Below are positions 1 to 64,000 of a stretch of DNA of 64,000 nucleotides, piece by piece. A model generated the notes under the pieces. That model had not been told where the DNA came from, made no database searches, and saw nothing but the letters and a program-made list of their open reading frames with translations. The stretch is taken from IMG/VR virus record IMGVR_UViG_3300045988_171772, positions 96,001-160,000 of that record; one strand, written 5' to 3'. The number at the start of each line of letters is the position of its first letter. Position 1 is the stretch's first letter. Source of the stretch: a virus. Position numbers and translations under genes: made by a program.

Positions 1-469
1 GGAAGATTCCTTCAGTTACCGCGTCATTTTCTTTTTTCGATTCGTTTTGCTTCTTGATCTTCTCCTGGGCATCAGTAATGTCCATCTTCTTCGGAACGAC
101 ACGATTTGCTTTGTCTCTCCGAGTCGGAGGAACTACCTTGACATCAGGATAGAATTTATTGAAGGGATTGCCCGCAGTGATGGTGATGTCGATCTTAAAC
201 TTCTTTGCAGCTTTGTAAAGATTGTCAGCACACTCTTTCCGATCTTCTTCAGGAACGAAACGGAAATACTTGATTCCGTTACGGACGCTCTCTTCATCAT
301 TGATCGGGTACTTTCTCTTCTTAGGAAGTGCAAAGGCACTATCCGGAAGTTTATCCCGATCCGATTTCTTCATAGCCTCGGTGACGACCTTTTTTTCCAG
401 AAGATCGTCATCCTCATGATACTCAGGATCCAAAAAATCCATAATGGATTCGAAAGCAGTCATACTCAT
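1..469 (-). CDS. hypothetical protein, partial (C-terminus lies beyond the left window edge)
   Basis: Minus-strand ORF absent from the track because it runs off the edge. ATG at 469 with GGAG about 8 nt upstream. Reads MSMTAFESIMDF...LPDSAFALPKKRKYPINDEESVRNGIKYF and stays open to position 1. Confidence 0.6.
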   Translation of the reverse strand, partial: MSMTAFESIMDFLDPEYHEDDDLLEKKVVTEAMKKSDRDKLPDSAFALPKKRKYPINDEESVRNGIKYFRFVPEEDRKECADNLYKAAKKFKIDITITAGNPFNKFYPDVKVVPPTRRDKANRVVPKKMDITDAQEKIKKQNESKKENDAVTEGIF

Positions 470-486
470 AGGGATTGCTCTCCTTC

Positions 487-1038
487 TTACTGAGAATCAG
501 TCTCCTCATTGGTATGAGAAGCCGCCGCTGCAGCAGCACGAGCAGCAGCCTCAGCCTGACGAGCACGCTTCCGCTGATTCTTGCTCATACCAGCATAGGG
601 ATCAGCAGTGGGCATAGCAGCAACTGTCGGATGATGAGCCTGCTTCACTTCTTCCTTTGGAGTCTCTTTGGTAGATTCCTCATTCTGAATCAGAGTGCGA
701 ATCTCAGAAGTGACTTCCTTGGTTTCTTCAGAAGTAGTTTCCACGACAGGCTGCTCCACCTTCTTCTCGAAAGAAACCTGAGGAATTTCTTTACCCACAG
801 GTTTCGGCTTCGGCTGCGGAACCACAGGAGGGAAATGATTCTCATCCAAATTTGTCCGAGTCAGACGAACCTTCTGGTGGACATCATTCTGATTGTGCAG
901 ATTGACCTTCACGCCATTCATGACCAGCTTCTTAACCAGATCAAATGACATACGGGTCGGAACCAGAATAGGACCATCTCCACCAATGAGCGGAATACGC
1001 CCAACGGATTCGATAGTTACCAGAACTACCTTAGCCAT
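487..1038 (-). CDS. hypothetical protein (183 aa, Pro/Lys/Glu-rich middle, Ala-rich tail)
   Basis: Track ORF. AAGGAGG lies upstream of the ATG at 1038. TAA stop. Confidence 0.7.
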   Translation of the reverse strand: MAKVVLVTIESVGRIPLIGGDGPILVPTRMSFDLVKKLVMNGVKVNLHNQNDVHQKVRLTRTNLDENHFPPVVPQPKPKPVGKEIPQVSFEKKVEQPVVETTSEETKEVTSEIRTLIQNEESTKETPKEEVKQAHHPTVAAMPTADPYAGMSKNQRKRARQAEAAARAAAAAASHTNEETDSQ

Positions 1039-1053
1039 AGTAATCGATCCTCC

Positions 1054-2457
1054 TTAGCCTTCATATCCTTCAGGATAATTGATGAAAACTTTGTAATTGT
1101 CTTTGAAGCTTCTCTTATTGAGAACCTCAATACGAGCTTCATTGAGTCGATCGAGCATATTATTGACCACAGGACCCCATTTCCGCATGACACTCTGATC
1201 ATCCGAATAGAACTCCTCAAAAGCGTTAATACGATCGATCAGATCATAGATATTATTCAGTACCTGCTTCCGCTCATACTGATCACTCATGCGGTCCACA
1301 TCGACAAAGATCAGATCGATTTCTTTCTCAGAAGGAAGCATGGGACGAGAACGCAACAGACCCAGACGAGTCTTGAAGCTTTCCATCACTCTCATATCTC
1401 TTTCTGCACAGAGATCGAATGCAGATCTCATTTTCGGATTTCTGTCGACGGAGTAGGTAAACATTACTTTTTTATCAGTAAAAAGATCCTGATGATCCGC
1501 AATGGTACCTTCCACAACAGCGCCGGTATATCTCTCATGAAGCTGCATACCCATAGAATCCAGGAAGGAGAGATAGATCACTCTCAGATTCGGACTACAG
1601 GTTCTCATAGCAAACGCAATCGCCTCATCTTTCAGATAATTCTTGCGCTTGGTATAATCCCGATAGTACCGAGAAGCCCAGAGCATCCTTTCAGAAACCT
1701 TCTGGAATTTCTCAGAGGGAGTCTTCATGAGATCGGTATTGCCATTATTCTTGATCAGCTGAGCCAGACCACCTTCATAGGCATTGATATACTCAGGAGG
1801 AATCATGCTTTCAGCACCAGCAACACTCACTTTCAGAGAGCTGGCGATATTCACAGGATTCTTCATGATAATCCAATCCTTAATGAAGCAGGCAGTCAAA
1901 ATCGGAATCAGATACAGCTTAGACAGAGCACCCACATCGGTTCCGTCTCTCCGAATGTCAAACTCTGTATCGGTAATATAACTGTCGCAATACGCATCGT
2001 AGATGGTATTCACGACAGAATCAGATTTGACGACATTCAGAATATCCAGAATCATCATGGTAGTGAGCGCTTCTGGTGAAATGTTATAGTTGCCTTCATT
2101 TTGGTAAAGACTACGCTTCACACAACCCAGATTGATCTCAACACACCAGGTCTTGATATTGTGCCACCGACTTACCAATTCATCTCTGGAGTCATGGGAT
2201 GCCATTCGAGCACAGAATTTATAGATCGAACCACCATCATAAACCTGGGGATAGGTGCGAACCACAAAAGGTTCCCCTGATTGAGTAGGATCAACAAACA
2301 TGACATCGAAGGTCATCGTGATTTCCTGATCCTCAGGAGTAAACATCACAGACAAAGTGTCTGAGATATTATTCTCAGCATCTTCTGGCAAAACGGAGCC
2401 GTTATGGACATTATTAAAAGTGGACTTGATCAAGTCGACCATTTCAATAAATTCCAT
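1054..2457 (-). CDS. hypothetical protein (about 467 aa)
   Basis: Track ORF 1054..2484 trimmed to the ATG at 2457 (MEFIEMV...), which is preceded by AAAGGAGTG. TAA stop. Confidence 0.7.
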   Translation of the reverse strand: MEFIEMVDLIKSTFNNVHNGSVLPEDAENNISDTLSVMFTPEDQEITMTFDVMFVDPTQSGEPFVVRTYPQVYDGGSIYKFCARMASHDSRDELVSRWHNIKTWCVEINLGCVKRSLYQNEGNYNISPEALTTMMILDILNVVKSDSVVNTIYDAYCDSYITDTEFDIRRDGTDVGALSKLYLIPILTACFIKDWIIMKNPVNIASSLKVSVAGAESMIPPEYINAYEGGLAQLIKNNGNTDLMKTPSEKFQKVSERMLWASRYYRDYTKRKNYLKDEAIAFAMRTCSPNLRVIYLSFLDSMGMQLHERYTGAVVEGTIADHQDLFTDKKVMFTYSVDRNPKMRSAFDLCAERDMRVMESFKTRLGLLRSRPMLPSEKEIDLIFVDVDRMSDQYERKQVLNNIYDLIDRINAFEEFYSDDQSVMRKWGPVVNNMLDRLNEARIEVLNKRSFKDNYKVFINYPEGYEG

Positions 2458-2520
2458 AGATAGAATCACTCCTTTATGATACAAAGTGATTGTAAGATAC
2501 TTACATCTTTATATTACCGA

Positions 2521-2541
2521 TGTTAAACAGGTGTTTTGAGA
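2521..2541 (-). promoter_or_regulatory. candidate promoter, AAAACACC-N4-TA class
   Basis: The minus strand reads TCTCAAAACACCTGTTTAACA upstream of the 1054..2457 gene. Same motif and spacing as four other sites. Confidence 0.35.
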
Positions 2542-2613
2542 GACCTCTGGATTGAACTCAAAAATAAAAGCTGTAACAGGCTTATTTTATTCATTCTAAG
2601 GAGGAAAATCATC

Positions 2614-3018
2614 ATGAATGATATTGCCGCTGTTGTATCCTTTCTTGTGATCGGTCTATTCCTGGTTACCTTCATCACCGATGTGATGACTCAGGTTATC
2701 AAGAAGGTCACCTATGACAAGATTCCGACCAATATCGTCTGCCTGATCATTGCTGTTATTCTGGCAGTGATTGGATGCTTCATTGGTGCTGCCATTGGTG
2801 TCTATGTGCTCGCATGGTATCACTTTGTCATCGCAGTAATTCTTGGTTTCTTTGCTACGTTTATTGGTATGAATGGATATGATAAACTGGTTCAGATCTT
2901 TAAGCAATATGAAGGGATTCTGGATCTGGCTAAAGAGAGAACTGCGAAAACTTCCGCTGAAGCCGAAGTATCTGGTGAGACTACCGAAGTCCCTGAAGAT
3001 ACCGATAAGTCTGAATAA
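2614..3018 (+). CDS. holin-like small membrane protein
   Basis: ATG at 2614 follows AGGAGG. Predicted hydrophobic helices with the pattern TQVIKKV..IPTN..(TM)..(TM)..GMNGYD and a charged C-tail. This resembles A118/phiLC3-type holins, from memory. Confidence 0.45.
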   Translation: MNDIAAVVSFLVIGLFLVTFITDVMTQVIKKVTYDKIPTNIVCLIIAVILAVIGCFIGAAIGVYVLAWYHFVIAVILGFFATFIGMNGYDKLVQIFKQYEGILDLAKERTAKTSAEAEVSGETTEVPEDTDKSE

Positions 3019-3022
3019 AAAG

Positions 3023-3072
3023 AATGGGTTACCTTATACTCTCCAGAAAGGGAGATACTAAGGTAACCCATT
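3023..3072. terminator. bidirectional hairpin terminator
   Basis: AATGGGTTACCTTA (3023-3036) pairs with TAAGGTAACCCATT (3059-3072). A-run before, T-run after. Lies between convergent genes. Confidence 0.75.
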
Positions 3073-3073
3073 T

Positions 3074-4144
3074 TTATTTTATTCTCAGATATCCATCTTC
3101 TCCAGCGAAGAAATACTCATCTTGGATTCTATCTTTAGGGACTCCATAATCTTTCTCATCCTTGAAGGCATTCCTATGGAAATAGAGCTTCTTAATCCAA
3201 GGAATAACCTCCGGATGCTTGAGTAATACCTGAAATTCTTCCATATCAGTCTTATCATTGTCACAATAGATATGGACGTTTGCTTTATACATGAGACCAT
3301 TGTAGATGAGATATCTCAATATCGCTGCTGGTCCATATCCACAGATTGCAGCATAGATATTCCGATCATTATCCTCACCAAAGTTCTCATGAATACTGAT
3401 AATGTCAAAGGTCCCTTCTGCAATATAGACATTCAGAGGCTTCTCTGATACCATACTGATCGCACAGGGAATCATATAGAAAGATGCTGGATTATGATTC
3501 CTGGAATTCAATATGACCTTCATATATCTTCTTGCATTGGGATCCTTTCCTATATATCGGAATGTCAGGACATTATTCGACTGAGACAAGAATCCGACAT
3601 AGAAGAATTCAATATTGTGGATACTCCATTCTGACATCTGAAGATTCTGATACCAGATCTTATTTGCCGCACAGAATTTCAGAAGAGAAGGAACGATCTT
3701 GAGTCTCGGACAATCTTCCAGAGTTAGTTGCAATCCCAATCTCTGGTTGATATACTCCATTTTCTCTCTATTCTCTGGACAGTCATCTGGTACAGGAACG
3801 ATGAAATTCTCTATCTGGTCATTGGTGAAGAGATTTCTTCTTGCTGATCTTCTATTGAGAGATCGCAATTCTTTTACCATATCAGAATCTATATAGACAC
3901 CGACATCCTGAAGAAACTGATCATTGACCAGACCAGATACCTCACATTTGAAACACCGATAGACCATTGCAGAAGAATCATCATCTACATCGATCTTGAT
4001 ACTCAGATGACCATGTGTGGGATCATGAGAATCTCCACAATAAGGGCATCTTATAGTCCATTGTGTATGAGCGGAATTCGGTATACATACAGGGAGATCA
4101 TTCAATTTGGATAATACGATCTCTTTCAATTCTTTCGATACCAT
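3074..4144 (-). CDS. DNA primase (zinc-ribbon plus TOPRIM, DnaG/T7 gp4-like)
   Basis: CPYCGDSHDPTHGH...CFKC zinc ribbon. TOPRIM-like AEGTFDIISI and YCDNDKTD acidic motifs. 356 aa, TAA stop. Confidence 0.75.
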   Translation of the reverse strand: MVSKELKEIVLSKLNDLPVCIPNSAHTQWTIRCPYCGDSHDPTHGHLSIKIDVDDDSSAMVYRCFKCEVSGLVNDQFLQDVGVYIDSDMVKELRSLNRRSARRNLFTNDQIENFIVPVPDDCPENREKMEYINQRLGLQLTLEDCPRLKIVPSLLKFCAANKIWYQNLQMSEWSIHNIEFFYVGFLSQSNNVLTFRYIGKDPNARRYMKVILNSRNHNPASFYMIPCAISMVSEKPLNVYIAEGTFDIISIHENFGEDNDRNIYAAICGYGPAAILRYLIYNGLMYKANVHIYCDNDKTDMEEFQVLLKHPEVIPWIKKLYFHRNAFKDEKDYGVPKDRIQDEYFFAGEDGYLRIK

Positions 4145-4195
4145 GTCTTTATCACCTTACTTTCAAAGTAATGATATATCGGATTATTTCCTTTC

Positions 4196-4215
4196 CAAAA
4201 ACACGGGTATAATAT
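4196..4215 (+). promoter_or_regulatory. candidate promoter, AAAACAC-GGG-TATAAT
   Basis: CAAAAACACGGGTATAATAT lies about 25 nt upstream of the ATG at 4241. It combines the recurrent AAAACAC block with a perfect TATAAT. Confidence 0.45.
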
Positions 4216-4240
4216 TAAGCCTATAAGGAGGTTACACTCC

Positions 4241-5443
4241 ATGAATGATTTGAAATGGATGTCCAAAGCCGATTTTTTTGAAGCTTTAGATAGTCCCACC
4301 AATGAGAATGATTCTGTGGTCTTTAAGCAGATGAATCTCTTTGGTCCTTATTACATCCAGGATCTTTCTTTCAAGCAATGCTTGGAATATCCTAAAGATA
4401 TCAACCATGTCACATACAAAGATCGTCTTCCGATGTATCGTATGTGTGATCTGGCATATCCTATGGACAATCCTCTTAGAAAAGAGACCAAACCTCTGAG
4501 AAAGCTTTGTATTGAGAAATGCAAAGAACTCCAGAGATGTAAGAGTCATACAGCTCAGGCTATTGCCTATGAGATGTGTATGTTTATCAAGGACATCATT
4601 GACAATCGATTCTCTCCTACAGAAGAAGGAGTCATGCAGGCATATCATCCTATTGTCCCTTATCAGGGTACAGTGAGTCGATATGAAGCAGAGTCTTCTA
4701 TCTCCAATAAGCCGGATGAGAAAGATAAGAAAAAGATCAAGAAGATCACAGAAGAATCTACGGATTCCATTATGAGTCGAATTGGTCCTCGAATTGTCAA
4801 TCCCGATCTGTCTGATACTCTTGATATGGACTATGGCTTTGGTACTCTCGGAGATAAGTACAATCAAAGTGCTACTGAGAGTCTGGAGAAAGCCTGTGCT
4901 CAATTCCATCTGATTGCCTATGGAAGATATGCCAATGACAATGATAAGGTGATGGAAGGATTCTCCTACTTCGATAATCCTGATTGGGTCAATGATGAAT
5001 GGGATAATGTATTAGAAGCGATCACAGATGCTACCACCAACGTCCCTCCTTCTGTACCTACTGTCAATCAATCTCTTTCTATGAAGAAATCTGACGATGA
5101 TGATAAGGTCTTCTCAGATATGAATAGAGAGAAGAAAGATACTTCGGAATATCAGGCACAATCAGAAGAATTCAACATCGATAAATTCCGTCAATTCATG
5201 GCAGTTAATCAGAGATACACTGTGTCTCCCTCTGCTTTTACAGACTTCATGAATTATGCCAAGTATGATCATATCGTCGGGTATATCAATGATGGTCCTG
5301 TCTTGCAGATGAATGAGACCAATCTCTATGTCATGCCTATCATTGATGTCGTAGAAGGGAATGAGAAGAAGCTCCTCGTTTATGATATCAACAAAGGCAA
5401 TATCAATGTGGAGTCCTTCCCCTCTGAGCATAATATCACTTAA
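4241..5443 (+). CDS. hypothetical protein (400 aa)
   Basis: Track ORF. AAGGAGG upstream. TAA stop. Confidence 0.7.
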   Translation: MNDLKWMSKADFFEALDSPTNENDSVVFKQMNLFGPYYIQDLSFKQCLEYPKDINHVTYKDRLPMYRMCDLAYPMDNPLRKETKPLRKLCIEKCKELQRCKSHTAQAIAYEMCMFIKDIIDNRFSPTEEGVMQAYHPIVPYQGTVSRYEAESSISNKPDEKDKKKIKKITEESTDSIMSRIGPRIVNPDLSDTLDMDYGFGTLGDKYNQSATESLEKACAQFHLIAYGRYANDNDKVMEGFSYFDNPDWVNDEWDNVLEAITDATTNVPPSVPTVNQSLSMKKSDDDDKVFSDMNREKKDTSEYQAQSEEFNIDKFRQFMAVNQRYTVSPSAFTDFMNYAKYDHIVGYINDGPVLQMNETNLYVMPIIDVVEGNEKKLLVYDINKGNINVESFPSEHNIT

Positions 5444-5640
5444 ATTTCCATATATGATACATCTGTATAGAGATATTCGAAGCAGATGTATCATATTCTT
5501 TTCTTCTGTAAAAATATGGAGAAAAGGCATTTGCTTTGTATATCATTTATCTGAGTAGGAGTAGAATCTTAGTGATGTCTAGACTACTTAGATAAGGATT
5601 ACCCATCCCTTAATTATAATTGAAAAGGAGGATATTAGAA

Positions 5641-6357
5641 ATGGGTAATGGAAACAATTTTGATCAGGATCGTAATCTGATCACAAAGAACGTATCGACA
5701 CTGTGGCCGGTTCCGCCGGTGGCCTTCAATCTTCTGGGCTATGTCCCGAATAAGGTCATCTATAATGTGTCGAAAGAGAAACTGGAGGCTGACATTCTGA
5801 AAGTCATCCAGAATTTCTCTCCGGACTTCAAGCTGGTTCGTTTTGAGGTGGATTCCCGTACCCACCAGATGAGTCTCTGGGCTTGGATCACCAAGAACTC
5901 CAAAGACATCGTCGACAACCGGTATCAGAACCGTTCGGATCTCATCATTCAGAACCCGATGATCAATCCGAGCAAGAATATGCGGATTCTGCAGTCCATC
6001 TTCGGCATTCGTCCCAAGGGCGATAAGAATAAGGGTGACAATCCGAGCTCTGATGAGGCCATCCAGCGTAAGTTTAACTTCGTCAAGCCCAGCAACGGTG
6101 ACAATCGTTTCGTCGGTACCGAGATGGATCTGGTTGTCGTCTTCCGTGAGATGTTTGACTGGGATGATCGGTATTATGTCAACTTCTATAACCGGATCTC
6201 GGACAAGAACCGTGCTGTCCAGCACAACTATGATCTGAATATTGCTCCGGTCATCGACAACCATGGACGCTGCAAGGCTTTCATCGTCTCCAAGACGACG
6301 ATGAATCCGAATGGCGTCGAGAATCTGCATCCGAAGCAGGCTCGTCGTCTGGACTAA
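5641..6357 (+). CDS. hypothetical protein, GC3-rich codon usage (probably abundant)
   Basis: ATG at 5641 follows AAAGGAGG. Codons are dominated by CTG/CCG/ATC/TTC/AAG, unlike neighbouring genes. A strong terminator follows. Confidence 0.75.
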   Translation: MGNGNNFDQDRNLITKNVSTLWPVPPVAFNLLGYVPNKVIYNVSKEKLEADILKVIQNFSPDFKLVRFEVDSRTHQMSLWAWITKNSKDIVDNRYQNRSDLIIQNPMINPSKNMRILQSIFGIRPKGDKNKGDNPSSDEAIQRKFNFVKPSNGDNRFVGTEMDLVVVFREMFDWDDRYYVNFYNRISDKNRAVQHNYDLNIAPVIDNHGRCKAFIVSKTTMNPNGVENLHPKQARRLD

Positions 6358-6372
6358 TCACTAAGAACTGAC

Positions 6373-6415
6373 ATGCAGGGACTTGAAAGAAAAAATCAAG
6401 TCCCTGCATTTTTAT
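6373..6415 (+). terminator. rho-independent terminator
   Basis: ATGCAGGGACTTGA (6373-6386) pairs with TCAAGTCCCTGCAT (6396-6409), followed by TTTTTATTTT. Confidence 0.8.
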
Positions 6416-6449
6416 TTTGATTTCTCTAAAGGAAAGGAATGAATTTCCT

Positions 6450-6998
6450 ATGGAATTAAAATGCGTAAAAATGAATCCAGAAGCACAGGATTTATATCGG
6501 TCTACTTCTGGATCTGCTGGATATGATGTCTCTATCTGTGATAATAGAGAACTTGATATGATTCGCAAATGGGCCAGAGAGAATCCCAAGCAATTGATCA
6601 AGTATCCTAAGATGACTACCATTGGTGGAGCTGTTGGTGGTCAATATTATCCCACCTATCAATTCTCTATTGAACCTGGAAAAAGTGCTACCATTCATAC
6701 TGGATTGGCAGTAGAGATACCCGAAGGATATGTAGGTCTGCTGGTAGCTCGCTCTGGTATCTCCAATCACTATGGGATTACTCCCAAGGATTGTATTGGA
6801 ATCATTGATTCTGATTATAGAGGAGAATTGATGGTCCATCTGGTCAATGACTCGGATCAGGAGTATTTCCTCTCTAAGAATGAGAGAGTATGTCAATTGG
6901 TAATCACTCCGTATATTGCTCCGGATATTGTCTATGTTGACAAACTCTCGGAGACGGAACGAGGAACGGGAGGATTTGGATCTTCTGGATCCAATTAA
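6450..6998 (+). CDS. dut: dUTP diphosphatase (trimeric dUTPase)
   Basis: All five trimeric dUTPase motifs are present: GSAGYD, ARSG, GIIDSDYRGE, RVCQLV and RGTGGFGSSG. There is an extra segment of about 35 aa after motif I. Confidence 0.9.
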   Translation: MELKCVKMNPEAQDLYRSTSGSAGYDVSICDNRELDMIRKWARENPKQLIKYPKMTTIGGAVGGQYYPTYQFSIEPGKSATIHTGLAVEIPEGYVGLLVARSGISNHYGITPKDCIGIIDSDYRGELMVHLVNDSDQEYFLSKNERVCQLVITPYIAPDIVYVDKLSETERGTGGFGSSGSN

Positions 6999-7005
6999 AG
7001 AATCT

Positions 7006-8169
7006 ATGGATGCATATTTCAACTATCACAAAGTAAAATTTGAAGTTTTGCATAGACTCATGAATCCCATAGCGAGAAGACACCAAATTCACAATGTCAA
7101 TGTCTTTATTAACCTGGATGATCTTCTTCATCGGTTACACAGGCCTGTGATCAATGATGAATTGACCATCTCGACATCAAATACCATTGTGAGACTGGTA
7201 TCTTCCATCATCAATATGGCAGCTCACTATAGAGAGTATATGATGAGAGAAGGATGGACTCCCAAGGTCTATCTATGTTACTCTTCTTCTTTTCACGGTC
7301 CTTTTCGGAATATGGTTTATATCGAAAATTATCGAGATCATTTCAAGACCATCAGCAGTGAATTGAATCAGGAGTATGCATATCTCAATCGAGTCATTCC
7401 TCCAGCTCTTAATCTTGTGAAATCCATCTGTCAGTATATTGACGGAGTCTATCTGGTAGATTCTACCTATGTGGAACCTTCTGTATTACCTCTAATTCTC
7501 TCTGAGATAAAACATGCCGATTATAATTTCCTTGTGACAAGAGATGAATATGACTATCAATATACCTCTTATCAGAATTGGGCTATCATCTATGCAAACT
7601 CGGATGAGGAGAAATCTGAATTGATTACCTCTTCCAATCTATGGAAGTTTGTCGCAGAAAAGAATAAGGTCAATACAGAGGATCTTAGTCTTGATTATCA
7701 GGCTTCTCTCTATTCCTTCGTCTTATCTGTGATAGGAAATCGATACAGAGGAATTCCTCGAATCAAGAAGTGCGGTTGGTCTCGGATTCTCTCTATTGTG
7801 GATGAGATATCCAAAGAGCCTACTTCCATCACTGCATCTACTCTAAGAGAGAAAGTCATTGATCGTCTAAAGGGTAAGACGTATCTCACCTTAGATCAGA
7901 TCAGTGCCAATCTCGCCTGTACGGATATCCAGACTCAATATCGTCGTCTCAATATGCAGACGAATTCTGTGTTGAGTATGGACCTTACGACACAAATGGT
8001 AGATGTCCCAGATTATGAAAATCTTCTCACTGTGGATCGCATCTACTTCAAAGACTATCATCTCAATATTCCCTTCTTAACCAAGCAGATGCCTGATTCT
8101 CCCATGGTGAATCGGAAATTTCGATTGGATAAGAAAGGTCCTAAGAAGAAGGAGGGAGATCCTGTATGA
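7006..8169 (+). CDS. hypothetical protein (weak PIN/FEN-like motif spacing only)
   Basis: Track ORF 6916..8169 trimmed to the ATG at 7006, just after the dut stop. VFINLDD, ENYRDHFK and LVTRDEYDYQ loosely recall 5'-3' exonuclease motifs, but the acidic residues are not conserved. Confidence 0.6.
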   Translation: MDAYFNYHKVKFEVLHRLMNPIARRHQIHNVNVFINLDDLLHRLHRPVINDELTISTSNTIVRLVSSIINMAAHYREYMMREGWTPKVYLCYSSSFHGPFRNMVYIENYRDHFKTISSELNQEYAYLNRVIPPALNLVKSICQYIDGVYLVDSTYVEPSVLPLILSEIKHADYNFLVTRDEYDYQYTSYQNWAIIYANSDEEKSELITSSNLWKFVAEKNKVNTEDLSLDYQASLYSFVLSVIGNRYRGIPRIKKCGWSRILSIVDEISKEPTSITASTLREKVIDRLKGKTYLTLDQISANLACTDIQTQYRRLNMQTNSVLSMDLTTQMVDVPDYENLLTVDRIYFKDYHLNIPFLTKQMPDSPMVNRKFRLDKKGPKKKEGDPV

Positions 8170-8684
8170 AACCTTGGTTGATCATTCTCAGCGTCATGAT
8201 TCTTGCCGGAATTCTTTTCAGACATTTCATCGCACCTTTGATTGTGGATATCGTCAATAAGAATGTCGATCCCTCTGTCAGAGCGCATAGACAGAGAATG
8301 AATTCTCATCTGACCAATCTGGTGATCATCGATAGGAAAGATTTGGATATGAAGAAATTCTATAAGATCGAGACTGAAGTAGAGGTCTATCTTATGTATA
8401 TTCAGCATACCCTATCTGAAGACAAGATCTATCCCTCTACAAAAGATGTATTGGAGAATACATTTTTCATTATAAGAGAGAATCGAACCTACTTCTTCTT
8501 TGACAATGACAACTTCCCAGAGATTCCTGTGAATAAGTGTCTTTACATGGACCTACTCAATCCACGTCTAACAAGATCTCTTATCATGGAATATATGGGA
8601 TTCCAAGACAGTGATAGTCAGATTGCCGAGATTCCTTTAACTAATTTCATGACCTTAGGAGGAAGAAGGAATAAACGAAACTAA
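8166..8684 (+). CDS. hypothetical protein with N-terminal membrane anchor
   Basis: The ATG overlaps the upstream TGA (ATGA coupling). N-terminal hydrophobic helix WLIILSVMILAGILF. Confidence 0.65.
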   Translation: MKPWLIILSVMILAGILFRHFIAPLIVDIVNKNVDPSVRAHRQRMNSHLTNLVIIDRKDLDMKKFYKIETEVEVYLMYIQHTLSEDKIYPSTKDVLENTFFIIRENRTYFFFDNDNFPEIPVNKCLYMDLLNPRLTRSLIMEYMGFQDSDSQIAEIPLTNFMTLGGRRNKRN

Positions 8685-8757
8685 AAGGTAATGAGTAATG
8701 GAATTACTTCCATTACCAAGAGCCAATTGTTTCTCTCCTTATTCTAATACTCACAAA

Positions 8758-8806
8758 TAGATCGGATGTATCCAGGATTATAATATCCCGTGATACATCC
8801 GATCTA
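8758..8806. terminator. bidirectional hairpin terminator
   Basis: TAGATCGGATGTATC (8758-8772) pairs with GATACATCCGATCTA (8792-8806), followed by a T-run. Lies between convergent genes. Confidence 0.75.
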
Positions 8807-8812
8807 TATTTT

Positions 8813-9493
8813 TTAGTTTTCTTCAATGCTAAAATAGCTCTGATAGATTTTTGAATGCATGACTCTCTTCTCTAAGAATCTGGATTCAAATCCCTCTTGC
8901 CATCGTATTGTAATCTCCACTCTAGGTTTGATTGAGTAGTATTTACGAGTTACTCCATCACTGATAATATTGTCATTGGTAATGAGAATACCCTGAATCA
9001 TATCTGAGTATGTCTTACCAATATTATCCCAGTCTGGATCTGATATAGGGCGAATATATCCTTTCTCAGCCAAGAGAGTATCTACTTTAGAGAATTTTGG
9101 TGTAGGAAGATAGGCATCTACATAGAATTCCGTCCTTGTATAGATGATCTTCTCTGCGAAGATATGCTTCTCAAGCATCTTCTTATTATGAGCAGCATTC
9201 TTGACATAGAAGGTTCCTGTCTTACTGCTATACCTGGGTCTAGGTGTAGACTTTGGTACCAGATAGAGAATGAACCTCATTTCATGCCAAGGAATGTTCT
9301 CAATCATTTCGATCTTCTTCTGCATATCTTCATAGTCTTTGGGTCTCAGTTGAGACTCTAAAAGACGAAGAATTTCTTCTTTGTCAGATGGAATGTGACC
9401 ATACTTTTTGTCATATTCCATCTCTTCTTTCATCATAGGCATAGTTTTATCATGGAAGCTTTCTAATGTTATTGATGATATTTCCCAATCCAT
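8813..9493 (-). CDS. RusA-like Holliday-junction resolvase
   Basis: PKSTPRPRYS and DPDWDNIGKTYSDMIQGILITNDNII match the RusA pattern (P..R.R; D.DN..K...D...(D/N)D). The start is uncertain: 9493 overlaps the upstream gene, and ATG 9442 is an alternative. Confidence 0.65.
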   Translation of the reverse strand: MDWEISSITLESFHDKTMPMMKEEMEYDKKYGHIPSDKEEILRLLESQLRPKDYEDMQKKIEMIENIPWHEMRFILYLVPKSTPRPRYSSKTGTFYVKNAAHNKKMLEKHIFAEKIIYTRTEFYVDAYLPTPKFSKVDTLLAEKGYIRPISDPDWDNIGKTYSDMIQGILITNDNIISDGVTRKYYSIKPRVEITIRWQEGFESRFLEKRVMHSKIYQSYFSIEEN

Positions 9494-10883
9494 CTCTCCA
9501 GATAGACTGAATAATAGAAGAAGGAATATCCTTCACGGTATCAATGGCAAGAGTTGAGAAGAGATTGATCTTTGTAGAGATAGAGTCAGCTGTCATATCA
9601 GCTCCACAGATCGTACAAAGATACTCAATCAACCCATCATTGTACATAAAGTTGGTAGGATTCGATGTTGTGGATAGGAAAAGCGATGAATACAGAGGAG
9701 TGATATCAAAGGTTACCTCAATTTCCGTAGGAAGACCATCAGCAGTCCAGCTCATATTGTCAGGACCACCTCGATTGATTCTCAGAGAAGTAACGACACC
9801 CATATCTGTATTGAAGAAACCTTTCGAGAATCCTCTTACCAGAAGAGGAGCTTTGAATGTATTTCTCGATTCCTGTCTAGGTAAAGAGAAAGCCATTACA
9901 TGAGCCAAAGGAATAAAGCAGTATTCCATAATCGATTCAGGATCTCCATAGGGAGATACAAATCTGCAGTTTACAGTGATATCCTTACCATATTGGAAAT
10001 CATCAATAAACTGAGGGAATGCCATCTTAGCACCACTAAGATAGCCAATACCTTTGGTAAGCATATCGGCCCATCCAGATCCAGCATCAAGACCTTCTGC
10101 AGTGAATGCTTCTTCAATCGAAGACTTGACATCACTGGTAATAGAACTACCAAGATCACCTGCCAAGAATGCGATGTCTTTCATTTCATCTGTAAAGAGT
10201 CCTTCCAGCTTAGACTGGATAGTAGATTCACGAGTGGATGTACTGATACTATCGCTAGAGTCAGTAGAGACACCTGCATAGAAATGGACATAGCTATTCT
10301 GATCAATGAAGATCTTATCTCCCTGATTTTCTAACCATCCAAAGATTCTATCGGTGACGGTTCCACCACCAGTTCGAACATTGCTCCCGATATGCTGCCA
10401 GTTGTTATAATTGTAATATTTGTATGGAGTCGTGGTCCCCATGACATTCTTATCACCAATGCCAATCAGAATTGCCATCACTCGACAAAGAAGGTTGACC
10501 ATATTTCCATACTCATGCCAAGCAGATGCAAAATCATAGAAATATTTTGCACCTCTCATATTATTGTAAATGCCCTCGACAGCGCCTTCATTCACGCCAC
10601 CTTTGGCAGTATCAATAAGAGAACTGATCCCATAGTTACTCGAGATAAAAGAAGACAATCCTTTTACATGAACCTTACCAGGAGTAATGCTCACGATGGT
10701 AGGATGTGCCATAACGGTCTCGCTCATGGTTCTACCAATGGTGACTTCTCCCTTTTGAGCAGAGACTTTGATTCTGGGATCTACTTGGTGAGTATATTGA
10801 GGTGGTCCTCCAAAAAGTCTAGGGGACATATACATCGTATCAATATTTTTTGATACGTTATACAAACTTCGAAAGTCAGGCAT
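9450..10883 (-). CDS. hypothetical protein, probably virion or tail associated (477 aa)
   Basis: Track ORF immediately downstream of the giant structural gene. AAAGGTGGG lies upstream of the ATG. TGA stop. Function is inferred from position only. Confidence 0.7.
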   Translation of the reverse strand: MPDFRSLYNVSKNIDTMYMSPRLFGGPPQYTHQVDPRIKVSAQKGEVTIGRTMSETVMAHPTIVSITPGKVHVKGLSSFISSNYGISSLIDTAKGGVNEGAVEGIYNNMRGAKYFYDFASAWHEYGNMVNLLCRVMAILIGIGDKNVMGTTTPYKYYNYNNWQHIGSNVRTGGGTVTDRIFGWLENQGDKIFIDQNSYVHFYAGVSTDSSDSISTSTRESTIQSKLEGLFTDEMKDIAFLAGDLGSSITSDVKSSIEEAFTAEGLDAGSGWADMLTKGIGYLSGAKMAFPQFIDDFQYGKDITVNCRFVSPYGDPESIMEYCFIPLAHVMAFSLPRQESRNTFKAPLLVRGFSKGFFNTDMGVVTSLRINRGGPDNMSWTADGLPTEIEVTFDITPLYSSLFLSTTSNPTNFMYNDGLIEYLCTICGADMTADSISTKINLFSTLAIDTVKDIPSSIIQSIWRDGLGNIINNIRKLP

Positions 10884-10906
10884 ATCCCGTTATTCCCACC
10901 TTTCAT

Positions 10907-10929
10907 AGATTACGAAGGTGTTTTTGAGG
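10907..10929 (-). promoter_or_regulatory. candidate promoter, AAAACACC-N4-TA class
   Basis: The minus strand reads CCTCAAAAACACCTTCGTAATCT, ending 24 nt upstream of the ATG at 10883. Confidence 0.4.
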
Positions 10930-10993
10930 CTAATAATACCCACGTATATGAATTAGTTATCATATACGTGGGTATTTAGAAGCATTTTATAGA

Positions 10994-13900
10994 TTAATAG
11001 GAAGCGATCTTAGCATAAGTAGACCGGAGATTTCCTCTACCGAGACTATCACTATTCAGACCATTATTCAGAGTGGACAGCTTTTGTTTAGCAGAATCTT
11101 TTGCACTCTGCTTTCTCTGGGTGTCACTCTTCTTACCTTCCTTAGAGGCATTCGTATTCTTACCGGTTTCCATCTTCTTGGTAGTACCACCAAGAGCACC
11201 ACCAGAGACCATGTTACCAGTATTGTCACGAATGTCAGTGAGCAGCAGAATCATCTGATCCAGCTTATCACCACTATCAGAAATAGTAGTTTCAGCATCC
11301 TCAGGTCCGCGACCCAGAAGCGGATAATCCTTATAGGCTCCACCCTTAGGCAGCTTCTCCTGAGCTTTCTTTCTTGCAACCTGCTGCTGATAGTAGGCCA
11401 ATTTCTTTTCTTCCATCGTATTGCCAGGCATAGAAGCAAGAATCTTGGGATCAGGTTCTTTATCCATACCCATACCATATCCGACAGAAGTATCGGTGGC
11501 AGTACCATTTGCAGCAGCATTCTCCTCTGCAGCTTCTTCATCAGCCTTGACCTGGTCATAACTCTTACCAGAGATGACAGAATTCATGACACGAGTGCCA
11601 ACCTTATTGAAGATATTACCCACAGAGTTGAAGATTGCATTGAAGAGGTTGGTAGCAGAAGGAGATTCGGATTCACCTTCAGCACCAGTAGTTCCAGTTG
11701 TGGCTCCTGCCGTAGCAGTACCATCTGTAGCACCCGTAGTAGCGCCGGAAGCTCCAGAAGCAGATACCGACATGCCACTAGAGACATTGGGATCCAACTG
11801 TCCAGAAGCACCCTTGCCATCCGGAGTTTCTATAACCTGAGCCCAGTGCATCGGGTTAATAGAACTCGCTGTGGGAGCCCAAGCAGTCTGTGCCGTAGAT
11901 CCTTGTCCATAGGGAGGATTCGGAGCATACGGGTCATTGATAATGATATTGCCATTGGCATCCAGTCCAGTAGCAAGCACGCAGTGAGAACCACCCATTC
12001 CGTACTTGTACATGTTGCTATTATTGCCAACACCGTACATCATAACCATCTTTCTCTGCTTCAGAGCAGAAATAATGGTATCGAGATACTGCGTACCGTC
12101 AACAGTACCAGCGGACTGAGAGCCATTCGCAGGATAACGAGTTACCTTAACGCCAGCCTTCTGCAGGTTGGAGATGGTAGCAGCGTTACCATATTGATTC
12201 AGGAATGTACCAGGGTCAATGGCATTACCAGTAATGGTAGAAGCAGCCATTGTACCAGAGGTATGAACGCATCCAATAGAACCAATAGTTCCTTTATAAG
12301 GAGGCAGGTTCATATTGGAGTACGAGTTACCATTCTGTGAGAAGTAGTAAGCTCCATGCTGAATGGTGGTACCATTATCCTTCACCACATTGGCAGGAGT
12401 CGTACCAGAAGCAGATACTGTGGAGCCTTCGCTTGCCATAGTACCCATTGCATGAGCACCACCCAGTCTCTCCATAGAGTAAGCATGAGTAGCTCCATTC
12501 TGAAGCATACCAGGTGATACCACAGAGGATCCTTCACCATCATCCACGGTATACATACCATCAGGTGTACGACCTGTGACAGTAACGATGTGACCCGCTT
12601 TGGTATAAAGAGAATCACAAGAATTACATCCAGATCCATAACCCATGGATTTACCAGAGACAATGACAGGATTTCCATTATCCAGAGATGCATCCAAAGA
12701 ATCCATCCCGGAGATTTCAGTTCCGGACATACCATATTTACGAGCACCTTCTGTGAAGAGCTTCGCATTGGCACCTCCATCTGTCAACATACCATTTCTT
12801 CTGGCATATCTGCCCACTTCACCAGGATTGGCATTACCGCCAGCTGCATTCACAGCATTCGCCAGTGCAGTAGGTCCACAACCAGAATTGGCCATATTGG
12901 CAGGAGATCCATCCGGAAGAGTACCGAGACTCAAAGAAGCATAAGAAGGATCATCTTGCTTCAGACCACCAGGTCCATAGCCAAGAGCTCCTCCACCATT
13001 TCCAAGAGATGCTCTAGAAGACTGCTTGTTAGCTTCTTTTGCAACGCTCAGAGATGCAGTCATATTGTCTTTCTTGTTTTGCTGATATCTCTTGCTAGAA
13101 GTATCTGTTCCTGATCCATATCCTTCAGTATTAGCAGCAGTGGCGGTTTCTTCGTCCTGCTTCTTATTACCTCCAAATATACCAGAGAACCAGTTACTTA
13201 CAGCCTTACCAGCTCTCTTAGCAGCACCGATTACTCCATTAACGGCTTTACTGCCGATAGTCTGATTCACAATATCATTATATTCGGTAAGAGACAAATC
13301 TTCTTCTGTAAGATTATTATCTTTCAAATATTGCTGATATTCTGCCTCATACTCACTCTGCTTTTGGTCAATGGTCTTAACACCTTTCTTTTCAAGACCA
13401 AAGACTTTGTAGATGAGCTCGTAAATGACTTCGGCGAGTTCTCTCTTGAAATTGGGCAAACCAATAAGCTCACAGATACTAGAAACCAGATCGAATGCAG
13501 GACCGACAAAGGGAAGGTACTCGACAAGAAGGCTGATAATAGCAGATACAGTTCTCATTCCAATATCAACATCGTCTTCGGATATCATGAAAAGATTCGC
13601 AGCATCCAAAGCACCAGAAGCTACTGTAAAGACGCCTGTAATAACTGCACCAGCAGTCTTCAGAGCCTGCCCAGCAGTGCTTGCATTGAATTTTGTGATC
13701 AATTCACTGATCTGTGTAGCAAACTTTGTATTCTTTATTGCGGTCTTCAGATTATTGAAGATTCCAGAAATGAAATCCTTAATCTTCTTAACCAATTCAG
13801 AAGGTTTTACATCTTTCAGAAGTTGTTTAAGAGGACCACAATTTGCAAATTTATCAAGAGCTTCCGTCAGCATATCCAGGAGATTTGTCAGAGACTCCCA

Positions 13901-16900
13901 GACCTTGCTTCCGTTGGTACTTGCCCACTTTGCTGTAGTGAAATCTGCCGCCTTCTTTGTTTTTGTAGCCAAGAATCCTGCGCCTTTTTGAGCCAGGCCA
14001 GTCAGGCCTCTTCCTACAGTGGCAGTACCCTTACCAACAGCTGCAGTTGCTTTACCGAATTTTTTGATAGATTTGACAATCGGAATATGATCGGTTACAA
14101 AATCGACACCTTTTCCTACCCAGGAAAGCGCTTTACCGGCTTTACTACCCTTGACAGCAGCTTTCGCAGCTCCATAAGCGTTCGATGCCTTAACACCGAC
14201 ATCGTGAACGACATCAGCAGCTGTCAAAACTGCCCCACCGGCTTTATTCACAAGAGTACCACCGGCTTTGAAACCAGCTCTTGCTAGATCTCCATCTGTA
14301 CCAGTAACTGCAGTTTGAGCTGCCTTCCTTCTGACAAAATTCGGAATCATCATGCCTCTTTCAGTATTGACGGTAGCAGTAACGACTTCGTTACCATTTT
14401 CGTCAACTCTGGTACCTGCACCGACATAGTCAGGATTCAACTCTTCCATTTCTTCCTTGGTGAATTCTTTAGTGTCTCCACCAAGGACGAATTGACCGAG
14501 GAAATCACCAACCTTATCTCCGATACCTTCAATACCATCCATGATGGCACCACCGATACCTTTTGCAAGAGCACCACCGAGAGAGATAACCGCTTTACCA
14601 AGTACCTCTCCCAAAGTACCGATCAGTTTTCTACCAGTCTCAGAGTTCAGAAGAGCAGCCACAGTGGTAATACCACCAATAGCAAGACCAGCTTTCTTGA
14701 GGATATCCCCAATTCCGCCTTCTTCCTCTTCTTCCTGAGCAACCGCGTCACCTTCAACAGGTTCTGCCTTACCAGGTTCTTCATCTTCTTCACCGGTAGA
14801 ATCCTTCACTTTATCTTTACCCTGAGCCTGAATAGAAGCAGTTTCTTCTGCTTCTCTCGCTCTTCTCTGAGCATCCGCAGCATCTGCTTTGTCCTCATTA
14901 GCCGCAGCAGTCTTTCTTCTATGCTCAGTTTCGGCGATCTCAGCTTTATTTTCTTCTTCTTGCTGCTTAGCTTCTTCAGCCTGATCCTGCATCTTTTGCT
15001 TTTTCTTCTCAATAGCAGCATTGACAGCATTGATGATAGCAGAAGCTTTATCAGAAGCAGTATCAATCAGAGATTCATCCAGAGGAATACCAAGAGTAGC
15101 AGAGATTTGACCCAAAGCAAGAGCAATCTGATTCTTACGAGTCGCTTGTGCTTCTGCTTTTTCTTTCTCTTCTTCTACCTTCTCTGCAGCAATACGGTCA
15201 CGTTCTTGGAGCTCTTTCTTGAAGGCCTCCTGGTTCTTCATCCACTTATCAAAATCTTCTTTATTCTCGATTCTGTTATAAGTTTCATCGATGATGTTAC
15301 CTTCGGCATCCCGTTCAAGATACTGCTCAACGTCTTTCCGTCTCTTTGCATACTCTTTATCAGTCAGATCCTTAGCAGCGTAAGCATCCTTCCGATTATA
15401 TTTACTGAGCACACTATCGAGACGATTTTGTCTCTTACTATTCTGCTTTTCTGCACGATATTTGGCAAATCCAGTCAGGCCAGCAAGAGCTTGCTCTTTA
15501 TTATTAATGAATTTCTGGTAATTCTTTCCGATATACTCATTGAGAGCATTGGGGTCGATCTGACCATTCTCATCTCTCGGAAGAGCATTCCAGGCTTTAT
15601 CCTTGACATTACCGTTTCGATCCTTAGGAAGCAATTCTTCCATAGCAGCTTGTCTTTCCATAGGATCGACACTCTGCATTCTAGACTGAATATCATCCAA
15701 TCTATCTTTCTCATCTTGATACTGAGCTCCATAATAGGATTCAGCACCCTGAGCCATAGAAGATTTAAATGCTCCGATTCTAGCACGAATTCCACCCTTC
15801 TGAGTGACAGCGGATTTCGCACTATCCTTCAGATTTCCTAAGAGACCATGTCTAACATAACCAGCTCTAGCTCCCCAACGAGCATTCCTTCTCGCTCGTC
15901 TCTGACCTCTGAGGTTCTTTAAGAACTCAAGAGGATTCTCTGCATTTCTACTATTCCAGAGATCAGCGATGAGTTGAGTCGGTTTCGCTGCAATCCATGT
16001 AGCAGCTTTAGCAGCAGTCTTCAGTGCGAACGCTCCACCTTTGACAGTGGCACCCAACATAGCACCGGTAATCTTGACAATCCCATTATTGAGAGCCTGC
16101 ATAGGATGGGTAATAATGGAAATCACATTCTTACCAACATTCTGGATGGTTTCAACCATGGACTTTGTCACAGGATTTTTCAGTCCCATGTCTCTGAAGG
16201 CGGCTACAATAGGAGCAAACTGAGCTTTCGCATAGCTTGCAACTTCATTCTTGACAGAGTCAAAAGAAGACTTCAGAAGATTCTTTCCTTCTGTCTGAAG
16301 CATGTTTGTCCACTGACCGACCATACCAGTCTTCTCAACATGGACAACTCCATTTTCATCTACTGTCTTTGATCCAAAGAAGAGTCTCTTGAAATCAAAT
16401 CCAGTAGTAGCGATACCCACAGTAGCACCAAGAATGGCACCACCAATAGGACCACCGGGAAGGAAGAGAGAACCTAAGACTCCACCAATACCTGCGCTCA
16501 TAGCAGTTCTCTTGGTAAAACCTACCTTAGCTTTGATCTTCTGCCACAGATTTGCTGCGATTTCCTTACCATCTGTAAAGACATCTTCCACCGCTTCCGC
16601 AGATTTATTCAGCTCATCAATAGCGATATTGATCGAGGCCTTGGTATCTTTCTCTCTATTCTTATCCTCGGATCTTCTTCTAGAAGCTTCGTTGGTATTG
16701 GATCCAGGTCTTCTTGCATTCTGGTTATTGGCTCTACGAGCAGGAGCACCACCGAGTCTCTCACCATTACCAAGAGCTCCATTATCATTATTGGTATTAT
16801 CAGAAGGAGCATTCGGATCCTTACCAGTCATTACCTGAGTGGATTTATCTCTCACCTTCTGCTTGAAGGTACGAGTATCCTTAGGCTTCTTCTTGATTTC

Positions 16901-19318
16901 ACCTTGACTATTCAGAATAGACTGATCATTCTGCCACTGGGTATTTCCATCTCTGGGGATTCCTTGTTTATCCATGGGATAAATATCAGATCCACCAGGA
17001 GGTTGCAGATTGGCATCTCGATCGGTACCTTTAACGACTCTATCATCATGATCAATCGGCTTGATGATATATTTCTTACCATCCAGGACGATATTTCTTC
17101 TCTTTACGACACGAAGGCATCCAGGTTTACCATATCGATACTTCAATACAGCCAAACCGAATAATCCATCTTTGTCACCAGATTTATCAGCGGTGATAAA
17201 ATCGTATTGATCCGGATTGTAGGCATTATTCCGCATGATGTTCATCACATCAGCGACAGTCAGATGATCATATTCATACTTACTGACATTCTTCTTGAAG
17301 GAGCTTGCAACTCCCAAGACACCACCAGTAGTATCAACTGTATCATATCCTGAAATAAGACCGATCAATCCCAGACCAGCAGCTTCCACTTTAGAAGCAG
17401 CTTTGTTTCTCGTGTAAGTGGTACCGACACCTTCACTAGCAGCATATTTGATATTTTCGATATATCGATTCTTCTGCTTATTAGAGGCAAAGACAGTACC
17501 CTTTGCACGATCCATCAGCCTCTTGGTTTCTTCTGCAGCTTCCTCAGCTTTCTTCTTGTCTCTCTCCTGTTTTCTAGAGAGATCAGTAGCAGTATAAGAA
17601 GTACCAAGATCTTCCGGGCTAAATCCACCTTTGATAAAACCAAACTGGTTGGTTTCTCTCCGGTTAAATAGCTCGGATTCAGATTCTGTGAGTTCCATCT
17701 GCATCATATACTGACGCAGTTTTGTCACAGTTCCTTTGAAATAAATGACCAACTGAGAAATCTCAAATGGATTAAATCCCAGTTTCTCGAGTTCTTTACC
17801 ATAGGCTCTAGCAGCTTGGGTAAGATTCTTCTCTCCTTCGAGAGTTTTCTCACCATAGATCATAGGTTGCAAATGCTTCCACATGATCTTCTTTGCTTCA
17901 TCCTGTAAAGCCTCGTCATCCTGGAATTTACTTTCAAAGAAAATATTCGATTCAGCAGAAGCTCCACGGAATGCATCTGATGTGCGAGCTCTCAATCCTT
18001 CTCGAATCTGTTTCTTGTCCTTGAATGTCCCGGCGTCATAATCATAGAAGACGGGTTCCTTAGATCCTTTCCTCTTGGGAATATTCGAAGTATTCGCTTC
18101 GATCATTGCCAAGTAATGAGGAATGACTACCTCAAGAGCTCTCTTGGATTTACCATCCCAAGGAACTGCTCCCTTATAGTATTTCCCTAACTGGAAAGAA
18201 TCTTGCTTTCTTGCTCCAGCTCCTAACAGCTGACCAAGCATTCCTTTGATTCCGGATTCATTCCGCATGTCAGAAAGAGTCGATAATCCGCCCATCAAAG
18301 CCTGAGGAAGCAGATCATCGACTTTTGTGATAGCCTTCTGAATCTTCTTCGGAATCAATTTCTTCATTGCAGCATTCATGAGCATCTGAGTAGGCCGAAT
18401 CATAGATTTCGGTCCACCCATACCGCCCATCATATTTCCCATCATGGAACCCATACCCAGCATCATCTGCAGTTCAGACAGAGACGAGCTATTCTGGAAA
18501 TTCTCTTTGACGACGGAAATGTAGGAGGGAAGATCGAAAGAACCACCTGCCAGGAATGCATCCATAGCAGGAGTCTTACCCTTCTTCTTGGAGGGCTTAT
18601 ACATCTCCATCTGGACTTTCATGAAGGCATGAGCTGACTTCAAATAATCCAGATGTGCCTGGTTTACCTTACTCTGGTTATCATTCATGAATTTCACGAT
18701 ATTAACCAGGTTGGTATTGATCTGATCCAGGCGTTTATTTGTCTCTGTCAGAGAAGCACCCAGTTTATTGACTGCAATCATTCCGATGTTATTCGTCGTA
18801 TTCATGATTGCTTTGGCAGTATTTACCTGGGCCATCATCTGAGCCTTAGAGGATCTCTCTAATGTCTCAGCGATTCGATTGCTTCCTTCCAGGCTAACTT
18901 TTGCAGTTGCTTTCGCATCTGTGCTAAGATTTAATTTACGAACTTCCACACCACTCTCATTTTGATCTTCTGAGGTGGTGTAGTCACTTGAATCGAAATC
19001 AAAATCGTCACTACCAAAAAGATCACCAAAGTCATCCTTGGGAGTGGCGAAGTTACCGGTTTTGATATCATTGATCGTACCTTCAATGATATCATTGGCC
19101 TGCTTTTGAAGTTCTGTATAGTTGAGAGCACGATCGACTTGCTTACCTTTGGCACGATAGTCGCTCATGAAATCTCTCAGCTTATAGATTTCATCCGCAG
19201 CATCTTCTGTAATCTTGGTAGTATTGGGTGCTACCTCGGTCAGTACGTCCTTGGCAGAGTAACCAATCGACTTACCAAAATTAGCAAGCCAAGATGCCAC
19301 GCTATTTAAACGAGCCAA
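10994..19318 (-). CDS. giant virion or ejection / tape-measure-like protein with two C-terminal papain-like cysteine peptidase domains
   Basis: 2774-aa ORF with a TTG start. Contains a Gly/Met-rich stretch (GMGSMMGNMMGGMGGP), Gly-rich hydrophobic segments and a long Lys/Glu coiled-coil. First peptidase: SGCGPTALANA...GHIVTV (Cys codon 12878-12880). Second peptidase: GSIGCVHTSG...GSHCVLATG..NDP (Cys codon 12269-12271). Confidence 0.85.
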   Translation of the reverse strand: MARLNSVASWLANFGKSIGYSAKDVLTEVAPNTTKITEDAADEIYKLRDFMSDYRAKGKQVDRALNYTELQKQANDIIEGTINDIKTGNFATPKDDFGDLFGSDDFDFDSSDYTTSEDQNESGVEVRKLNLSTDAKATAKVSLEGSNRIAETLERSSKAQMMAQVNTAKAIMNTTNNIGMIAVNKLGASLTETNKRLDQINTNLVNIVKFMNDNQSKVNQAHLDYLKSAHAFMKVQMEMYKPSKKKGKTPAMDAFLAGGSFDLPSYISVVKENFQNSSSLSELQMMLGMGSMMGNMMGGMGGPKSMIRPTQMLMNAAMKKLIPKKIQKAITKVDDLLPQALMGGLSTLSDMRNESGIKGMLGQLLGAGARKQDSFQLGKYYKGAVPWDGKSKRALEVVIPHYLAMIEANTSNIPKRKGSKEPVFYDYDAGTFKDKKQIREGLRARTSDAFRGASAESNIFFESKFQDDEALQDEAKKIMWKHLQPMIYGEKTLEGEKNLTQAARAYGKELEKLGFNPFEISQLVIYFKGTVTKLRQYMMQMELTESESELFNRRETNQFGFIKGGFSPEDLGTSYTATDLSRKQERDKKKAEEAAEETKRLMDRAKGTVFASNKQKNRYIENIKYAASEGVGTTYTRNKAASKVEAAGLGLIGLISGYDTVDTTGGVLGVASSFKKNVSKYEYDHLTVADVMNIMRNNAYNPDQYDFITADKSGDKDGLFGLAVLKYRYGKPGCLRVVKRRNIVLDGKKYIIKPIDHDDRVVKGTDRDANLQPPGGSDIYPMDKQGIPRDGNTQWQNDQSILNSQGEIKKKPKDTRTFKQKVRDKSTQVMTGKDPNAPSDNTNNDNGALGNGERLGGAPARRANNQNARRPGSNTNEASRRRSEDKNREKDTKASINIAIDELNKSAEAVEDVFTDGKEIAANLWQKIKAKVGFTKRTAMSAGIGGVLGSLFLPGGPIGGAILGATVGIATTGFDFKRLFFGSKTVDENGVVHVEKTGMVGQWTNMLQTEGKNLLKSSFDSVKNEVASYAKAQFAPIVAAFRDMGLKNPVTKSMVETIQNVGKNVISIITHPMQALNNGIVKITGAMLGATVKGGAFALKTAAKAATWIAAKPTQLIADLWNSRNAENPLEFLKNLRGQRRARRNARWGARAGYVRHGLLGNLKDSAKSAVTQKGGIRARIGAFKSSMAQGAESYYGAQYQDEKDRLDDIQSRMQSVDPMERQAAMEELLPKDRNGNVKDKAWNALPRDENGQIDPNALNEYIGKNYQKFINNKEQALAGLTGFAKYRAEKQNSKRQNRLDSVLSKYNRKDAYAAKDLTDKEYAKRRKDVEQYLERDAEGNIIDETYNRIENKEDFDKWMKNQEAFKKELQERDRIAAEKVEEEKEKAEAQATRKNQIALALGQISATLGIPLDESLIDTASDKASAIINAVNAAIEKKKQKMQDQAEEAKQQEEENKAEIAETEHRRKTAAANEDKADAADAQRRAREAEETASIQAQGKDKVKDSTGEEDEEPGKAEPVEGDAVAQEEEEEGGIGDILKKAGLAIGGITTVAALLNSETGRKLIGTLGEVLGKAVISLGGALAKGIGGAIMDGIEGIGDKVGDFLGQFVLGGDTKEFTKEEMEELNPDYVGAGTRVDENGNEVVTATVNTERGMMIPNFVRRKAAQTAVTGTDGDLARAGFKAGGTLVNKAGGAVLTAADVVHDVGVKASNAYGAAKAAVKGSKAGKALSWVGKGVDFVTDHIPIVKSIKKFGKATAAVGKGTATVGRGLTGLAQKGAGFLATKTKKAADFTTAKWASTNGSKVWESLTNLLDMLTEALDKFANCGPLKQLLKDVKPSELVKKIKDFISGIFNNLKTAIKNTKFATQISELITKFNASTAGQALKTAGAVITGVFTVASGALDAANLFMISEDDVDIGMRTVSAIISLLVEYLPFVGPAFDLVSSICELIGLPNFKRELAEVIYELIYKVFGLEKKGVKTIDQKQSEYEAEYQQYLKDNNLTEEDLSLTEYNDIVNQTIGSKAVNGVIGAAKRAGKAVSNWFSGIFGGNKKQDEETATAANTEGYGSGTDTSSKRYQQNKKDNMTASLSVAKEANKQSSRASLGNGGGALGYGPGGLKQDDPSYASLSLGTLPDGSPANMANSGCGPTALANAVNAAGGNANPGEVGRYARRNGMLTDGGANAKLFTEGARKYGMSGTEISGMDSLDASLDNGNPVIVSGKSMGYGSGCNSCDSLYTKAGHIVTVTGRTPDGMYTVDDGEGSSVVSPGMLQNGATHAYSMERLGGAHAMGTMASEGSTVSASGTTPANVVKDNGTTIQHGAYYFSQNGNSYSNMNLPPYKGTIGSIGCVHTSGTMAASTITGNAIDPGTFLNQYGNAATISNLQKAGVKVTRYPANGSQSAGTVDGTQYLDTIISALKQRKMVMMYGVGNNSNMYKYGMGGSHCVLATGLDANGNIIINDPYAPNPPYGQGSTAQTAWAPTASSINPMHWAQVIETPDGKGASGQLDPNVSSGMSVSASGASGATTGATDGTATAGATTGTTGAEGESESPSATNLFNAIFNSVGNIFNKVGTRVMNSVISGKSYDQVKADEEAAEENAAANGTATDTSVGYGMGMDKEPDPKILASMPGNTMEEKKLAYYQQQVARKKAQEKLPKGGAYKDYPLLGRGPEDAETTISDSGDKLDQMILLLTDIRDNTGNMVSGGALGGTTKKMETGKNTNASKEGKKSDTQRKQSAKDSAKQKLSTLNNGLNSDSLGRGNLRSTYAKIASY

Positions 19319-19364
19319 TTATGCTTCACCACGCTTTCTTTGGCTTTAAGCATTAAAAAGCTGT

Positions 19365-19385
19365 TAAAATAGCGCATTTTGAGGG
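19365..19385 (-). promoter_or_regulatory. candidate promoter variant (CCTCAAAA-N-TATTTTA)
   Basis: The minus strand reads CCCTCAAAATGCGCTATTTTA about 45 nt upstream of the TTG start of the giant gene. It shares CCTCAAAA with the 10929 site but lacks AACACC. Confidence 0.25.
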
Positions 19386-19400
19386 CCTAGGAGCTTATTA

Positions 19401-19470
19401 TGAGAAATTTAAATGAGGATACCCAGATATGTCAGTGTATGACATCGGATATCCTCATTTAAATTTCTCA
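19401..19470. terminator. long perfect hairpin (21-bp stem)
   Basis: TGAGAAATTTAAATGAGGATA (19401-19421) pairs with TATCCTCATTTAAATTTCTCA (19450-19470). The loop contains a small inner hairpin, ATGTCA/TGACAT. Confidence 0.7.
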
Positions 19471-20875
19471 CAATCAAATCCATCAAGAGAACCTACTCCT
19501 ACAATCATCCCGCCTATCTATATCAATGGGAAGATCTTCTTCCTTCTCCTATCTACTATCTAGATGATCAGGATACTCAAAGAGATTCTCTTCTGTATGA
19601 TAATCCTATAGAATTACTATCTTCTCCTCTATATAGAAGATCTGTCTTCTGGTACCATGAATTTCTATAGTATCTATTTCATTCTCGTTGACTTCCTATA
19701 GAAAAATACAGGGTCTATTTCCAAAATCCTTACTAGAGATACATCCTTACTCATGAAGGAGTATCCTCCATCTCTATAAAGAGTCTCTTCCTTTCCTCTG
19801 ATATCCATCTATAAGAAATATACAAACTTTCTATCCAGAGATTCTATTTCTATATCAATCCTTCCAGATTCTAGATCCAGGTAAGGGTGTCAGTGCTCAT
19901 GAAATATGTCTCTTTATCAATAGTCTGATATCGATCTCTATCTATAAATATTCCACTTTCGAATATCTCTATTAGATATCATCCTTCATACGCATTCTAT
20001 CTATATCCTAGAATTCGAGTGCCACAACAAACGATTCCTATTCTATAAGAAGAATTTGTATCTGGATGAATCTATCTATCGATATTCTAATCATAGGATC
20101 TCTATAAGATAAAAAATCAGTATTCTCGTTCTATTCATATCGATCCATATCTCATTTCTTAATCACACTATCTATCACTAGAATCCTTCTTGATTCATAA
20201 GAGACAGAATATCCTTCTAGAAGAATTTCTATATCCTCATAGAAGATAAGAGATTCCATTCTGATTCTCTCTATAAAGAAGATTCCACTCTTTCATTTTG
20301 GAATCTATCTCTATTGGAGATTTCTTCATAGTCTCTATACTTCTCTATCCTCAGTCTAAGAGAATGCCTTTGATTCTATAGAAATCTGATAGTAGATTCC
20401 TTCTCTATCTATAAGAATTGATTCAAGCAATCTATCGATATCAAATTCCAAGTCTCTCTTCTCATCCTTCTTCTAGTATAATAGAAAAGAATTCAGGTTC
20501 TCTTCTGCTATCCATAGAATCAGATTCAGAAAGTAGGATTTGTATTCTATTAGCATTTCTTCAATTGTGAGAATCTAAGAAATATTTTGTATATAAAAAA
20601 GACCAGGTATAATACTTAGTCTACATCTGAGAGGAATTGATCTAAGAAATCTATCAATTTGTATTCTATCCAACCAGATAGAGTACCACTCTATGATCAG
20701 ATAGAATAGTACCTCTCAGAAGGAAGGTGTAGATTCTTCATCTATCTTATTAGACTTCTCCTACTGATCGATCCACCTTCTGGAATTATCTCAGATAATC
20801 TCTTATATAGAGCTGAGACAATCGACACCATGAGTACCACTCATATGTCAATCGATTATGATTATGTCTCTCTTT
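19471..20875. repeat. ORF-free island with a dense degenerate TCTAT / TCTATARGAA motif array
   Basis: No ORF of 60 aa or more in any frame across 1.4 kb. A hand count gives about 36 TCTAT on the top strand (19517-20745) against about 9 ATAGA. About 12 copies extend to YCTATARGAA. The top strand is pyrimidine-rich. Confidence 0.8.
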
Positions 20876-20933
20876 AAGGAAAAATAAAGGATACCAGAAA
20901 TACAGAGATTCCCAGTATCCTTTATTTTTCCTT
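20876..20933 (-). terminator. long perfect hairpin (19-bp stem) downstream of the 64-aa gene
   Basis: AAGGAAAAATAAAGGATAC (20876-20894) pairs with GTATCCTTTATTTTTCCTT (20915-20933). Confidence 0.75.
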
Positions 20934-20942
20934 ATTTAGACT

Positions 20943-21137
20943 TCATCGATCTTTACGTACCACATATTTCAGAGGATTCATACGGATAAAAGGATTGTCC
21001 GTATAAATCACATAATGGGTACTATGTAACCCTCTTTGTGCCTTCATTACATAAGGGCGATTTTTATAATCCGGAAAGTTTTGAATCAGATCTTCAGGCA
21101 TCTCGTTCATGAAATGAACTTCCAAAGTCATATTCAT
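20943..21137 (-). CDS. hypothetical small protein (64 aa)
   Basis: AGGAGGG lies 5 nt upstream of the ATG. Hairpins flank it on both sides. TGA stop. Confidence 0.6.
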   Translation of the reverse strand: MNMTLEVHFMNEMPEDLIQNFPDYKNRPYVMKAQRGLHSTHYVIYTDNPFIRMNPLKYVVRKDR

Positions 21138-21236
21138 TGGACCCTCCTAGGAATATAAAAAAGAGAGTACCCATGCTGGATACATAGGTACTCTCTAATT
21201 GGGTTACATGATTGTCAGAAGGATGTCGGAAGAATT

Positions 21237-21803
21237 TTACTTCTTCTTGATGTCCTTCATCCAGGCCCGGGTGGTGTTCTTCGCCTTGACGATGCGGTGT
21301 TCCTTGGTGGTGACCACATTGCCAGTCGGGACAGATTCATAGGTACCGTCATCCTTCTGGACGATCTTGGTGGTTTCCTCAACCTTCTCAGGAACGGTCT
21401 CCAGACGGACAGACACGCGGGAGATGTCATCACCGATCTGAGGCTTGACCTTGGCACGACCAGTGCTCAGGTAGGCAGCCTCAGCCGCATCCGCAGCATT
21501 GTTGAAAGCCTCGCCATAGGACTTGGTGAAATCCAGCTTGCCAGCCAGAGCCGCAGTCTCGGCACGATCCAGGCCCATAGCCTTGCCGACGACAGAAGCG
21601 GTCGCATCACGGAAATCCGCAATGGGCGTAGTGGTGGTGGTCTCGACGGAGCCATTACCATCTTCCTTGTAGGCCGGCATCTGGAAATCGGGCGTATTCA
21701 GAATGTTGGCGGTGACTTCCGCCGCAACGCCAGAAGAATGACCACGGGTAGTGGTGGACTCTTTCAGACTATCCAGATATTTCTGGAATTCGATTGAATT
21801 CAT
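21237..21803 (-). CDS. hypothetical protein, GC3-rich codon usage (probably abundant)
   Basis: 188 aa. AGGAGG upstream. Ala/Thr/Lys-rich. High GC3 creates several shadow ORFs in other frames. Confidence 0.75.
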   Translation of the reverse strand: MNSIEFQKYLDSLKESTTTRGHSSGVAAEVTANILNTPDFQMPAYKEDGNGSVETTTTTPIADFRDATASVVGKAMGLDRAETAALAGKLDFTKSYGEAFNNAADAAEAAYLSTGRAKVKPQIGDDISRVSVRLETVPEKVEETTKIVQKDDGTYESVPTGNVVTTKEHRIVKAKNTTRAWMKDIKKK

Positions 21804-21915
21804 AAGATATTCCTCCTGTTAGAGTTGAATTACGGTCTTCATACCTGAAAACCTTTAATATGATATACTCAGGGATATTTGAATTTACCTATCCAAACAC
21901 CCCTGAGTATTCCTC

Positions 21916-23211
21916 TCATTGTGTAACAGGACCGGGCGATTCTCCAGACTGAGTTTCTTCACTCTGGAGCCTCTGATAATCCGTCGGAGCCCGATTCACT
22001 TCCTCACGGTTGTAGGCATTGATCGGAGTTCCCGGATTGGTAGGATACGGAGTCTCTTCCTTGGGAGTCTGCTCATGGGCAGCTTCCTGCTCACGAGTCC
22101 TCTGAAGAATCTCTGCAGTGGTCGGCACTCCTGCGATCTTAGGATCATTCGGAGTATACGGAACCCCATTCATCATGTCCGCAATGTCACCGAACTGGGG
22201 GCCATTATAGGGTTCCTGAGGATCCTGACCATAATAAGGACGACCAGGACGAAGATTCGGAGTCTGATCCTCATATTCATCCTCGCCATCGAAATCGTCG
22301 ATGCGATCTTCCAGATCTCCAACCTTACGGCCAAGAGCCTGAATCATCTGAAGGATCTTTTCCTCTCCGGGACTAACCTGGATCTTCTGGGCTGCCTGAG
22401 GAGGATTTGCATACATGGGATTGGACTGGGGATTCTGACGATTCTGATTCATGATCATCTGAGCCAGAGTGTTGATGCTCTTCTCGATGTTCTCGAACCG
22501 TTCGTCATACTCATTCCCAGAGTCATCCTCACCGAAGTCGAGATTGTCCATATCATAGTCGTCCATATCGAAGGGACGCTGACGACGAGGACGGAATTCT
22601 TCAAAGTCGAAGTTATACGGATCCTCTTCCATATCCCAGGAGACATTCCCGATCGTACCACGATCAGCAAAGTTCTTGAGAGCAGCAAAGCGATCCTTAT
22701 AATCATCGACATCCGAACTCCGGATATTCAGATTATCCTGAAGACCTTCGATGGCATCCCGATACCGCTTATTCAGCCACTTCATCTCATCCTGAGACTT
22801 GTTGATCCGCTTATTGTGCTTAGACTTCTGATCGACACGAAGAGTACCACCAGTGGAAGCCAGCTTCTTCTGAGCTTTCTTGATGACCTTCTTCAGCTGA
22901 TCCTTTCTCTCCTGGACATCGACCAGAAGAGTCATGACCTCATAATAGGTATCATCACTCAGGAGAAGCCAAAGCTCTTTGATGCCGATCTCGTTAAAGA
23001 CCTGGACCACCTGGGACATCGTCTTGCAAGAGGCAGACCTTCTCGCAAAAGATTTGATCCCATACAGATCACGGAATACTCGATCCACATATTGAATTCG
23101 AGTGCAGGCCCCAGTCCGATCACAGCAAAGTTTCCGGATCCGATTCAGCATCGTCCGAATCAACCTTGCTGCTTTGGATCTTGGGGTCGTCGTTTTCCTA
23201 GAATCACTCAA
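21916..23211 (-). CDS. hypothetical protein with disordered acidic/Pro-Gln-rich C-terminal half
   Basis: TTG start at 23211 with AAGGAGGG 8 nt upstream. 431 aa. TGA stop. The 635-aa plus-strand ORF opposite it is a low-complexity shadow. Confidence 0.7.
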   Translation of the reverse strand: MSDSRKTTTPRSKAARLIRTMLNRIRKLCCDRTGACTRIQYVDRVFRDLYGIKSFARRSASCKTMSQVVQVFNEIGIKELWLLLSDDTYYEVMTLLVDVQERKDQLKKVIKKAQKKLASTGGTLRVDQKSKHNKRINKSQDEMKWLNKRYRDAIEGLQDNLNIRSSDVDDYKDRFAALKNFADRGTIGNVSWDMEEDPYNFDFEEFRPRRQRPFDMDDYDMDNLDFGEDDSGNEYDERFENIEKSINTLAQMIMNQNRQNPQSNPMYANPPQAAQKIQVSPGEEKILQMIQALGRKVGDLEDRIDDFDGEDEYEDQTPNLRPGRPYYGQDPQEPYNGPQFGDIADMMNGVPYTPNDPKIAGVPTTAEILQRTREQEAAHEQTPKEETPYPTNPGTPINAYNREEVNRAPTDYQRLQSEETQSGESPGPVTQ

Positions 23212-23232
23212 TGGAGTTTCCCTCCTTTCTTC

Positions 23233-23844
23233 TTAGTATTCATCATCACCGATATCGATGAAGTCATCGGGGATCTCGATATCATCCATATCGTCTCCGA
23301 TCATCTCATCCAACTCATCGGGATGACGTTTCTTCTCTTTCTTTGGTTTGTTATCACCCAGAACGGTATTGGCCGGCGTTGCAATCTCCTTAAAGGGATC
23401 ACCAATGCCATGCTTGTCCAGGAATGTATCGCCGATCCGACTAATGTCCCTGGGAGAAAGCTCCCCAACATCTTTCAGCTGCTCAGCAACGAAATCCCAG
23501 ACATTCTTCGCAATGACGGAATCTTTGGTCTTGCCAATATCCTTCATCACGATTCCAATCGCAGCCCCTCTCATCGAATTCAGACGGCGGACAGACTGCG
23601 GATAGTCCTTGCATTTCTCGACCACTTCATCGATCTGGTCATTGATCGCCTTCTTATCATAGAAGGTAATCGGATCCCAACCAATAGCAGTCTCGAAAGC
23701 TTCACTCATTTCAACGGGATCATCCTTCGGGGTGGTAATGGCATAGAGAGCATCGAAGTTTTCCTTGAAGCTCTCCTCATCGTGCACTGCCTGGACAGCA
23801 GTGATTTGATCAAGAAATTCAGATAAGCTTTTCATAAAAGGCAC
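23233..23844 (-). CDS. hypothetical protein (203 aa, acidic C-terminus)
   Basis: GGAGGTG upstream of the ATG. TAA stop. Confidence 0.7.
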   Translation of the reverse strand: MPFMKSLSEFLDQITAVQAVHDEESFKENFDALYAITTPKDDPVEMSEAFETAIGWDPITFYDKKAINDQIDEVVEKCKDYPQSVRRLNSMRGAAIGIVMKDIGKTKDSVIAKNVWDFVAEQLKDVGELSPRDISRIGDTFLDKHGIGDPFKEIATPANTVLGDNKPKKEKKRHPDELDEMIGDDMDDIEIPDDFIDIGDDEY

Positions 23845-24140
23845 CTCCGTGATTGCAGTAGAAGAATGTAGTTATTCTTCATCACTTGTGTGTTATACCC
23901 TTTATGACATTTAAAGTATTTCTGATGCTGGTCCGTCGATCTATCCAACACCAGTTTCTCATGAATCCAATATAATTATATATAGAAATTTTCTCATTCT
24001 CCGAGTTGAGATTTATTGACTTCTGGAGAATGAGAAAAAGACAAAAGAAATCCCTCCATAATGAGTTTTGATCTCACTATGGAGGGATTACCAACCGGCT
24101 CGTGCTTCACCTTTGTTCCAATCGTACATAGCTTGGCCTC

Positions 24141-24587
24141 CTAACCTTGATGTATTTTAACATCTGGCGTATGACATAACGTACAAACACGCATGGGATA
24201 GTATCGCAAGAACGCGTTCAAATCATGGCTAGCAATGGACTTGTACGAAACAGCCAAACATAGGAAGTCCCAGATGAATAAATCGATCCAGTATAAGATC
24301 CATTGCTGGCCATATTCACCAATGCGCAATCGTCTTGACATAGCATCAAGACGCCGTTGTAACGGGTCATATGAAAAGACGTAACGTGTCCTTTGTTTTG
24401 AGTATACCTCACAATGACTTATGGAAATGAAGAGATGAAATAGAATGAAGCCAGTTTCCATGAATGGACCTATCGCGATCTCATCGCGAGATGATTCCTC
24501 ATATACTGTCATGAAAATTAGGAGTTGCGCATAAACAGGATAGCGGCATATAATAATGCGGCGATTATGCGATGTAAATGATACCAA
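24141..24587 (-). CDS. questionable ORF in a GC-shifted segment (two hydrophobic stretches)
   Basis: 148-aa track ORF with no convincing RBS. It ends in TAG, which is otherwise almost unused. A terminator-like hairpin (24049-24089, then a T-run on the minus strand) lies downstream. Confidence 0.3.
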   Translation of the reverse strand: MVSFTSHNRRIIICRYPVYAQLLIFMTVYEESSRDEIAIGPFMETGFILFHLFISISHCEVYSKQRTRYVFSYDPLQRRLDAMSRRLRIGEYGQQWILYWIDLFIWDFLCLAVSYKSIASHDLNAFLRYYPMRVCTLCHTPDVKIHQG

Positions 24588-25052
24588 TTGGATCCAATAT
24601 CAATATCTCGGCTTTCTGCATATGCCTCCATGTACCAAACCAAAGATCTATGAATTACTACAGCTATCGGACAAGCCGGAACATGTCAACGGCTCTAGTC
24701 GGCAGGACATGGTGATCAACCGCCAGACGTTACAAAGCGATCCTGTAATTGCAATCACAGATACTATTCAAGGTTATCCTCATTCTCGTTTTCTAAGAAT
24801 AAGTGCAGCATGTCCCTAGGAGTAAAGAATGATAGAAGCACGAAAACCTAAGATAGACTTTTGGATATAACTATCACATGAGGTTGTGACTACCTAGTGT
24901 GATAGCTAGATATCATACATACATTCCCATTCTGTATAGGAAGAATTACGGTCCATCATAATGACCAAGTAAGTCTTTTTGAGACTTCTCAATCATTACC
25001 TTTTATGTTACACGTCGTTACCATTTTTAATCATGCTTACAGACGAGGCTAG

Positions 25053-25071
25053 AAAAACACCCTGATAAAGT
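25053..25071 (+). promoter_or_regulatory. candidate promoter, AAAACACC-N4-TA class
   Basis: AAAAACACCCTGATAAAGT lies 35 nt upstream of the ATG at 25106. Confidence 0.4.
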
Positions 25072-25105
25072 TTAGCCTATACACACTAGATATGAGGTGA
25101 CGCAA

Positions 25106-28100
25106 ATGCTTTTTACTGCAGTTGCCAAGAATCGAGTGTATAAGAATCAAGGGATCATTCCTTTTCCCAAAGGTGCTCCTGTAGGTAGAGGAAATCTCTT
25201 ATTTTTGTGCGCTCCAGATGAAAATTCCTCATTCTCTTTGATCAAAAATCCCACTATGGGTTTGAGTGATGCCCGCTATATTCGATATACCGCCGATACA
25301 CGGTATGTCGGTAAAGTAGGAAATCGCAATATCAAAGAAAATCGTCTGAAGGTATTGAAAGATACTTTCACAGAGGAATTTTCTAATTCTGAAATGAATC
25401 TCATTCTCCCCGCTAAGCTGGAGACTGTGATCAAAACCAATTACAATCTCATCTATGACTTTAGTCATTGGAATCGAATCTTCTTCACCTATCGGAGAAC
25501 TGGTAAGGTAGAATTCCTTTGTCAGAAATACATCGAATTTCTGATGAAGGCTTTCAATCGTTCTGAGTTCTCCTCTTATAAGAAGACACTTGTCCTTCCT
25601 ATCAAGGATTGGATGAGTGCTTCTTCTACCCATGAGATTGGTATCACGAAAGCGTATATGGATACCCCGATTTCTATTCTATGTGCCTGTGCCTATCGTT
25701 TTTCTAATCTCATCAAGATGGTGGAGAATGTCGAAATCTATCTGGTAGATCCTACCAATGGAGAATTTCTTCTCTTAGATTCCTCTTTCTTCAATAAGAA
25801 GATGTATCCGAAACTGAAGAATCTCCTGGGTAGAATGACTGCTGTGAAATTCTCTAAAGCCGAAGAGGAAGTATCTGACTCCGAAGGTAATATCAAGGAT
25901 ACCGATATTGCCAAATTGGATAATCAGGTCAAGAATGAGGTTAAGGAGATTCGCCATAAAGAGAAGGTCAAAGAGATTACCAATGTAATCACCGTTGACC
26001 CCTCGAATGAGAATCCCAAACCCGTTCAGTCTTCTTCTCCTGCACCTGCTCCTGTATCTGCAGAGAAGCCTACCTTTGTCAAACCCGAAAAGAAGACGAA
26101 GAAGGAATCTGCAGAGGATGATCTCATTGACTTCTTACTCAGTGAGGATGAAAAGGTAGATCAGACAGTAGCAGACTCTGCAGAAGATACAGAGCCTGAG
26201 ACCAATCCCACGGATGAAGATTCTGAAGAGGATAATATCGATAATGATATTGAATCTGAGGTTGACTCAGTCGTCTATGATTCTGATGAGGATGCTTCCG
26301 AAGAAGATATCATTGATACAGCTGAAAAGAGAGTGAAAGAGAAGGTACTGATCACCAAATTCAAACCTGACTTTGATGAAAAGACCACGGCTCGTATTCG
26401 CTCTCTTATGGATACACAGGATTCTATCATGAATCAGACTGTGCAAGAAATGAAGAAGAAAATCGTTCCTCCTGCAAATCTTGCACCGTATATCAATACG
26501 ATGAATCCTACCATCCAGAAGCCTAAGGCTAAGAATTTCTATAAGCAATACAATGAAACCACTTTTGAGACGGATATCGATAAAGCGGTTGCTAGTCTTG
26601 CTAAGGCAGATTATCCTCTCTTTATCCAAAAGAAAGAAGTAGAAGATACGTCCGATCTCATGAATATGAAGAAGACGTACACTTACACCATGGCGGATAA
26701 AGATGGGCATACCCATATCATTGCCTTTGATGTACCTATCTTCTTGGAGGATCGATATATCTTCCTTGGTGGTAATAAGAAGGTCATTGAGAATCAGATG
26801 CTGATTCTTCCTATTCTCAAATCTGGTCCTGATGAAGTGCAGCTCGTTACTTGGTATAATAAGATTATCATGAAGCGTAGCAGCATGAAGATCGATCAGA
26901 AATCTGAGATCATCAAGAAGTATATTCTGAATCCTCAGAATACTTCTAGATTCAAGGTAAGAATCGGTAGCTGCCAGATGAAAAATAAAGGTACCGATAC
27001 TTCTCTGGACTATGATAACCTGGCTAAGAATATTACCGAATGCACCATCTATGGGAATCGGTTTATCTTCGATACTGCCTATCTTCTGGAGGAGTATAAC
27101 AAGGTACTATCTAAAAATGGTAAGAAACCTATTTCTTCTACCTATGATGCGAATGATGGACTCCTGGTTGGATATAATACCCAGTCTGGCGATCCTATCT
27201 ATGCAAAAGAGGAGAATGGAAAGGGCGTCAATGATATCATTTATAATCTCTTCAAACCCCAGGATATTGCAATTCTTAAAAAGTATACCGTGACTCCTAG
27301 AAGTCTGATGTATGCTCGAGGGAAGATGTACAACCACATGATTCCTATGGTTGGATTCATGTGCTTCTGTGTTGGTTTGACAGAGGTTATGAATAGAGCC
27401 AATATCAAGTATCAGGTTATTGAACCCAATACTAGGTATGATGTCTTGAATCAGAGTGTCATCAAATTCAAAGACAAATGGCTCCTTTGGGATCATTATC
27501 CCTTACATGCATCTTTGATCATGAATGGTCTGTATCAGTATGACTTCAGTAACTATACCCTTGCGGAAGCAGATGGTAAGGAACTGTGGAATGATATCAT
27601 GGCCAATACCTACAAATCTACTCAGGCACTTTTCGTATTGGAGCAATTCAAAGACTTCTTCATTGATCCTATCAGTGCAGAAGTATTGCGGGATATGAAT
27701 ATGCCTACTGATATCGTAGGTCTGATCATTGCTGCTTGTATTCTTCTGAATAACTCTTCTTCGGAGGATATTACAGATCCGAAGAACTTCCGTATTAGAT
27801 CCAATGAGATCTTTGTCCAGTTTATCTATACGGCAGTCGTCAGAGGATATCTGGAATATCGGAAGTCTATCTATAAGAAGAGACCTGTGAAGGTTACTGT
27901 CGATAGAAGCGTGGTATCGAAATCGATCTATGGATCTACAGACAAGACTGGGCATAAACTTCCTTCTTGTGCCATGATCGAAGATTCTTCTATTCTGAAT
28001 CCTGTATTGGAGATGGAAAAGAAAGGATCAGTCTCCTTCAAGGGTCCTTCTGGTATCGGATTGGAGCAGGCTCTTACATTGCCTAAGAGATCTTTCAATC

Positions 28101-29293
28101 CTGGTATGACTGGTACCATTGCGATCTCTACTTCTCCTGATAGAAATGTCGGTGTTTCTAGACAGCTTACACTGGATCCGAACATCGTCTCTGTCAGAGG
28201 ATACATTGGAGATCATGATGAGGATGCGATCCGGGATATGAAGGGAGCCAATCTCTTCTCTCCTGCTGAATTGCTTTCTCCTCCTGGTGCTATGCATGAT
28301 GATAGTCAGCGTACGGCTATGGCCTATAAGCAGACAAAGTACATGGTCTTGACGGAGGGATCTTCTCCTGTCTTGATGGGTAATAAGGTAGAAGCTGCAT
28401 TGCCCTACTACCTGTCTAGAGACTACACAGTCGTAGCACAAGAAGATGGTAAAGTGGCTGCCATTGAGAATGATCAGGTCATCATTCAGTACAAGAATGG
28501 TCGATATGATTCCTTCTCTCTGGTACCGAAACAGCAAAAGAACTCTGCGGGTGGTTTCTACATCGAAGCGTCTTTCCAGACAGATCTCAAAGTTGGAGAT
28601 AAAGTCAAGAAAGGTGAAGTCGTTGCCTATAACCCCAGAGCCTTTACCAAGAATAAAGATGATCTGAGTGCTTCTATGAATATCGGTGTCCTTTGTAAGA
28701 TGGCAATCTGTCCTACATTTGACGAATATGAAGACTCTGCTCCTATCACGACTGAGCTGTCTAAGAGACTTGCTACTGTCATGGTACATGAGCAGAGAGT
28801 AGTATTGTCTAAGGACGCCGTAGTCTATATGATGTCTAAGATTGGTCAGCATGTCGAAGTTGGTGATTCTCTCATTGAGTATGATAACTCCAATGAAGAT
28901 CCCACTATGGCAGAATTGTGGGCCAATATGGCAGAGACATATGGAGAAGCTCTTACAGATGTCGCCATTACCAAATTCAAGTCTGAATTCTCTGGTGAGA
29001 TTACCAATATCAAGATCTACTCTGCTGTGGATGGAGAAGAACTCTCTGACAAGTCTCTGAGAAAGATCGTCCAAGATTATTGGAATACCATCAAGAAGAG
29101 AAATAAGACTCTGGAAAAATACCGGAATCCCGATGATCCTAAGTTCATGCCTTGTGGACAGCAGATCACAGAAATTCCTGGTAAGGTAGAAGCAAAGTTT
29201 GGGAAAATCCTCGGCGAAAATGTCGGGGATGGTGTCCTCTTCTGCTTCTATATCAAACACAAAGATATCGTCAAGAAAGGCGATAAAGTCACT
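25106..29293 (+). CDS. multisubunit RNA polymerase beta-like subunit, exon 1
   Basis: GAGGTG RBS before the ATG at 25106. KGPSGIGLEQALTLPKRSFNPGMTGTIAISTSPDRNVGV parallels the beta motif LGPGGL...R..H....G.ICP.ETPEG.N.GL. HDDSQRTAMAYKQTKY parallels (E)HDDANRALMG.NMQRQA. The exon ends ...KKGDKVT at a codon boundary. Confidence 0.85.
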
Positions 29294-29633
29294 GAGAGAA
29301 AATGGCCGTTTAATTGGTGACTCTAAACCCATTTAACTGCTGGAATATCTCGCTAGGTCTTTACTACTCTAAGGAGTGATAATGTAAAGAATAGAGACAA
29401 TCAGCATCCAAGATCTTTCTTATATAAGAAGGATAAGGTTCATCGACTATCGAAAGCATAGTCTATAGAGAAATCTATAGACGAAGAAGCGAGTAGAGTA
29501 CCGAGTATCTTCCTACACATTGATTCTCTCCAAGAAGATACTTCTGGGAAAAGGTGGGCAATTCTATATCTGGTAACTAGGATATAGAATTGAAGATATA
29601 GTCAGGCCTCATAGAGATATGAGTGGAGAAAAG
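29294..29633 (+). ncRNA. group I self-splicing intron (340 nt, no internal ORF)
   Basis: P1: exon AGTCACT pairs with GGTGACT (29316-29322), with a terminal U-G wobble. P10: exon 2 AATTA pairs with TAATT (29311-29315). J8/7-P7 block AAGATATAGTC at 29593-29603. P9 hairpin with GAGA loop. Last nucleotide is G at 29633. Confidence 0.8.
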
Positions 29634-29846
29634 AATTATACGGCCTTGAAGGGTATCGTATCCAATGTCATTGATCCTGGATATGAACCTAGATCTGAAT
29701 ATAGACCCGATGAAGAGATCTCTATTCTGATGGCACCCGGAGCTGTTCTTGCTCGTAAGACTCCTTCGGTCATTCTCTCAATGTTTACCAATAAGGTGAT
29801 CATTGAATTGAAGAGACATCTAAAAGAAGACTATCTCGGGGAATAA
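29634..29846 (+). CDS. RNA polymerase beta-like subunit, exon 2
   Basis: NYTALKGIVSNVIDPGYEP...ISILMAPGAVLARKTPS continues the beta motif GDK..(R)(H)G.KGV.S....EDMP....DI.LNP.GVPSRM. Joining to exon 1 keeps the frame (1399 + 70 aa). TAA stop, then a hairpin. Confidence 0.8.
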   Translation, partial: NYTALKGIVSNVIDPGYEPRSEYRPDEEISILMAPGAVLARKTPSVILSMFTNKVIIELKRHLKEDYLGE

Positions 29847-30002
29847 ATAAAAAGATAATAAGGAATGTATGCACAGACGCATACATTCCTTATTATATTA
29901 ATAACCGACAATCATCCCACCGATGTATAATGTACCATTACCAGCATTATATGTTACATTCACATCATATTTATAGGTACCAGATTGTCTCTTTAAAGTA
30001 TT

Positions 30003-30024
30003 CTATAACTATAAATAGTTATAG
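30003..30024. repeat. perfect palindrome CTATAACTAT-AA-ATAGTTATAG
   Basis: 10-bp arms with a 2-nt spacer, in an ORF-poor intergenic stretch. Member of the CTATAG-type palindrome family. Confidence 0.6.
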
Positions 30025-30547
30025 TGCCCTAGTTTATAAAGATAGAATTAGGGAGTAATTCCATAGTAAAGTAATGAGTAAATAGGAAAATGACAAAGTT
30101 TGAAAATCCTATATCTCGTTTTACATTTTGTCTGGTATGTTTTACAGAATGTCACATATATTTGACATTTTAGAAATGGTAAAATGAGTAATTCTAAGAA
30201 GAATCTTGAAGTAATTCGAGTATAAATAGAATACCGAGTAATGATTCTAGATCTATTTCTGTCTAGTTTCATTACTCGGTATTCTATTATCCATGTGATT
30301 ATTAACCTCCAATTTAGAAAATTAAAGATTGGAGAGTGATACCAATAAGATATCTCTCGAAAACACTTTAACTTCCTTAAAGAAGGTGTACCTGGAGGAT
30401 TGAATCTCCAAATGGTGCACCTTCTTTTTATCGATTTGAAAAGTCAGAGATATTTCTCTATATATTATTCCTATGATTATGATGAGTCAAATTAGCCATG
30501 GATTAACCTCGCTTTTGTAATTTAATGAACATTTGGAGGAAATACCT

Positions 30548-30835
30548 ATGACAAATGACATCTGTAGATTTTCAACTAAATATGATATCACCAATATCAT
30601 ATATTCTATAGATCCTGATTATGAGAAGACGCATAATCGGGAGATATACCTTATATGGTATTATGGTCGGGAGATTCTCCCAGGTCATGTAAACTTTGAG
30701 TATACCAAAGGAACGAATCAGCTGTACCTGATTCCAACCTATTATAGAAATCCTGAATTTAGAAAATTGTGTCACCAATTTCCTGGGTTTATGGATCTTT
30801 ATAATGATACTCTTAGAAGATATAACTTAAGTTGA
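30548..30835 (+). CDS. hypothetical small protein (95 aa)
   Basis: ATG at 30548 follows TGGAGGA. The N-terminus ICRFSTKYDITNI is paralogous to the ORF start at 36391 on the minus strand. Confidence 0.5.
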   Translation: MTNDICRFSTKYDITNIIYSIDPDYEKTHNREIYLIWYYGREILPGHVNFEYTKGTNQLYLIPTYYRNPEFRKLCHQFPGFMDLYNDTLRRYNLS

Positions 30836-30980
30836 TGCACAATCTATCTGTCAAGTATTCTTCAAAAATGCCATTAACGTTAAAAAGCGATTGAGCAACT
30901 CATCATAATTAAAGAAGGTGTACCAGATGGATTACTATCCCAATGGTATGCCTTCTTTTTTATTTTATAAACCTAGTGGA

Positions 30981-31002
30981 CTATAGTAATTTATTACTAT
31001 AG
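30981..31002. repeat. perfect palindrome CTATAGTAAT-TT-ATTACTATAG
   Basis: 10-bp arms. It overlaps the 3' end of the CCTAGTGGACTATAG motif (30972-30986). Confidence 0.6.
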
Positions 31003-31105
31003 ATATAGAAGAGGGAGATTACTATAATCACTATGGGGATCGTTATTATAGTAATCCCTCTCTTCTCATTGATTTGTATATTCCTAACTAGATTGTGAGG
31101 GATCT

Positions 31106-31609
31106 TTGAAGTTGGCTACTTATGTAAGAAAACTCAAGGATCGTAGTGGGAATTATATAGTACCTGCAACTCGATCTACGGGAGTGTATCTGAATGACAA
31201 TCAGACATTACAGGGTTGGATAGACAATATGGAAGATAAGAAGTTTGATCTTCTTACTGTCTATCCTGTAGGCGCTATCTTTCAATCTACTTCTGATGGA
31301 GTTGTCCAAACCGGTGGTGAGGCATCTCATACATTAACAACTTGGGAAATGCCTACTCATAATCACGGATTTGTCAATAACTCATACACACTTGGTAATG
31401 GCGGGACTGGATGGGAAGGAGATTTGAATCTGGTTATTGGTGGTCATGAAGACTATATCGTATGCTTCAAGACTGGACCTCTTGGAAGACCTAATGCGGC
31501 ATTCGCATCTTCATCTCAGCATAATCATACCATTGATGGTGGTAATGGAGGAGCTCATAATAACCTACCTCCCTATTATGCAGTGAATAACTGGAGAAGG
31601 ACTGCATAA
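31106..31609 (+). CDS. tail fibre/baseplate protein with phage tail-collar domain
   Basis: GGEASHTLTTWEMPTHNH...GGAHNNLPPYYAVNNWRRT matches the tail-collar pattern (HTLT..EMP.H.H ... H.N.PPY......W.RT). TTG start with a GTGAGGGA RBS. Confidence 0.7.
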   Translation: MKLATYVRKLKDRSGNYIVPATRSTGVYLNDNQTLQGWIDNMEDKKFDLLTVYPVGAIFQSTSDGVVQTGGEASHTLTTWEMPTHNHGFVNNSYTLGNGGTGWEGDLNLVIGGHEDYIVCFKTGPLGRPNAAFASSSQHNHTIDGGNGGAHNNLPPYYAVNNWRRTA

Positions 31610-31746
31610 TAGACTTCAATTCTTCTATATAATATAAGAGAGATCATACCCACAAAGATACTAGAGATATATTTACTATCCTAGGTCTTTGTGGGTATAA
31701 TTCATTTGAGGTGAAATCTGATTCGATGCAAACTCAAGGGAAAACT

Positions 31747-31822
31747 TGGAGCTAGTGACAGGAATCGAACCTGCAACCTGCTGATTACAAATCAGCTGCA
31801 CTGCCAATTGTGCTACACTAGC
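31747..31822 (-). tRNA. tRNA-Thr (anticodon UGU), CCA encoded
   Basis: Hand-folded cloverleaf. Acceptor GCTAGTG/CACTAGC. Anticodon stem GCTGA/TCAGC with loop TTTGTAA. T-arm GCAGG-TTCGATT-CCTGT. 3' TCCA. Confidence 0.9.
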
Positions 31823-32055
31823 ATCTCTCTATCTATCCAATCAGATTAATTATATAGTATATCATTTCTTTGAGGTTTATTATACTAAACTTAGTGGACT
31901 ATAGACGAACTGCGTAATGGCATTATAAAAAAGAATGGATACCTGGTAAGTATCCTATACCAAGTACCCATTCTTTTTATTTTTATGAGGATCTATACAG
32001 CATATTTAATGAAAATTGATTCTTGCGCTTATAAATGTAATGCTTATATCAATAT

Positions 32056-32130
32056 GCGGCGGTCGTACAACGGCTAGTATATCAGCCTTCCAAGCTGAGG
32101 ACGAGGGTTCGATTCCCTTTCGCCGCTCCA
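32056..32130 (+). tRNA. tRNA-Gly (anticodon UCC), CCA encoded
   Basis: Acceptor GCGGCGG/TCGCCGC. Anticodon stem TCAGC/GCTGA with loop CTTCCAA. T-loop GGTTCGATTCC. 3' TCCA. Confidence 0.9.
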
Positions 32131-32395
32131 ATTATTTTCTACTTCATATTTAGCTATGCTTCCTTTCTACTTTATTTGTGTAAGATTCGCTAAACCAAAA
32201 GATTTACACCATCTATCGGATTATGGTCTACCTCTCCTACAGACCTACGATAGATGGTGTAAATCTTTCTTAAGAAACAACGTCATTAATGTATGAGGTA
32301 TTATCCATGAATCCATAAATGGTATATCTCATATTCATGGAATTGATCAATCCTAAGTAGTGAACCCTATATCCTATGTAAAGGAGCTCCATAAA

Positions 32396-32953
32396 ATGAA
32401 AAATGATCTGCTGGATTTCCTGATTGACGACGATAGCACTCCTGCTACCGAGAACGTCTCTCTGATCGATGACAAAGAAGGCATGGCCAGTGTTCTTCTG
32501 GCTGGCATTCAGGAGCAGTGCACTCCTGAGGAGTATGAGCAGATTGTGCAGGAGAATGCCAATCTGTGGGAGATCTATGGTCTGATTCCTGACGCCCAGA
32601 TGGTTGCCACTGAGGCTACCAAGAAGGTCGTCGCCAAGTACACCAAGTACAGCTATCTGTCCGCTGCTACCAAGCGTGCTGCGTTCCGACTGGCTCGTGC
32701 TGCTGGTGACCCGAACTATGCCAAGTATGTCAAGTACCGTGATCTGATGCGCCAGTATCGTGAGAAGGTTCTGGACAAGTGGAATAGCAAGGCCACTCGT
32801 GAAGCCAAGCGCATTCTGCGTGGTGCCGCTGCTACCGCTGGCTCTGTGAAGGATGCCCGTGGTAAGCAGATGGAGGACAAGATCGACAAGGCTCTGAAGC
32901 AGACCAATGCCGAAGGCCGCAATGGCAAGGCGATCCGTGCTCCGAAGCAGTAA
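32396..32953 (+). CDS. hypothetical protein, GC3-rich codon usage (probably abundant; Ala/Lys-rich helical)
   Basis: ATG at 32396 follows AAAGGAG. Codon usage resembles the capsid gene. TAA stop, then a 14-bp hairpin. Confidence 0.75.
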   Translation: MKNDLLDFLIDDDSTPATENVSLIDDKEGMASVLLAGIQEQCTPEEYEQIVQENANLWEIYGLIPDAQMVATEATKKVVAKYTKYSYLSAATKRAAFRLARAAGDPNYAKYVKYRDLMRQYREKVLDKWNSKATREAKRILRGAAATAGSVKDARGKQMEDKIDKALKQTNAEGRNGKAIRAPKQ

Positions 32954-32964
32954 GTAAAACATTT

Positions 32965-32999
32965 ATCCCCATATGGATACCAAAAATCCATATGGGGAT
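32965..32999 (+). terminator. hairpin terminator (CCATATGGAT family)
   Basis: ATCCCCATATGGAT (32965-32978) pairs with ATCCATATGGGGAT (32986-32999). Confidence 0.7.
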
Positions 33000-33544
33000 T
33001 TAATTTAGTAAAAACGAAAAAATAATGGTATGTATGAGATCCCCATATCATACATACCATTTGTGAAGACCCTATGTCAAGCTTTAATCAAAATACCGTG
33101 ACATGGCATCTACATAAAGCTTGAAACCTATGCAATGGTTATAGAATTCTTTGAAGTGTGGTTTCTTCATTGCACTTTTAACCAGATAGGTTTGGTGTGT
33201 ACCATCCAGATACTTGCGATCGTCACTCGAAGGATCCAGGAGGTTCACATAATTCCAAAGATGATACTTGAGAGAGAGTCTTTACGTCTCTCTTCTCGCA
33301 CATCAATGGATTTTACATAAAAAGATTAAGTCGGTAATTGACATGATTGGGTAATCAAACATGTTGGTTCATTCTTTCATGAATTAGATTCATGGAATCG
33401 AAGGCCATGCCAAATATCCAGGTCAGTCAAAACTAAAACTTCTGATGTAAAATAAGAGGGACTATTAGGATCTTCACAAATAAATAATATACAGAGATTA
33501 CGATTCGAAAAGCACCATCGTAATCTCTGTATATATGAAATTTA

Positions 33545-33580
33545 ATCACCCATATGGATATAAAAATCCATATGGGTGAT
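33545..33580 (-). terminator. hairpin terminator (CCATATGGAT family)
   Basis: ATCACCCATATGGAT (33545-33559) pairs with ATCCATATGGGTGAT (33566-33580). It has nearly the same core as the 32965 hairpin and lies downstream of the minus gene ending at 33612. Confidence 0.7.
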
Positions 33581-33611
33581 TTTGTCTTTATATATGAATC
33601 CAAGTATCGAA

Positions 33612-34010
33612 TTAGAATGGGATAAAAAGAATGAAGAAGAACCAGGATATGATAATCTGGAGCATATGTAAGCTTTGATCAGCTACAAGATTGGTCATCT
33701 TCCAGTTAGCTTTCATATTGTCTATGAAAGCGTGCCATAGAAATTGAACTATGATCACAATGATGAATAAATCCCATCGATCTCCCATATCAAAATGGAA
33801 ATATACCAAGATAGGGAGATGTATCATCATAGACCATGAGAAAGCATGACATAATAGAGCTGGGATATAATCAAATCTATATTTATCGTTATATCCCTCC
33901 TGATTCTCCCACCAGGATCTCTGTTTCATACTGGCCATAATGCCTTGGAGTCTGAAATCATCAATTATATGCATGAAGATCATAAAGAGAAGTATATAGA
34001 TAGTATTCAT
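33612..34010 (-). CDS. integral membrane protein, DUF3307-like
   Basis: 132 aa with several hydrophobic helices. HIIDDFRLQ..MASMKQ and HAFIDNMKA recall the H..DF..Q...K signature of DUF3307, from memory. Confidence 0.55.
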   Translation of the reverse strand: MNTIYILLFMIFMHIIDDFRLQGIMASMKQRSWWENQEGYNDKYRFDYIPALLCHAFSWSMMIHLPILVYFHFDMGDRWDLFIIVIIVQFLWHAFIDNMKANWKMTNLVADQSLHMLQIIISWFFFILFIPF

Positions 34011-34060
34011 ATTGATCGATTCCTCCTTTAGTATACGAGTTTCTTGGATGCTAGGCGTTT

Positions 34061-34078
34061 AAAACACCACATTAAAGT
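34061..34078 (+). promoter_or_regulatory. candidate promoter, AAAACACC-N4-TA class
   Basis: AAAACACCACATTAAAGT lies about 20-30 nt upstream of the start at 34097/34106. Confidence 0.4.
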
Positions 34079-34096
34079 TTCAAGATACTAGGAGAG

Positions 34097-35869
34097 GTGA
34101 TAGAATTGGCAAAAATTCTGTCGGTAGAGACATCTCCTTACTATGAGAAACAAATTGAGATTTATGCGAAAAATAAAGTAGGGCAATTCTCTAAATACTT
34201 GGAGAAGAATCCTACTTTTGTTGAGTATTACCATATCAACCAAGTTCTGAGTAGAGCAGATGTAGGGAGTCAATCTGTCAAAGAAGAGATAGGAAGGAAA
34301 TCTCCGATCCGTTATAATAAGATCAAGGAATTTCCTATCTATGGTTTGCCGGAATTGAAACCTGAGCTGACCTATGATGAAGATGGCATGGATATGGATC
34401 TCGATTTGAATGGATTGATTGTCCTTCCTGGGACGATTCATCCTATTCCTGGAGATTACTTCTACTTCAAATTCCCTGGTATGAGTGTCGGAATTCTTTG
34501 GAGGGTAACTTCTAAAGAATTCAATACAGTCCAGGCGAATGACTATTATCTACTCGATGCAGAGATCTATGCCACTGCAAAAGAAACAGATAAGAATTCC
34601 TCGTATAGTCAATTACAGAAACAGGTCGTAGAAGACTATACCTGTATCTTTGAGAATATTGGCACCAAAGATTCATGTATTGTCAAGAATGATCAATATA
34701 CCAAGGCACAATACTTGGGCACTTACATCACCAATCTCATGAATAACTATTATGAGACATTTTATCACAGTGATGTCGGTACCTTTGTAGGTCTTGGTAT
34801 GTGGAATCAGACCCCTACCTATCTATATGACATCTATCTGATTCGATTCATGAAAGAGGTAGACTTGTGGGAGGTTGGAGATGGAATCACAAATCGTGTG
34901 GTAGCTCTTACCTATGATGACAAGATTCCTTCTAACTTTGATTCTAGATATAGAAAAACCTTGTGGTATGCTCTTCAAAAGAAGAATGCCTCTACCATGG
35001 TTCCTTACCAGTATTACTATACTTATGAGTGTACGAAACAGTCGTCTCCTCTCTTGATGTATAGTGATCACTACTGTGAGTGTATCCATCTGGAAACATT
35101 TGGAAGAAGCACTGAAAAAGATGATTATCTGTCTAGAAGAATCATTGGTAAGACAAGAGAATATTTTACCACAGATCTCACAAGAGGGATCAAAGAAGGA
35201 GGACTGAAGATCACCGATGAGAGAAATCAACTCATCTATGATTATATTACCTCCAAAGAGATCACTCTGAATCTGGGTATGCTCGAAGATCTTACCTTTG
35301 ATATGACTTCGGATGACTATATCTATGGACCTGCCTTGATCTATGTATTGAAGAAATGCTACAATGCTATCTTCAATGAATCTGGCGATCTGACTGTTAG
35401 ATTGGTCGGTGGTCCTGGAACTGAAGGAAAGGATACTGACGATATGACAGCTTCCAAGTATATCGAAGATACTGTCGTCCCGGCTATGAATGAGATGAAG
35501 TCTAAGATTTCTCAGATGGATAATGAGAAACTTAACTATGCCTATCTCAACAATGTCGGATACGAAGTTGATTTCCCGAGATTCAATCGGAATATTGTAT
35601 TGAAGAAGATCACCATTAGTGGTGTCCATGATATGCAATGCTCTGGTTTCAAACTCATCTATGGAGATCAAGTCATTTATAAGAATGAGGATATGGGTAA
35701 TGTAGCCAGAGGAGAAGACTATGTCACCGATCTGTACATGCCCATTGATTGTGTCTCCGGTAATCCCATTACTCTCAAATTCATCAAGTTCATTCAAGGA
35801 ACTGTGAATGTCTATGTAGAGTATGTCTATCAGAATGATGGATCCGGAGAGAGTACCAATCTTGTCTAA
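34097..35869 (+). CDS. hypothetical structural-module protein (590 aa; portal or adaptor possible by position only)
   Basis: Track ORF. GTG at 34097 or TTG at 34106 after AGGAGAGG. Lies upstream of the terminase gene. No motif I can name. Confidence 0.75.
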   Translation: MIELAKILSVETSPYYEKQIEIYAKNKVGQFSKYLEKNPTFVEYYHINQVLSRADVGSQSVKEEIGRKSPIRYNKIKEFPIYGLPELKPELTYDEDGMDMDLDLNGLIVLPGTIHPIPGDYFYFKFPGMSVGILWRVTSKEFNTVQANDYYLLDAEIYATAKETDKNSSYSQLQKQVVEDYTCIFENIGTKDSCIVKNDQYTKAQYLGTYITNLMNNYYETFYHSDVGTFVGLGMWNQTPTYLYDIYLIRFMKEVDLWEVGDGITNRVVALTYDDKIPSNFDSRYRKTLWYALQKKNASTMVPYQYYYTYECTKQSSPLLMYSDHYCECIHLETFGRSTEKDDYLSRRIIGKTREYFTTDLTRGIKEGGLKITDERNQLIYDYITSKEITLNLGMLEDLTFDMTSDDYIYGPALIYVLKKCYNAIFNESGDLTVRLVGGPGTEGKDTDDMTASKYIEDTVVPAMNEMKSKISQMDNEKLNYAYLNNVGYEVDFPRFNRNIVLKKITISGVHDMQCSGFKLIYGDQVIYKNEDMGNVARGEDYVTDLYMPIDCVSGNPITLKFIKFIQGTVNVYVEYVYQNDGSGESTNLV

Positions 35870-35898
35870 TATCATAAATAATTAGGAGGGTTATCCCT

Positions 35899-36258
35899 AT
35901 GGGTAAGCTGTTTGAAGATATCCAGACTGCTATGGAAAACGATCGTTCCATCAATGATCAGATTGCGGATGAGATCGCTATGAATGAGGATGCTGATGAA
36001 GAGCTGAATGTCAGACTCCTGGGTCAGTATTCTGCCTATGCAGAAGATATGGAAGATGATGGTATCGATCCCGATCTGGGTGAAGATACCGATGATGATG
36101 TCGATGATCTGCTGAATGCCACTGCCGATGAGGATGATGGGTATTCTATGGGATCTGACATCAATCCTGAGATTGTCAGTGACACTGTCAAGGAAGAGGA
36201 TTACGATGATGACATTGATGACGACTTCTTTGATGATGCTGACGATGACGATATGTAA
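35899..36258 (+). CDS. extremely acidic small protein (119 aa)
   Basis: AGGAGGG RBS. Roughly 40 percent Asp plus Glu, ending DDDFFDDADDDDM. Confidence 0.7.
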   Translation: MGKLFEDIQTAMENDRSINDQIADEIAMNEDADEELNVRLLGQYSAYAEDMEDDGIDPDLGEDTDDDVDDLLNATADEDDGYSMGSDINPEIVSDTVKEEDYDDDIDDDFFDDADDDDM

Positions 36259-36391
36259 ATAAGATCAAAAAAGATGGTGTACCTCTGGTTAAGGAGATAC
36301 ACCATCTTTGTTTTGTTTGGCACATAAGCTTCATATTGCCAATGAGGCTTGTAATATTCCGGATGTCATACTTGGTAGAAAAGCGGATCAT
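36188..36391 (-). pseudogene. possible truncated paralogue of the 30548 gene
   Basis: ATG at 36391 with GGAGGA 7 nt upstream. MIRFSTKYDIRNIT matches ICRFSTKYDITNI at 30548. The frame then runs through a terminator hairpin and the 3' end of the acidic-protein gene. Confidence 0.25.
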
Positions 36392-36728
36392 TGATGGTTC
36401 CTCCGATGGTTAATGAGATGCATCATCTATGATCGAGTATCTTTTCCTCAATTTTCAATTAGTTGATATTATTGAGCGCCATTTTATACAGGATCAATTG
36501 AGTATACAATATCAATGATATCATTTATCGTTGAAAAACTAGGATGTGTCATGATGATTATCTCTTAACTAAGCCTCCATGTATATATCGGGAATACATG
36601 GAGGATTTTTTATTTTTCAACGAAATTAAGGTCCCAAGTAATGACTATAGATTGAGTCATTACTTGGGATTTATATGTCTCTAATTCTCATCTATTTCAA
36701 CCAATGAATTAAAAGGAGGGATTTATAT

Positions 36729-37749
36729 TTGTCTACGATAGTAAATATGATTGATGAAGATATAGACTACAGAAAAGTCTACAGAGAGATTGACAATCTC
36801 GGTGATGATGAGGGACAAAATAAAGCCCCAGACATAGACTTTTCATCCCCTGGGTGGACAAACCCAGACAGTGATAAGGTCGAGCAGTTAATTAAGACTG
36901 ATATTAAGACTCTTACTAAGGTAGCTGAATTAAAGAAGAGCTACGATTTCAAGACCAAGAATAAATCCTTCTTGGAATTGTATCGTGATCTTCACTCATT
37001 AGGTATCAAGAATAATAAATTCTTCTTGGTCATCTATGACAGATCTCTGATTGGAGTAGATCCTTTCTCTGAGGCCCTACCTTTATCTACCAAACTGAGA
37101 ATTATCGTAGAATGTATGCGAAATCCTTGGTATTGGTTACGAGAGATTTGTAGAGTTCCTCAGGATGGTTCTGCCATTGAACCAGGAGGAGGTTCTGAAT
37201 TCATGATAGATAGAACCTCAGCTGCTGCTTGGTATTGCTTTATTAACCATATCGACCATTATCTATGTAAACCTCGTCAGACTGGTAAGACCCATTGTGC
37301 CTTATCAGAGATTGACTATGGGTATACCTTTGGATGTAAGTCTTCTACCATTCTCTTTGCTAATAAAGATGCTGAGAATAATAAGATGAATCTCTATCGA
37401 CTGAAATGTCATAGAGATATGCTTCCCTCTTATATGCATATGAAGACGACCATAGACATGGCAGGAAATCTCATTAAGGAGAAGAATAGTGTTACGACAA
37501 TTCGCAATCCTGTGAATAATAATAACATTAAACTTCTTCCGAGAGCCAATAGCAAAGATTCTGCTATGACCTGTGGACGTGGCGCTACATCGTCTTTGAT
37601 GTATTTTGACGAATGGGACTTTATACCCTACCAAGTCGAAATAATGAATAGCGCTGCCTTTGCGTATTCAAGAGCGAGCGAAAATGCTGCTAAGTCAGGA
37701 TCACTATACAGCCGTATATATTCCTCAACTCCTTTAAAGACGGATATTT
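36729..37749 (+). CDS. terL: terminase large subunit, exon 1 (ATPase)
   Basis: TTG start 8 nt after AAAAGGAGGG. Walker A KPRQTGKT. Walker B LMYFDEWDF. Coupling motif YSSTP. The exon ends after ...TDI plus 1 nt. Confidence 0.85.
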
Positions 37750-38163
37750 ACTACGAACTCCCACTAATGAAATTATAGATGGAGAAGAATCTGATAGTAG
37801 TGAATATTCGAAAAGGGCCATATAATAGTGATATTATATGGGATCTTCGTGAACTGCTGGGATATCTCTTATTAGAGACGATCAGCAGCCAAGCTTCTTT
37901 CTATATAGAGAGGAGAAGGTTCAACGACTATCGAAAGCACAGGCATAGGAGTAATCCATATGTCGTAGAGCAAGTAGAGTACAGCCAAGCTATTGGGTAG
38001 GTATATAGGTGATAATAGTCTATAGTAAATCCTTTAAATGGAAGTGCGAAGTATCTCTATAGGACGAATATCGCCATATAGAGATAAAGATATAGTCTGA
38101 TTCCCATAGTAATATGGGCGGGTTTCTTATGTAAACCGGTGAGAGTGTAGCGGACTCTCATGG
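37750..38163 (+). ncRNA. group I self-splicing intron (about 414 nt, no endonuclease ORF), paralogue of the RNAP intron
   Basis: 14-bp P1: exon/intron CGGATATTT|ACTAC pairs with GTAGTGAATATTCG (37797-37810), with the splice-site U-G wobble inside the helix. P2 hairpin at 37818-37841. AAGATATAGTC at 38087-38097. P9 hairpin with GTAA loop plus two more hairpins. Terminal G at 38163, with an alternative at 38175. Confidence 0.75.
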
Positions 38164-39629
38164 ACACAATGGGTGACTTAGATTCTAGAGATGGAGCTGC
38201 TGCTACTGAGTGGCTTTCTCATACTCTCAAGTGGGAAGAAAAATTTTATGATGTCCCTATCGAGAAACTTAGAGCTATGGTTAATGACAACCAATCCAAG
38301 AGGAATGGTGTCATGTGGATCGAGCATTCTTGGAAGCAATTAAAGAAGACACAGGCTTGGTTTGAGAATCAGTGCCGTCTCGTAAACTGGTCTTTGGAAG
38401 TAATCGCGAGGGAGATTGAGCTTAAGAGATTGCATGGCTCTTCTCTGTCTCCCTTCAAGAGAGAAGACATCATGTATATCCAAGCGAATAAAAGAACTCC
38501 GATTGGCGAGATTGATCTTAGTAAAAATATGTGTCCCTTCAAATTCTATAAGAAGATAAAGAAAAGCATTCCTTACTTTATCTGCATTGACCCATCGGAA
38601 GGTCTTGCTCTGGATAACAATGCAATCGAGATTGAATCTCCTTATACCCTTGAAGTGGTATGTGAGATGAAGAATCCCTATATTTCCCAACCAGATCTAT
38701 CTGATATGCTTGTGAAGTTTATGGATCTCTTCTGTCCCAATGCTCTTCTCATTATAGAGAATAACAAGGGTAGAGAATTGATCAACTGTCTCAGAAAGAC
38801 CAAGTATGCAAACCGTATCTGGTATGATACTGGTAAGATGCTGGATGTATCTGAGAAATTGAATAAGTATGGTATGCAGGCTAGAGATTCTCTGGAAAGA
38901 AGAGCATATGGTCTGTCTACCACAAATGCCAGTAGAGCTGTCATGATGGGTATCCTTGAAAGAATGATGGATGAAGAGAAGAGAAAGTTCGTATCAGAGT
39001 ATGTCGTAGATGACATTAGTGCTCTGATTCGTACTCCTTCTGGTAAAATCCAAGCAGCTCAAGGTCAACATGATGACAATATCATGGCCTATCTTTTTGG
39101 TCCCTATATCAAATTCAATTCCAATAATCTGGAAGAATTTGGAATTGATATACATGATATAGACCCAGATGAGGAATCTCTGATGGGGAATATCAGACAA
39201 GTACCAGAAGAGAATAAACCTCTTACTGAAGAAGATCAAATCTTGAAATTGAGAGAAATGTATCCAGATCTTCCTACTGATATCCAAGCTCTCTTGAAAG
39301 ACAATCTCTTCGGTATGAAGGGCGTAAGATTGAAATCCGATCAGGAAGAGAGAAAGAGCTCTGTGCAGCAGATGAAACTGCAACAGACGGCTTCTCAATT
39401 CATCAAGGATGAGACTGTCGATGACTATAAGAGATTGATTGCCTCTAGTACCAGACAGAGATCTCCTTCTGAAGTAGATTATAATTATGACTATGATGGA
39501 GGAGTGCCTTCTGATGATGTCATGATGGATGGAGCTCAGACAGATCGATTCTATGATCATATGTTTGACTCTATCGGTGATTATGAGGCTCAGAATCCGA
39601 ATACCTTTGATCTCAATGACTATATTTAA
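38164..39629 (+). CDS. terL: terminase large subunit, exon 2 (nuclease)
   Basis: ICIDPSEG, IENNKG and HDDNIMAYL fit the RNase H-like terminase nuclease motifs. Joining exon 1 (1021 nt) to this exon (1466 nt) gives 829 in-frame codons. Confidence 0.8.
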
Positions 39630-39948
39630 AATTATATAATGCAGGAACGATGAGGTAAGCCTAAGTTTTTAGAGTTTTTTCTTAGGCTTGCGCTGTCATC
39701 AACTGGCATTTATTTTTCCATGTATTCAGCAATTGTCAACCACTTTTTCTACGTAACACAAGGATTTCAATTTAAGTCATTCTAACTCACGTCCTATCAA
39801 ACATCATTTATTTACATCATATCAAGAATCATTCATTTAAATTATCCTTTTATCTTTTTCATCCAAATATCTTTCCTTATGTTTTTCGACCTGTTTAAAA
39901 TTCAATTTCTCATCGCATGTTTCAAGCGAATACTCAACTTCCAAACAA

Positions 39949-39994
39949 AAATAAATGGGTAGTATCCATATTTCAGGATACTACCCATTTATTT
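39949..39994. terminator. bidirectional hairpin terminator (19-bp stem)
   Basis: AAATAAATGGGTAGTATCC (39949-39967) pairs with GGATACTACCCATTTATTT (39976-39994). Lies between convergent genes. Confidence 0.8.
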
Positions 39995-39999
39995 TCTTT

Positions 40000-41586
40000 T
40001 TAGATGATACTGAGGAAAGTATAATACTCATCCATGACAGTATCAATAGGCACATCTGTCAAGACACGTCCATTGATCTCCGGATCATAATCCACCAGTA
40101 TAAAGCTGGAGTTGATAATGGTAGAGAGCTTCTTCTGAATGGGATTCTCTTTCGGTGCGATCTCTTGGATATACCGGAATTTACCCTCAATGACGCTCTT
40201 ATAGACATCCGAAGATTCGTATTTCTCCTGGAAGCGTGTATTCTTGATCATGTTTTCTTTAAACCGTCCTCTTACGACGGCAGTGACCAACTGAGGAAGG
40301 ATAACCATTCTAGCAGCCTGGAGATATTTCTTCAGGATGACCAGAAGCTTGATGGTATCTCTTCTTGTAATGGTCTGAATGGCTGTAGAAGAATGGAAGA
40401 AACCACTGTAGAAGGTATGCAGGAAATACTGCATCAGGTTATTGATTTTACAGTTCTCATAGTAAAAGTCCAATTCTTCCTGTGGGATATCGAACTCAAA
40501 TCTTTCATAGATCTGTTTCAATACCAGCTCATTGTTGACATCATTGATGATCTGGTTAGACTCATCGATACGATAGATAGACATCTCAAGACTTTCTGCA
40601 TGAGTTAGATAGTCATCCGAATCCGATCCGCCAGAGTCTGCATCAATTTCAATGGGTTTGAATTTGAAGTTCTCGAAGCGGAAATGGTTGTAGCTATTCG
40701 TTACAACGCCATCGATATACGAGACTACGCTTCTATCGTAAGCGATTTTATAGAGAGACTTGACCAGAATCACTTCATGAATCATATTCTGGAATACCGT
40801 CTCAAAGGTAATTCCATAGAGCTGCTTCTTCTTATTCCAGATAGGAGAGTCTACATTAAAGGATCTCTCCAATCGATATTTCACAAATCTGCAGAGGGGA
40901 TAGAAGATCGGGAAGAAATCATCCCCACTCTTTTCAAAGCGATCTACGATGTCCATGAAGATGGAATCAAACGCTTTAATGTAATCGTGAGAAGACACAA
41001 TATACTCACAGATGTTGGAGAAATGGACGCACAGAGGGAGAACGGCACGAATGGCAAACGAGATGCCGAGAAGCATCTTAGCCTGCTCATTGGTGATCTT
41101 CGGAGTGGTCCGATACTTTCCATCATCATCGGTATTGATATTGACAGTGTAAAGATCCTTCGCCATATGGATCATGTCATGGACAAAATCCTTTGTGACG
41201 ACGGTACGGATTAATACATTCTTAAACTGATTGGGTCTCATACCCGGGTTGCGATCGATCAGATATTTGACACTGGCCACATTGATCAGGAAATCATGTT
41301 TGGTGTCATAATACTTCATGAAGTAATTGATGTGCATACACACATCGGTCATACGTTCTTTGTAATGCTTCTTATTGATTTTGAACGTTTCGAATTTCGG
41401 GAATTGCTTACCAAAGATATCAGAGAAACGAGCATGTACCTTTTCGTCAACGTAGATGAATTTCAGGTCATCGTCTTCCGGTACCCATTCATTCAGCCTA
41501 GGATGATCCAGCTGCGGGGGTTGGAACTCGGCTTTCTCTTGAATCTTGTCATTTGGTTGGGCGTCGGTTTTCTTTCTTCTTGGCAT
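40000..41586 (-). CDS. hypothetical protein (528 aa)
   Basis: Track ORF. AGGAGG upstream of the ATG. TAA stop. Confidence 0.75.
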   Translation of the reverse strand: MPRRKKTDAQPNDKIQEKAEFQPPQLDHPRLNEWVPEDDDLKFIYVDEKVHARFSDIFGKQFPKFETFKINKKHYKERMTDVCMHINYFMKYYDTKHDFLINVASVKYLIDRNPGMRPNQFKNVLIRTVVTKDFVHDMIHMAKDLYTVNINTDDDGKYRTTPKITNEQAKMLLGISFAIRAVLPLCVHFSNICEYIVSSHDYIKAFDSIFMDIVDRFEKSGDDFFPIFYPLCRFVKYRLERSFNVDSPIWNKKKQLYGITFETVFQNMIHEVILVKSLYKIAYDRSVVSYIDGVVTNSYNHFRFENFKFKPIEIDADSGGSDSDDYLTHAESLEMSIYRIDESNQIINDVNNELVLKQIYERFEFDIPQEELDFYYENCKINNLMQYFLHTFYSGFFHSSTAIQTITRRDTIKLLVILKKYLQAARMVILPQLVTAVVRGRFKENMIKNTRFQEKYESSDVYKSVIEGKFRYIQEIAPKENPIQKKLSTIINSSFILVDYDPEINGRVLTDVPIDTVMDEYYTFLSII

Positions 41587-41628
41587 AACGGCATTCCTCC
41601 TAAAGCGTACGAGCAGATGATATACATC

Positions 41629-42381
41629 TTAAATTTTCTTTGACCTTTTCGTAGTCTTAGTCTTTTTAACCGTGACGGTTTTCTTGACTGTATGAGACTC
41701 CGGAGAAAGATCTGAAAATTCTTCTCCTTTCTTCTTCTCCTTTCTGGTAGTACCTTGCATGGATTGGGCTTTCTTATATTGATCTCTCGCAGTCGCAAAT
41801 GAATTCTTCATCTGTGCCTGCGATTGAATCTTTTGAAGAATGGTATTGGTGGTAGAGATAGGTGTAGCTAAGGTCATAACGTCCTTACAAGCCATATTGC
41901 CATAGGCATAATGAACGAGTAAAGATGTGATATAGAGACTTCTTTCATATCCAATGATCCCATAACTATTCCGAACTTCTGCTGTCTTCTTGATAGTATC
42001 CTTCTCATAGAGTCTGCGGGTCCAGTCTATGATGAGAGTCTTTTTATAGAAGAGATTGGCATAGGTATACAGGAAAGAAGGGCAATTGGAATAGACTTTG
42101 AATTCCATATCATTGACCTTAGTATCATCAAATCCCTTGGTATCCAATTCCAATAAGACATCGTAATGCAATCCTTCTCCATATTTGGATCCTGATTTGG
42201 ATTCCAGTTGGTAATGGAAGATCAGATAACGCTTTTTATACTGGTAAAGTACGGGTATGCCCTTACCTAAAGAAATGAAATTCTGGGCTTCATCCGCATA
42301 CTTTTGCTTAGTAGTGGATTGATCGCCCAGGACATTCGAACCTTTCCCAGCCGGGTTGGTTAGGTAATCGAGAATTGTCAT
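41629..42381 (-). CDS. hypothetical protein (250 aa, Lys-rich tail)
   Basis: Track ORF. AGGAGA upstream of the ATG. TAA stop. Confidence 0.75.
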   Translation of the reverse strand: MTILDYLTNPAGKGSNVLGDQSTTKQKYADEAQNFISLGKGIPVLYQYKKRYLIFHYQLESKSGSKYGEGLHYDVLLELDTKGFDDTKVNDMEFKVYSNCPSFLYTYANLFYKKTLIIDWTRRLYEKDTIKKTAEVRNSYGIIGYERSLYITSLLVHYAYGNMACKDVMTLATPISTTNTILQKIQSQAQMKNSFATARDQYKKAQSMQGTTRKEKKKGEEFSDLSPESHTVKKTVTVKKTKTTKRSKKI

Positions 42382-42522
42382 ACTTCATATCTCCTATGCG
42401 TATGCTAAAGTGTAAATCCGCTTAGTCTCACGTTCGGATACGGATAATCATTTACATATGGATTCCTATGTCGTTACCAAACTTTCTAATAATGCTAAAG
42501 AATAATAGCCGAGGTGATAAAA

Positions 42523-43275
42523 ATGGCTACTCTCACAATGACGGACATCTATAAGTCCGCATTTCAGAATATCTGCTCAACACTTCGGGATTTGTATGTG
42601 AGTGCGGAAGAAGGAACTTCGGATAATCTTCTGATGAAGGTTCGGATTTCCGGCGATCCCACTTATGGATCGAATCTCATTTCCTACTATTATATTCCGA
42701 TCCAGGTTCGTAAGCTCTGGAGTCAGCATTACTCCCAGGTCGTTCTCGATCAGGTGGAGACTGCGAATCGTATTACGATTACGACAGATGCTTCTGTGGA
42801 CATGGATCTGGAAGGTGCTGCATGGGTGCAGAATATCATCTCTTCTTTCATTACCAATCGGATTCAGATGACGAAGTCCGAGATTCTGAATAAGAGATAT
42901 TCTCATTCCTGCTACATCAATTCCGATGGGTGCATCTCGATCTCTATGGTGAGCAATAACACTTATCATACGAGCTACACTCTGGCAGTTCCCTCTGGAA
43001 ATCCTCTGGAGATTTTCAAAGGGTGGAATCTGGTCTCTGATCGTTTCATTACTCTGGTGCCTGTCTCCAATGTGGATACTGGTGCTCCGGATGATCCTGA
43101 CGATACAGATGATCCGCTGAATGATGGTACCATGATTCATTGCGTGACGAATGATGATGGTACCAATAGTTGGATCTGCGAATCTCCTGATATCTCAGAA
43201 GATGGCGAAGATACAACTACTGTCTCCTGCGATTACGATGAAGCAACTGATACACATACGTGGTCTTGCGAGTAA
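42523..43275 (+). CDS. hypothetical protein with Asp/Cys-rich C-terminus
   Basis: ATG at 42523 follows GAGGTGA. Intermediate GC3. TAA stop, then a hairpin. Confidence 0.7.
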   Translation: MATLTMTDIYKSAFQNICSTLRDLYVSAEEGTSDNLLMKVRISGDPTYGSNLISYYYIPIQVRKLWSQHYSQVVLDQVETANRITITTDASVDMDLEGAAWVQNIISSFITNRIQMTKSEILNKRYSHSCYINSDGCISISMVSNNTYHTSYTLAVPSGNPLEIFKGWNLVSDRFITLVPVSNVDTGAPDDPDDTDDPLNDGTMIHCVTNDDGTNSWICESPDISEDGEDTTTVSCDYDEATDTHTWSCE

Positions 43276-43299
43276 TCCCTAAGTTTAAGCACATCATAG

Positions 43300-43345
43300 C
43301 ATCGCTTCTTATAGAGATGATATAGAGTCTTTATAAGAAGCGATG
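43300..43345 (+). terminator. hairpin terminator
   Basis: CATCGCTTCTTATA (43300-43313) pairs with TATAAGAAGCGATG (43332-43345), followed by TTTTG. Confidence 0.7.
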
Positions 43346-43954
43346 TTTTGTCTCTGTGGTAAAACCTACATGGGGTTTCTCGTTAGATCAAACGAGCCTT
43401 GGTTACGGTGGATTATACCCCGACGGGATGAATCTTTGGGACTGGGATATCGGTATAGTTTGTGGCACTGCTTCCATCCAGGGTCTAACCTCCCCTTGGA
43501 TATATTGGCCAAGAAGAATGTCGCCCTGGTATTTATCGCCGGAGATTTATCTTGTCAAAAACCGTATGATGCTGTCCATATAGGAAGAGCAATAAGATTC
43601 AGGGTCGCTATTTAATCTGAATCTGTCCATATGGGCTAGATTGACTCTATAGAGACATACGCGATAAATATCTCTATAGATGCGGAATTGTAATCTGTGT
43701 GGAGTGAGTAATTCCCTCACTTAAGCAAGAAAGTCTGTAGGAGTCTATCAACCCTATAGATGCACACAGGAGAGACGGATATAAGTGGCTTGATAACTCA
43801 CTTGAAGTCATCATCCAGGAGGGATGGGCTGTGGATACGGATTCCTGTATCATTTGATACCGTTTGTCGTATGTGTAAGATGATGAAAGCATGTTATTAC
43901 TGGCATGAGGTTTGTGATATACCTGAATATCGCTCCGTCTTTTTATTGATTGAA
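43346..43954 (+). ncRNA. candidate structured non-coding RNA (about 600 nt)
   Basis: ORF-poor, visibly GC-richer than its flanks, with multiple local helices. It has a hairpin terminator at its own 3' end. No family recognised. Confidence 0.3.
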
Positions 43955-43991
43955 AGAGATATACCGAAATTATACAAATCGGTATATCTCT
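43955..43991 (+). terminator. hairpin terminator
   Basis: AGAGATATACCGA (43955-43967) pairs with TCGGTATATCTCT (43979-43991), followed by TTTATTTT. Confidence 0.75.
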
Positions 43992-44052
43992 TTTATTTTC
44001 TGGGTATTGGAACCCCAAGAACCCTATCTTAAGAAATGAGGTGACTCACATA

Positions 44053-46074
44053 ATGAAAATAGAGACATTTAATGTCCCGCATGTGGGAGCTTCACAATCA
44101 TTCGGAACCTCTACTCTTCTGAATAATCTGAAGAATATTGGTTCCGTGATTCTCAATACTCCAGTAGCAGCGAGTCCGTATACCGCTGCTTTTAATGTTT
44201 CCTATAATAATGGGTTTATGGATTTGAATACGGTCAAATATCTGATGCAGACTATCCAAAAGTTTGCTGATGGGAATGATCGTACCACTTCCGAAGGATA
44301 TTCCGCTATTATGGGATCTTATTTGGCTGGATATTTGGAAGCTCATTACGATCGTAGCTATACTTCCAATGATGATGTCACTCTTGGTATATTGTCACCC
44401 TTCTTGGGTGTCTATGCTGAGATTGCTCATCAGAAGAAAGATAGAAAAATGCTCAATACCAAAGAAGTATGTGAATACTTCTGCGATTTGTGTGCAACCA
44501 TCGGTTACGTTCCCAGTGACTATGAAGCTTTTGCATTGACCTGGGAAGAAATCCAGAGTGCTGAGATTATGCCGAGAATTCTTGATCTCATCAGAGAGAA
44601 GGCTTATCATACTCAGCATATCCCTACGGATTCTAATCAAGATCCTATGTCTAGAGATTTTCTCGATAGTATCATTTCTTCTTTGGAGAAGGACCTTCTC
44701 TCACACGATAATGATGCTGAATACGTAGCATCTCAGATTCCGTATGTAACAGAAGCTATTATCTATATGACTGATGCATGTCTCTTTCTTTATAAGTCTA
44801 CTCTGGATAGATTGGCAGAGGAGACATATAGGGAAATCAATGAAATTCTCAATGAGAAGACTTATGCTCCTATTGCCAAGTATATTCCAATTGAAGTAGC
44901 GAAAGCTACTCAGGGATTCCTTGTTGAAACCATCAGGTCTTTCTCCAACATTGGAAATTATCCTCAGAATGAGGTAGGATTCAAGAAGTGCATTCTTGAG
45001 AATATCACAGATGAGAATTTCAAGGAATTCATGAAGGAACTCGTTGAGTATTTCAAGAGGGATTTCTATCCGGATTATCTCAGACATCATAAGAGTGATT
45101 CTGGATCTATGCCTTCCTCTACAGGAAGTGACAATAACTGTGCCTATGTCTTCAATGGAGTCTTCAGAACCATTGCAGATCTTCTGGTACAGAATTGGGA
45201 GAGATCTAGACCCTATATCGAGTCCGATTATCTGAATCGATTCGTTGAGAGATTCTGGTCTTACTTTACTACTTACTGGGTAAAGAATTTCAACTCCATC
45301 GACTTCGGTGAAGTGGATACTCTGACTGTGGATAGTAGTGAAGAATACTTGAAGTATCTCATCAGCTTCGCAGACAAAGAACTCGATGAACTCAAGAATG
45401 CTTACGAAGAAGAGGATAATCATCCTAAGGCAGTATGTTCTCCTATGAATGTTAATCCTTGGGGAATTGCAATTGAGGGTAAGAATTCTATAAAGTATCA
45501 AGAGAAACAAGGATCTCGAATTGGCTCCAATATCTCTAAGGCATTTCAGAATGCTATGGAAGGAGCTGCTCATATCATTTCTCAGTTTAAGAAGATCTCT
45601 TCTGCTGTCTATAAATGGATTACTTCTGATACTAAGAATCAGGATAAAATCGTCTTGGATGGTAGAAAGTTTACCTTCCCCGGATTGATCAAGAGAATCC
45701 TCTTGAGCTATGGTCTTTTCCATGTCAATATCGTGGCTGGTGTCTGTGCATGGATTTTCCTCTGGGCCAAACAGAAGAAAGCCAATAAGGCATCGAGAAG
45801 AAAGATGATCATGATGCTTCAGGAAGAGATTCAGATGACAGAGGAGAAGATCCAGGATGCATCTGCGGATGGAGATCGTAAGGCTAAGTATGCTCTTATG
45901 AGATCCAAGAATCAGTTGCAGAATGCTCTGAATAAACTGAAGTATGGATATGGCGTCGATCTCAAAGATGAAGAGCAACCTGCTGTCCGTAAGGTTACAG
46001 ATCGTGCCTTGAGTGGTGGTAAGATTGCTCCGGATGATAGTCTGAGAACTGCCAGAAGTGGTGGAAGGAGATGA
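44053..46074 (+). CDS. hypothetical head-module protein (673 aa; hydrophobic segment and coiled-coil near the C-terminus)
   Basis: ATG at 44053 follows TGAGGTGA. Lies upstream of the scaffold-like and capsid genes. TGA stop. Confidence 0.75.
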   Translation: MKIETFNVPHVGASQSFGTSTLLNNLKNIGSVILNTPVAASPYTAAFNVSYNNGFMDLNTVKYLMQTIQKFADGNDRTTSEGYSAIMGSYLAGYLEAHYDRSYTSNDDVTLGILSPFLGVYAEIAHQKKDRKMLNTKEVCEYFCDLCATIGYVPSDYEAFALTWEEIQSAEIMPRILDLIREKAYHTQHIPTDSNQDPMSRDFLDSIISSLEKDLLSHDNDAEYVASQIPYVTEAIIYMTDACLFLYKSTLDRLAEETYREINEILNEKTYAPIAKYIPIEVAKATQGFLVETIRSFSNIGNYPQNEVGFKKCILENITDENFKEFMKELVEYFKRDFYPDYLRHHKSDSGSMPSSTGSDNNCAYVFNGVFRTIADLLVQNWERSRPYIESDYLNRFVERFWSYFTTYWVKNFNSIDFGEVDTLTVDSSEEYLKYLISFADKELDELKNAYEEEDNHPKAVCSPMNVNPWGIAIEGKNSIKYQEKQGSRIGSNISKAFQNAMEGAAHIISQFKKISSAVYKWITSDTKNQDKIVLDGRKFTFPGLIKRILLSYGLFHVNIVAGVCAWIFLWAKQKKANKASRRKMIMMLQEEIQMTEEKIQDASADGDRKAKYALMRSKNQLQNALNKLKYGYGVDLKDEEQPAVRKVTDRALSGGKIAPDDSLRTARSGGRR

Positions 46075-46081
46075 TCCTCTT

Positions 46082-46753
46082 ATGAATACTCTGGATGAAG
46101 TCTTTGAATTCTTCCTCGATGATAGTGAGGATCTGGATCCTGCGATGGAATTGGATATCTTAGCAGGTGGAGATCCTACTACCAATGCAGCAGAGAATCC
46201 TGAAGCGGCTGGTGGTGGAGCTGGTACACAAGCGCCGGATACCAATCCTCCTCAGAATGTCGATGCCGATACTCCTCCGGATACAGAGGGAGATCCCGGT
46301 ATGGGAGATGACATGGGCGAAGAGGATGAATTCGGGGATGAAGAAGGTGGAGACTCCATGGGTGATGTTGACACCAATAGTGGAGATCCAAATAACCCCG
46401 ATATGGAGAGAAGAATCAATCTTAGAAAGTTGATTCTTGCTCTGATCAATGCCTATGAAGGATCCATCAATGCTATGACCAATGGAACTCCTCCTGCAGA
46501 TGATAATCTTTCTACCAAGTATTACAATCTCCAGGATAAGATGACCAAAGCAAGAAATATCCTCTATGAGATTGCTACGAATGACATCTATGCCAAACCG
46601 TATGAAGATTCTCTGAGAAGATATTCTGCTTTGAATCAGCTTTATTCCATCTGTGTCGAATATCTCAATACCATCCTCATTAAGAAACCTGAAGATGTCA
46701 AGAAGAGAAAGAGAGGACCTTCTGCATTCCGGAATAATGTGAAGGTCAGGTAA
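46082..46753 (+). CDS. scaffold-like protein (acidic low-complexity N-half, helical C-half)
   Basis: ATG at 46082 follows GGAAGGAGA. Composition and its position directly upstream of the putative capsid gene are the only evidence. Confidence 0.55.
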   Translation: MNTLDEVFEFFLDDSEDLDPAMELDILAGGDPTTNAAENPEAAGGGAGTQAPDTNPPQNVDADTPPDTEGDPGMGDDMGEEDEFGDEEGGDSMGDVDTNSGDPNNPDMERRINLRKLILALINAYEGSINAMTNGTPPADDNLSTKYYNLQDKMTKARNILYEIATNDIYAKPYEDSLRRYSALNQLYSICVEYLNTILIKKPEDVKKRKRGPSAFRNNVKVR

Positions 46754-46831
46754 GATAAAATCTATATTGCTAGTATACTTCTATTCATAAGGAGTATACT
46801 AGCAATTCTTTTATATAGGAGATGAAAGAGA

Positions 46832-46942
46832 ATGTTTCAATTCATCAAGAGTGTATTGTCTCGATATTATTCTTGCTATCGTCTGAAAGATGAAGAAGTG
46901 GAGAAAGTAGAGAGATACTGGAGAGTCTTAGGTCTTATCTAA
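46832..46942 (+). CDS. possible micro-ORF (36 aa)
   Basis: AGGAGA RBS 7 nt upstream. It is bracketed by hairpins 46766-46806 and 46954-47013. Confidence 0.35.
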   Translation: MFQFIKSVLSRYYSCYRLKDEEVEKVERYWRVLGLI

Positions 46943-47204
46943 GAGAAGAAAATAAGAGCTAGAGAATCATCTGGAGCGATAAAGTGAATATCATCCAGGA
47001 TTCTCTAGCTCTTAGTAAGCTCTCAAAAATGACCATGTATAACAGCCTCTTAAATAAATTTTACATAAATGCCAGAATTCTTTGCGATATAGCGAACCCC
47101 ACGCTCTGTGGAAATAAACAATACCGTAAAGCGGTGAATCCCCTTATCAAGGATTCATCCATTTGTGTAAAACTTAAACTTCAATAAATTGGAGGTTAAA
47201 TACC

Positions 47205-48917
47205 ATGGCTAACTTGCTCAATCGCTTTGGCCAGGAAACCCGCATTATCGGTAACGATCATGCTTCCAACGAAGATGCGGGCTTCAAAGCTGAAGTCAAA
47301 GGCATTTTTGAATCCTACGCCGGACAGGGCGTTGACCTGACCTCTGATCTGCCTCAGATCATTGCTCGTGCCAACGACCGTCGTGAGTTCGAAGACCAGA
47401 TCATGGAGAGCTTCGCCAGCGATCCGATGTTCAACGACAGCCGCATTTCCCATGATGTGTTCTACGGGAACTACGCTGAACGTTTCGGCCTGCTGCTGGA
47501 CAACTCTCTGACCAGTGTTGCCATCGAGTCTGTCACTCAGGGTTACCATCCCATCGTTGCTTACAACCCCTTCTTCCTGAAGAAGCAGTGGGTTGCCTGC
47601 ATCTTCAAGGATGTCCTGATGACCGAAGTTCCCAACAGCCCTGTGATCAACCTGGCCTTCGAGCGTCGTTACATCAAGACGATGTCTGGCGAGAAGTACG
47701 AGATGCCTGATGTCTTCTATGATGACGAGAAGATGGCGACTCTGTCTGAAGAGTCTCAGGGTATCCCCATGGATGCTACCAAGGAGATCTCTCTGCCTCT
47801 GAAGAATGAGGATCTGCTGGTTGCGGATTACTTCCCGGCTATCGGCGCTATCGTTGATCGCGCTGAGATGCTGAACCAGAGCCTGGAGATCGCCGAGGTT
47901 CACTTTGCGACTGCGGACAAGTGGATTCCGGTTCATATCACCGCTGACGCTACCACCCATGCTTTCCCGCCGAAGGTCATCTCTGATGGCCGGGCCACTC
48001 CCGAGACCGATACTCTGGTCGGCAATGTCGACTTTGAGGGCGGCCGCGTGACCATTGTCTCTACGGCGGACAAGATCGACAAGATCAAGATGAACGGCAA
48101 GCTGAGCAACCGTTGGAACGAGCGCGGCCTGACCGTCATCCGTGAAAACGAGCAGATCCAGAAGCAGATGCCTGAGTCTGGTCCTCGTATGAACACGGCT
48201 GTGACCGTTGAGGAAGCTGCTGACGCTCTGGCTCTGCAGCGCATCGACATGATCGCCGATAACGTCGACATGATGGGTCGTTCTCTGGCTGAGCTGGAGG
48301 ACTACGAGATCCGTACCTTCCTGGACAAGAGCTATCAGGCTCAGGAAGCTGCTGGTGCTGGCCCGTACGGCTATGAGAAGCTGACTGTCACTGCGAAGTT
48401 CAACGCTCTGCCGTATGACGGTTTCACCAATAACATCACTGACTGGATGAAGGATTCTCGGGAATACTTCGAGCGTGTGATCAACACCCTGAAGCAGAAG
48501 CTGAAGAGCCCCGATGTGATCATCGTGGCCGTGGCGAATCCCGAGCTGATCCGTTTCCTGCAGGATGGCATCGACTGGGTCTTTGCTGATGACACCCAGA
48601 TTTCTGGCATCAAGATTGCCTACAAGTTCGGCATTCTGACCACTGCCCAGGATCGTGTGCACATCATCACTTCCCATTATCTGAAGGCCGATACCGGCAT
48701 TCACTTCATCGTGATCCCGACCACCAAGGAACTGATCACCTACAAGCACTACAAGTACAACATGGTGATCGATCGTGGTTACCGTAACCCGGTCCACACC
48801 CTGGTGCCCAACATCATGGCCACTCAGCGTACTCTGACCTTCGAGGTTCTGCCTGTTCAGGGTCGCATGACCATTGATGGCCGTGACTTCACTTCTCCCG
48901 AGACTCTGACTCGGTAA
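47205..48917 (+). CDS. putative major capsid protein (570 aa)
   Basis: Strong GGAGG RBS. It has the most extreme GC3-rich codon usage in the window. It follows the scaffold-like gene. I cannot confirm the fold or family from sequence alone. Confidence 0.5.
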   Translation: MANLLNRFGQETRIIGNDHASNEDAGFKAEVKGIFESYAGQGVDLTSDLPQIIARANDRREFEDQIMESFASDPMFNDSRISHDVFYGNYAERFGLLLDNSLTSVAIESVTQGYHPIVAYNPFFLKKQWVACIFKDVLMTEVPNSPVINLAFERRYIKTMSGEKYEMPDVFYDDEKMATLSEESQGIPMDATKEISLPLKNEDLLVADYFPAIGAIVDRAEMLNQSLEIAEVHFATADKWIPVHITADATTHAFPPKVISDGRATPETDTLVGNVDFEGGRVTIVSTADKIDKIKMNGKLSNRWNERGLTVIRENEQIQKQMPESGPRMNTAVTVEEAADALALQRIDMIADNVDMMGRSLAELEDYEIRTFLDKSYQAQEAAGAGPYGYEKLTVTAKFNALPYDGFTNNITDWMKDSREYFERVINTLKQKLKSPDVIIVAVANPELIRFLQDGIDWVFADDTQISGIKIAYKFGILTTAQDRVHIITSHYLKADTGIHFIVIPTTKELITYKHYKYNMVIDRGYRNPVHTLVPNIMATQRTLTFEVLPVQGRMTIDGRDFTSPETLTR

Positions 48918-49018
48918 TTGATTCTGAAGTCTATCAACTGATCAATTTCATGAATTCAACCCCGTATACGGAGATTCTTACAATCCTCGTATACGGGGTT
49001 TTAATTTGTTAATAGAGA

Positions 49019-49831
49019 TTATCCAACCAGTCTTACCACATACCATACTACAGACGATCTTATGGTAGGAGCTGCACCTGTCATGGTAGCATTACCATTG
49101 GAGTTTACTTTGACAATCCGAATGATAAGTCTGGATGACTGGAATACCCAGTCTTGGGTATGCTCAAAATCTACATTATACAACTCAGTGCAATTCGGGG
49201 TAGACAAAGCCAATGAAGGATGATGACCTTCACTACATCCGATATTCCCTACAAAGAGAAGAATTTGATCTTTGGTCATAGCGTATGTCGCATTGAAATT
49301 CGTACTCGAATCCGTATTGCCATTATCAGATCCACTATAGACCTGAGTAGGTTTGAATATAGTGGCGAAGCTTGACACGAATGTACTCATAGCGACTCTA
49401 ACTTCAGGAGCCCAGTCATCGCCATTCGAAGAATAAAATCCCTCAGGAATTTTATTCAAAGCATAATATTTTCCATTTACATCTGTTCCGATTCCAATAC
49501 CACCAGCATATTGATATTGACCTCTATCGAATCCCGCTTCTCCAACAATTTCACGGAGTTTTCTTTTAATATTAGGATGAGGGCTCATACGGCCATCTGT
49601 TTTACGATAAGCTCCTCTCGGAATTGCTAAATACACAAAGTTGGTATCGGGATCGTATTTAGTAACTACAGGACATTGATTATCATTCGGTTGATCTACC
49701 AACGAACCTGTATGAAGTTTACCATCACTTCCGATATATTTCTTGCCTTTAATTACATCGATATCTTGAAGATTAATCTGGTCTAATAATGATTTTGAGA
49801 TCCCCGCAGAAGATAATAATACTTCAGGCAT
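49019..49831 (-). CDS. putative tail fibre / receptor-binding protein
   Basis: The N-terminus ...DVIKGKKYIGSDGKLHTGSL resembles the recurrent IL.GK.A....G...TG opening of phage fibre proteins. The C-half is Gly/Ser/Asn-rich. Confidence 0.4.
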   Translation of the reverse strand: MPEVLLSSAGISKSLLDQINLQDIDVIKGKKYIGSDGKLHTGSLVDQPNDNQCPVVTKYDPDTNFVYLAIPRGAYRKTDGRMSPHPNIKRKLREIVGEAGFDRGQYQYAGGIGIGTDVNGKYYALNKIPEGFYSSNGDDWAPEVRVAMSTFVSSFATIFKPTQVYSGSDNGNTDSSTNFNATYAMTKDQILLFVGNIGCSEGHHPSLALSTPNCTELYNVDFEHTQDWVFQSSRLIIRIVKVNSNGNATMTGAAPTIRSSVVWYVVRLVG

Positions 49832-49881
49832 ACTTCTATTCTCCTAATTGGTCTGTATATAGGATCTGATACCCTATTTAT

Positions 49882-49909
49882 CCACTATAATTATTTATAA
49901 TTATAGTGG
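49882..49909. promoter_or_regulatory. operator-like perfect palindrome CCACTATAATTA-TTTA-TAATTATAGTGG
   Basis: 12-bp arms, centred in the divergent intergenic region between the starts at 49831 (minus) and 50052 (plus). Confidence 0.5.
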
Positions 49910-50051
49910 ATGGATTTATGAAGGAAATAAAAAAGACAGATACGAATGAATAATGAACCTCATTCGTATCTGTCTTTTTCTGTATATTATATTTATAATC
50001 AAAGATGGATTTCTATAAAGATCACTATTTATAAACTAGGAGGAAAATCAA

Positions 50052-50318
50052 ATGAGCAAAATCGTTAAGGCTAAATGTGTCGCTTCGTATGTCTTAAAAG
50101 ATGGAATATTCAATAAGGTTCTCCACGACCTTAGAGAATCCATGAAAGATGTCACCGTAGAAGGCGCTAGAAGTGAAAATAAAGCTATCGCCTTCTACGA
50201 ATTCCAAATTGATGGAGAGAAAAACATCTTCATTCCAATACTCATTCGACTCGAATTGTGGGGTGATTCTCTGATTAAATCTTCCATGGCGGGCGCCGCC
50301 AATATCGAAAACCCATAA
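50052..50318 (+). CDS. hypothetical small protein (88 aa)
   Basis: AGGAGG RBS. TAA stop. Confidence 0.65.
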   Translation: MSKIVKAKCVASYVLKDGIFNKVLHDLRESMKDVTVEGARSENKAIAFYEFQIDGEKNIFIPILIRLELWGDSLIKSSMAGAANIENP

Positions 50319-50642
50319 TCCCGGATTCTGAATCCTTGAAGATTCGAAAGAAGAATATCCGATTATGAAGGTGGACCTCGAAGATGGAGAATACGAATAT
50401 CTTCCCATGCAGGAATTCGGATGGTCTATTGAGTCTGATCCGGAGATGAGAGAAGGGCCGGTTATGCGTCCGTTTGTAAACATCAAAACAGCAGATTCTG
50501 GTCTCAGAGTTCTTCTGTAATACCTAAGAAAGGGAATGATTTATACGGATCATTCCCTTTCTTTTTATAAACAAATCCAATATATTCATTTATGAATGGT
50601 CCCGGGTCTAACCCTGAAACAACGTGTAGTCTTTAAAATAAA

Positions 50643-50703
50643 AACCTTTAAATGGGTGTGACATATGTCGGCTATATACCGGTGTCACACCCATTTAAAG
50701 GTT
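50643..50703. terminator. long perfect hairpin (21-bp stem)
   Basis: AACCTTTAAATGGGTGTGACA (50643-50663) pairs with TGTCACACCCATTTAAAGGTT (50683-50703). Confidence 0.7.
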
Positions 50704-51022
50704 CTATTCAAATAAACGCCCAAAGCACACACTGAAGGACTCATGTCTACAAGATAAGGTTGTCTCAACCTCGTGAGAGTGATCTGAGGATGAAAGATCT
50801 AGATTCATCATCGTTCCAATTGTTATGGGAAATCGGTCAATCACAGGAGGTACATATACTGGATGTTATTCCGAAAAGTATGAGGCACAGGCCTCTGAGA
50901 GATCCGTAGATTTTCATCCCGATACAATTTTGCTCTCCTATTTGTATGAGTTGATTCCAGAGGGCTATAGGATCGTTTAAACCTTAGTACCTAAGGATCG
51001 TATGATATTCTTATTTATTATG

Positions 51023-51436
51023 TTACTCGGATTTCTTAAAGCCATGATAAGCAGTCTGAAGAAGGAATCCGAGAAGCTCCCAAATCTTATTCTTAGCATG
51101 TTCGAGATTGATCCCTTCACCAATCTCCATGCTATAATTCTTAGGATCTACACAGGAAGAAGATTCAGTGATGATGAAGCCATTCTTCAGAGTAATCTGT
51201 GTAACTGTAGTCTTTTCTCCCATGGTCATAGACTCCACCTTATCAATGAAGTCATCAACCATCTGCTGACCAATGGATACACCACTCGGAAGATCCTTAT
51301 TGTCATTGACCTCAATATAAACCTTATTAAAGAGATCTTTCGGACAATAAGCTTCCATATCATCTTTATGATAGACGCGGTATCCGTCACCAGATTCTTC
51401 AGCTTCTACCAATTCGCAGACAATATACTTTTTCAT
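51023..51436 (-). CDS. N4 gp49 / Sf6 gp66-family protein
   Basis: Trimmed to the ATG at 51436 (GAAGGAGA RBS). TTVTQITLKNGFIITESSSCVDPKNYSMEIGEGINLEHAKNKIWELLGFLL matches the family signature (T...L.NGF.....S.CV.P.N.....G......A..KIW.L.G..L), from memory. Confidence 0.7.
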   Translation of the reverse strand: MKKYIVCELVEAEESGDGYRVYHKDDMEAYCPKDLFNKVYIEVNDNKDLPSGVSIGQQMVDDFIDKVESMTMGEKTTVTQITLKNGFIITESSSCVDPKNYSMEIGEGINLEHAKNKIWELLGFLLQTAYHGFKKSE

Positions 51437-51576
51437 AGTTAATATTCTCCTTCTTTCTATAGGAAGTATAGACAGAATCTTTAATCGTCTTGTTAGTCTA
51501 TATATTATTCTTAAGAGAAAGGAGCATTCCAAGAGTGCTTTTCTTGAATCGGAATCAATCTAAGGAGAGAATCAAA

Positions 51577-52131
51577 ATGATGTACTATGTCTCTATGAAG
51601 GAGTCTATCGGAGGTCCTTCTTCGAGAATTATTGCCATGCATGAAAAAGAGAAATACATTGAAGGCTTTGTCAATACCTTCTTTCGAGGATCCAAGTGTT
51701 ATGAGATCTCCTGTGTAACCAATGCAGAGAAAGATCCGGATCTCTATTCCATCGTCCGTATTGATAAGAAGGAAGGATTCTATCTTCCAATGTGGATGAT
51801 CAAATATATGGAAGACGAATATGACAGAATGACAAGAGGTCTTGTCACATCGATGTCTACTATGTATACTCTGTGTAAGAATAATGGAGATACCGTGGGT
51901 ATGTCTCATCTTACCTCTATGAGAGATTACTTCTTCTCTAAGAATCCAAGTGATGATGAGGAATCTCTCAAAGAGAAATACTTCAATGCCTATCTGAGAA
52001 TGCATTGGATCGCCATAGTCCCCTATGATAAGAGAAAGTTTGAAGTATTGGAGAATATCTTGACCTCTATGGAATATATGCACGAAACGGATATTTTCAG
52101 TAGAATGAGGTTGGATCTCGACTACACCTGA
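51577..52131 (+). CDS. hypothetical protein (184 aa)
   Basis: ATG at 51577 follows TAAGGAGAG. TGA stop. Confidence 0.7.
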   Translation: MMYYVSMKESIGGPSSRIIAMHEKEKYIEGFVNTFFRGSKCYEISCVTNAEKDPDLYSIVRIDKKEGFYLPMWMIKYMEDEYDRMTRGLVTSMSTMYTLCKNNGDTVGMSHLTSMRDYFFSKNPSDDEESLKEKYFNAYLRMHWIAIVPYDKRKFEVLENILTSMEYMHETDIFSRMRLDLDYT

Positions 52132-52242
52132 TCTTCAAACAGAAAAGTAAATGATAGGGTCTTCGAAATTCATAAGCATCTTATCATGATCTTTATATCG
52201 TTTCCGATCCGCATGGGACTCGGAAAGAAAGGGGAGATACAT

Positions 52243-52680
52243 ATGGCTGAAAATGCAGCAACGCTAAAGTGTATCAGAACACAGGTCCTCAAATTTCAAA
52301 GTAACTGGTATGTAAAGTTTGCATTCCCAGCTTTATATGCCGAAATGCTGATCTTCATCGTCTATATGATGGTATCAGGTTACTTTAAAAATGCGGGACT
52401 CGGATTCACAAGTGCTTCGTTTGTAGTTGCTTTGGCAATCGTCGTCACCATTGCATACATTCAGATGAAGAAACTGAATGTCAAGCTGACACAGATCCGG
52501 TATCTCGTTTTCGATGCAGACATTTATGAAAAGAAAGAATGGAATGAGGAAGAGCGATCTTCTGCTATTGAATATGTGAAAGACTCTCAGCAATATCTTC
52601 GCATTTGCGTTGTCGCTTACATATTCTCTATCGTCAATCTTTTCACCCTTAGCGTTCTCATTTCCAGTGCTATCTCTTGA
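52243..52680 (+). CDS. hypothetical membrane protein (145 aa)
   Basis: ATG at 52243 follows GGGGAG. Three hydrophobic segments. Confidence 0.65.
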   Translation: MAENAATLKCIRTQVLKFQSNWYVKFAFPALYAEMLIFIVYMMVSGYFKNAGLGFTSASFVVALAIVVTIAYIQMKKLNVKLTQIRYLVFDADIYEKKEWNEEERSSAIEYVKDSQQYLRICVVAYIFSIVNLFTLSVLISSAIS

Positions 52681-52887
52681 CCGACACAAATAAGAAGAAG
52701 GTAGGGTCTAATTACGTCCCAAATTGAACCGAGTTAATCATCTTATAGGAGGGATGCAACATGGCTCTACAAAATAAATCAATGCCCACTATACTTGGAG
52801 GATAGAAACCAAGTATAGTGGGAATCTTTTCTCTATATAAAACCATAGAGTGAAAATCAAAGGTAGAAGTATTAAAAATTGGGTTGG

Positions 52888-53520
52888 TCAGTGTTTTGTA
52901 TCAGGATTATACTGAGTACATACACTCTGAATGGCTTTGACTGTGATATTTGAATTCTTGGGCAATTTCCAATAATTCGGATTTTCAGTGGAGATTCTCT
53001 CAAGAGTTCTGGGATCTCTGGAGAATGAAAATTTCTTTCGAGTCAAGCCATATTCTTTTTGCTCTAAGAATCCCATGACGACATTCATAGGAATGATTGG
53101 ATTATTTAAGAAATAGTCATTCAGGTATTCATTGAGTTTGCTTTTGTATTTGTATAAAGCCATTGTGTTAAGAGATTTCGATGAGAATCTAGAAGGACAC
53201 ATGATCATACAGAGATCTCCTACATTTGGATTCATCGCCGGTATTTTATAGAGAAGGCAATAGTCGATCTGCATCAATCTCTGATCATATTTCAATGCGA
53301 CTTCAGTTCCCATCATGGATTCAAGAAACTGCTGTTTGGTAAGCTCTCCTCCAAGATATCCATACTCCAGGGAATAAGTAGGATATTTCGCCTTGATGAA
53401 AGCTCGCAATTCCTTGAATATCGCATTCCTGTCAAAAACCATATTGGCCGAATCGACAGGAGAGAATACAAGTTTTGTCCTACGATTGAGCGGTACGATT
53501 GACTGAGGGACTTGTGACAT
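52888..53520 (-). CDS. hypothetical protein (210 aa)
   Basis: Track ORF. AGGAGA upstream of the ATG. TGA stop. Confidence 0.7.
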   Translation of the reverse strand: MSQVPQSIVPLNRRTKLVFSPVDSANMVFDRNAIFKELRAFIKAKYPTYSLEYGYLGGELTKQQFLESMMGTEVALKYDQRLMQIDYCLLYKIPAMNPNVGDLCMIMCPSRFSSKSLNTMALYKYKSKLNEYLNDYFLNNPIIPMNVVMGFLEQKEYGLTRKKFSFSRDPRTLERISTENPNYWKLPKNSNITVKAIQSVCTQYNPDTKH

Positions 53521-53638
53521 GAATTTACATCTCCTATCTCTTCTTCAGAGTTTTATGGAATTTAAGAATGCGTTATCTAGCTTTAAAAATCATTTAAACC
53601 CATATATTATAGGTTAAAGAAAGGGGATAAACAGAACC

Positions 53639-54802
53639 ATGGCAAAAGAAATCATGCTCTTCTTTCGAGATGGTACCTATAAGGTATATGGCGAAAATCA
53701 TATCTCTCAAATAACCGAAGAAGACCTCGGTAACTCTATGATGGCTCTGGTAGCTGTCAAGAGTTATGAAGCACAGCAATATCTTCCTGTGGATCCAGAC
53801 TATCTTATCACTCGTATGGAACCAGGAGAATTTCAATATTCACTAGAATACGATTCCATGTCCTCCGACTTAGATTCATCCTATAATGGAATCTTCCCAC
53901 TTCCTATTCATAAAGTGGATTTGATGAATGTCTTTGACTTCTATGATGCAATCTATTTCATTATGGAGATGGGATTTATCTTCGAGATGATGAATCCAGA
54001 TCGATTCGATGACTTTAGAGTCTTGGATGTAATGGAAGCACATATCGAAATACCAGATTCGAATCAAGGTCCAATTACCTTCCATAGTAAGATCAAAAAG
54101 ACCAAGGTGACGAATCCGAATAATCTCGTATGCGGAGAGATCTGTATTCATCTCTGTAAGAGATTTGGTATCATGAAAGAATTCAACAAGGTATCTCATA
54201 CCTGGATCAGAATCCAAGAGGATCACAAATGGGAATCTACTGAGACTCTGAATGAGAGGGTAAAGAAGGATACAGGGGTATCTTCTTTTCCTATCGATAC
54301 TGGGTCTCTTGTCTTCGCCAATGTCAATATGCTTAGACAATTGGAAGATGTAGATATCCCTATGTATACAGCCTATCTCTATGACAGGTCCATGTTACTT
54401 GGAGAAGGACCTCGGATTTCTAAATTGATCGATGATATGAATGCCGATCATTATGTGGATGATATCATCTGTGATGTCGTATCAGGATCTCTATTATCAA
54501 GATCTGGAGTCTTATCCTTTTTGATTGAGTTACCTATGCTGGATGAATGTTTTAAACTCACAATGGCATTGAATGACTTTACCAATTGTGCTGGAGTCTA
54601 TTATGAATTAACCAATCAGATTCAGAAGAAGATTCCAGATCCTATAGGAAATCCAAGAGGGCTCTTAAAATCAAAGGCCAAAACCAAATGGGTTTATGAC
54701 TTCGATGATGACAAAGATAGATCTATCTTGGGATCCTATCTGGATGAATATGAAAAGACATTGCGAGCTGGATTCCGAATCGATGACACGGCCCCATTCT
54801 AA
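53639..54802 (+). CDS. hypothetical protein (387 aa)
   Basis: Track ORF. AAAGGGGA upstream. TAA stop. Confidence 0.7.
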   Translation: MAKEIMLFFRDGTYKVYGENHISQITEEDLGNSMMALVAVKSYEAQQYLPVDPDYLITRMEPGEFQYSLEYDSMSSDLDSSYNGIFPLPIHKVDLMNVFDFYDAIYFIMEMGFIFEMMNPDRFDDFRVLDVMEAHIEIPDSNQGPITFHSKIKKTKVTNPNNLVCGEICIHLCKRFGIMKEFNKVSHTWIRIQEDHKWESTETLNERVKKDTGVSSFPIDTGSLVFANVNMLRQLEDVDIPMYTAYLYDRSMLLGEGPRISKLIDDMNADHYVDDIICDVVSGSLLSRSGVLSFLIELPMLDECFKLTMALNDFTNCAGVYYELTNQIQKKIPDPIGNPRGLLKSKAKTKWVYDFDDDKDRSILGSYLDEYEKTLRAGFRIDDTAPF

Positions 54803-54822
54803 TAAGAAAGGAGAAATCGAAT

Positions 54823-55788
54823 ATGTTTTGTATTGGAAGAGATGGAGAAGTCTATAGCTGTGATTCCTTCAAAGCTTTTTCTAATCCAGAAGCATCTTCT
54901 GCGATTGCTCTCTATGCTCAAGCTCCGGTTCCTGGTATCCGGAATATGTATATGAGATTCTATCCAAATTCCATCCGAGAAGTAGATCCTAAATCAAAGG
55001 ATTATCTTCTCGATTATGTGCCCAATGTCAAGGTACCTTCTTCCAAGTATACCTTGAGTCTCACCTCGGATAAGGACATTCCTCTTCAACTCAGAAGGGT
55101 ATTCCAGGTGATGTCTTATGAGGATTCCAATCTTCCTAAGAATCTTCCTAATACCATCAGCGATCTTCTCTATGTAGAGAATCTTCCTTCCTTCATTAAG
55201 GATATTCAGCGTTTCATGTTTGATGTCTTGGGAGAGGATACAATTGATCTCATTGATGCAGAGTATGACCATCCCTCTGGATGTACTCTCATCGATCCCT
55301 ATCAGTCTCCTGGTCATTCCAAACCATCTACAGAAAGACTCGGAGTATTCTATCGATTCGTACCTGTCTCCTATGATATTACCTGCACCAAAGGGTTTGG
55401 GTATATCATCCAGGATGACATGTATAAGTATATCGAAGATCTGGAAGGGAATTGGAAGATTATTATCTACTCCTATAGCAAGGAGAATCCTCCTGAGATT
55501 CTTGATGAGAATGATAACTATCAGGAGGTAGAAATCTGCGGATGGCAAGATCCCAGAAGTTTCTTTGATATTGCATATTACACTTCTATCTCTTGTAATC
55601 TTCTCAATCGTCTTACTCCTGCAAGAGAGTATCGAGCCACTGCTTCTTTTGGGGATAAGATTCCTGGTACGAGTTATGCCAGATACACCAGATGGTTTAG
55701 TACCAGTGGTAAATTTGATCAGAATGGAAATACAGATGTCTGCTTTGATTCGTTTGTAACATTACGGATGGCTGGACGAATTAAATAA
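54823..55788 (+). CDS. hypothetical protein (321 aa)
   Basis: Track ORF. AAAGGAGA upstream. TAA stop. Confidence 0.7.
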   Translation: MFCIGRDGEVYSCDSFKAFSNPEASSAIALYAQAPVPGIRNMYMRFYPNSIREVDPKSKDYLLDYVPNVKVPSSKYTLSLTSDKDIPLQLRRVFQVMSYEDSNLPKNLPNTISDLLYVENLPSFIKDIQRFMFDVLGEDTIDLIDAEYDHPSGCTLIDPYQSPGHSKPSTERLGVFYRFVPVSYDITCTKGFGYIIQDDMYKYIEDLEGNWKIIIYSYSKENPPEILDENDNYQEVEICGWQDPRSFFDIAYYTSISCNLLNRLTPAREYRATASFGDKIPGTSYARYTRWFSTSGKFDQNGNTDVCFDSFVTLRMAGRIK

Positions 55789-55809
55789 AAGGAGGGATCT
55801 GTATTCACT

Positions 55810-55965
55810 ATGAAGATCAAACTAGACGACATTGGAGAAAAAGCTTTGGAGAATGCTCTGGAAAGAGTAAACTCTGGTAGGCTGGATCCCTCTCTAAGAA
55901 AAAAGAATGAAGAACCTGAGTCTATGACTCAATATAAGAGAGGAGACAAAGACAATGCCGATTAA
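55810..55965 (+). CDS. possible small protein (51 aa)
   Basis: Below the track threshold. AGGAGGG lies 13 nt upstream. It overlaps the next start by 11 nt. Confidence 0.4.
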   Translation: MKIKLDDIGEKALENALERVNSGRLDPSLRKKNEEPESMTQYKRGDKDNAD

Positions 55966-56458
55966 TCCGAATACCCGCTATTATGTCGAAGCACAAACCT
56001 TACAGATCGCTTATAACAAATGCACCGATATGATGCAGAAGTGTGTCTCTTCCATGAAGAGAATTCTCATCTCATCAATCATCACAGGTGTATTGACGAT
56101 GATCATCTGGATTGCTTCGATCATCATTTGTGGATTCTCTTTCAATCATGCAGTCTTTCTCATTACATTCCTTCTAGAAGTAGGAATCATGATTCTCTAT
56201 GGGAGAGACTCTAAGAATATTGCAATCAATCCTGATATGAATGAGAATGTCCAAAATATTCTCTATGGGGATAAGTATGCAATCTCCGAAGTCAATCCTG
56301 AGGAGCTCCACAATATCACCAACAAACTCACTCTCAATACAGGGGTCATGCAATCCTATATCAAGGGATTTAATACCATTCATATCATGATGGAGCTCAT
56401 CTGTATTACCAACTCCGCTTCATTCTTTGCAAGAATCATTATTCATTTCATTGGATAA
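55955..56458 (+). CDS. hypothetical membrane protein (167 aa)
   Basis: Track ORF with hydrophobic segments. AGAGGAGA upstream. Confidence 0.65.
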   Translation: MPINPNTRYYVEAQTLQIAYNKCTDMMQKCVSSMKRILISSIITGVLTMIIWIASIIICGFSFNHAVFLITFLLEVGIMILYGRDSKNIAINPDMNENVQNILYGDKYAISEVNPEELHNITNKLTLNTGVMQSYIKGFNTIHIMMELICITNSASFFARIIIHFIG

Positions 56459-56472
56459 AAAGAGGTGATCCT

Positions 56473-57114
56473 ATGATCGACATGAGAAAATCTGTCTATG
56501 ATGCCATTCACACCGTTACCATGGAAGATCCTCTCTATGATTGTCTTCCTAGACTGGTAGATGGTGAGCAGGATGTCATCTATACCATTCAGAGAATTCC
56601 TCCGAGGTCTCATACCGAGATTATTGATCGGAAAAAGGTAACCGTTGAAGACTCTGCTGCAAAGCTTCGTATCTTCCTCATCTTTGATATCAACAACCAG
56701 CTGGTACAGGATTGCATCACCAAAGGAAGATGCAAGATCCATAAGTATGATACTCTTGTCGTGGTTGGAATGGATGAGAATTACCATATGGATGCAACGG
56801 TGGAATTCTATCTGGATCTCATTCGTCCCATTCAACCCTATACTGTCAATACGGAGTTTCTCACTGGAAGAGGATATGGCAATGCCGTTACCACCATGAC
56901 ATTCCTCTCCTATGATACCATGCTCAATATGAACATGACAACTCCGAAGATTGACAAAGAGATCACTGACATCAAGCTCATTGGTGGAATGACAAAAGAA
57001 GAAGTCACTCACTATGATACCTATAACAAGAAAAAGACTGTCACTCTGGTAGATCGAGAAGTGACTGGTCTTCTCTCTAAGATTGATGATCGTCTGATCC
57101 ATTACGGCAAATAA
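56473..57114 (+). CDS. hypothetical protein (213 aa)
   Basis: Track ORF. AAGAGGTGA upstream. TAA stop, then a hairpin. Confidence 0.7.
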   Translation: MIDMRKSVYDAIHTVTMEDPLYDCLPRLVDGEQDVIYTIQRIPPRSHTEIIDRKKVTVEDSAAKLRIFLIFDINNQLVQDCITKGRCKIHKYDTLVVVGMDENYHMDATVEFYLDLIRPIQPYTVNTEFLTGRGYGNAVTTMTFLSYDTMLNMNMTTPKIDKEITDIKLIGGMTKEEVTHYDTYNKKKTVTLVDREVTGLLSKIDDRLIHYGK

Positions 57115-57168
57115 AACTGGCATAGTGTATACGTAATATCATCATACGTATACACTATGCCATTCTTT

Positions 57169-57522
57169 TTATCCTTGAGCATTCCTTTCTTCTAAGATAT
57201 CAAGAGCTTCCTTACAGATAGATCGAAGCACTGCACTGGTCATGGAGATATAGCATCCCTTCATTTTGATTCTCTTCAGAGCATCATTGATAAGTTGCTT
57301 TATAAATTCGAGATCGATAGTGACAAACTTATCCAGTCTGATTTCCTCTTTGACCAATCCATAGATCTCGACATGCCAAGAGATCTTCACCTTATGGACA
57401 CTGAAGTAGATGCATCCATCCGGCCACATAGATTTACTTACATCATCGTCGATCGTATAGACACGATATCCATCTTCAGGCTTCTCTTGAGCCCGAAGAT
57501 ATAACATGAATCTCTTGGCCAT
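57169..57522 (-). CDS. hypothetical protein (117 aa)
   Basis: Track ORF, tightly packed 3 nt downstream of the 57526..57951 gene. Confidence 0.65.
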   Translation of the reverse strand: MAKRFMLYLRAQEKPEDGYRVYTIDDDVSKSMWPDGCIYFSVHKVKISWHVEIYGLVKEEIRLDKFVTIDLEFIKQLINDALKRIKMKGCYISMTSAVLRSICKEALDILEERNAQG

Positions 57523-57525
57523 TTC

Positions 57526-57951
57526 TTAGATTTCCTCCTCGAGACTATTGGCACTCTCATCAATGCCAATCTTAGACGTGAGATAGTTTCGTACCATCTC
57601 AGAGATCATCAGAGCGATGGCCTCCTCTGTCATATACATAGATGCCTTCTCATAGAATTCATCCGACAGACACCTGATACACTTCCCAGACAATTCTTCA
57701 TAGTAATTGTCAAAGGAGGTATTATTCAGCTTAGGTCCAGCCTCTCTGAAACGATTATTGTCATAAATGTAAAATTGGAGATTGCATACACTTGTGATGG
57801 TGGATGCAATCTCCTCCATAGTAAAGAATTTGGTCTTACGCTTATACCGAGCATAAGGACCTCCAATAAAGTAGGTCAGCATCATAAAGATGAGACCCAC
57901 TGTCAGCAGTATACAGAGAATGATCCCAAGAAAAATAAGAAGCAGATTCAT
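57526..57951 (-). CDS. hypothetical protein with N-terminal transmembrane helix (141 aa)
   Basis: Track ORF. AAAGGAGGA upstream of the ATG. Confidence 0.65.
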   Translation of the reverse strand: MNLLLIFLGIILCILLTVGLIFMMLTYFIGGPYARYKRKTKFFTMEEIASTITSVCNLQFYIYDNNRFREAGPKLNNTSFDNYYEELSGKCIRCLSDEFYEKASMYMTEEAIALMISEMVRNYLTSKIGIDESANSLEEEI

Positions 57952-58074
57952 CTTGACTGAATCCTCCTTTCAAATTAAACGGAAGTTTTTTGATATAGAA
58001 TATAATATGAGCTTCATATTGCGGGCGAAATTAACAAGTCTGTAAAATACACATGAATCGAGGGGTTTAGACGT

Positions 58075-58725
58075 ATGAATCTTCCTAATATTGAATTTAC
58101 GGGAGATTATGCGAAGTTTATTGAGAATGCAGAAGACCCGAATGAGTGCATCTCTTTTTATAAGGATGCAGAGTATTTCGAAGATCAGACGACCTACAAT
58201 CGATTCGTCAAATCAGTAGAAACTATGGTTCGGACTTCGGATGATTATAAGGCATTCATTCGTTGGGTAAAGAATACCGTAGGCATCAACTTCTGTCAGG
58301 TATCTTCTAACATTGTGGAGTTTGACACCACTGGTGGGAAAGATACTTTGATTGAGATGCATCATGGTCCTCTATTTACTCTGTATGACTATGTCAGCAT
58401 CATCCTCAATAAGTATATTGACAATAGACTTCCTATCTCCACATTCGTGATTACCAATGAAGTCATTGAAGAACATTTCAAACTGCATGTGCAGGTGGTT
58501 ATGCTCACGAAGACCAATCATGAGGGTGTCCATAACAGAGATATCTTCCTGAATCTCAAACAAGGTCTTGGAGATATTGGAGCTTTCATCAAAGAATATG
58601 CTCCATATCTTACAGATGATCAGAAGTATCGCATTGCTCGTTATATTCTTCTCTGCAAAGAGAATGATAGTTATGACAATGGGCTTCTGGATGTCGATTC
58701 GATTGCACCTCTGATTGCAACATAA
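58075..58725 (+). CDS. hypothetical protein (216 aa)
   Basis: Track ORF. GAGGGG upstream. TAA stop. Confidence 0.7.
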   Translation: MNLPNIEFTGDYAKFIENAEDPNECISFYKDAEYFEDQTTYNRFVKSVETMVRTSDDYKAFIRWVKNTVGINFCQVSSNIVEFDTTGGKDTLIEMHHGPLFTLYDYVSIILNKYIDNRLPISTFVITNEVIEEHFKLHVQVVMLTKTNHEGVHNRDIFLNLKQGLGDIGAFIKEYAPYLTDDQKYRIARYILLCKENDSYDNGLLDVDSIAPLIAT

Positions 58726-58831
58726 TCAAATACTCAATCCTACATGGGAATAACTATTTGAATCCCCATGTAGGATTTTTCTTTTTTCTCATTCTAGAAA
58801 TCTCGGTAAAGGGTGGTGACAGCATTCTATT

Positions 58832-59131
58832 ATGAGAAGACATCGTGGTTCCCGCAGAAAGAGGAAGACCTCTGTTTCCTTTCGTTTTGGAGTGGATCAG
58901 ACTCCTGGGTGGATGAATGATTTTATTCGGAGCAAGTATGTGATTCCTTGCTCTGCTAAAATCTTCGGTCCCAATAACCGCAAGATTCAGCAAAAGTGGT
59001 TATTCATTGAAAATGGAAGAAAGCAATTGGCTTCCAAGGGTGATATCGTCACTCTTACGAGACAAGGCACACTCGAAGTCAAGTATGCCAATAAGAAATA
59101 CTCTGATTTCGAGTATGGCTATGTAGACTAA
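58832..59131 (+). CDS. hypothetical small basic protein (99 aa)
   Basis: Track ORF with a weak RBS. TAA stop, then a hairpin. Confidence 0.45.
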   Translation: MRRHRGSRRKRKTSVSFRFGVDQTPGWMNDFIRSKYVIPCSAKIFGPNNRKIQQKWLFIENGRKQLASKGDIVTLTRQGTLEVKYANKKYSDFEYGYVD

Positions 59132-59201
59132 AACCTAAAAAGAGTTATACCATATGATTTTCCTATATGGTATAACTCTTTTATCGGTATTTGAAGTATT
59201 A

Positions 59202-59711
59202 CTACTTTTCTTTGGTATTCTCTTTATCCTCTACTTTATCATCAGTAGATTCTTTCTCATCCTGGTCTGACTCTGCATTCTCATCATCCTTCTCGGCTTC
59301 TTTGCCAATAGCTGATACAAACGCGCTTCCAAGACCAGTGCTATTCTTCGCAATGAACTCTTTGCACATAGTGGATACAAAGGTACTGTGCGTAATGGCA
59401 GAAATAATGCTTCGTGATAAGATTCCACCAATGAATCCGATCACGATAGACAAACCTTCATTCCTCAGGTTATCAGAGACTCCAAGGAGATCGATGGCCA
59501 TAACAATGAAGGTGACAATCATTGACGAGAGTAGAATCAAACTTTTGCTCACTTTGATGACCTTCTCGCCACGAAGCTTACTCACCTTATCAATTGCAAT
59601 AGAGCCCAGCAAGCATGGTATAAAGATAGGAATATAGTTGAGAATGAAATGGATGTAGATATGAAGATATCGAAAATCCTCTTTGGTCAATCCTAATATC
59701 TCTTCGGGCAC
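59202..59711 (-). CDS. holin-like membrane protein (169 aa, acidic tail)
   Basis: Several hydrophobic helices followed by a charged C-terminus. Divergent neighbour of the endolysin gene. It is the only confident CDS ending in TAG, and TAA follows immediately. Confidence 0.55.
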   Translation of the reverse strand: MPEEILGLTKEDFRYLHIYIHFILNYIPIFIPCLLGSIAIDKVSKLRGEKVIKVSKSLILLSSMIVTFIVMAIDLLGVSDNLRNEGLSIVIGFIGGILSRSIISAITHSTFVSTMCKEFIAKNSTGLGSAFVSAIGKEAEKDDENAESDQDEKESTDDKVEDKENTKEK

Positions 59712-59728
59712 CTTCGATCCTCCTTTCT

Positions 59729-59745
59729 CTCAAACACCGTTATCT
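59729..59745 (+). promoter_or_regulatory. candidate promoter variant (CTCAAACACC-G-TTATCT)
   Basis: It shares TCTCAAACACC with the 2541 and 10929 sites, but the spacing to TA is one nucleotide shorter. Lies 140 nt upstream of the endolysin ATG. Confidence 0.25.
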
Positions 59746-59885
59746 TCATGTTTTTGGCCTATCTGGGCTGGATTCAGGCTTGTACTGATTAAAAGGTATC
59801 TGGAAACCTATTCATAATACCGCTACGATTAACCATATGCGTCAACCGATTCAACGAAATCTTTTGCAGAAAGGAGAGATTTCTT

Positions 59886-60965
59886 ATGGCTCAGAAGCTC
59901 ATGTTCCCCATGAAGACTCTGAATGTCTCCCAGGGGTATGGTGTCTCTGTGGAGGGTGTTGCTGCAAATACCTTCTCTCATAAGGGAACCAATTGTATCG
60001 ATATTTGCGGTAAAGACACTGGTCAGCAGTATACCTATGCCATGTGTGACTGTGTTGTGAAACGCATTTACAATGGCAATACTGCTTCTTCCAAGTGTAA
60101 CTTTACTTGGTATGAATCTACTGCTCCTGTGCAGACTCGTAAGCATGGTCTGGTTTATGTGAACTGGATCCAGGCTCACTGCAACAATGAGGATATTACC
60201 AAATTGGGTATCCGGGTTGGTAAAGTCTTTAAGCAGGGTGAGATCTGCGGAAGAGAGGGTACCGCTGGTAAAGCCACTGGTAACCATGTCCATATCAGTC
60301 TCGGAATTGGTAAATTCCAGGGAACTGGTTGGTATGAGACTTCCTCTGGTAACTGGCAGTGCTACAATCCTGCTTATCTGAATCAGGAGTGCTATCTGGC
60401 TGCTGATACCGTTATTATCCGCTCTGGTGGATATAACTGGGTTAAGCTGTCTGATTCTACTTCTACTGTCACTCCTCCGACCACTGGTTCTTCGGAATCC
60501 ACCTATACCAAAGGAGCTGCTGTTCGTCTTATCAATGACAAGCTGTATACTGTTTCCTCTGGTACTTCTGGTGTTACCAAGAGTGGTGTCTTCTACATCT
60601 ATGATGGAAAACTCACCAATGGTCGTTATCGTGTCACCAACAATCCCCGCTATTGCAATGACAAGACTCTGAATGTCTCTCATGTATCTGGTTGGGTGAT
60701 TCCCTCTGAAGTGGATAGTGTCTCCAACACGACTTCTTCCACTGCTCCCTATATTGGGAAACCTGTGAAACTGAGTGATCAGAAGCTCTATACTTCTTCT
60801 ACCGGTACCACGGGTTATACCAAATATCAGACCTATTACATCTATGACAATGCTCCTGTGAATAACCGGTATAGAGTCACCAACTCTACCGCCAGAGTTT
60901 ACAAAGGAACCTTTGTCGCCTCCAACGTTTCTGGATGGGTAGATGCTTCTCTTGTCTCTAAGTAA
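59886..60965 (+). CDS. endolysin: M23 metallopeptidase plus two tandem SH3b-like cell-wall-binding repeats
   Basis: SHKGTNCIDI (H...D) and GNHVHISLG (H.H) are M23 zinc ligands. A Thr/Pro/Ser linker follows. Two repeats of about 70 aa (about 60498-60710 and 60744-60950) share Y..Y.IYD...N.RYRVTN.......VSGWV. Confidence 0.8.
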   Translation: MAQKLMFPMKTLNVSQGYGVSVEGVAANTFSHKGTNCIDICGKDTGQQYTYAMCDCVVKRIYNGNTASSKCNFTWYESTAPVQTRKHGLVYVNWIQAHCNNEDITKLGIRVGKVFKQGEICGREGTAGKATGNHVHISLGIGKFQGTGWYETSSGNWQCYNPAYLNQECYLAADTVIIRSGGYNWVKLSDSTSTVTPPTTGSSESTYTKGAAVRLINDKLYTVSSGTSGVTKSGVFYIYDGKLTNGRYRVTNNPRYCNDKTLNVSHVSGWVIPSEVDSVSNTTSSTAPYIGKPVKLSDQKLYTSSTGTTGYTKYQTYYIYDNAPVNNRYRVTNSTARVYKGTFVASNVSGWVDASLVSK

Positions 60966-61018
60966 GAGATAAAAAGAATGGATATGAGATCTCTATTACA
61001 AGACTCATATCCATTCTT

Positions 61019-61489
61019 TTATTTTCCTCTGACAAAGATGATGTAGGATAAATATACCCATAAGATAATTACAGGTAATGTCAAGAAACCAAAGATTTCT
61101 AACATATTTGTGATATCTGCATTCAGTCTCATACCAATAAAGGGTACCACAATTGCAAAGCTCATTAAAAGCTTCTTAACTTCTATCATGAAATTGATCA
61201 ATCTAGGAGTTACATATCGATCATTTCGATCTCTATTTGGTAAGAATCGAAATTGAAGGATCACCAATAACTCTGTCAATATATACGGAAGCATATCCCC
61301 AATGACAAATGCAATAGCTACCATGACAATCGCTGATAGAGGATCTTCATCCATAAAACATTGGATAGCACATAACACTGCAAAGAAGAATAACTCTGGT
61401 CTCATTCTCTTTCCTATGATGCTCAATAACTTAGCAGGTTCCTCATTGAAGGTAGATGTCACTGGTACATAGATGACACAGAGAATCAT
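61019..61489 (-). CDS. hypothetical polytopic membrane protein (start uncertain)
   Basis: Track ORF with four or more hydrophobic segments. TAA stop. Confidence 0.6.
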   Translation of the reverse strand: MILCVIYVPVTSTFNEEPAKLLSIIGKRMRPELFFFAVLCAIQCFMDEDPLSAIVMVAIAFVIGDMLPYILTELLVILQFRFLPNRDRNDRYVTPRLINFMIEVKKLLMSFAIVVPFIGMRLNADITNMLEIFGFLTLPVIILWVYLSYIIFVRGK

Positions 61490-61869
61490 GTCAAATAGAT
61501 TGGATAGAATTCTAGATAATGAAATTCACCAGAATAATTCAAAGATCTTTCTAGCTGTTTCCATAAATATATTACATTCCTTTCATGTCCGTAGAAAATT
61601 ACTATATGGTCAAAACGATATTAAAATAATGGAAAGGCTTGTCATATCACTTTTAAAAAGAGAAAATATGACATAAAAATAAAATTGCTATTCTCTCTTA
61701 CTGGGATTCTTTAGACAGCATTGCGTACACATCTGCGAGCAGTTTTGCACCTGAAGTCAATCGGATGACATCCAACCGCCTTTCTTTTGTACACACACTT
61801 CTTTCATACCTACAGAACTCCTTGTATTTACCCTGCCTACGGTTACCTGAAAGAATCCCAGTTTGTTTA

Positions 61870-61918
61870 AAATACCCCGTTATCATCCATTTCTCATACG
61901 GATGATAACGGGGTATTT
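61870..61918 (-). terminator. hairpin terminator (19-bp stem) after the beta-prime gene
   Basis: AAATACCCCGTTATCATCC (61870-61888) pairs with GGATGATAACGGGGTATTT (61900-61918). Confidence 0.8.
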
Positions 61919-61926
61919 GTGTCCTT

Positions 61927-63624
61927 TTATTCTGCTTTGGTTAAGTTATAGAAGGTGAGATAAGCCTCATTCTGTACCACTCGGATCAATTCCTGATCTT
62001 CTGTGATATAATGCTTGGGAGACTTCAGAAGTTTCTCAGCTTCTTCATTGGCTTCCTGAGTAAAGACCATCTTCTCTGTAATCTGGTCACCGTCATAGTC
62101 TCCTCCCAGACCTTTCAGATAGGGAACGGACATTGTGACAGTATCCACAAAAAGAGTAGACACTCTAGATTCAGGAAGACTCGGATCAATCACAGGATAG
62201 TATTTGTATTCTTTTCCCATGACTGTCATCTTGGTAGTCTTCAGAGTAGAGAGAATAAATACTCTAGACGGGAAGATACCAAAATAGTCAGTCAGAGGAT
62301 ATCTTGTGATATAGACATGCTTATCCGCAAGACAGTTATTAGCACAGATATAGAGAAGATCAGTCCAGGTAAAGACTCTATTTGAGATATCTTTCCCTGC
62401 ATCTGGATTCTTCGGGTTATATTTCGTATCCCCAGGGAATCTAAAAGGAAATTCTCCTTCTTCTGTAGGAATCATAACCGGTCTAAATCGTACACCGGGT
62501 GTATTGATCCAGAGATCAATCTGTTTCTGGACATAGTCTTCGGTATACATGGACATCGGTTCATCGAGATTGATCAATCTCACTTTCCCATCTTTTCCCC
62601 GAATGGGATATCTGGTACCAATGGCTTCAAACAACTGTCTCATGAATTCCAAGACTTCCGCTTTCATGAAGGGGAATCCCATGACACAGAGTTGAGCCAG
62701 AGGAAATCCAGTGGAATACATATCGATCGGATTATCATCAGGGGTATCATACATATCCATGTTGACACAAGAGATAACACTCCGATATCCATAGTCAATG
62801 GATTTACCTAAGACACTCTTTTTGAAGAATCCATGCTTCAATTGGACAAGACTCTGACCATACTTTCTGATATTGAGTAATGTCTGCTGAATCATGAATT
62901 TGGTATTATGTGCCATAGAGGGAATCGGACTTCTCTGATAGAATTGAGCATAACGAATCAAATCGCAATACCACTTATCAATATCCGGAGTCTTTTCGAT
63001 TCCAGATACAGTCTGAATCTCCCTATAGAATACCGGAATGACCAACCACTTTGTGATGACAATGTCTTCCTTCTTATAGGAAGCAAGAAGTTTCACTCTC
63101 TGGTCTCTGATACGAGAAGAGTTTCTCTTCCATTTAAAATCATCCCAATGATCAATCAACCAGTCAATACCAGTAGCCTCAGGATCATAATTGGGTTCTG
63201 TCTCCAGAATCTCTTTGATCTGTCCATCCTTGTCAACACTCCAAGATCCCTGTCCAGCTACAATCTTGGACATGGTATTCTTAGGAATGACGTTGGATAG
63301 AATCTGGTAGATATAAGGATGAAACACTCTGGTACCGATATCAATATAAGAGAATTTCGTCCTTCTCTCATCCGGCGTCACACCAAAAATATAGGGGGAG
63401 AATACACCATCAGAAGTGAATACTCCTCCTCTTTCTTTGGCAGTTGCATTGGTAACTGGGATCATCTTATTTCTCTCGGCATTGAATTCAATAAACTTAT
63501 CCGTGATGATGTCAATGTACATGGGAGAATCATCAGATCCCGCAGTAGGGTTCTTTACACCCTCTAAGGCAGCAACAGTAGAATCCGGAACGAAGTCTTC
63601 TGTCATTTTCCAAAAATTCTTCAT
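61927..63624 (-). CDS. multisubunit RNA polymerase beta-prime-like subunit, N-terminal half
   Basis: KHGFFKKSVLGKSIDYGYRSVI parallels [29 protein letters not shown]..YFGI parallels NR.PTLHR.GI. GLGGDYDGDQI is the catalytic NADFDGDQ motif. The protein ends about 50 aa after it, the typical phage split point. Confidence 0.9.
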   Translation of the reverse strand: MKNFWKMTEDFVPDSTVAALEGVKNPTAGSDDSPMYIDIITDKFIEFNAERNKMIPVTNATAKERGGVFTSDGVFSPYIFGVTPDERRTKFSYIDIGTRVFHPYIYQILSNVIPKNTMSKIVAGQGSWSVDKDGQIKEILETEPNYDPEATGIDWLIDHWDDFKWKRNSSRIRDQRVKLLASYKKEDIVITKWLVIPVFYREIQTVSGIEKTPDIDKWYCDLIRYAQFYQRSPIPSMAHNTKFMIQQTLLNIRKYGQSLVQLKHGFFKKSVLGKSIDYGYRSVISCVNMDMYDTPDDNPIDMYSTGFPLAQLCVMGFPFMKAEVLEFMRQLFEAIGTRYPIRGKDGKVRLINLDEPMSMYTEDYVQKQIDLWINTPGVRFRPVMIPTEEGEFPFRFPGDTKYNPKNPDAGKDISNRVFTWTDLLYICANNCLADKHVYITRYPLTDYFGIFPSRVFILSTLKTTKMTVMGKEYKYYPVIDPSLPESRVSTLFVDTVTMSVPYLKGLGGDYDGDQITEKMVFTQEANEEAEKLLKSPKHYITEDQELIRVVQNEAYLTFYNLTKAE

Positions 63625-63686
63625 TTGGAGTTTCCTCCTATATGAGATTTCTTATACGATCATTTAGAATCTTGTCCAAAATGAAG

Positions 63687-63745
63687 AAAAAAGAAGGTAC
63701 CATAATTCTCAATAAATGTCGAGAGATTGTGGTACCTTCTTTTTT
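63687..63745. terminator. hairpin terminator (16-bp stem)
   Basis: AAAAAAGAAGGTACCA (63687-63702) pairs with TGGTACCTTCTTTTTT (63730-63745). Confidence 0.75.
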
Positions 63746-63851
63746 GAAGAGTGAAGCGACATGGATCTTTTTCCTATATTCAATTTTCTAGATATACGAA
63801 AGGATATTGAATATATATAGATCACCTTTCTACTCTTTACAAGGAATTGGA

Positions 63852-64000
63852 TTAGAAGATCAGGTCATTCTTCATGAAGCTCGTAAAACTATAAGGAACC
63901 GGATCTGCTTTATAATAGTATCTCTTCAATCTTTCTTCTGCAGCCCTCCATGTGTACTCAGCTCTCTCACGATGGTTGTTAGTTACGGTATTGGCATACT
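63852..64000 (-). CDS. hypothetical protein, partial (N-terminus beyond the right window edge)
   Basis: The minus-strand frame is open from the window edge to the TAA at 63852-63854. Reads ...NHRERAEYTWRAAEERLKRYYYKADPVPYSFTSFMKNDLIF. Not in the track because it is truncated. Confidence 0.5.
   Translation of the reverse strand, partial: YANTVTNNHRERAEYTWRAAEERLKRYYYKADPVPYSFTSFMKNDLIF

Follow-up and report, generated by a model that had tools for sequence, protein, structure and literature searches.

A candidate minus-strand gene for a long non-coding RNA with a conserved structured 5′ domain in an AR9/PBS1-like jumbo phage

The late transcription units of AR9/PBS1-type phages offer a close described parallel for the locus considered here. 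In the AR9 transcriptome paper (PMC5312081), the late promoter, which is used by the non-virion RNA polymerase of the phage, is given as AACA-N6-TA/G, and the consensus AAACA-N6-TAA, found upstream of at least 10 genes in the 64-kb stretch of DNA that we analysed (the window), agrees with it. This consensus precedes many genes of the window, including the giant gene next to our locus, and the locus itself has a box close to this consensus at its 5′ end, followed downstream by an intrinsic terminator that faces the same way. It differs from the known late units in that the first base of its box is non-consensus and in that the unit holds no ORF, and a keyword look-up in the AR9 paper (PMC5312081) found no comparable long non-coding unit. 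Among the Rfam families, GOLLD, ROOL and HEARO resemble the locus as large (>0.6 kb) phage-encoded non-coding RNAs with a covarying structured domain, but their compact multi-helix folds are conserved over the full length whereas our locus conserves only ~210 nt, and it matched no Rfam family even at E <= 5.

Other comparisons are looser. Adenovirus VA RNA I is a viral non-coding RNA that forms an imperfectly double-stranded hairpin and is made from a dedicated transcription unit; VA RNA is ~160 nt long, eukaryotic and has a known target, PKR. By analogy only, the RNA proposed here would also be a viral non-coding hairpin functioning by its shape, and a shape-dependent function fits the fast sequence turnover with folding retained that is described below, but our hairpin is ~1 kb long and the host is bacterial. 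RNAs of the ToxI type are built of near-identical tandem repeats of 34-45 nt and lie beside, or target, the ToxN nuclease. ToxI and phage pseudo-ToxI resemble our locus as repeat-containing phage non-coding RNAs, given that its motif clusters lie ~30 nt apart, but Tandem Repeats Finder detected no tandem repeat in it, even at a score of 30. Sponge RNAs (CsrB and RsmZ with GGA, and the A-rich CrcZ) likewise carry many short purine-rich words on one RNA strand, and Hfq in Gram-positive bacteria binds (AG)n and A-tracts (PMC3287200, PMC3505971). The motifs of sponge RNAs are, however, exposed in loops or single strands and conserved, whilst the copies in our locus are mostly paired and not individually conserved.

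The window comes from a jumbo phage of the AR9/PBS1-like kind, found in metagenomes of human and pig gut, and encodes a multisubunit RNA polymerase beta subunit; its nearest isolates are Staphylococcus S6/MarsHill-type phages, PBS1 and phiR1-37. The group is present in hundreds of human and pig gut assemblies, and the index of the assembly collection lists the exact sequence of the 64-aa protein encoded beside the locus for 315 blocks. GenBank phages showed no similarity by blastn or megablast, relatives were not found in IMG/VR viral contigs with four protein queries or in GTDB genome contigs, and the JGI metagenomes gave only three further loci, all of the close clade. The gap at the position of the locus is kept without an ORF in 14 relatives; in the close clade it is ~1625 nt long, and five distant relatives have 780-960 nt.

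The island within this gap (19471-20875) had been described in an earlier note as free of ORFs, which was borne out: the longest ORF is 50 aa, and TAA, TAG and TGA are each present in all six frames. The note had also reported an excess of TCTAT on the top strand (~36 copies against ~9 of the reverse complement), and we count 36 copies on the plus strand against 10 of ATAGA. This enrichment stands against the shuffled controls that the note had proposed, since 1000 dinucleotide-preserving shuffles of the island gave 13.7±3.3 copies with a maximum of 25. The 3-5 copies expected from base composition match the window-wide background of 1.26 per 500 bp (~3.5 per 1405 bp), and no other 500-bp bin of the window holds more than six. 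The longer motif had been overstated, as the top strand carries not about 12 copies of YCTATARGAA but three exact ones (at 19808, 20042 and 20408) and seven within one mismatch; the conserved core is TCTAT only, really ATAG on the other strand, and its flanks are weak. The irregular spacing of the motif and the pyrimidine-rich character of the top strand, of which only 12% is G, were both confirmed. The tight gene packing against which the island had been set holds in part, since our crude gene map shows four other gaps of 0.75-1.26 kb (23845-25096, 29846-31106, 32953-34097 and 43275-44041).

Both long hairpins at the edges of the island are real and fold as long near-perfect stems. They had been presented as a special feature; instead they appear to be ordinary terminators bounding a unit, and the window holds 55 close-spaced inverted repeats (arms <=40 nt apart), mostly of the AAAAAG-stem-CTTTTT terminator shape. 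The upstream hairpin (20876..20933, minus strand; -34.6 kcal/mol and z -8.2 for the fold of 20870-20940) closes the upstream late operon of 203-, 431-, 188- and 64-aa genes, has a shape that would serve both directions and an architecture found at many gene ends here, and shows low diversity (pi 0.015 in 12 close relatives). The hairpin that would end the non-coding unit (19397..19474, minus strand; -45.5 kcal/mol and z -11.5 for the fold of 19395-19480) has counterparts in L007, L020, L021 and L022, where a hairpin and then a T-run stand at the equivalent position on the sense side only.

Downstream of this second hairpin, the giant gene has a late promoter of its own, TTAACAGCTTTTTAA (19353..19367, minus strand), which matches AACA-N6-TAA, and the island is therefore not that gene's leader. 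Every clade conserves this promoter box and the 5′ UTR, and pi across 19319-19400 is 0.004. The gene itself (10994..19318, minus strand) encodes a 2774-aa protein with a Peptidase_C39_2 domain (Pfam E 7e-15), and homologues over its full length, 49-96% identical, are encoded on contigs of 250-270 kb. On the other side of the island, the gene at 20943..21137 (minus strand) encodes the 64-aa protein, which is conserved across clades and belongs to a family confined to this phage group. Considered as a candidate RNA-binding protein, it has only four homologue clusters, and its structure model, although confident (pLDDT 88), has no fold match in the PDB.

A candidate late promoter of the type used by the non-virion RNA polymerase, GACA-TAATCA-TAA, lies at 20853..20868 on the minus strand, with a putative start at ~20857. 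In all clades the pattern nACA-N6(7)-TAATC directly precedes the structured domain described below, and positions 20853-20875 are without variation in 12 close-clade sequences. The first base of the box is off-consensus, being G in the window and giving TACA, CACA or AACA in relatives, and the spacer is N7 in L020 and L021; true consensus late-promoter sites number 14 in the window and none inside the island. A promoter scan found sigma-70-type promoters at no more than chance expectation, and such promoters are of doubtful relevance because the phage encodes its own RNA polymerase. A sigma-70-like box that the scan did not list was seen by eye on the plus strand within 20505..20649, and its second hexamer differs in the relative L003. 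We also considered whether the island might be a degenerate array of early promoters, given that the candidate early promoter, TCTCTR-TATATTAT-N6-G, opens with bases resembling TCTCTAT, and rejected this, as the TATATTAT core is in register at no island site; the best early-promoter-like sites of the island carry one mismatch.

The structured domain at the 5′ end of the unit (20650..20858, minus strand, ~210 nt) is both conserved and covarying. It comprises an outer stem and a GGU-loop hairpin, a variable hairpin, a long-range stem CCAGAAGGUG/CACCUUCC and an extended ~20-bp hairpin, AGAGU-GGU-ACUCU. The covariance model for this domain (R1) scored 136-189 bits in all 20 sources searched, with a single hit per genome. 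Across its 26 pairs, 95% of cells are paired, compared with 37-55% in slid controls, and nine pairs show compensatory changes, a result that none of 500 shuffles reached, so that the domain has what is looked for in a structured RNA, namely compensatory pairs across relatives on one strand. The consensus fold of the plus strand is much weaker and contains C·A mismatches; this weakness, together with G·U pairs that become mismatches on the plus strand, favours the minus strand. In 12 close relatives the diversity of the domain (pi 0.020) is 2.5-fold lower than that of the remaining body (0.051). Since MAFFT and RNAalifold did not bring the variable hairpins into register, single-sequence folding was used for them instead, and by this means the variable stems fold in every lineage, with z-scores that are optimistic because the hairpin boundaries were chosen by hand. 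Rfam 15 at gathering thresholds found only two group I introns and two tRNAs in the whole window, and a permissive scan of 19300-21000 (E <= 5) gave chance hits only, for the most part from miRNA and snoRNA models matching the two terminator hairpins, with nothing on 20650-20867.

In the minimum-free-energy fold, a linker with small local hairpins (20505..20649, minus strand) separates this domain from an AUAGA-rich body that is predicted to form one long imperfect hairpin (19485..20504, minus strand, with TCTAT on the plus strand), its apex near 20020-20025. Alignment of the body with its own reverse complement extends over ~940 nt and scores 130, compared with 21.7±3.1 in shuffles. The sense strand folds at -336.6 kcal/mol compared with -290.3±9.0 when shuffled (z -5.1), and the antisense strand gives z -1.7; in the sense fold, which at 1.1 kb is approximate, 238 of 388 pairs span >300 nt. 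Together, the whole-body fold and the self-alignment overturned the idea that the body is an unstructured RNA tail. Folds of the body in 200-nt windows are no better than shuffles (z ~0), which implies that windowed folding scans miss long hairpins.

The motif is bound up with this fold. The sense strand holds 32 copies of ATAGA where 12.1 are expected (z 6.9), an over-representation on the RNA strand such as a sponge RNA would have, whilst TCTAT on the same strand is at expectation. In the minimum-free-energy fold 79% of AUAGA positions are paired, compared with 66% overall, their partners being UCUAU, UUUAU or UCUGU, and ~14 of the 32 copies, as read from the list of partners, have a partner region in which AUAGA is also present. 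G·U pairing makes YUAUAGA self-complementary in RNA, and so the same word in the same orientation can stand in both arms. The RNA is therefore not a sponge of unstructured, single-stranded repeats, as the copies lie mostly inside the ~1-kb hairpin and are often paired together. An AnAnAnA pattern is also more frequent than in dinucleotide shuffles (36 vs 19); as an (AN)n or Hfq-type feature of all clades it was rejected, being enriched only in the window clade and L021.

Sense-specific foldability extends to all six lineages examined. Their bodies measure 450-1170 nt and are not alignable beyond close pairs, and the five distant ones give sense z-scores of -2.6, -5.4, -6.5, -4.0 and -4.3, compared with antisense values of 0.06, -0.37, -2.84, -0.35 and -0.19, respectively. 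No palindrome is detectable at the DNA level in the bodies of L006 and L021. Between L007 and L020, double changes at predicted pairs kept pairing in eight cases and broke it in one when judged by the L007 structure, and kept it in 10 and broke it in six by that of L020. In L021, whose body cannot be aligned with that of the window, ATAGA is again the top over-represented sense word (8 vs 1.7 expected). The excess is absent in three distant clades, with none in L006, L007, L020 and L022, and so the motif itself is not universal. Alignment across relatives, which had been proposed as a check, upholds the gap, kept without a conserved ORF, but not a general motif excess.

Taken together, these data lead us to favour the view that the island is a separate minus-strand gene for a ~1.45-kb non-coding RNA, consisting of the 5′ domain and the ~1-kb hairpin, to which we assign a probability of roughly 0.6. 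We infer that the unit is transcribed, that this occurs late and that the promoter-like box is a real start. The non-virion RNA polymerase of the phage would start at this late-type box, at ~20857, and would first transcribe the ~210-nt structured domain that is conserved in every relative; the fast-evolving body would follow and fold back into the ~1-kb imperfect hairpin, and transcription would end in the 19397-19474 hairpin, immediately ahead of the giant gene's promoter. If this is the case, the one-strand excess of TCTAT would be the DNA shadow of an RNA built from C-poor words of the YUAUAGA type, copies of which would pair with one another across the arms of the hairpin. The earlier note had remarked that a purine-rich AUAGA-repeat RNA could be transcribed from the minus strand, and this reading fits the promoter-like box, the 5′ domain with its G·U pairs, the sense-only folding in all six lineages examined and the terminator in the sense orientation.

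The most serious alternative, although one we consider unlikely, is that function is confined to the ~210-nt 5′ domain and the promoter-like box, working either as a small RNA or in cis. The ~1.1-kb body would then be a dispensable spacer, an old inverted duplication, perhaps of ~33-nt or ~134-nt repeats, that decays neutrally, with the TCTAT/ATAGA excess and the C-poor sense strand as by-products of history and of strand-biased substitution. Much of the close-clade evidence is what this would predict. Diversity in the body (pi 0.049-0.051) is close to the neutral level (0.054-0.058 at four-fold sites), AUAGA copies are retained exactly as often as random 5-mers (0.821 vs 0.821, p 0.53), the ratio of 27 motif losses to 6 gains is compatible with the 6.7 to 1 expected under neutrality (p 0.25), and substitutions that keep predicted pairs show no excess (62 observed vs 71 expected). 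Within the close clade, then, neither the individual motif copies nor the predicted pairs give a signal of selection, and the retention of the copies is, with their paired state, a further departure from a sponge RNA. The observed substitution spectrum also roughly predicts the excess of G over C in the body, motif distances peak at 133-134 nt and direct self-similarity at offsets of ~110-160 nt hints at old duplications, and the absence of the AUAGA excess from the four relatives named above points the same way.

An old inverted duplication that decays under strand-biased substitution could indeed mimic sense-favoured folding in a single lineage. What such a history accounts for poorly is the comparison between lineages: all six keep a body of 450-1170 nt despite complete sequence turnover, and all six bodies beat their shuffles on the sense strand only, including those of L006 and L021 that lack a DNA-level palindrome, which would make a series of independent neutral duplications unparsimonious. 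The compensatory double changes between L007 and L020 (eight kept vs one broken) and the rank of ATAGA as top over-represented word in two unalignable bodies also argue against a spacer.

The island might instead act as DNA, the array of TCTAT in one orientation and the palindromes ATCGAT, CTATAG and TCTAGA being bound by a phage or host protein at a replication origin, partition site, packaging start or nucleoid-protein sink. We regard this as improbable, and the protein-binding array put forward in the earlier note is accordingly disfavoured. The locus does share with iteron origins and centromere arrays short repeats of one orientation in an AT-rich, ORF-free stretch, and being bounded by terminators it would be shielded from read-through. 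Compared with the rest of the window, the density of ATCGAT is 4.7-fold higher and that of CTATAG and TCTAGA 5-7-fold (CTATAG being mostly intergenic in this genome), and the di- and trinucleotide signature is for the most part strand-symmetric (r 0.62). The motif forms 27 clusters, with spacings of 27-57 bp, mostly ~30, in 19937-20431, and the periodicity of ~33 nt is borderline (power 7.5 vs a 95% random maximum of 7.0). However, repeat units of iteron length (11-43 bp) and a tandem array are both missing, the sites share only a 5-mer, and the direct-repeat families of the island have two or three scattered copies at 70-90% identity. Individual sites are conserved no better than background, several relatives keep the gap without the motif, and no switch in GC skew is seen at the locus. 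Pfam and PHROG reveal no initiator or partition (Rep/Par) gene adjoining the island, and no gene for a cognate binding protein is recognisable nearby. G·U-dependent folding of the sense strand only and a covarying 5′ domain are properties of RNA which duplex DNA leaves unexplained.

Slightly less probable still is a role for the transcript as a replication primer or R-loop former, in which a purine-rich RNA would hybridise to its pyrimidine-rich template and open an AT-rich region, in the manner of ColE1 RNA II or the T4 oriF and oriG transcripts. A promoter-like box and a structured 5′ domain are present, the GC content is 31-35%, and the sense strand is 56.6% purine with a GC skew of +0.26, compared with a gene average of 52% and +0.07. 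On the other hand, self-pairing of the body would compete with the template hybrid, the promoter is of a late or non-early class, the unit ends in a strong terminator and has no obvious processing site, and the skew shows no inflection at the locus. Finally, the idea that the island is a decayed protein gene, or a gene in an alternative genetic code, is effectively refuted: its GC skew does have the same sign as that of the adjoining minus-strand genes, and in some relatives gene callers place an ORF of 80 aa at the left edge, but that call begins within the hairpin, is shortened to 44 aa in the window and is proline-rich because the strand is pyrimidine-rich, all three stops are frequent in six frames, the equivalent gap holds no ORF in relatives at any distance, tblastn and tblastx against relatives (including two extra genes of L022) gave no match, and the body has 12% C on its sense strand, below every gene of the window (minimum 15.4%).

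Returning to the non-coding gene, we can offer only a best guess at the role of its product, which may be a stable, abundant and imperfectly double-stranded RNA whose twin GGU-loop hairpins serve as a protein-binding 'handle'. More speculatively, late in infection it might bind an RNA-binding factor of the host or the phage, or draw that factor away, serving as a decoy or a scaffold. We tentatively raise the possibility, which we think less likely to be right than wrong, that it represents an undescribed class of jumbo-phage long non-coding RNA, in which a conserved 5′ handle is joined to a rapidly evolving, G·U-rich hairpin of 0.45-1.1 kb composed of wobble-self-complementary words, which in this clade are of the YUAUAGA type. 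The phage RNA polymerase would produce this RNA late, and it would act by its shape, for example as a double-stranded RNA decoy or scaffold for a host defence or RNA-processing factor.

The non-coding RNAs of jumbo phages have been little studied, a 2026 review giving them a single sentence, that phiKZ expresses some. The locus provides a testable candidate in an uncultured but common lineage of gut phages. If the reading is true, the 5′ domain would be a new structured RNA domain for family databases, and an excess of a short motif on one strand of phage 'deserts' would become explicable by RNA words that are self-complementary through G·U pairs. AR9-like phages would also turn out to reserve a dedicated late unit, up to 1.45 kb long, for an RNA that is kept by its shape and not by its sequence.

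Between its flanking hairpins (19401-19470 and 20876-20933), the island at 19471-20875 contains no ORF longer than 50 aa, which agrees with the earlier note's description of it as ORF-free. The strand bias reported there for TCTAT was also reproduced (36 copies on the top strand vs 10 of ATAGA), as was its enrichment: 1000 dinucleotide-preserving shuffles of the island gave 13.7±3.3 copies with a maximum of 25, the background in the rest of the window is 1.26 per 500 bp, and within the window the island alone exceeds six per 500-bp bin. The longer form YCTATARGAA was overcounted, the top strand having three exact copies, and seven with one mismatch or fewer, rather than about 12; the positions flanking the motif carry little information. 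Both hairpins do fold as long, near-perfect stems, but they are not special, as 55 close-spaced inverted repeats occur in the 64 kb, most of them shaped as AAAAAG-stem-CTTTTT terminators. The tight gene packing against which the island had been set holds with a qualification, since several other gaps of 0.75-1.26 kb exist in the genome. A second gap without a convincing ORF (23845-25096, 1.25 kb) is flanked by two divergent late promoters, that of the 203-aa operon and that of the RNA polymerase beta gene; most of its 100-column blocks are 80-97% invariant among six close genomes, with two at 0.66-0.76, the two ends alone can be aligned to distant relatives, and it could hold another non-coding element. 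On a crude gene map, further ORF-poor gaps lie at 29846-31106 (GC 29-33%, several long palindromes), 32953-34097 and 43275-44041 (three CTATAG sites); across the window 17 of 24 CTATAG sites are intergenic, among them sites within both introns.

The giant gene downstream (10994-19318, minus strand) encodes a 2774-aa protein, and contigs of 250-270 kb in human and pig gut assemblies carry full-length homologues that are 49-96% identical to it. The middle of this protein (~16300-18500) is hypervariable among genomes otherwise 95-98% identical, the invariant-column fraction dropping from ~0.95 to 0.25-0.6, which would fit a host-interaction region or a recombination hot spot. We compared the locus in nine separate contigs belonging to a close clade and in five distant relatives. 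In every locus fetched the same position holds an ORF-free gap, with a length of ~1625 nt for the close clade and 780-960 nt for the distant relatives, and only its two ends can be aligned across all clades. The left end is the promoter and 5' UTR of the giant gene, and the right end (20650-20867, minus strand) comprises four helices in ~210 nt, among them two hairpins that share a conserved GGU loop (AUGAGU-GGU-ACUCAU and AGAGU-GGU-ACUCU) and the long-range stem CCAGAAGGUG/CACCUUCC. Across six divergent sequences of this 5' domain, 94% of cells are paired and 9 of 26 pairs carry changes on both sides; none of 500 shuffles matched the observed pairing, and sliding the partners gave only 40-51%. 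With 17 distinct sequences the pairing was 95%, again equalled by 0 of 500 shuffles. Some lineages have G·U at several of the pairs, which would be C·A mismatches on the plus strand, where the consensus fold reaches -7.45 kcal/mol with a covariation term of ~0, compared with -13.65 kcal/mol on the minus (sense) strand. Two more hairpins, whose segment boundaries were chosen by hand, have lineage-specific sequences yet fold in all lineages. A covariance model of the domain recovers it once, and only once, in each genome, in every case at this locus, and no similar family was found in Rfam. Close-clade diversity is 2.5-fold lower here than in the AUAGA-rich remainder, or body (pi 0.020 vs 0.051).

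The body at first appeared to be unstructured RNA, with folding z ~0 on either strand in 200-nt windows, but this view was overturned by whole-body folding and self-alignment. Around a centre at ~20020, about 940 nt align to the body's own reverse complement at 61% identity, with a local score of 130 vs 21.7±3.1 for shuffles. The sense strand folds at -336.6 kcal/mol vs -290.3±9.0 in shuffles (z -5.1), and 238 of its 388 pairs span more than 300 nt (72 in shuffles), whereas the antisense z is only -1.7. In the predicted fold, 79% of AUAGA positions are paired compared with 66% overall, their partners being UCUAU, UUUAU or UCUGU, and by our reading of the partner list, the stretch opposite ~14 of the 32 copies also contains AUAGA. 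Words such as CUAUAG and UUUAUAGA are self-complementary as RNA if G·U is allowed, so one purine-rich word can serve both arms without being reversed; in the DNA, TCTAT is then frequent on one strand and scarce on its complement. A body folded as one long hairpin (19485-20504), as predicted here, would thus explain the TCTAT excess. The sense strand has 12% C, less than any gene of the window, consistent with a helix in which A-U and G·U pairs abound. Six copies of the self-complementary hexamer ATCGAT lie in the island, a density 4.7 times that of the window; the body copies (19930, 20078, 20139, 20434) could allow alternative or intermolecular pairing, and the two in the 5' domain (20767, 20851) are conserved, with mutual pairing predicted in several lineages.

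A serious rival is that the body is a neutral spacer. Within the close clade it is nearly as diverse (0.049-0.051) as the four-fold sites of neighbouring genes (0.054-0.058), AUAGA copies are retained no better than random 5-mers, motif losses outnumber gains by 27 to 6, compatible with neutral decay, and substitutions at predicted pairs show no pairing preference (62 kept vs 71 expected). Against this, the bodies of the five distant relatives, which cannot be aligned to that of the window or to one another save L007 with L020, each give a sense-strand fold more stable than that of shuffles (z -2.6, -5.4, -6.5, -4.0 and -4.3) with long-range pairs in excess; the antisense values are 0.06, -0.37, -2.84, -0.35 and -0.19. 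Two of these bodies, those of L006 and L021, contain no DNA-level palindrome, so pairing there is at the RNA level only. Double changes between L007 and L020 (79% identity) mostly keep predicted pairs, 8 vs 1 on the L007 structure and 10 vs 6 on that of L020, and ATAGA is the most over-represented sense word in the L021 body too (8 vs 1.7 expected). Our reading is of weak selection on the overall shape of the hairpin, with sequence free to turn over. Readings at the DNA level, as a protein-binding array or an R-loop origin, are less likely, and leave the G·U-dependent, sense-only signals unexplained.

Among the genes of the window are one for the beta subunit of a multisubunit RNA polymerase and one, split by an intron, for the large terminase. 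The nearest isolates by tblastn, at ~29% identity, are all jumbo phages: Staphylococcus S6, MarsHill and Madawaska, Bacillus PBS1 and Yersinia phiR1-37. Of two group I introns (RF00028; 75 and 81 bits), the first (29280-29624) is situated where the 1407-aa RNA polymerase beta-like ORF ends and the second (37800-38119) splits the terminase gene (36729-37778 and 38160-39629). AAACA-N6-TAA boxes stand 34-51 nt upstream of at least ten genes (for example 4200, 25056, 34063 and 58033 on the plus strand; 59752, 19365, 10922 and 2535 on the minus strand) and share the consensus of the AR9 late promoter, given in PMC5312081 as AACA-N6-TA/G, read by the non-virion RNA polymerase of the phage. A candidate early promoter, TCTCTR-TATATTAT-N6-(G/A), resembles the AAATATATATTAT-N6-G of AR9; its six sites (plus strand 30461, 49983, 51501, 53603; minus strand 33491, 31636) are mostly directly upstream of genes, five of the six being intergenic on the crude gene map. 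A dUTPase/dCTP-deaminase-fold gene at ~6400-7000 (called at 18348-18896 in the related locus L001), taken with a polymerase and promoters that resemble those of AR9, makes it worth asking if the DNA of this phage might contain uracil.

Neither consensus promoter occurs within the island on either strand, AACA being present once on the plus strand and never on the minus in 1.5 kb. Directly ahead of the 5' domain is an nACA-N6-TAATC box (GACA-TAATCA-TAA, 20868-20856), which does not vary among 12 close-clade sequences and can be recognised in every clade. It resembles the late promoter but differs from that consensus in its first base, and in an N7 spacer in two lineages, and is therefore a candidate only. 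At the other end, a strong hairpin lies just ahead of the giant-gene promoter in every clade, followed on the sense side only by a T-run in L007, L020, L021 and L022. The minus strand would then read upstream late operon terminator, promoter-like box, structured domain, body, terminator and giant-gene promoter. The 64-aa protein encoded upstream (20943-21137, minus strand) is conserved, restricted to this phage group, and has a confident structure model that matched no known fold. In L022, the most distant relative, this small gene is separated from the non-coding unit by two extra genes (221 and 97 aa; L022 1173-2146), with the structured domain in place beyond them, which shows that the unit can occur apart from the 64-aa gene. 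Nor is the island the leader of the giant gene, which has its own late promoter at 19353-19367, ~45 nt ahead of its start codon. A decayed gene is rejected since no ORF is common to different clades and no protein-level similarity was found in relatives, and a gene in another genetic code because TAA, TAG and TGA each occur in all six frames.

We found no matching element in Rfam, GenBank phage records or the literature, and regard this one as a putative structured non-coding RNA encoded by a phage, with an unusual modular architecture. Both its transcription and its function are what we infer from the genomes compared. The unit is a dedicated one, set among late structural genes, and combines a conserved 'handle' of two identical loops with a long imperfect duplex keeping its shape but not its sequence; together these features suggest a putative RNA that acts by being bound. 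It may serve the phage as a decoy or scaffold, whose target would be a factor, of host or phage origin, that binds RNA or processes double-stranded RNA.

Follow-up and report, generated by a model that had tools for sequence, protein, structure and literature searches.

The RNA polymerase beta-subunit locus

The window analysed here is a stretch of 64,000 nucleotides (positions 96,001 to 160,000 of the IMG/VR record IMGVR_UViG_3300045988_171772) from an uncultivated human-gut jumbo phage with a genome of about 255–276 kb. Two consecutive open reading frames (ORFs) on its plus strand, of 1407 and 75 codons, flank the region of interest (Table 1). The first-pass annotation, made from the letters alone, had read them as the two parts of one gene resembling that of the beta subunit of RNA polymerase (RNAP), split by a group I intron inside the conserved GDK...KG motif. 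An ENA contig of 255,520 bp (NIEL14-1_SAMEA2042913 scaffold_8) is identical to the window over 29200–29700, and the exact 75-aa ORF occurs in 290 index blocks, on human-gut metagenome contigs of up to 276 kb. The phage is widespread and present in many human-gut metagenomes, on contigs of 200–276 kb. A megablast search of GenBank phages with 28800–30000 gave zero matches, that is, no relative at the nucleotide level there, and scans of IMG/VR for relatives with a peptide pattern and with a junction pattern found none.

When the two reading frames are joined at 29293/29634 (the slash marks the junction), 4197 nt of exon 1 and 213 nt of exon 2 form one frame of 1399 + 70 codons plus a stop. The in-frame joining proposed in the first-pass annotation is thus sound. 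Its count of 1399 codons, however, may be too high by three, as public gene calls on identical contigs start at the ATG at 25106, give a first product of 1404 aa and leave 1396 + 70 codons after splicing. The predicted spliced product accordingly has 1469 or 1466 aa.

By comparison with protein families, the host gene encodes the beta subunit of a jumbo-phage RNAP of the multisubunit type. PHROG 3148, "RNA polymerase beta subunit", is matched by the spliced protein with an E-value of 4.9e-144 over residues 274–1467, so that the match spans the junction and continues to the end; bacterial beta chains in the PDB are matched as well. When the single sequence is searched against the PDB, the GDK region is aligned only as a non-significant second domain. 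A profile built from 19 family members aligns the GDK motif with PDB beta chains, with E-values down to 1.4e-16. In this alignment, the junction region lies opposite the bacterial ...GDKMAGRHGNKGVVS...NPLGIPSRM (also given as GDKMAGRHGNKG and GDKMAGRHGNKGVVSRV), which places the predicted insertion inside the GDK....KG active-centre motif, as first proposed. A Pfam search with the 1407-aa and the 75-aa ORFs returned no match for either. Annotated jumbo-phage beta subunits are found by tblastn at 32–35% identity; they belong to the Staphylococcus phages SA1, S6 and the MarsHill-like phages, Yersinia phage phiR1-37, Listeria phage LPJP1 and the Bacillus phages PBS1/Goe21, and most of them span the C-terminal 468 aa without a break. 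The phiR1-37 homologue, g099, is annotated as a "phage structural protein", and for the MarsHill and Madawaska phages the homologues bear the label "viral RNA polymerase beta subunit". Based on these annotations, the enzyme is probably a virion RNAP.

Several other features accompany the gene. The hairpin of 19 bp that folds just 3' of its stop codon is probably a transcription terminator. About 2 kb downstream lie two tRNA genes (RF00005), at 31750–31822 on the minus strand (71.5 bits) and at 32056–32127 on the plus strand (59.7 bits); a tRNA is also found near the homologous beta gene of the metagenome scaffold L006, at 8872–8944. Farther away, the minus strand carries another RNAP subunit gene at 61927–63624 (PHROG 2986, "RNA polymerase beta subunit", E 4.5e-85), consistent with a phage that encodes multisubunit RNAPs across several genes. 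For an ORF of 2774 aa on the minus strand at 10994–19318, no PHROG match was found at E<=1e-5.

Table 1. Features of the beta-subunit locus and of the predicted intron (positions in the window; a slash between ranges separates the two strands of a helix)
Feature	Position	Strand	Remarks
1407-aa ORF	25097-29320	+	ends ...KKGDKVTERKWPFNW, stop; tail ERKWPFNW
Exon 1, RNAP beta-subunit gene	25097..29293	+	start GTG 25097 or ATG 25106
Group I intron, IA-type, ORF-less (predicted)	29294..29633	+	340 nt
P1	29287-29293 / 29316-29322	+	exon AGUCACU with internal guide GGUGACU, 7 bp
P10	29304-09 / 29640-45 and 29311-15 / 29634-38	+	GGCCGT with ACGGCC and TAATT with AATTA; 11/12 nt paired
In-frame TGA within guide sequence	29318..29320	+	ends unspliced translation 8 codons into the intron
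P3	29328-29334 / 29552-29558	+	CCCAUUU with AGGUGGG
P4	29338-43 / 29401-06	+	P4-P6 domain, 29338..29438
P5	29348-51 / 29394-97	+	
P5a	29358-64 / 29384-90	+	
P5b	29365-69 / 29374-78	+	
P6	29408-09 / 29437-38	+	
P6a	29413-21 / 29426-34	+	
P7	29445-29449 / 29599-29603	+	GACUA with UAGUC
P7.1	29461-69 / 29474-82	+	
P7.2	29503-12 / 29534-44	+	U29542 bulged
P8	29559-71 / 29580-92	+	13 bp
J8/7 and 3' strand of P7	29593-29603	+	AAGATATAGTC; as RNA AAGAUAUAGUC
P9	29608-13 / 29618-23	+	GAGA loop
Tail 3' of P9	29624-29633	+	10 nt, terminal G at 29633
75-aa ORF	29619-29846	+	starts MSGEKNYTALKGIVSNV...; first residues MSGEK; own ATG at 29619
Exon 2	29634..29846	+	70 codons and stop; NYTALKGIVSNV...KEDYLGE, stop
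Hairpin 3' of the beta-gene stop	29855..29896		19 bp; probable terminator

Identity and anatomy of the intron

The covariance model of group I introns in Rfam (RF00028), a scan with which the first-pass annotation had suggested, matches the window at 29280–29624 on the plus strand over its full length (model positions 1–253 of 253) with 75.2 bits and an E-value of 2.9e-17. The gathering score of this model is 50 bits. The spacer also folds better than expected from its composition, with a fold z-score of -4.19 and none of 100 shuffled sequences folding equally well.

The anatomy given in Table 1 combines the covariance-model alignment, the MFE helices and explicit lists of pairs. The model's own placement of P1 differs from the pairing between exon and guide used here and contains non-standard pairs; its weakness at this helix is explained by the dependence of P1 on the exon sequence. 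In the pairing adopted, P1 is closed by U29293 and G29316, and the 5' splice site follows U29293. Only five nucleotides, CUAAA (29323–29327), separate P1 from P3, so that P2 is absent. The guide strand of P10 at 29304..29315, GGCCGUUUAAUU, is complementary at 11 of 12 positions to the beginning of exon 2 (29634–29645, AAUUAUACGGCC). Of this interaction, the first-pass annotation had noticed the AATTA/TAATT element, which is present as described, although the pairing extends well past these 5 nt. P1 with its U-G wobble at the splice site, the J8/7–P7 block, the GNRA-capped P9 and the G as the last nucleotide had likewise been read from the letters, and all of them are found where they had been placed.

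P7 holds the guanosine-binding site of group I introns, and in the classification of Michel and Westhof the peripheral hairpins P7.1 and P7.2 are the mark of subgroup IA. Since both hairpins are predicted between the 5' strand of P7 and the 3' strand of P3, the intron is assigned to subgroup IA. It encodes no endonuclease: the largest internal ORFs have 21 aa on the plus strand and 31 aa on the minus strand, in agreement with the earlier statement that there is no intron ORF. The one neighbouring ORF compared with protein families, at 30533–30835, gave no match, and no endonuclease gene was thus found adjoining the intron. Such an intron, lacking an endonuclease, would therefore not be mobile by itself.

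A second group I intron is found in the same window at 37800–38119 on the plus strand (RF00028, 81.3 bits, E 4.3e-19), between the ORFs at 36729–37778 and 38160–39629. As both of these match PHROGs of the terminase large subunit, terL is split by an intron as well. A P2 hairpin is present in the terL intron, whose sequence shares 60% identity with the intron of the RNAP gene. Intron-like matches are also present in the terL gene of phage AR9.

The splice junction and uninterrupted homologues

Among the 39 homologues that cover the insertion site, 35 read straight through it and four stop there. An alignment with RpoB homologues had been proposed along with the first reading; aligned with MAFFT, the predicted spliced protein shows no gap at the junction relative to the proteins of SA1, phiR1-37 and LPJP1. 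The residues around the site are GDKVT/NYTALKGIVSNV in the window, GDKISFYGACKTVIADV in SA1, GDKITFFTSLKTIVANT in phiR1-37 and GDKVTYYTALKTVISDV in LPJP1. The read-through tail of exon 1, ERKWPFNW, has no counterpart in any homologue. An uninterrupted form is seen in a metagenome contig, L023, the single find made with a degenerate junction pattern. Its gene is intron-less and collinear with the window at the DNA level, and it encodes the identical 14 residues KKGDKVT/NYTALKG (KKGDKVTNYTALKG).

At the nucleotide level, the predicted spliced junction is GATAAAGTCACT/AATTATACGGCC, also given as GGCGATAAAGTCACT/AATTATACGGCCTTGAAGGG. Collinearity with L023 alone equally permits splicing at 29292/29633, since the codon at the junction encodes threonine either way. 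This alternative junction would produce the same protein, but it breaks the rule of a U-G pair at the 5' splice site as well as the rule of a terminal G and was rejected. The choice of 29293/29634 follows from these two group I rules, as only they discriminate between the two positions.

The same comparison bears on the possibility that the gene is naturally split, with the 1407-aa and 75-aa ORFs as two separate subunits and an ordinary intergenic spacer between them, in the manner of the divided beta and beta' genes in phiKZ-like phages. Jumbo-phage RNAP genes are often divided into separate genes (PMC7598289), and the 75-aa ORF has its own ATG and is called as a gene by public pipelines. However, this start codon lies within the 3' strand of P9 and is preceded by no clear ribosome-binding site. 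A break within GDK....KG would cut the active-site loop, the tail of the longer ORF is peculiar to this sequence, and the first-pass annotation had itself named homologues with naturally separate subunits as an observation that would speak against an intron, whereas nearly all homologues continue through the site. A natural split is extremely improbable and was rejected on the basis of the full-length RF00028 match in the spacer, the read-through homologues and the uninterrupted L023 gene with the same residues. The preferred reading, an intron within a single beta-subunit gene, is the one followed below.

Variation among strains

Ten distinct variants of the locus from gut metagenomes were compared. 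The beginning of the intron (29294–29345), its end with P7, J8/7 and P9, and both exon ends are invariant. Considered by helices, P1, P10, P3, P4, P5, P6, P7 and P9 do not vary in the ten strains. In the flanking exons, every one of the 18 substitutions hits a third codon position when the spliced frame is read; ten of these fall in the exon 1 flank (29203–29281) and eight in exon 2.

Within the intron, three pairs changed on both sides: 29363/29385 and 29364/29384 in P5a and 29503/29544 in P7.2, the last of which is altered from G-C to A-U in strain L022. When the data were shuffled, three compensatory pairs were reached in 12 of 500 cases and the observed covariation score in 2 of 500. On the explicit structure, 99.1% of the cells are paired, compared with 38–45% when the partners are slid, a contrast that is in part to be expected, since this very sequence had served to derive the structure. 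P8 is paired in 94.6% of the cells; its pair 29565/29586 is a C-A mismatch in six of the ten strains. Three more single broken pairs occur among the strains, in P5b, P6a and P8.

This pattern can be set against the idea of a decayed intron that no longer splices, in which case the beta gene would be a pseudogene or the phage would rely on the truncated protein. The missing homing endonuclease ORF, the missing P2 and the C-A mismatch that several strains carry in P8 fit such decay. Yet the catalytic core, P1 and P10 have been kept unchanged in all ten strains while peripheral helices change in a compensatory manner, and variation confined to third positions in the spliced frame would not be expected of an exon 2 that is not translated. 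The wide distribution of the phage, with the 75-aa ORF in its 290 index blocks and on contigs of up to 276 kb, does not suit a defective gene either. Decay is very improbable, and it was rejected because of the invariant core, the compensatory changes and the restriction of exon 2 variation to third codon positions. The region 29294–29633 is thus, with high confidence, a true group I intron that belongs to the IA type, has no ORF and interrupts the RNAP beta gene; its splicing and autocatalysis we infer from these sequence features.

The DNA downstream of the beta gene (29847–31100) is a variable island when compared with the contigs L013–L022. Its ORFs differ between strains that have an identical exon 2, and some strains carry a Phage_gp49_66 gene within it.

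Introns of relatives at this site or close to it

The GDK codons are also interrupted in other metagenomic relatives. In L006 (ENA ERZ28574337 scaffold_4477), GDKMT is followed immediately by an RF00028 match of 59.4 bits, and YFTALKS opens exon 2. The intron of this scaffold has 284 nt, ends in G and forms a P10 of 7 bp. In L007 (Logan ERR15156800_67527), a match of 33.6 bits follows GDKLA, and the contig stops before the intron reaches its 3' end. Both share with the window the position GDKxx/, phase 0 and the U-G pair at the 5' splice site. In each case P1 is fitted to the sequence's own exon; the helices consist of AGUCACU with GGUGACU in the window, GAUGACU with GGUCAUU in L006 and ACUGGCU with GGUCAGU in L007, with compensatory changes at positions -4 and -6.

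Two further contigs are broken in the same neighbourhood. L009 carries an intron of 320 nt (1690–2009) located 9 nt upstream (GD/KVCQELALK), with a U-G P1 of its own, a terminal G and a P10 of 7 bp that includes one G-U pair. The segment 1670–2030, scanned alone, reaches 31.8 bits with RF00028 and thus stays under the gathering score. In L008, the protein stops after GDKLS(F) from about position 1166, and a possible P1 (CGUUCU with GGAACG) lies about 4 nt downstream; the contig ends 217 nt past the break and has no covariance-model match. Rfam searches of the whole L008 and L009 contigs at E<=1 gave no match.

The identity between the same-site introns is about 55%. Orthology cannot be claimed from this value because it is no closer than that between introns of different genes, as seen with the 60% shared by the two introns of the window; the same-site introns may have arisen by common descent or by independent insertion. 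L006 encodes a free-standing HNH endonuclease 115 nt past exon 2 (6574–7728, plus strand; PHROG 374, E 5.1e-78), which hints at homing in trans in some relatives.

These data raise the possibility that group I introns have landed repeatedly in the codons of the GDK....KG motif, and that ORF-less introns are spread to it by endonucleases encoded elsewhere, in what has been termed "collaborative homing". This idea is speculative and on balance rather doubtful. For it speak the introns that the window, L006 and L007, as three divergent lineages, have at exactly this site, the intron 9 nt upstream in L009 and the possible one in L008, together with guide sequences that fit the local exon in each readable case and the HNH gene downstream in L006. 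If the idea is true, such introns would shield the RNAP gene of their own phage from cleavage during co-infection, a PhiPA3-like competition with the nuclease located outside the intron.

Other sites in the beta gene are broken as well. The 1.6-kb contig L007 has group I fragments at both ends (1–141, 56.4 bits, and 1415–1614, 33.6 bits), and its beta gene is therefore interrupted by at least two introns, which lie about 1.3 kb from each other. In many homologues (P0009, P0010, P0013, P0016, P0017, P0021-P0025 and P0028), the match to the 468-aa query has residue 82 as its precise starting point. Breaks or introns recur at this second site too; the intron of Bacillus phage Goe21 is located just upstream of it, and in the window it is unoccupied.

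Predicted course of splicing

Ordinary group I self-splicing is the best-supported reading of the locus; that it occurs and is autocatalytic are predictions. In the standard group I pathway, the pre-mRNA would fold into a core of P3–P8/P7 and P4–P6, and the guide GGUGACU would pair with the end of exon 1, AGUCACU, to form P1. A free guanosine bound in P7 would then attack after U29293 at the U-G wobble. The P10 guide GGCCGUUUAAUU would hold the first 12 nt of exon 2 while the terminal G29633 enters the guanosine site, and the 3'-OH of exon 1 would attack after G29633, thereby ligating ...GDKVT to NYTALKG.... The outcome would be a restored GDK....KG motif within a beta subunit of 1469 (or 1466) aa. 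Translation of the unspliced RNA would end at the stop 8 codons into the intron and yield a product without the last 70 residues, which is presumably inactive.

Relation to known phage introns

[quoted passage not shown] We take the present intron to share with them the placement of P7.1 and P7.2, the J8/7–P7 block AAGAUAUAGUC and an insertion point where an essential gene encodes a conserved catalytic motif. It presumably departs from them by the lack of a P2 hairpin, by an unusually long P10 (11/12 nt) and by the lack of an endonuclease ORF. At the DNA level, weak matches of the intron to those of Staphylococcus Twort/K-like phages were obtained.

That group I introns occur in jumbo-phage RNAP genes is already known from AR9/PBS1, MarsHill-like phages and PhiPA3, and these genes are frequently disrupted by introns (10.1101/2020.12.14.422802; PMC12350094). 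As in the phage described here, the homologous beta gene of the Bacillus phage Goe21 (vB_BsuM-Goe21) is interrupted by a group I intron (L001 3207–3519, RF00028 76.6 bits), and the introns of AR9/PBS1/BpSp have a core that is 75–79% identical to the present one over about 130 nt. In Goe21/PBS1, however, the break lies about 316 codons upstream, near residue 82, and the GDK site is read through. The PBS1/Goe21 beta proteins are only about 34% identical to the one described here.

PhiPA3 provides a parallel with regard to the kind of insertion site. Its virion RNAP beta gene (gp211/209) is interrupted at a conserved active-site motif by the gp210 intron, a putative group I intron (Birkholz et al. 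2024, PMC11620839). The PhiPA3 intron follows a conserved Asp-Asp pair, and its HNH homing endonuclease nicks the intron-less allele of phiKZ (PMC11620839). In both phages, the insertion thus falls on a strongly conserved motif of the active site in the RNAP beta subunit, but the motif of PhiPA3 is a different one, and its intron encodes the HNH endonuclease, whereas the present intron is ORF-less.

Significance

The kind of element described here is known, and no new mechanism is opened by it. New are this phage, the position of its intron within the GDK motif and the recurrent occupation of the codons around it. For annotation, the consequence is that public calls split an essential polymerase gene into products of 1404 aa and 75 aa, although the correct product would be one beta subunit of about 1466–1469 aa. 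With regard to the biology of these phages, several uncultivated lineages are occupied at the same few codons, an intron hot spot, which fits the rule that mobile introns favour the most conserved parts of essential genes.

Follow-up and report, generated by a model that had tools for sequence, protein, structure and literature searches.

The gene for the large terminase subunit (terL) is divided, in this 64-kb stretch of viral DNA (hereafter the window), between two open reading frames, and the locus raises the question of what separates them and between which nucleotides the coding sequence would be rejoined. The original prediction was a group I intron at 37750-38163, just after the SSTP motif. 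Sequence comparisons indicate that the answer is very probably a different interval, 37734-38171, representing an endonuclease-less group I intron, probably of the IA type, in terL of an AR9/phiKZ-related, gut-metagenome jumbo phage.

The two halves of the gene had been accurately described: KPRQTGKT, FDEWDF and SSTP are encoded by the first ORF (36729-37778), which ends at a TAG codon (37776-78), IDPSEG and HDDNIMA by the second (38160-39629). The two ORFs share the same reading frame. An Infernal scan with RF00028, proposed at the time as a check, was performed on the whole window as part of an Rfam scan at the gathering threshold, corresponding to a score of 50 for this family. A match was found on the + strand at 37800-38119, extending over the full model (1-253), with 81.3 bits and an E-value of 4.3e-19. 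This score is far beyond chance and leaves no doubt that the two terL ORFs are separated by a group I ribozyme; homologues agree that terL is split after SSTP, between its ATPase and nuclease halves. The in-frame stop codons after the Pro codon exclude an intein.

The boundaries were placed by comparison with intron-less alleles (L001-L003; loci and contigs are designated by L numbers) and with the introns occupying the same site in L004, L005, L009, L010, L067, L066, L070, L043, L013 and Bacillus phage AR9. With a slash marking the junction, the intron-less DNA reads ACG CCA/GGA GAT CTG, where the window has ACT CCT, 438 nt and then GGT GAC TTA. Since intron-less alleles and full-length homologues alike read SSTP/GDLD, without LKTDIYTM, the intron is assigned to 37734-38171. 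A single pair of boundaries, U37733 and G38171, restores Pro-Gly with a U before the intron and a G at its end, G38171 being the only G-terminated in-frame end which gives CCU/GGU. The predicted ligated junction is ACUCCU/GGUGAC, in DNA TCAACTCCT joined to GGTGACTTAGAT. The features of the gene are the following:

36729-37733, + strand: terL exon 1, ATPase half, ending TCC TCA ACT CCT (SSTP)
37734-38171, + strand: group I intron, 438 nt (RF00028, intron-less alleles L001-L003, same-site introns)
38171, + strand: terminal guanosine (omega G), with the predicted 3' splice site after G38171 (AUG/GGU)
38172-39629, + strand: terL exon 2, nuclease half, GDLDSRDG... to the stop codon

Neither end of the interval proposed earlier withstands the comparison with intron-less alleles and homologues. 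The 5' site had been placed after 37749, and the intron starts 16 nt further 5'; the 3' end had been placed at 38163, and lies 8 nt further 3'; the alternative 3' site, 38175, is also wrong. The products implied by these sites (...TDIY-TMGDLD... and ...TDIY-LDSRDG...) do not match the homologues. What is found in the intron-less alleles and in the homologues is SSTP/GDLD, a junction that the original prediction had itself named as contrary to it. Judged by these alignments, SSTP/GDLD is the real terL junction, and the interval 37750-38163 falls within the real intron.

Removal of 37734-38171 yields a predicted TerL of 820 aa, reading ...SSTPGDLDSRDG..., and restores an uninterrupted protein collinear with homologues P0001 and P0002. 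Exon 1, whose TTG start codon follows a strong AAGGAGG, is by itself collinear with these intron-less homologues up to the Pro codon. The 820-aa product matches the PHROG terminase large subunit in one stretch, residues 71-656, spanning the junction (phrog_32359 at 5e-42, phrog_2 at 1e-25); Pfam searches on the two separate ORF halves returned nothing useful. TerL was linked by tblastn to annotated AR9-like TerLs (2e-89), and its nearest cultured relatives are those of AR9-like Bacillus jumbo phages (31-33% identity), Staphylococcus jumbo phages and phiKZ-like phages. When the 828-aa product of the original prediction was searched against the protein collection, the best matches were the uninterrupted, 820-aa P0001 (98%) and P0002 (96%); more distant uninterrupted homologues measure 813-827 aa. 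Alignment to TerL homologues, also suggested beforehand, places LKTDIYTM in that product as eight extra residues at SSTP/GDLD. In 110 of the 111 full-length homologues, G or A comes immediately after STP; the remaining one gave a regular-expression match to TTPLQ only. The exons of the window and of L004, which bears the intron, differ at 56 nt and only 7 aa, pointing to selection on the coding sequence. The split TerL of Staphylococcus phage Madawaska was discarded, its break being at a different site. Gene callers split terL into two ORFs, and its product is to be built as SSTP/GDLD, without the eight extra residues.

Structure of the ribozyme and position of P1

For the fold of the window intron, P1, P3 and P4 were imposed and both strands of P7 were kept unpaired, their positions being derived from the Rfam alignment and from sequence motifs. 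At the 3' end, a minimum free energy solution pairing the 3' exon with the P9.1 sequence was dropped, and replaced by the comparative helices P9.1 and P9.2. Nine same-site introns were aligned after removal of the variable P1-loop insert (alignment A1). The elements identified are listed by position:

37731-37735, + strand: P1 5' strand (exon CCU/intron UU), predicted 5' splice site after U37733
37741-37810, + strand: lineage-specific P1-loop insert, with a 14-bp stem, CGGATATTTACTAC with GTAGTGAATATTCG (constrained fold)
37813-37817, + strand: internal guide sequence (AAGGG), directly 5' of P2, pairing with 37731-37735
37818-37841, + strand: P2, perfect 10-bp stem with a GUGA loop
37845-37849, + strand: P3 5' strand (CUUCG), partner strand 38047-38051; paired in 100% of cells, with a single compensatory change
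37854-59 with 37883-88, + strand: P4 (Rfam alignment, fold, A1)
37865-69 with 37874-78, + strand: P5 (Rfam alignment, fold, A1)
37889-90 with 37918-19, + strand: P6 (Rfam alignment, fold, A1)
37894-902 with 37907-915, + strand: P6a, both-side changes in 7 of 9 pairs
37926-37930, + strand: P7 5' strand (GACUA), pairing with UAGUC at 38093-38097; invariant in 9 of 9
37942-64, + strand: P7.1, peripheral, between P7 and P3'
37985-96 and 38005-23, + strand: P7.2, peripheral, between P7 and P3'
38047-38051, + strand: P3 3' strand (CGAAG) (fold and alignment)
38052-38086, + strand: P8 hairpin (Rfam alignment, fold, A1)
38087-38097, + strand: J8/7 and P7 3' strand (AAGAUAUAGUC), conserved catalytic-core segment
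38103-38118, + strand: P9, GUAA loop
38121-25 with 38133-37, + strand: P9.1, comparative helix
38140-46 with 38154-60, + strand: P9.2, conserved GUAGCG loop

Standard pairs make up 91.7% of the cells in A1; sliding the 3' partners by 1-3 columns lowers this to 37-47%. Changes on both sides are present in 35 of the 93 pairs, and the covariation score was reached by none of 500 shuffles. Compensatory changes in the conserved catalytic core and helices argue for selection on the ribozyme. Several of these elements had already been recognized in the original prediction: the P2 hairpin at 37818-37841 was confirmed in the fold and in the alignment, AAGATATAGTC is present at 38087-38097, and the Rfam scan and the fold recovered the three 3' hairpins, the first with a GTAA loop. 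The latter (P9, P9.1 and P9.2, helices 14-16 of the alignment) are 93-100% paired and show compensatory changes, such as A38108G/T38113C in P9 between the window and L004. UUCAAC, corresponding to J6/7, directly precedes the P7 5' strand. P7.1 and P7.2 are contained within a 116-nt segment between P7 and P3', where helices 9-12 are 90-97% paired, again with compensatory changes. Their location corresponds to the topology of subgroup IA, the usual phage type, to which the intron is provisionally assigned from its helix topology.

In all nine introns, the exon CCU pairs with a GGG directly 5' of P2. Each of the three exon pairs (C-G, C-G and U.G, the last being U37733.G37815 in the window) is found in 9 of 9 sequences; the +1 intron pair covaries (AU and UA in three sequences each, CG, GC and GU in one each), and at exon position -4 three sequences have an A-U pair and two a G-C pair. 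When the search is confined to the roughly 60 nt 5' of P4, the exon end finds its best duplex beside P2 or P3; the distance to P4 is 32-35 nt for seven of the nine introns scored, 27 nt for L005 and 13 nt for L043, which has no P2.

The P1 of the window is weak. It consists of 5 bp, with only three exon pairs, and exon U(-4) faces C37818 in a U x C mismatch. The register of lowest energy in the window is shifted by one base, with U37733 opposite A37814, and an unconstrained duplex search favours pairing of the exon CUCC with GGAG at 37781-84, in the loop insert. The latter pairing was rejected as P1, because the insert is absent from the other same-site introns and no U.G would be formed at the cleavage site. 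The U37733.G37815 register was adopted by homology as the probable one; energy in the window alone does not single it out. No convincing P10 pairing of GGUGAC with the 5' portion of the guide was seen by eye.

From these elements we infer that the window intron is spliced. P1 would form in the pre-mRNA by pairing of the exon CCU and the intron UU with AAGGG (37813-17), upstream of P2. An external guanosine, held in the P7 pocket, would attack after U37733, the U of the U.G wobble; the terminal G38171 would then occupy the same pocket, and the exons would be joined as ...ACU CCU/GGU GAC....

A different P1 had been proposed originally, a 14-bp helix formed by 37741-54 and 37797-810, in which the wobble U37749.G37802 marked the 5' splice site. 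Both the helix and the wobble pair exist; the helix, however, is a stem of the P1 loop rather than P1, and the wobble is not a splice site, G37802 being replaced by A in L004. In the constrained fold, the stem is capped by a small hairpin, CUCC 37758-61 with GGAG 37781-84. This region is wholly different in L005, L009, L010, L067 and L066. The introns of the window and its sister contig L004 show 25 differences, of which 11, the change of G37802 included, are located in the insert. Stems covarying in place are seen in the P1 loops of L005, L009 and L010 (ACCUCU with AGAGGU, ACGCCUA with UAGGCGU, GUCUAUUU with AAAUAGAC). The P1 loop is where the family varies, and the 14-bp helix is a lineage-specific stem that closes an insert there. 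A long and strong helix with a U.G near the 5' end of an intron is insufficient for calling P1, for which intron-less alleles are a better guide.

Within the insert, 37755-37762 reads GAACUCCC, a near-copy of the exon end CAACUCCU, and is paired to the GGAG at 37781-37784, which is energetically the best partner for the real exon end too. Because of this near-copy, and of a 14-bp stem with its own U.G, the insert could compete with the weak P1. An active insert, making splicing and terminase production conditional, or providing an occasional second 5' site at 37749, is considered very unlikely.

Introns at the same site, in known phages and elsewhere in the window

Same-site introns were searched for in the gene neighbourhoods of half-length TerL matches and by a pattern scan of metagenome contigs. 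A degenerate 25-mer from the core identified 66 metagenome loci, while the exact core 28-mer had no match among the IMG/VR viral contigs. The related contigs derive from human gut and from Ga-prefixed JGI metagenomes. Eleven further introns occupy the same terL site, including the fourth intron of AR9. Those of L004 (438 nt) and L070 (445 nt) are close to the window intron; L005 (identical to L006), L009 and L010 carry introns of 518-538 nt, and much longer ones are present in L067 (1508 nt) and L066 (1468 nt). The site is also occupied in the L015 group and in L043 and L013, whose TerLs are only 34-38% identical to that of the window. The intron form of the window, with intact exons, is carried by four or more independent contigs (window, L004, L070, L050).

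The exon ends in CCT in every case, followed by a GGN codon or, in AR9, by AAT (Asn), and the last intron base is G in 11 of the 12 same-site introns, the exception being the L015 group. The first 20-30 intron bases differ among lineages (TTAAAGACGG, AATTTTTACC, CCAATTTACG, GAATTTGTGT, GAAACGAGAA), and in L005, L009 and L010 the 5' sequence of the intron reaches an in-frame stop. Since these first bases are unrelated across lineages and contain stops in the latter three, LKTDIY is not a conserved coding sequence.

The exceptional intron (L015 5406-5650, identical in L018, L020 and L042) ends ...AACAAAATTA/GGTGAC. No G-terminated in-frame 3' end gives TCTP/GDLD in L015, and the intron-less L059 and L060 read TCTPGDLD; either the intron lacks the customary terminal G, or the copy is defective. 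Related jumbo-phage terL genes (L013, L015, L043, L060, L075 and the AR9 locus, L011 2565-5766) contain up to four group I introns, whose breakpoints recur around residues 184-186 (Walker A) and 290 (Walker B), as well as at 335/336, the site of the window.

The comparison with AR9 is based on its GenBank annotation and on an alignment made here. The terL gene of AR9/PBS1 (KU878088, AR9_g121) is annotated as a join of five pieces and shows four RF00028 matches; the window gene has one intron and AR9 four. The fourth AR9 intron lies at TTTP/NDLD, by tblastn and inspection, which is the insertion site of the window. Although the two TerLs are only about 31% identical, the 5' exon 8-mer CAACUCCU is the same, both exons ending in CAACTCCT, and the P1 of AR9 resembles that of the window in the pairing of CCU with GGG, the U.G wobble, the GGGC guide and the mismatch at -4. 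The two introns also share the core sequences GGUUCAACGACUAUCGAAA and AAGAUAUAGUC, P9.1, P9.2 with a GUAGCG loop, and an AUG end (...AAATG/ in AR9). They differ in size (310 nt in AR9, 438 nt in the window), in the P1 loop, which is 4 nt in AR9 and holds an insert of about 77 nt in the window, and in P7.2, most of which is missing in AR9.

Classical phage introns of subgroup IA are those of T4 td, nrdB and sunY, of the SPO1 and Bastille DNA polymerase genes, and of Twort; terL introns are known in Lactobacillus phage LL-H. Classical and other terL phage introns are self-splicing ribozymes placed, as is the window intron, at a conserved motif of an essential gene. They belong to different phage lineages and occupy different insertion sites, and HNH or other homing endonucleases are often found in them, whereas the window copy, which is predicted to splice, has none. 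When the whole terL gene was compared by blastn with cultured phages, only the ribozyme core was matched. Group I introns in terL of Bastillevirinae splice both in vitro and in vivo (PMC11878797), and in the Jug jumbo phages of the gut group I introns cut terL into two or three parts, as metatranscriptome reads support (PMC12880540). The window intron adds an ordinary case to a familiar class of phage introns, at a site already annotated in the TerL of AR9.

A second RF00028 match is present in the window, at 29280-29624 (+ strand, 75.2 bits), within 25097-29846. It is presumably the one counted as first in the original prediction, and interrupts a 1407-aa ORF matching the PHROG 'RNA polymerase beta subunit' (2e-133), whose frame resumes around 29619 (...GEKNYTALKGIVS...). 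A similar situation exists in AR9-like phages: in vB_BpuM-BpSp, the blastn match to the intron core lies under an annotated RNA polymerase beta-subunit gene. Two tRNA genes are located a few kb upstream of terL, at 31750-31822 (- strand) and 32056-32127 (+ strand), with Rfam scores of 71.5 and 59.7 bits; a tRNA with the same score is found at the edge of the related contig L066. Just upstream of terL, an ORF at 35899-36258 (+ strand) encodes an extremely acidic (D/E-rich) 119-aa protein, and gene calls of equal length (119 aa) occupy the corresponding position in L002, L003, L004 and L009. Two strong hairpins, noticed by sequence reading only, also precede terL at 36574-36613 and 36633-36672: one, CCTCCATGTAT...ATACATGGAGG followed by a T-run, is terminator-like, and the other is a perfect 14-bp inverted repeat, CCCAAGTAATGACT...AGTCATTACTTGGG.

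Alternative explanations and turnover of the intron

With an intron at 37750-38163, or ending at 38175, the 14-bp helix would act as P1 and an 828-aa (or 824-aa) TerL would retain LKTDIY(TM), the predicted junction being AUUU/ACACAAUG (GATATTT/ACACAATG in DNA). The helix is indeed real and strong and includes a U.G pair, the join at G38163 is in frame, and the GG directly after P9.2 is conserved in relatives. However, no insert after STP is seen in any of the 110 clear matches among 111 full-length proteins, exactly these 24 nt are missing from the intron-less alleles, and unrelated sequence replaces LKTDIY in other same-site introns, with stops in L005, L009 and L010. The insert would moreover fall in the most conserved TerL motif, and in L004 the helix is imperfect, with A for the wobble G. 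This makes the reading extremely improbable. Hardly any more weight can be given to a terminase made as two polypeptides (ATPase of 349 aa, nuclease of 489 aa) from an unspliced RNA carrying an inert intron-like segment. Both pieces are ORFs with possible start codons, and gene callers annotate the halves separately in relatives; but ATG 38160 is not preceded by a Shine-Dalgarno sequence, and relatives begin their second ORF differently (MDTM, MQTGESVATLTDTM, MGDLD). The maintenance of the catalytic core and helices by compensatory changes, the constant U at the end of the exon and the G at the end of the intron also speak against it.

An intron in decay, no longer spliced efficiently and leaving terL defective in this phage variant, is very unlikely, too. 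The short P1 with its mismatch at exon -4, the absence of a homing endonuclease and the competing exon mimic in the P1 loop would be in line with decay. Against it, the same form is found with intact exons in the at least four independent contigs mentioned above, exon changes are mostly synonymous, and the exon CAACUCCU, the GGGC guide and the -4 mismatch are all shared with AR9, which is a cultured and viable phage. The preferred reading remains a spliced intron at 37734-38171.

No endonuclease ORF is contained in the window intron: its only ORF, of 73 aa (37779-38000), belongs to no known family, having neither Pfam nor PHROG matches. In L067 and L066, in contrast, the P1 loop holds an ORF of 354-356 aa, antisense to both the intron and terL. 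The one in L067 (2607-3677, - strand) matches HNH_3 and NUMOD4, and its insert is closed by a perfect 25-bp stem (2585-2609 with about 3681-3705); the endonuclease gene of L066 is located within 5972-7439 (reverse complement). No homologue of the L067 HNH protein was found anywhere in the 64-kb window. The introns of L067 and L066 resemble that of the window in the 3' two-thirds of the ribozyme, which are nearly identical, in the 3' exon sequence GGTGACTTA and in a TerL 92-98% identical; besides the antisense ORF, they differ in P2 and in the pair between exon -4 and the guide (G-C). Since all three forms are found at this site, empty, endonuclease-bearing and endonuclease-less alleles coexist among TerLs 92-98% identical. 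The window copy would represent the endonuclease-less form of a mobile intron, whose P1 loop houses an antisense HNH gene in relatives, and we infer a history of endonuclease loss in its lineage.

The exons flanking the site were compared with those of the intron-less L001, in which the target sequence reads ...AGCACGCCAGGAGATCTG.... Only 59 of 2463 positions differ, changing 8 amino acids, and 15 of them are found between -31 and +8 of the junction (window 37702-37741 and 38172-38180), ten being within ten bases either side of the insertion site. Despite these clustered differences, the flanking motif GSLYSRIYSSTP/GDLDSRDG is identical in the two, so that it is synonymous differences that cluster at the site. 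The stretch from -31 to -10 also differs between the intron-bearing window and L004, and this short region is a mosaic. The 3' exon 9-mer GGTGACTTA accompanies the intron in six lineages (L004, L070, L067, L066, L043 and the L015 group), being shared by L043 and L015 even though the TerL proteins are only 34-38% identical. Clustered differences and a common 3' exon are what co-conversion of flanks during homing would produce, as expected for a mobile intron; recoding which protects the occupied site and supplies the U for P1 may contribute as well.

The locus neatly illustrates how a mobile intron passes through its life cycle in nature, with recoded flanks marking the exchange, and occupancy of this site extends to TerLs as remote as the one of Bacillus phage AR9.
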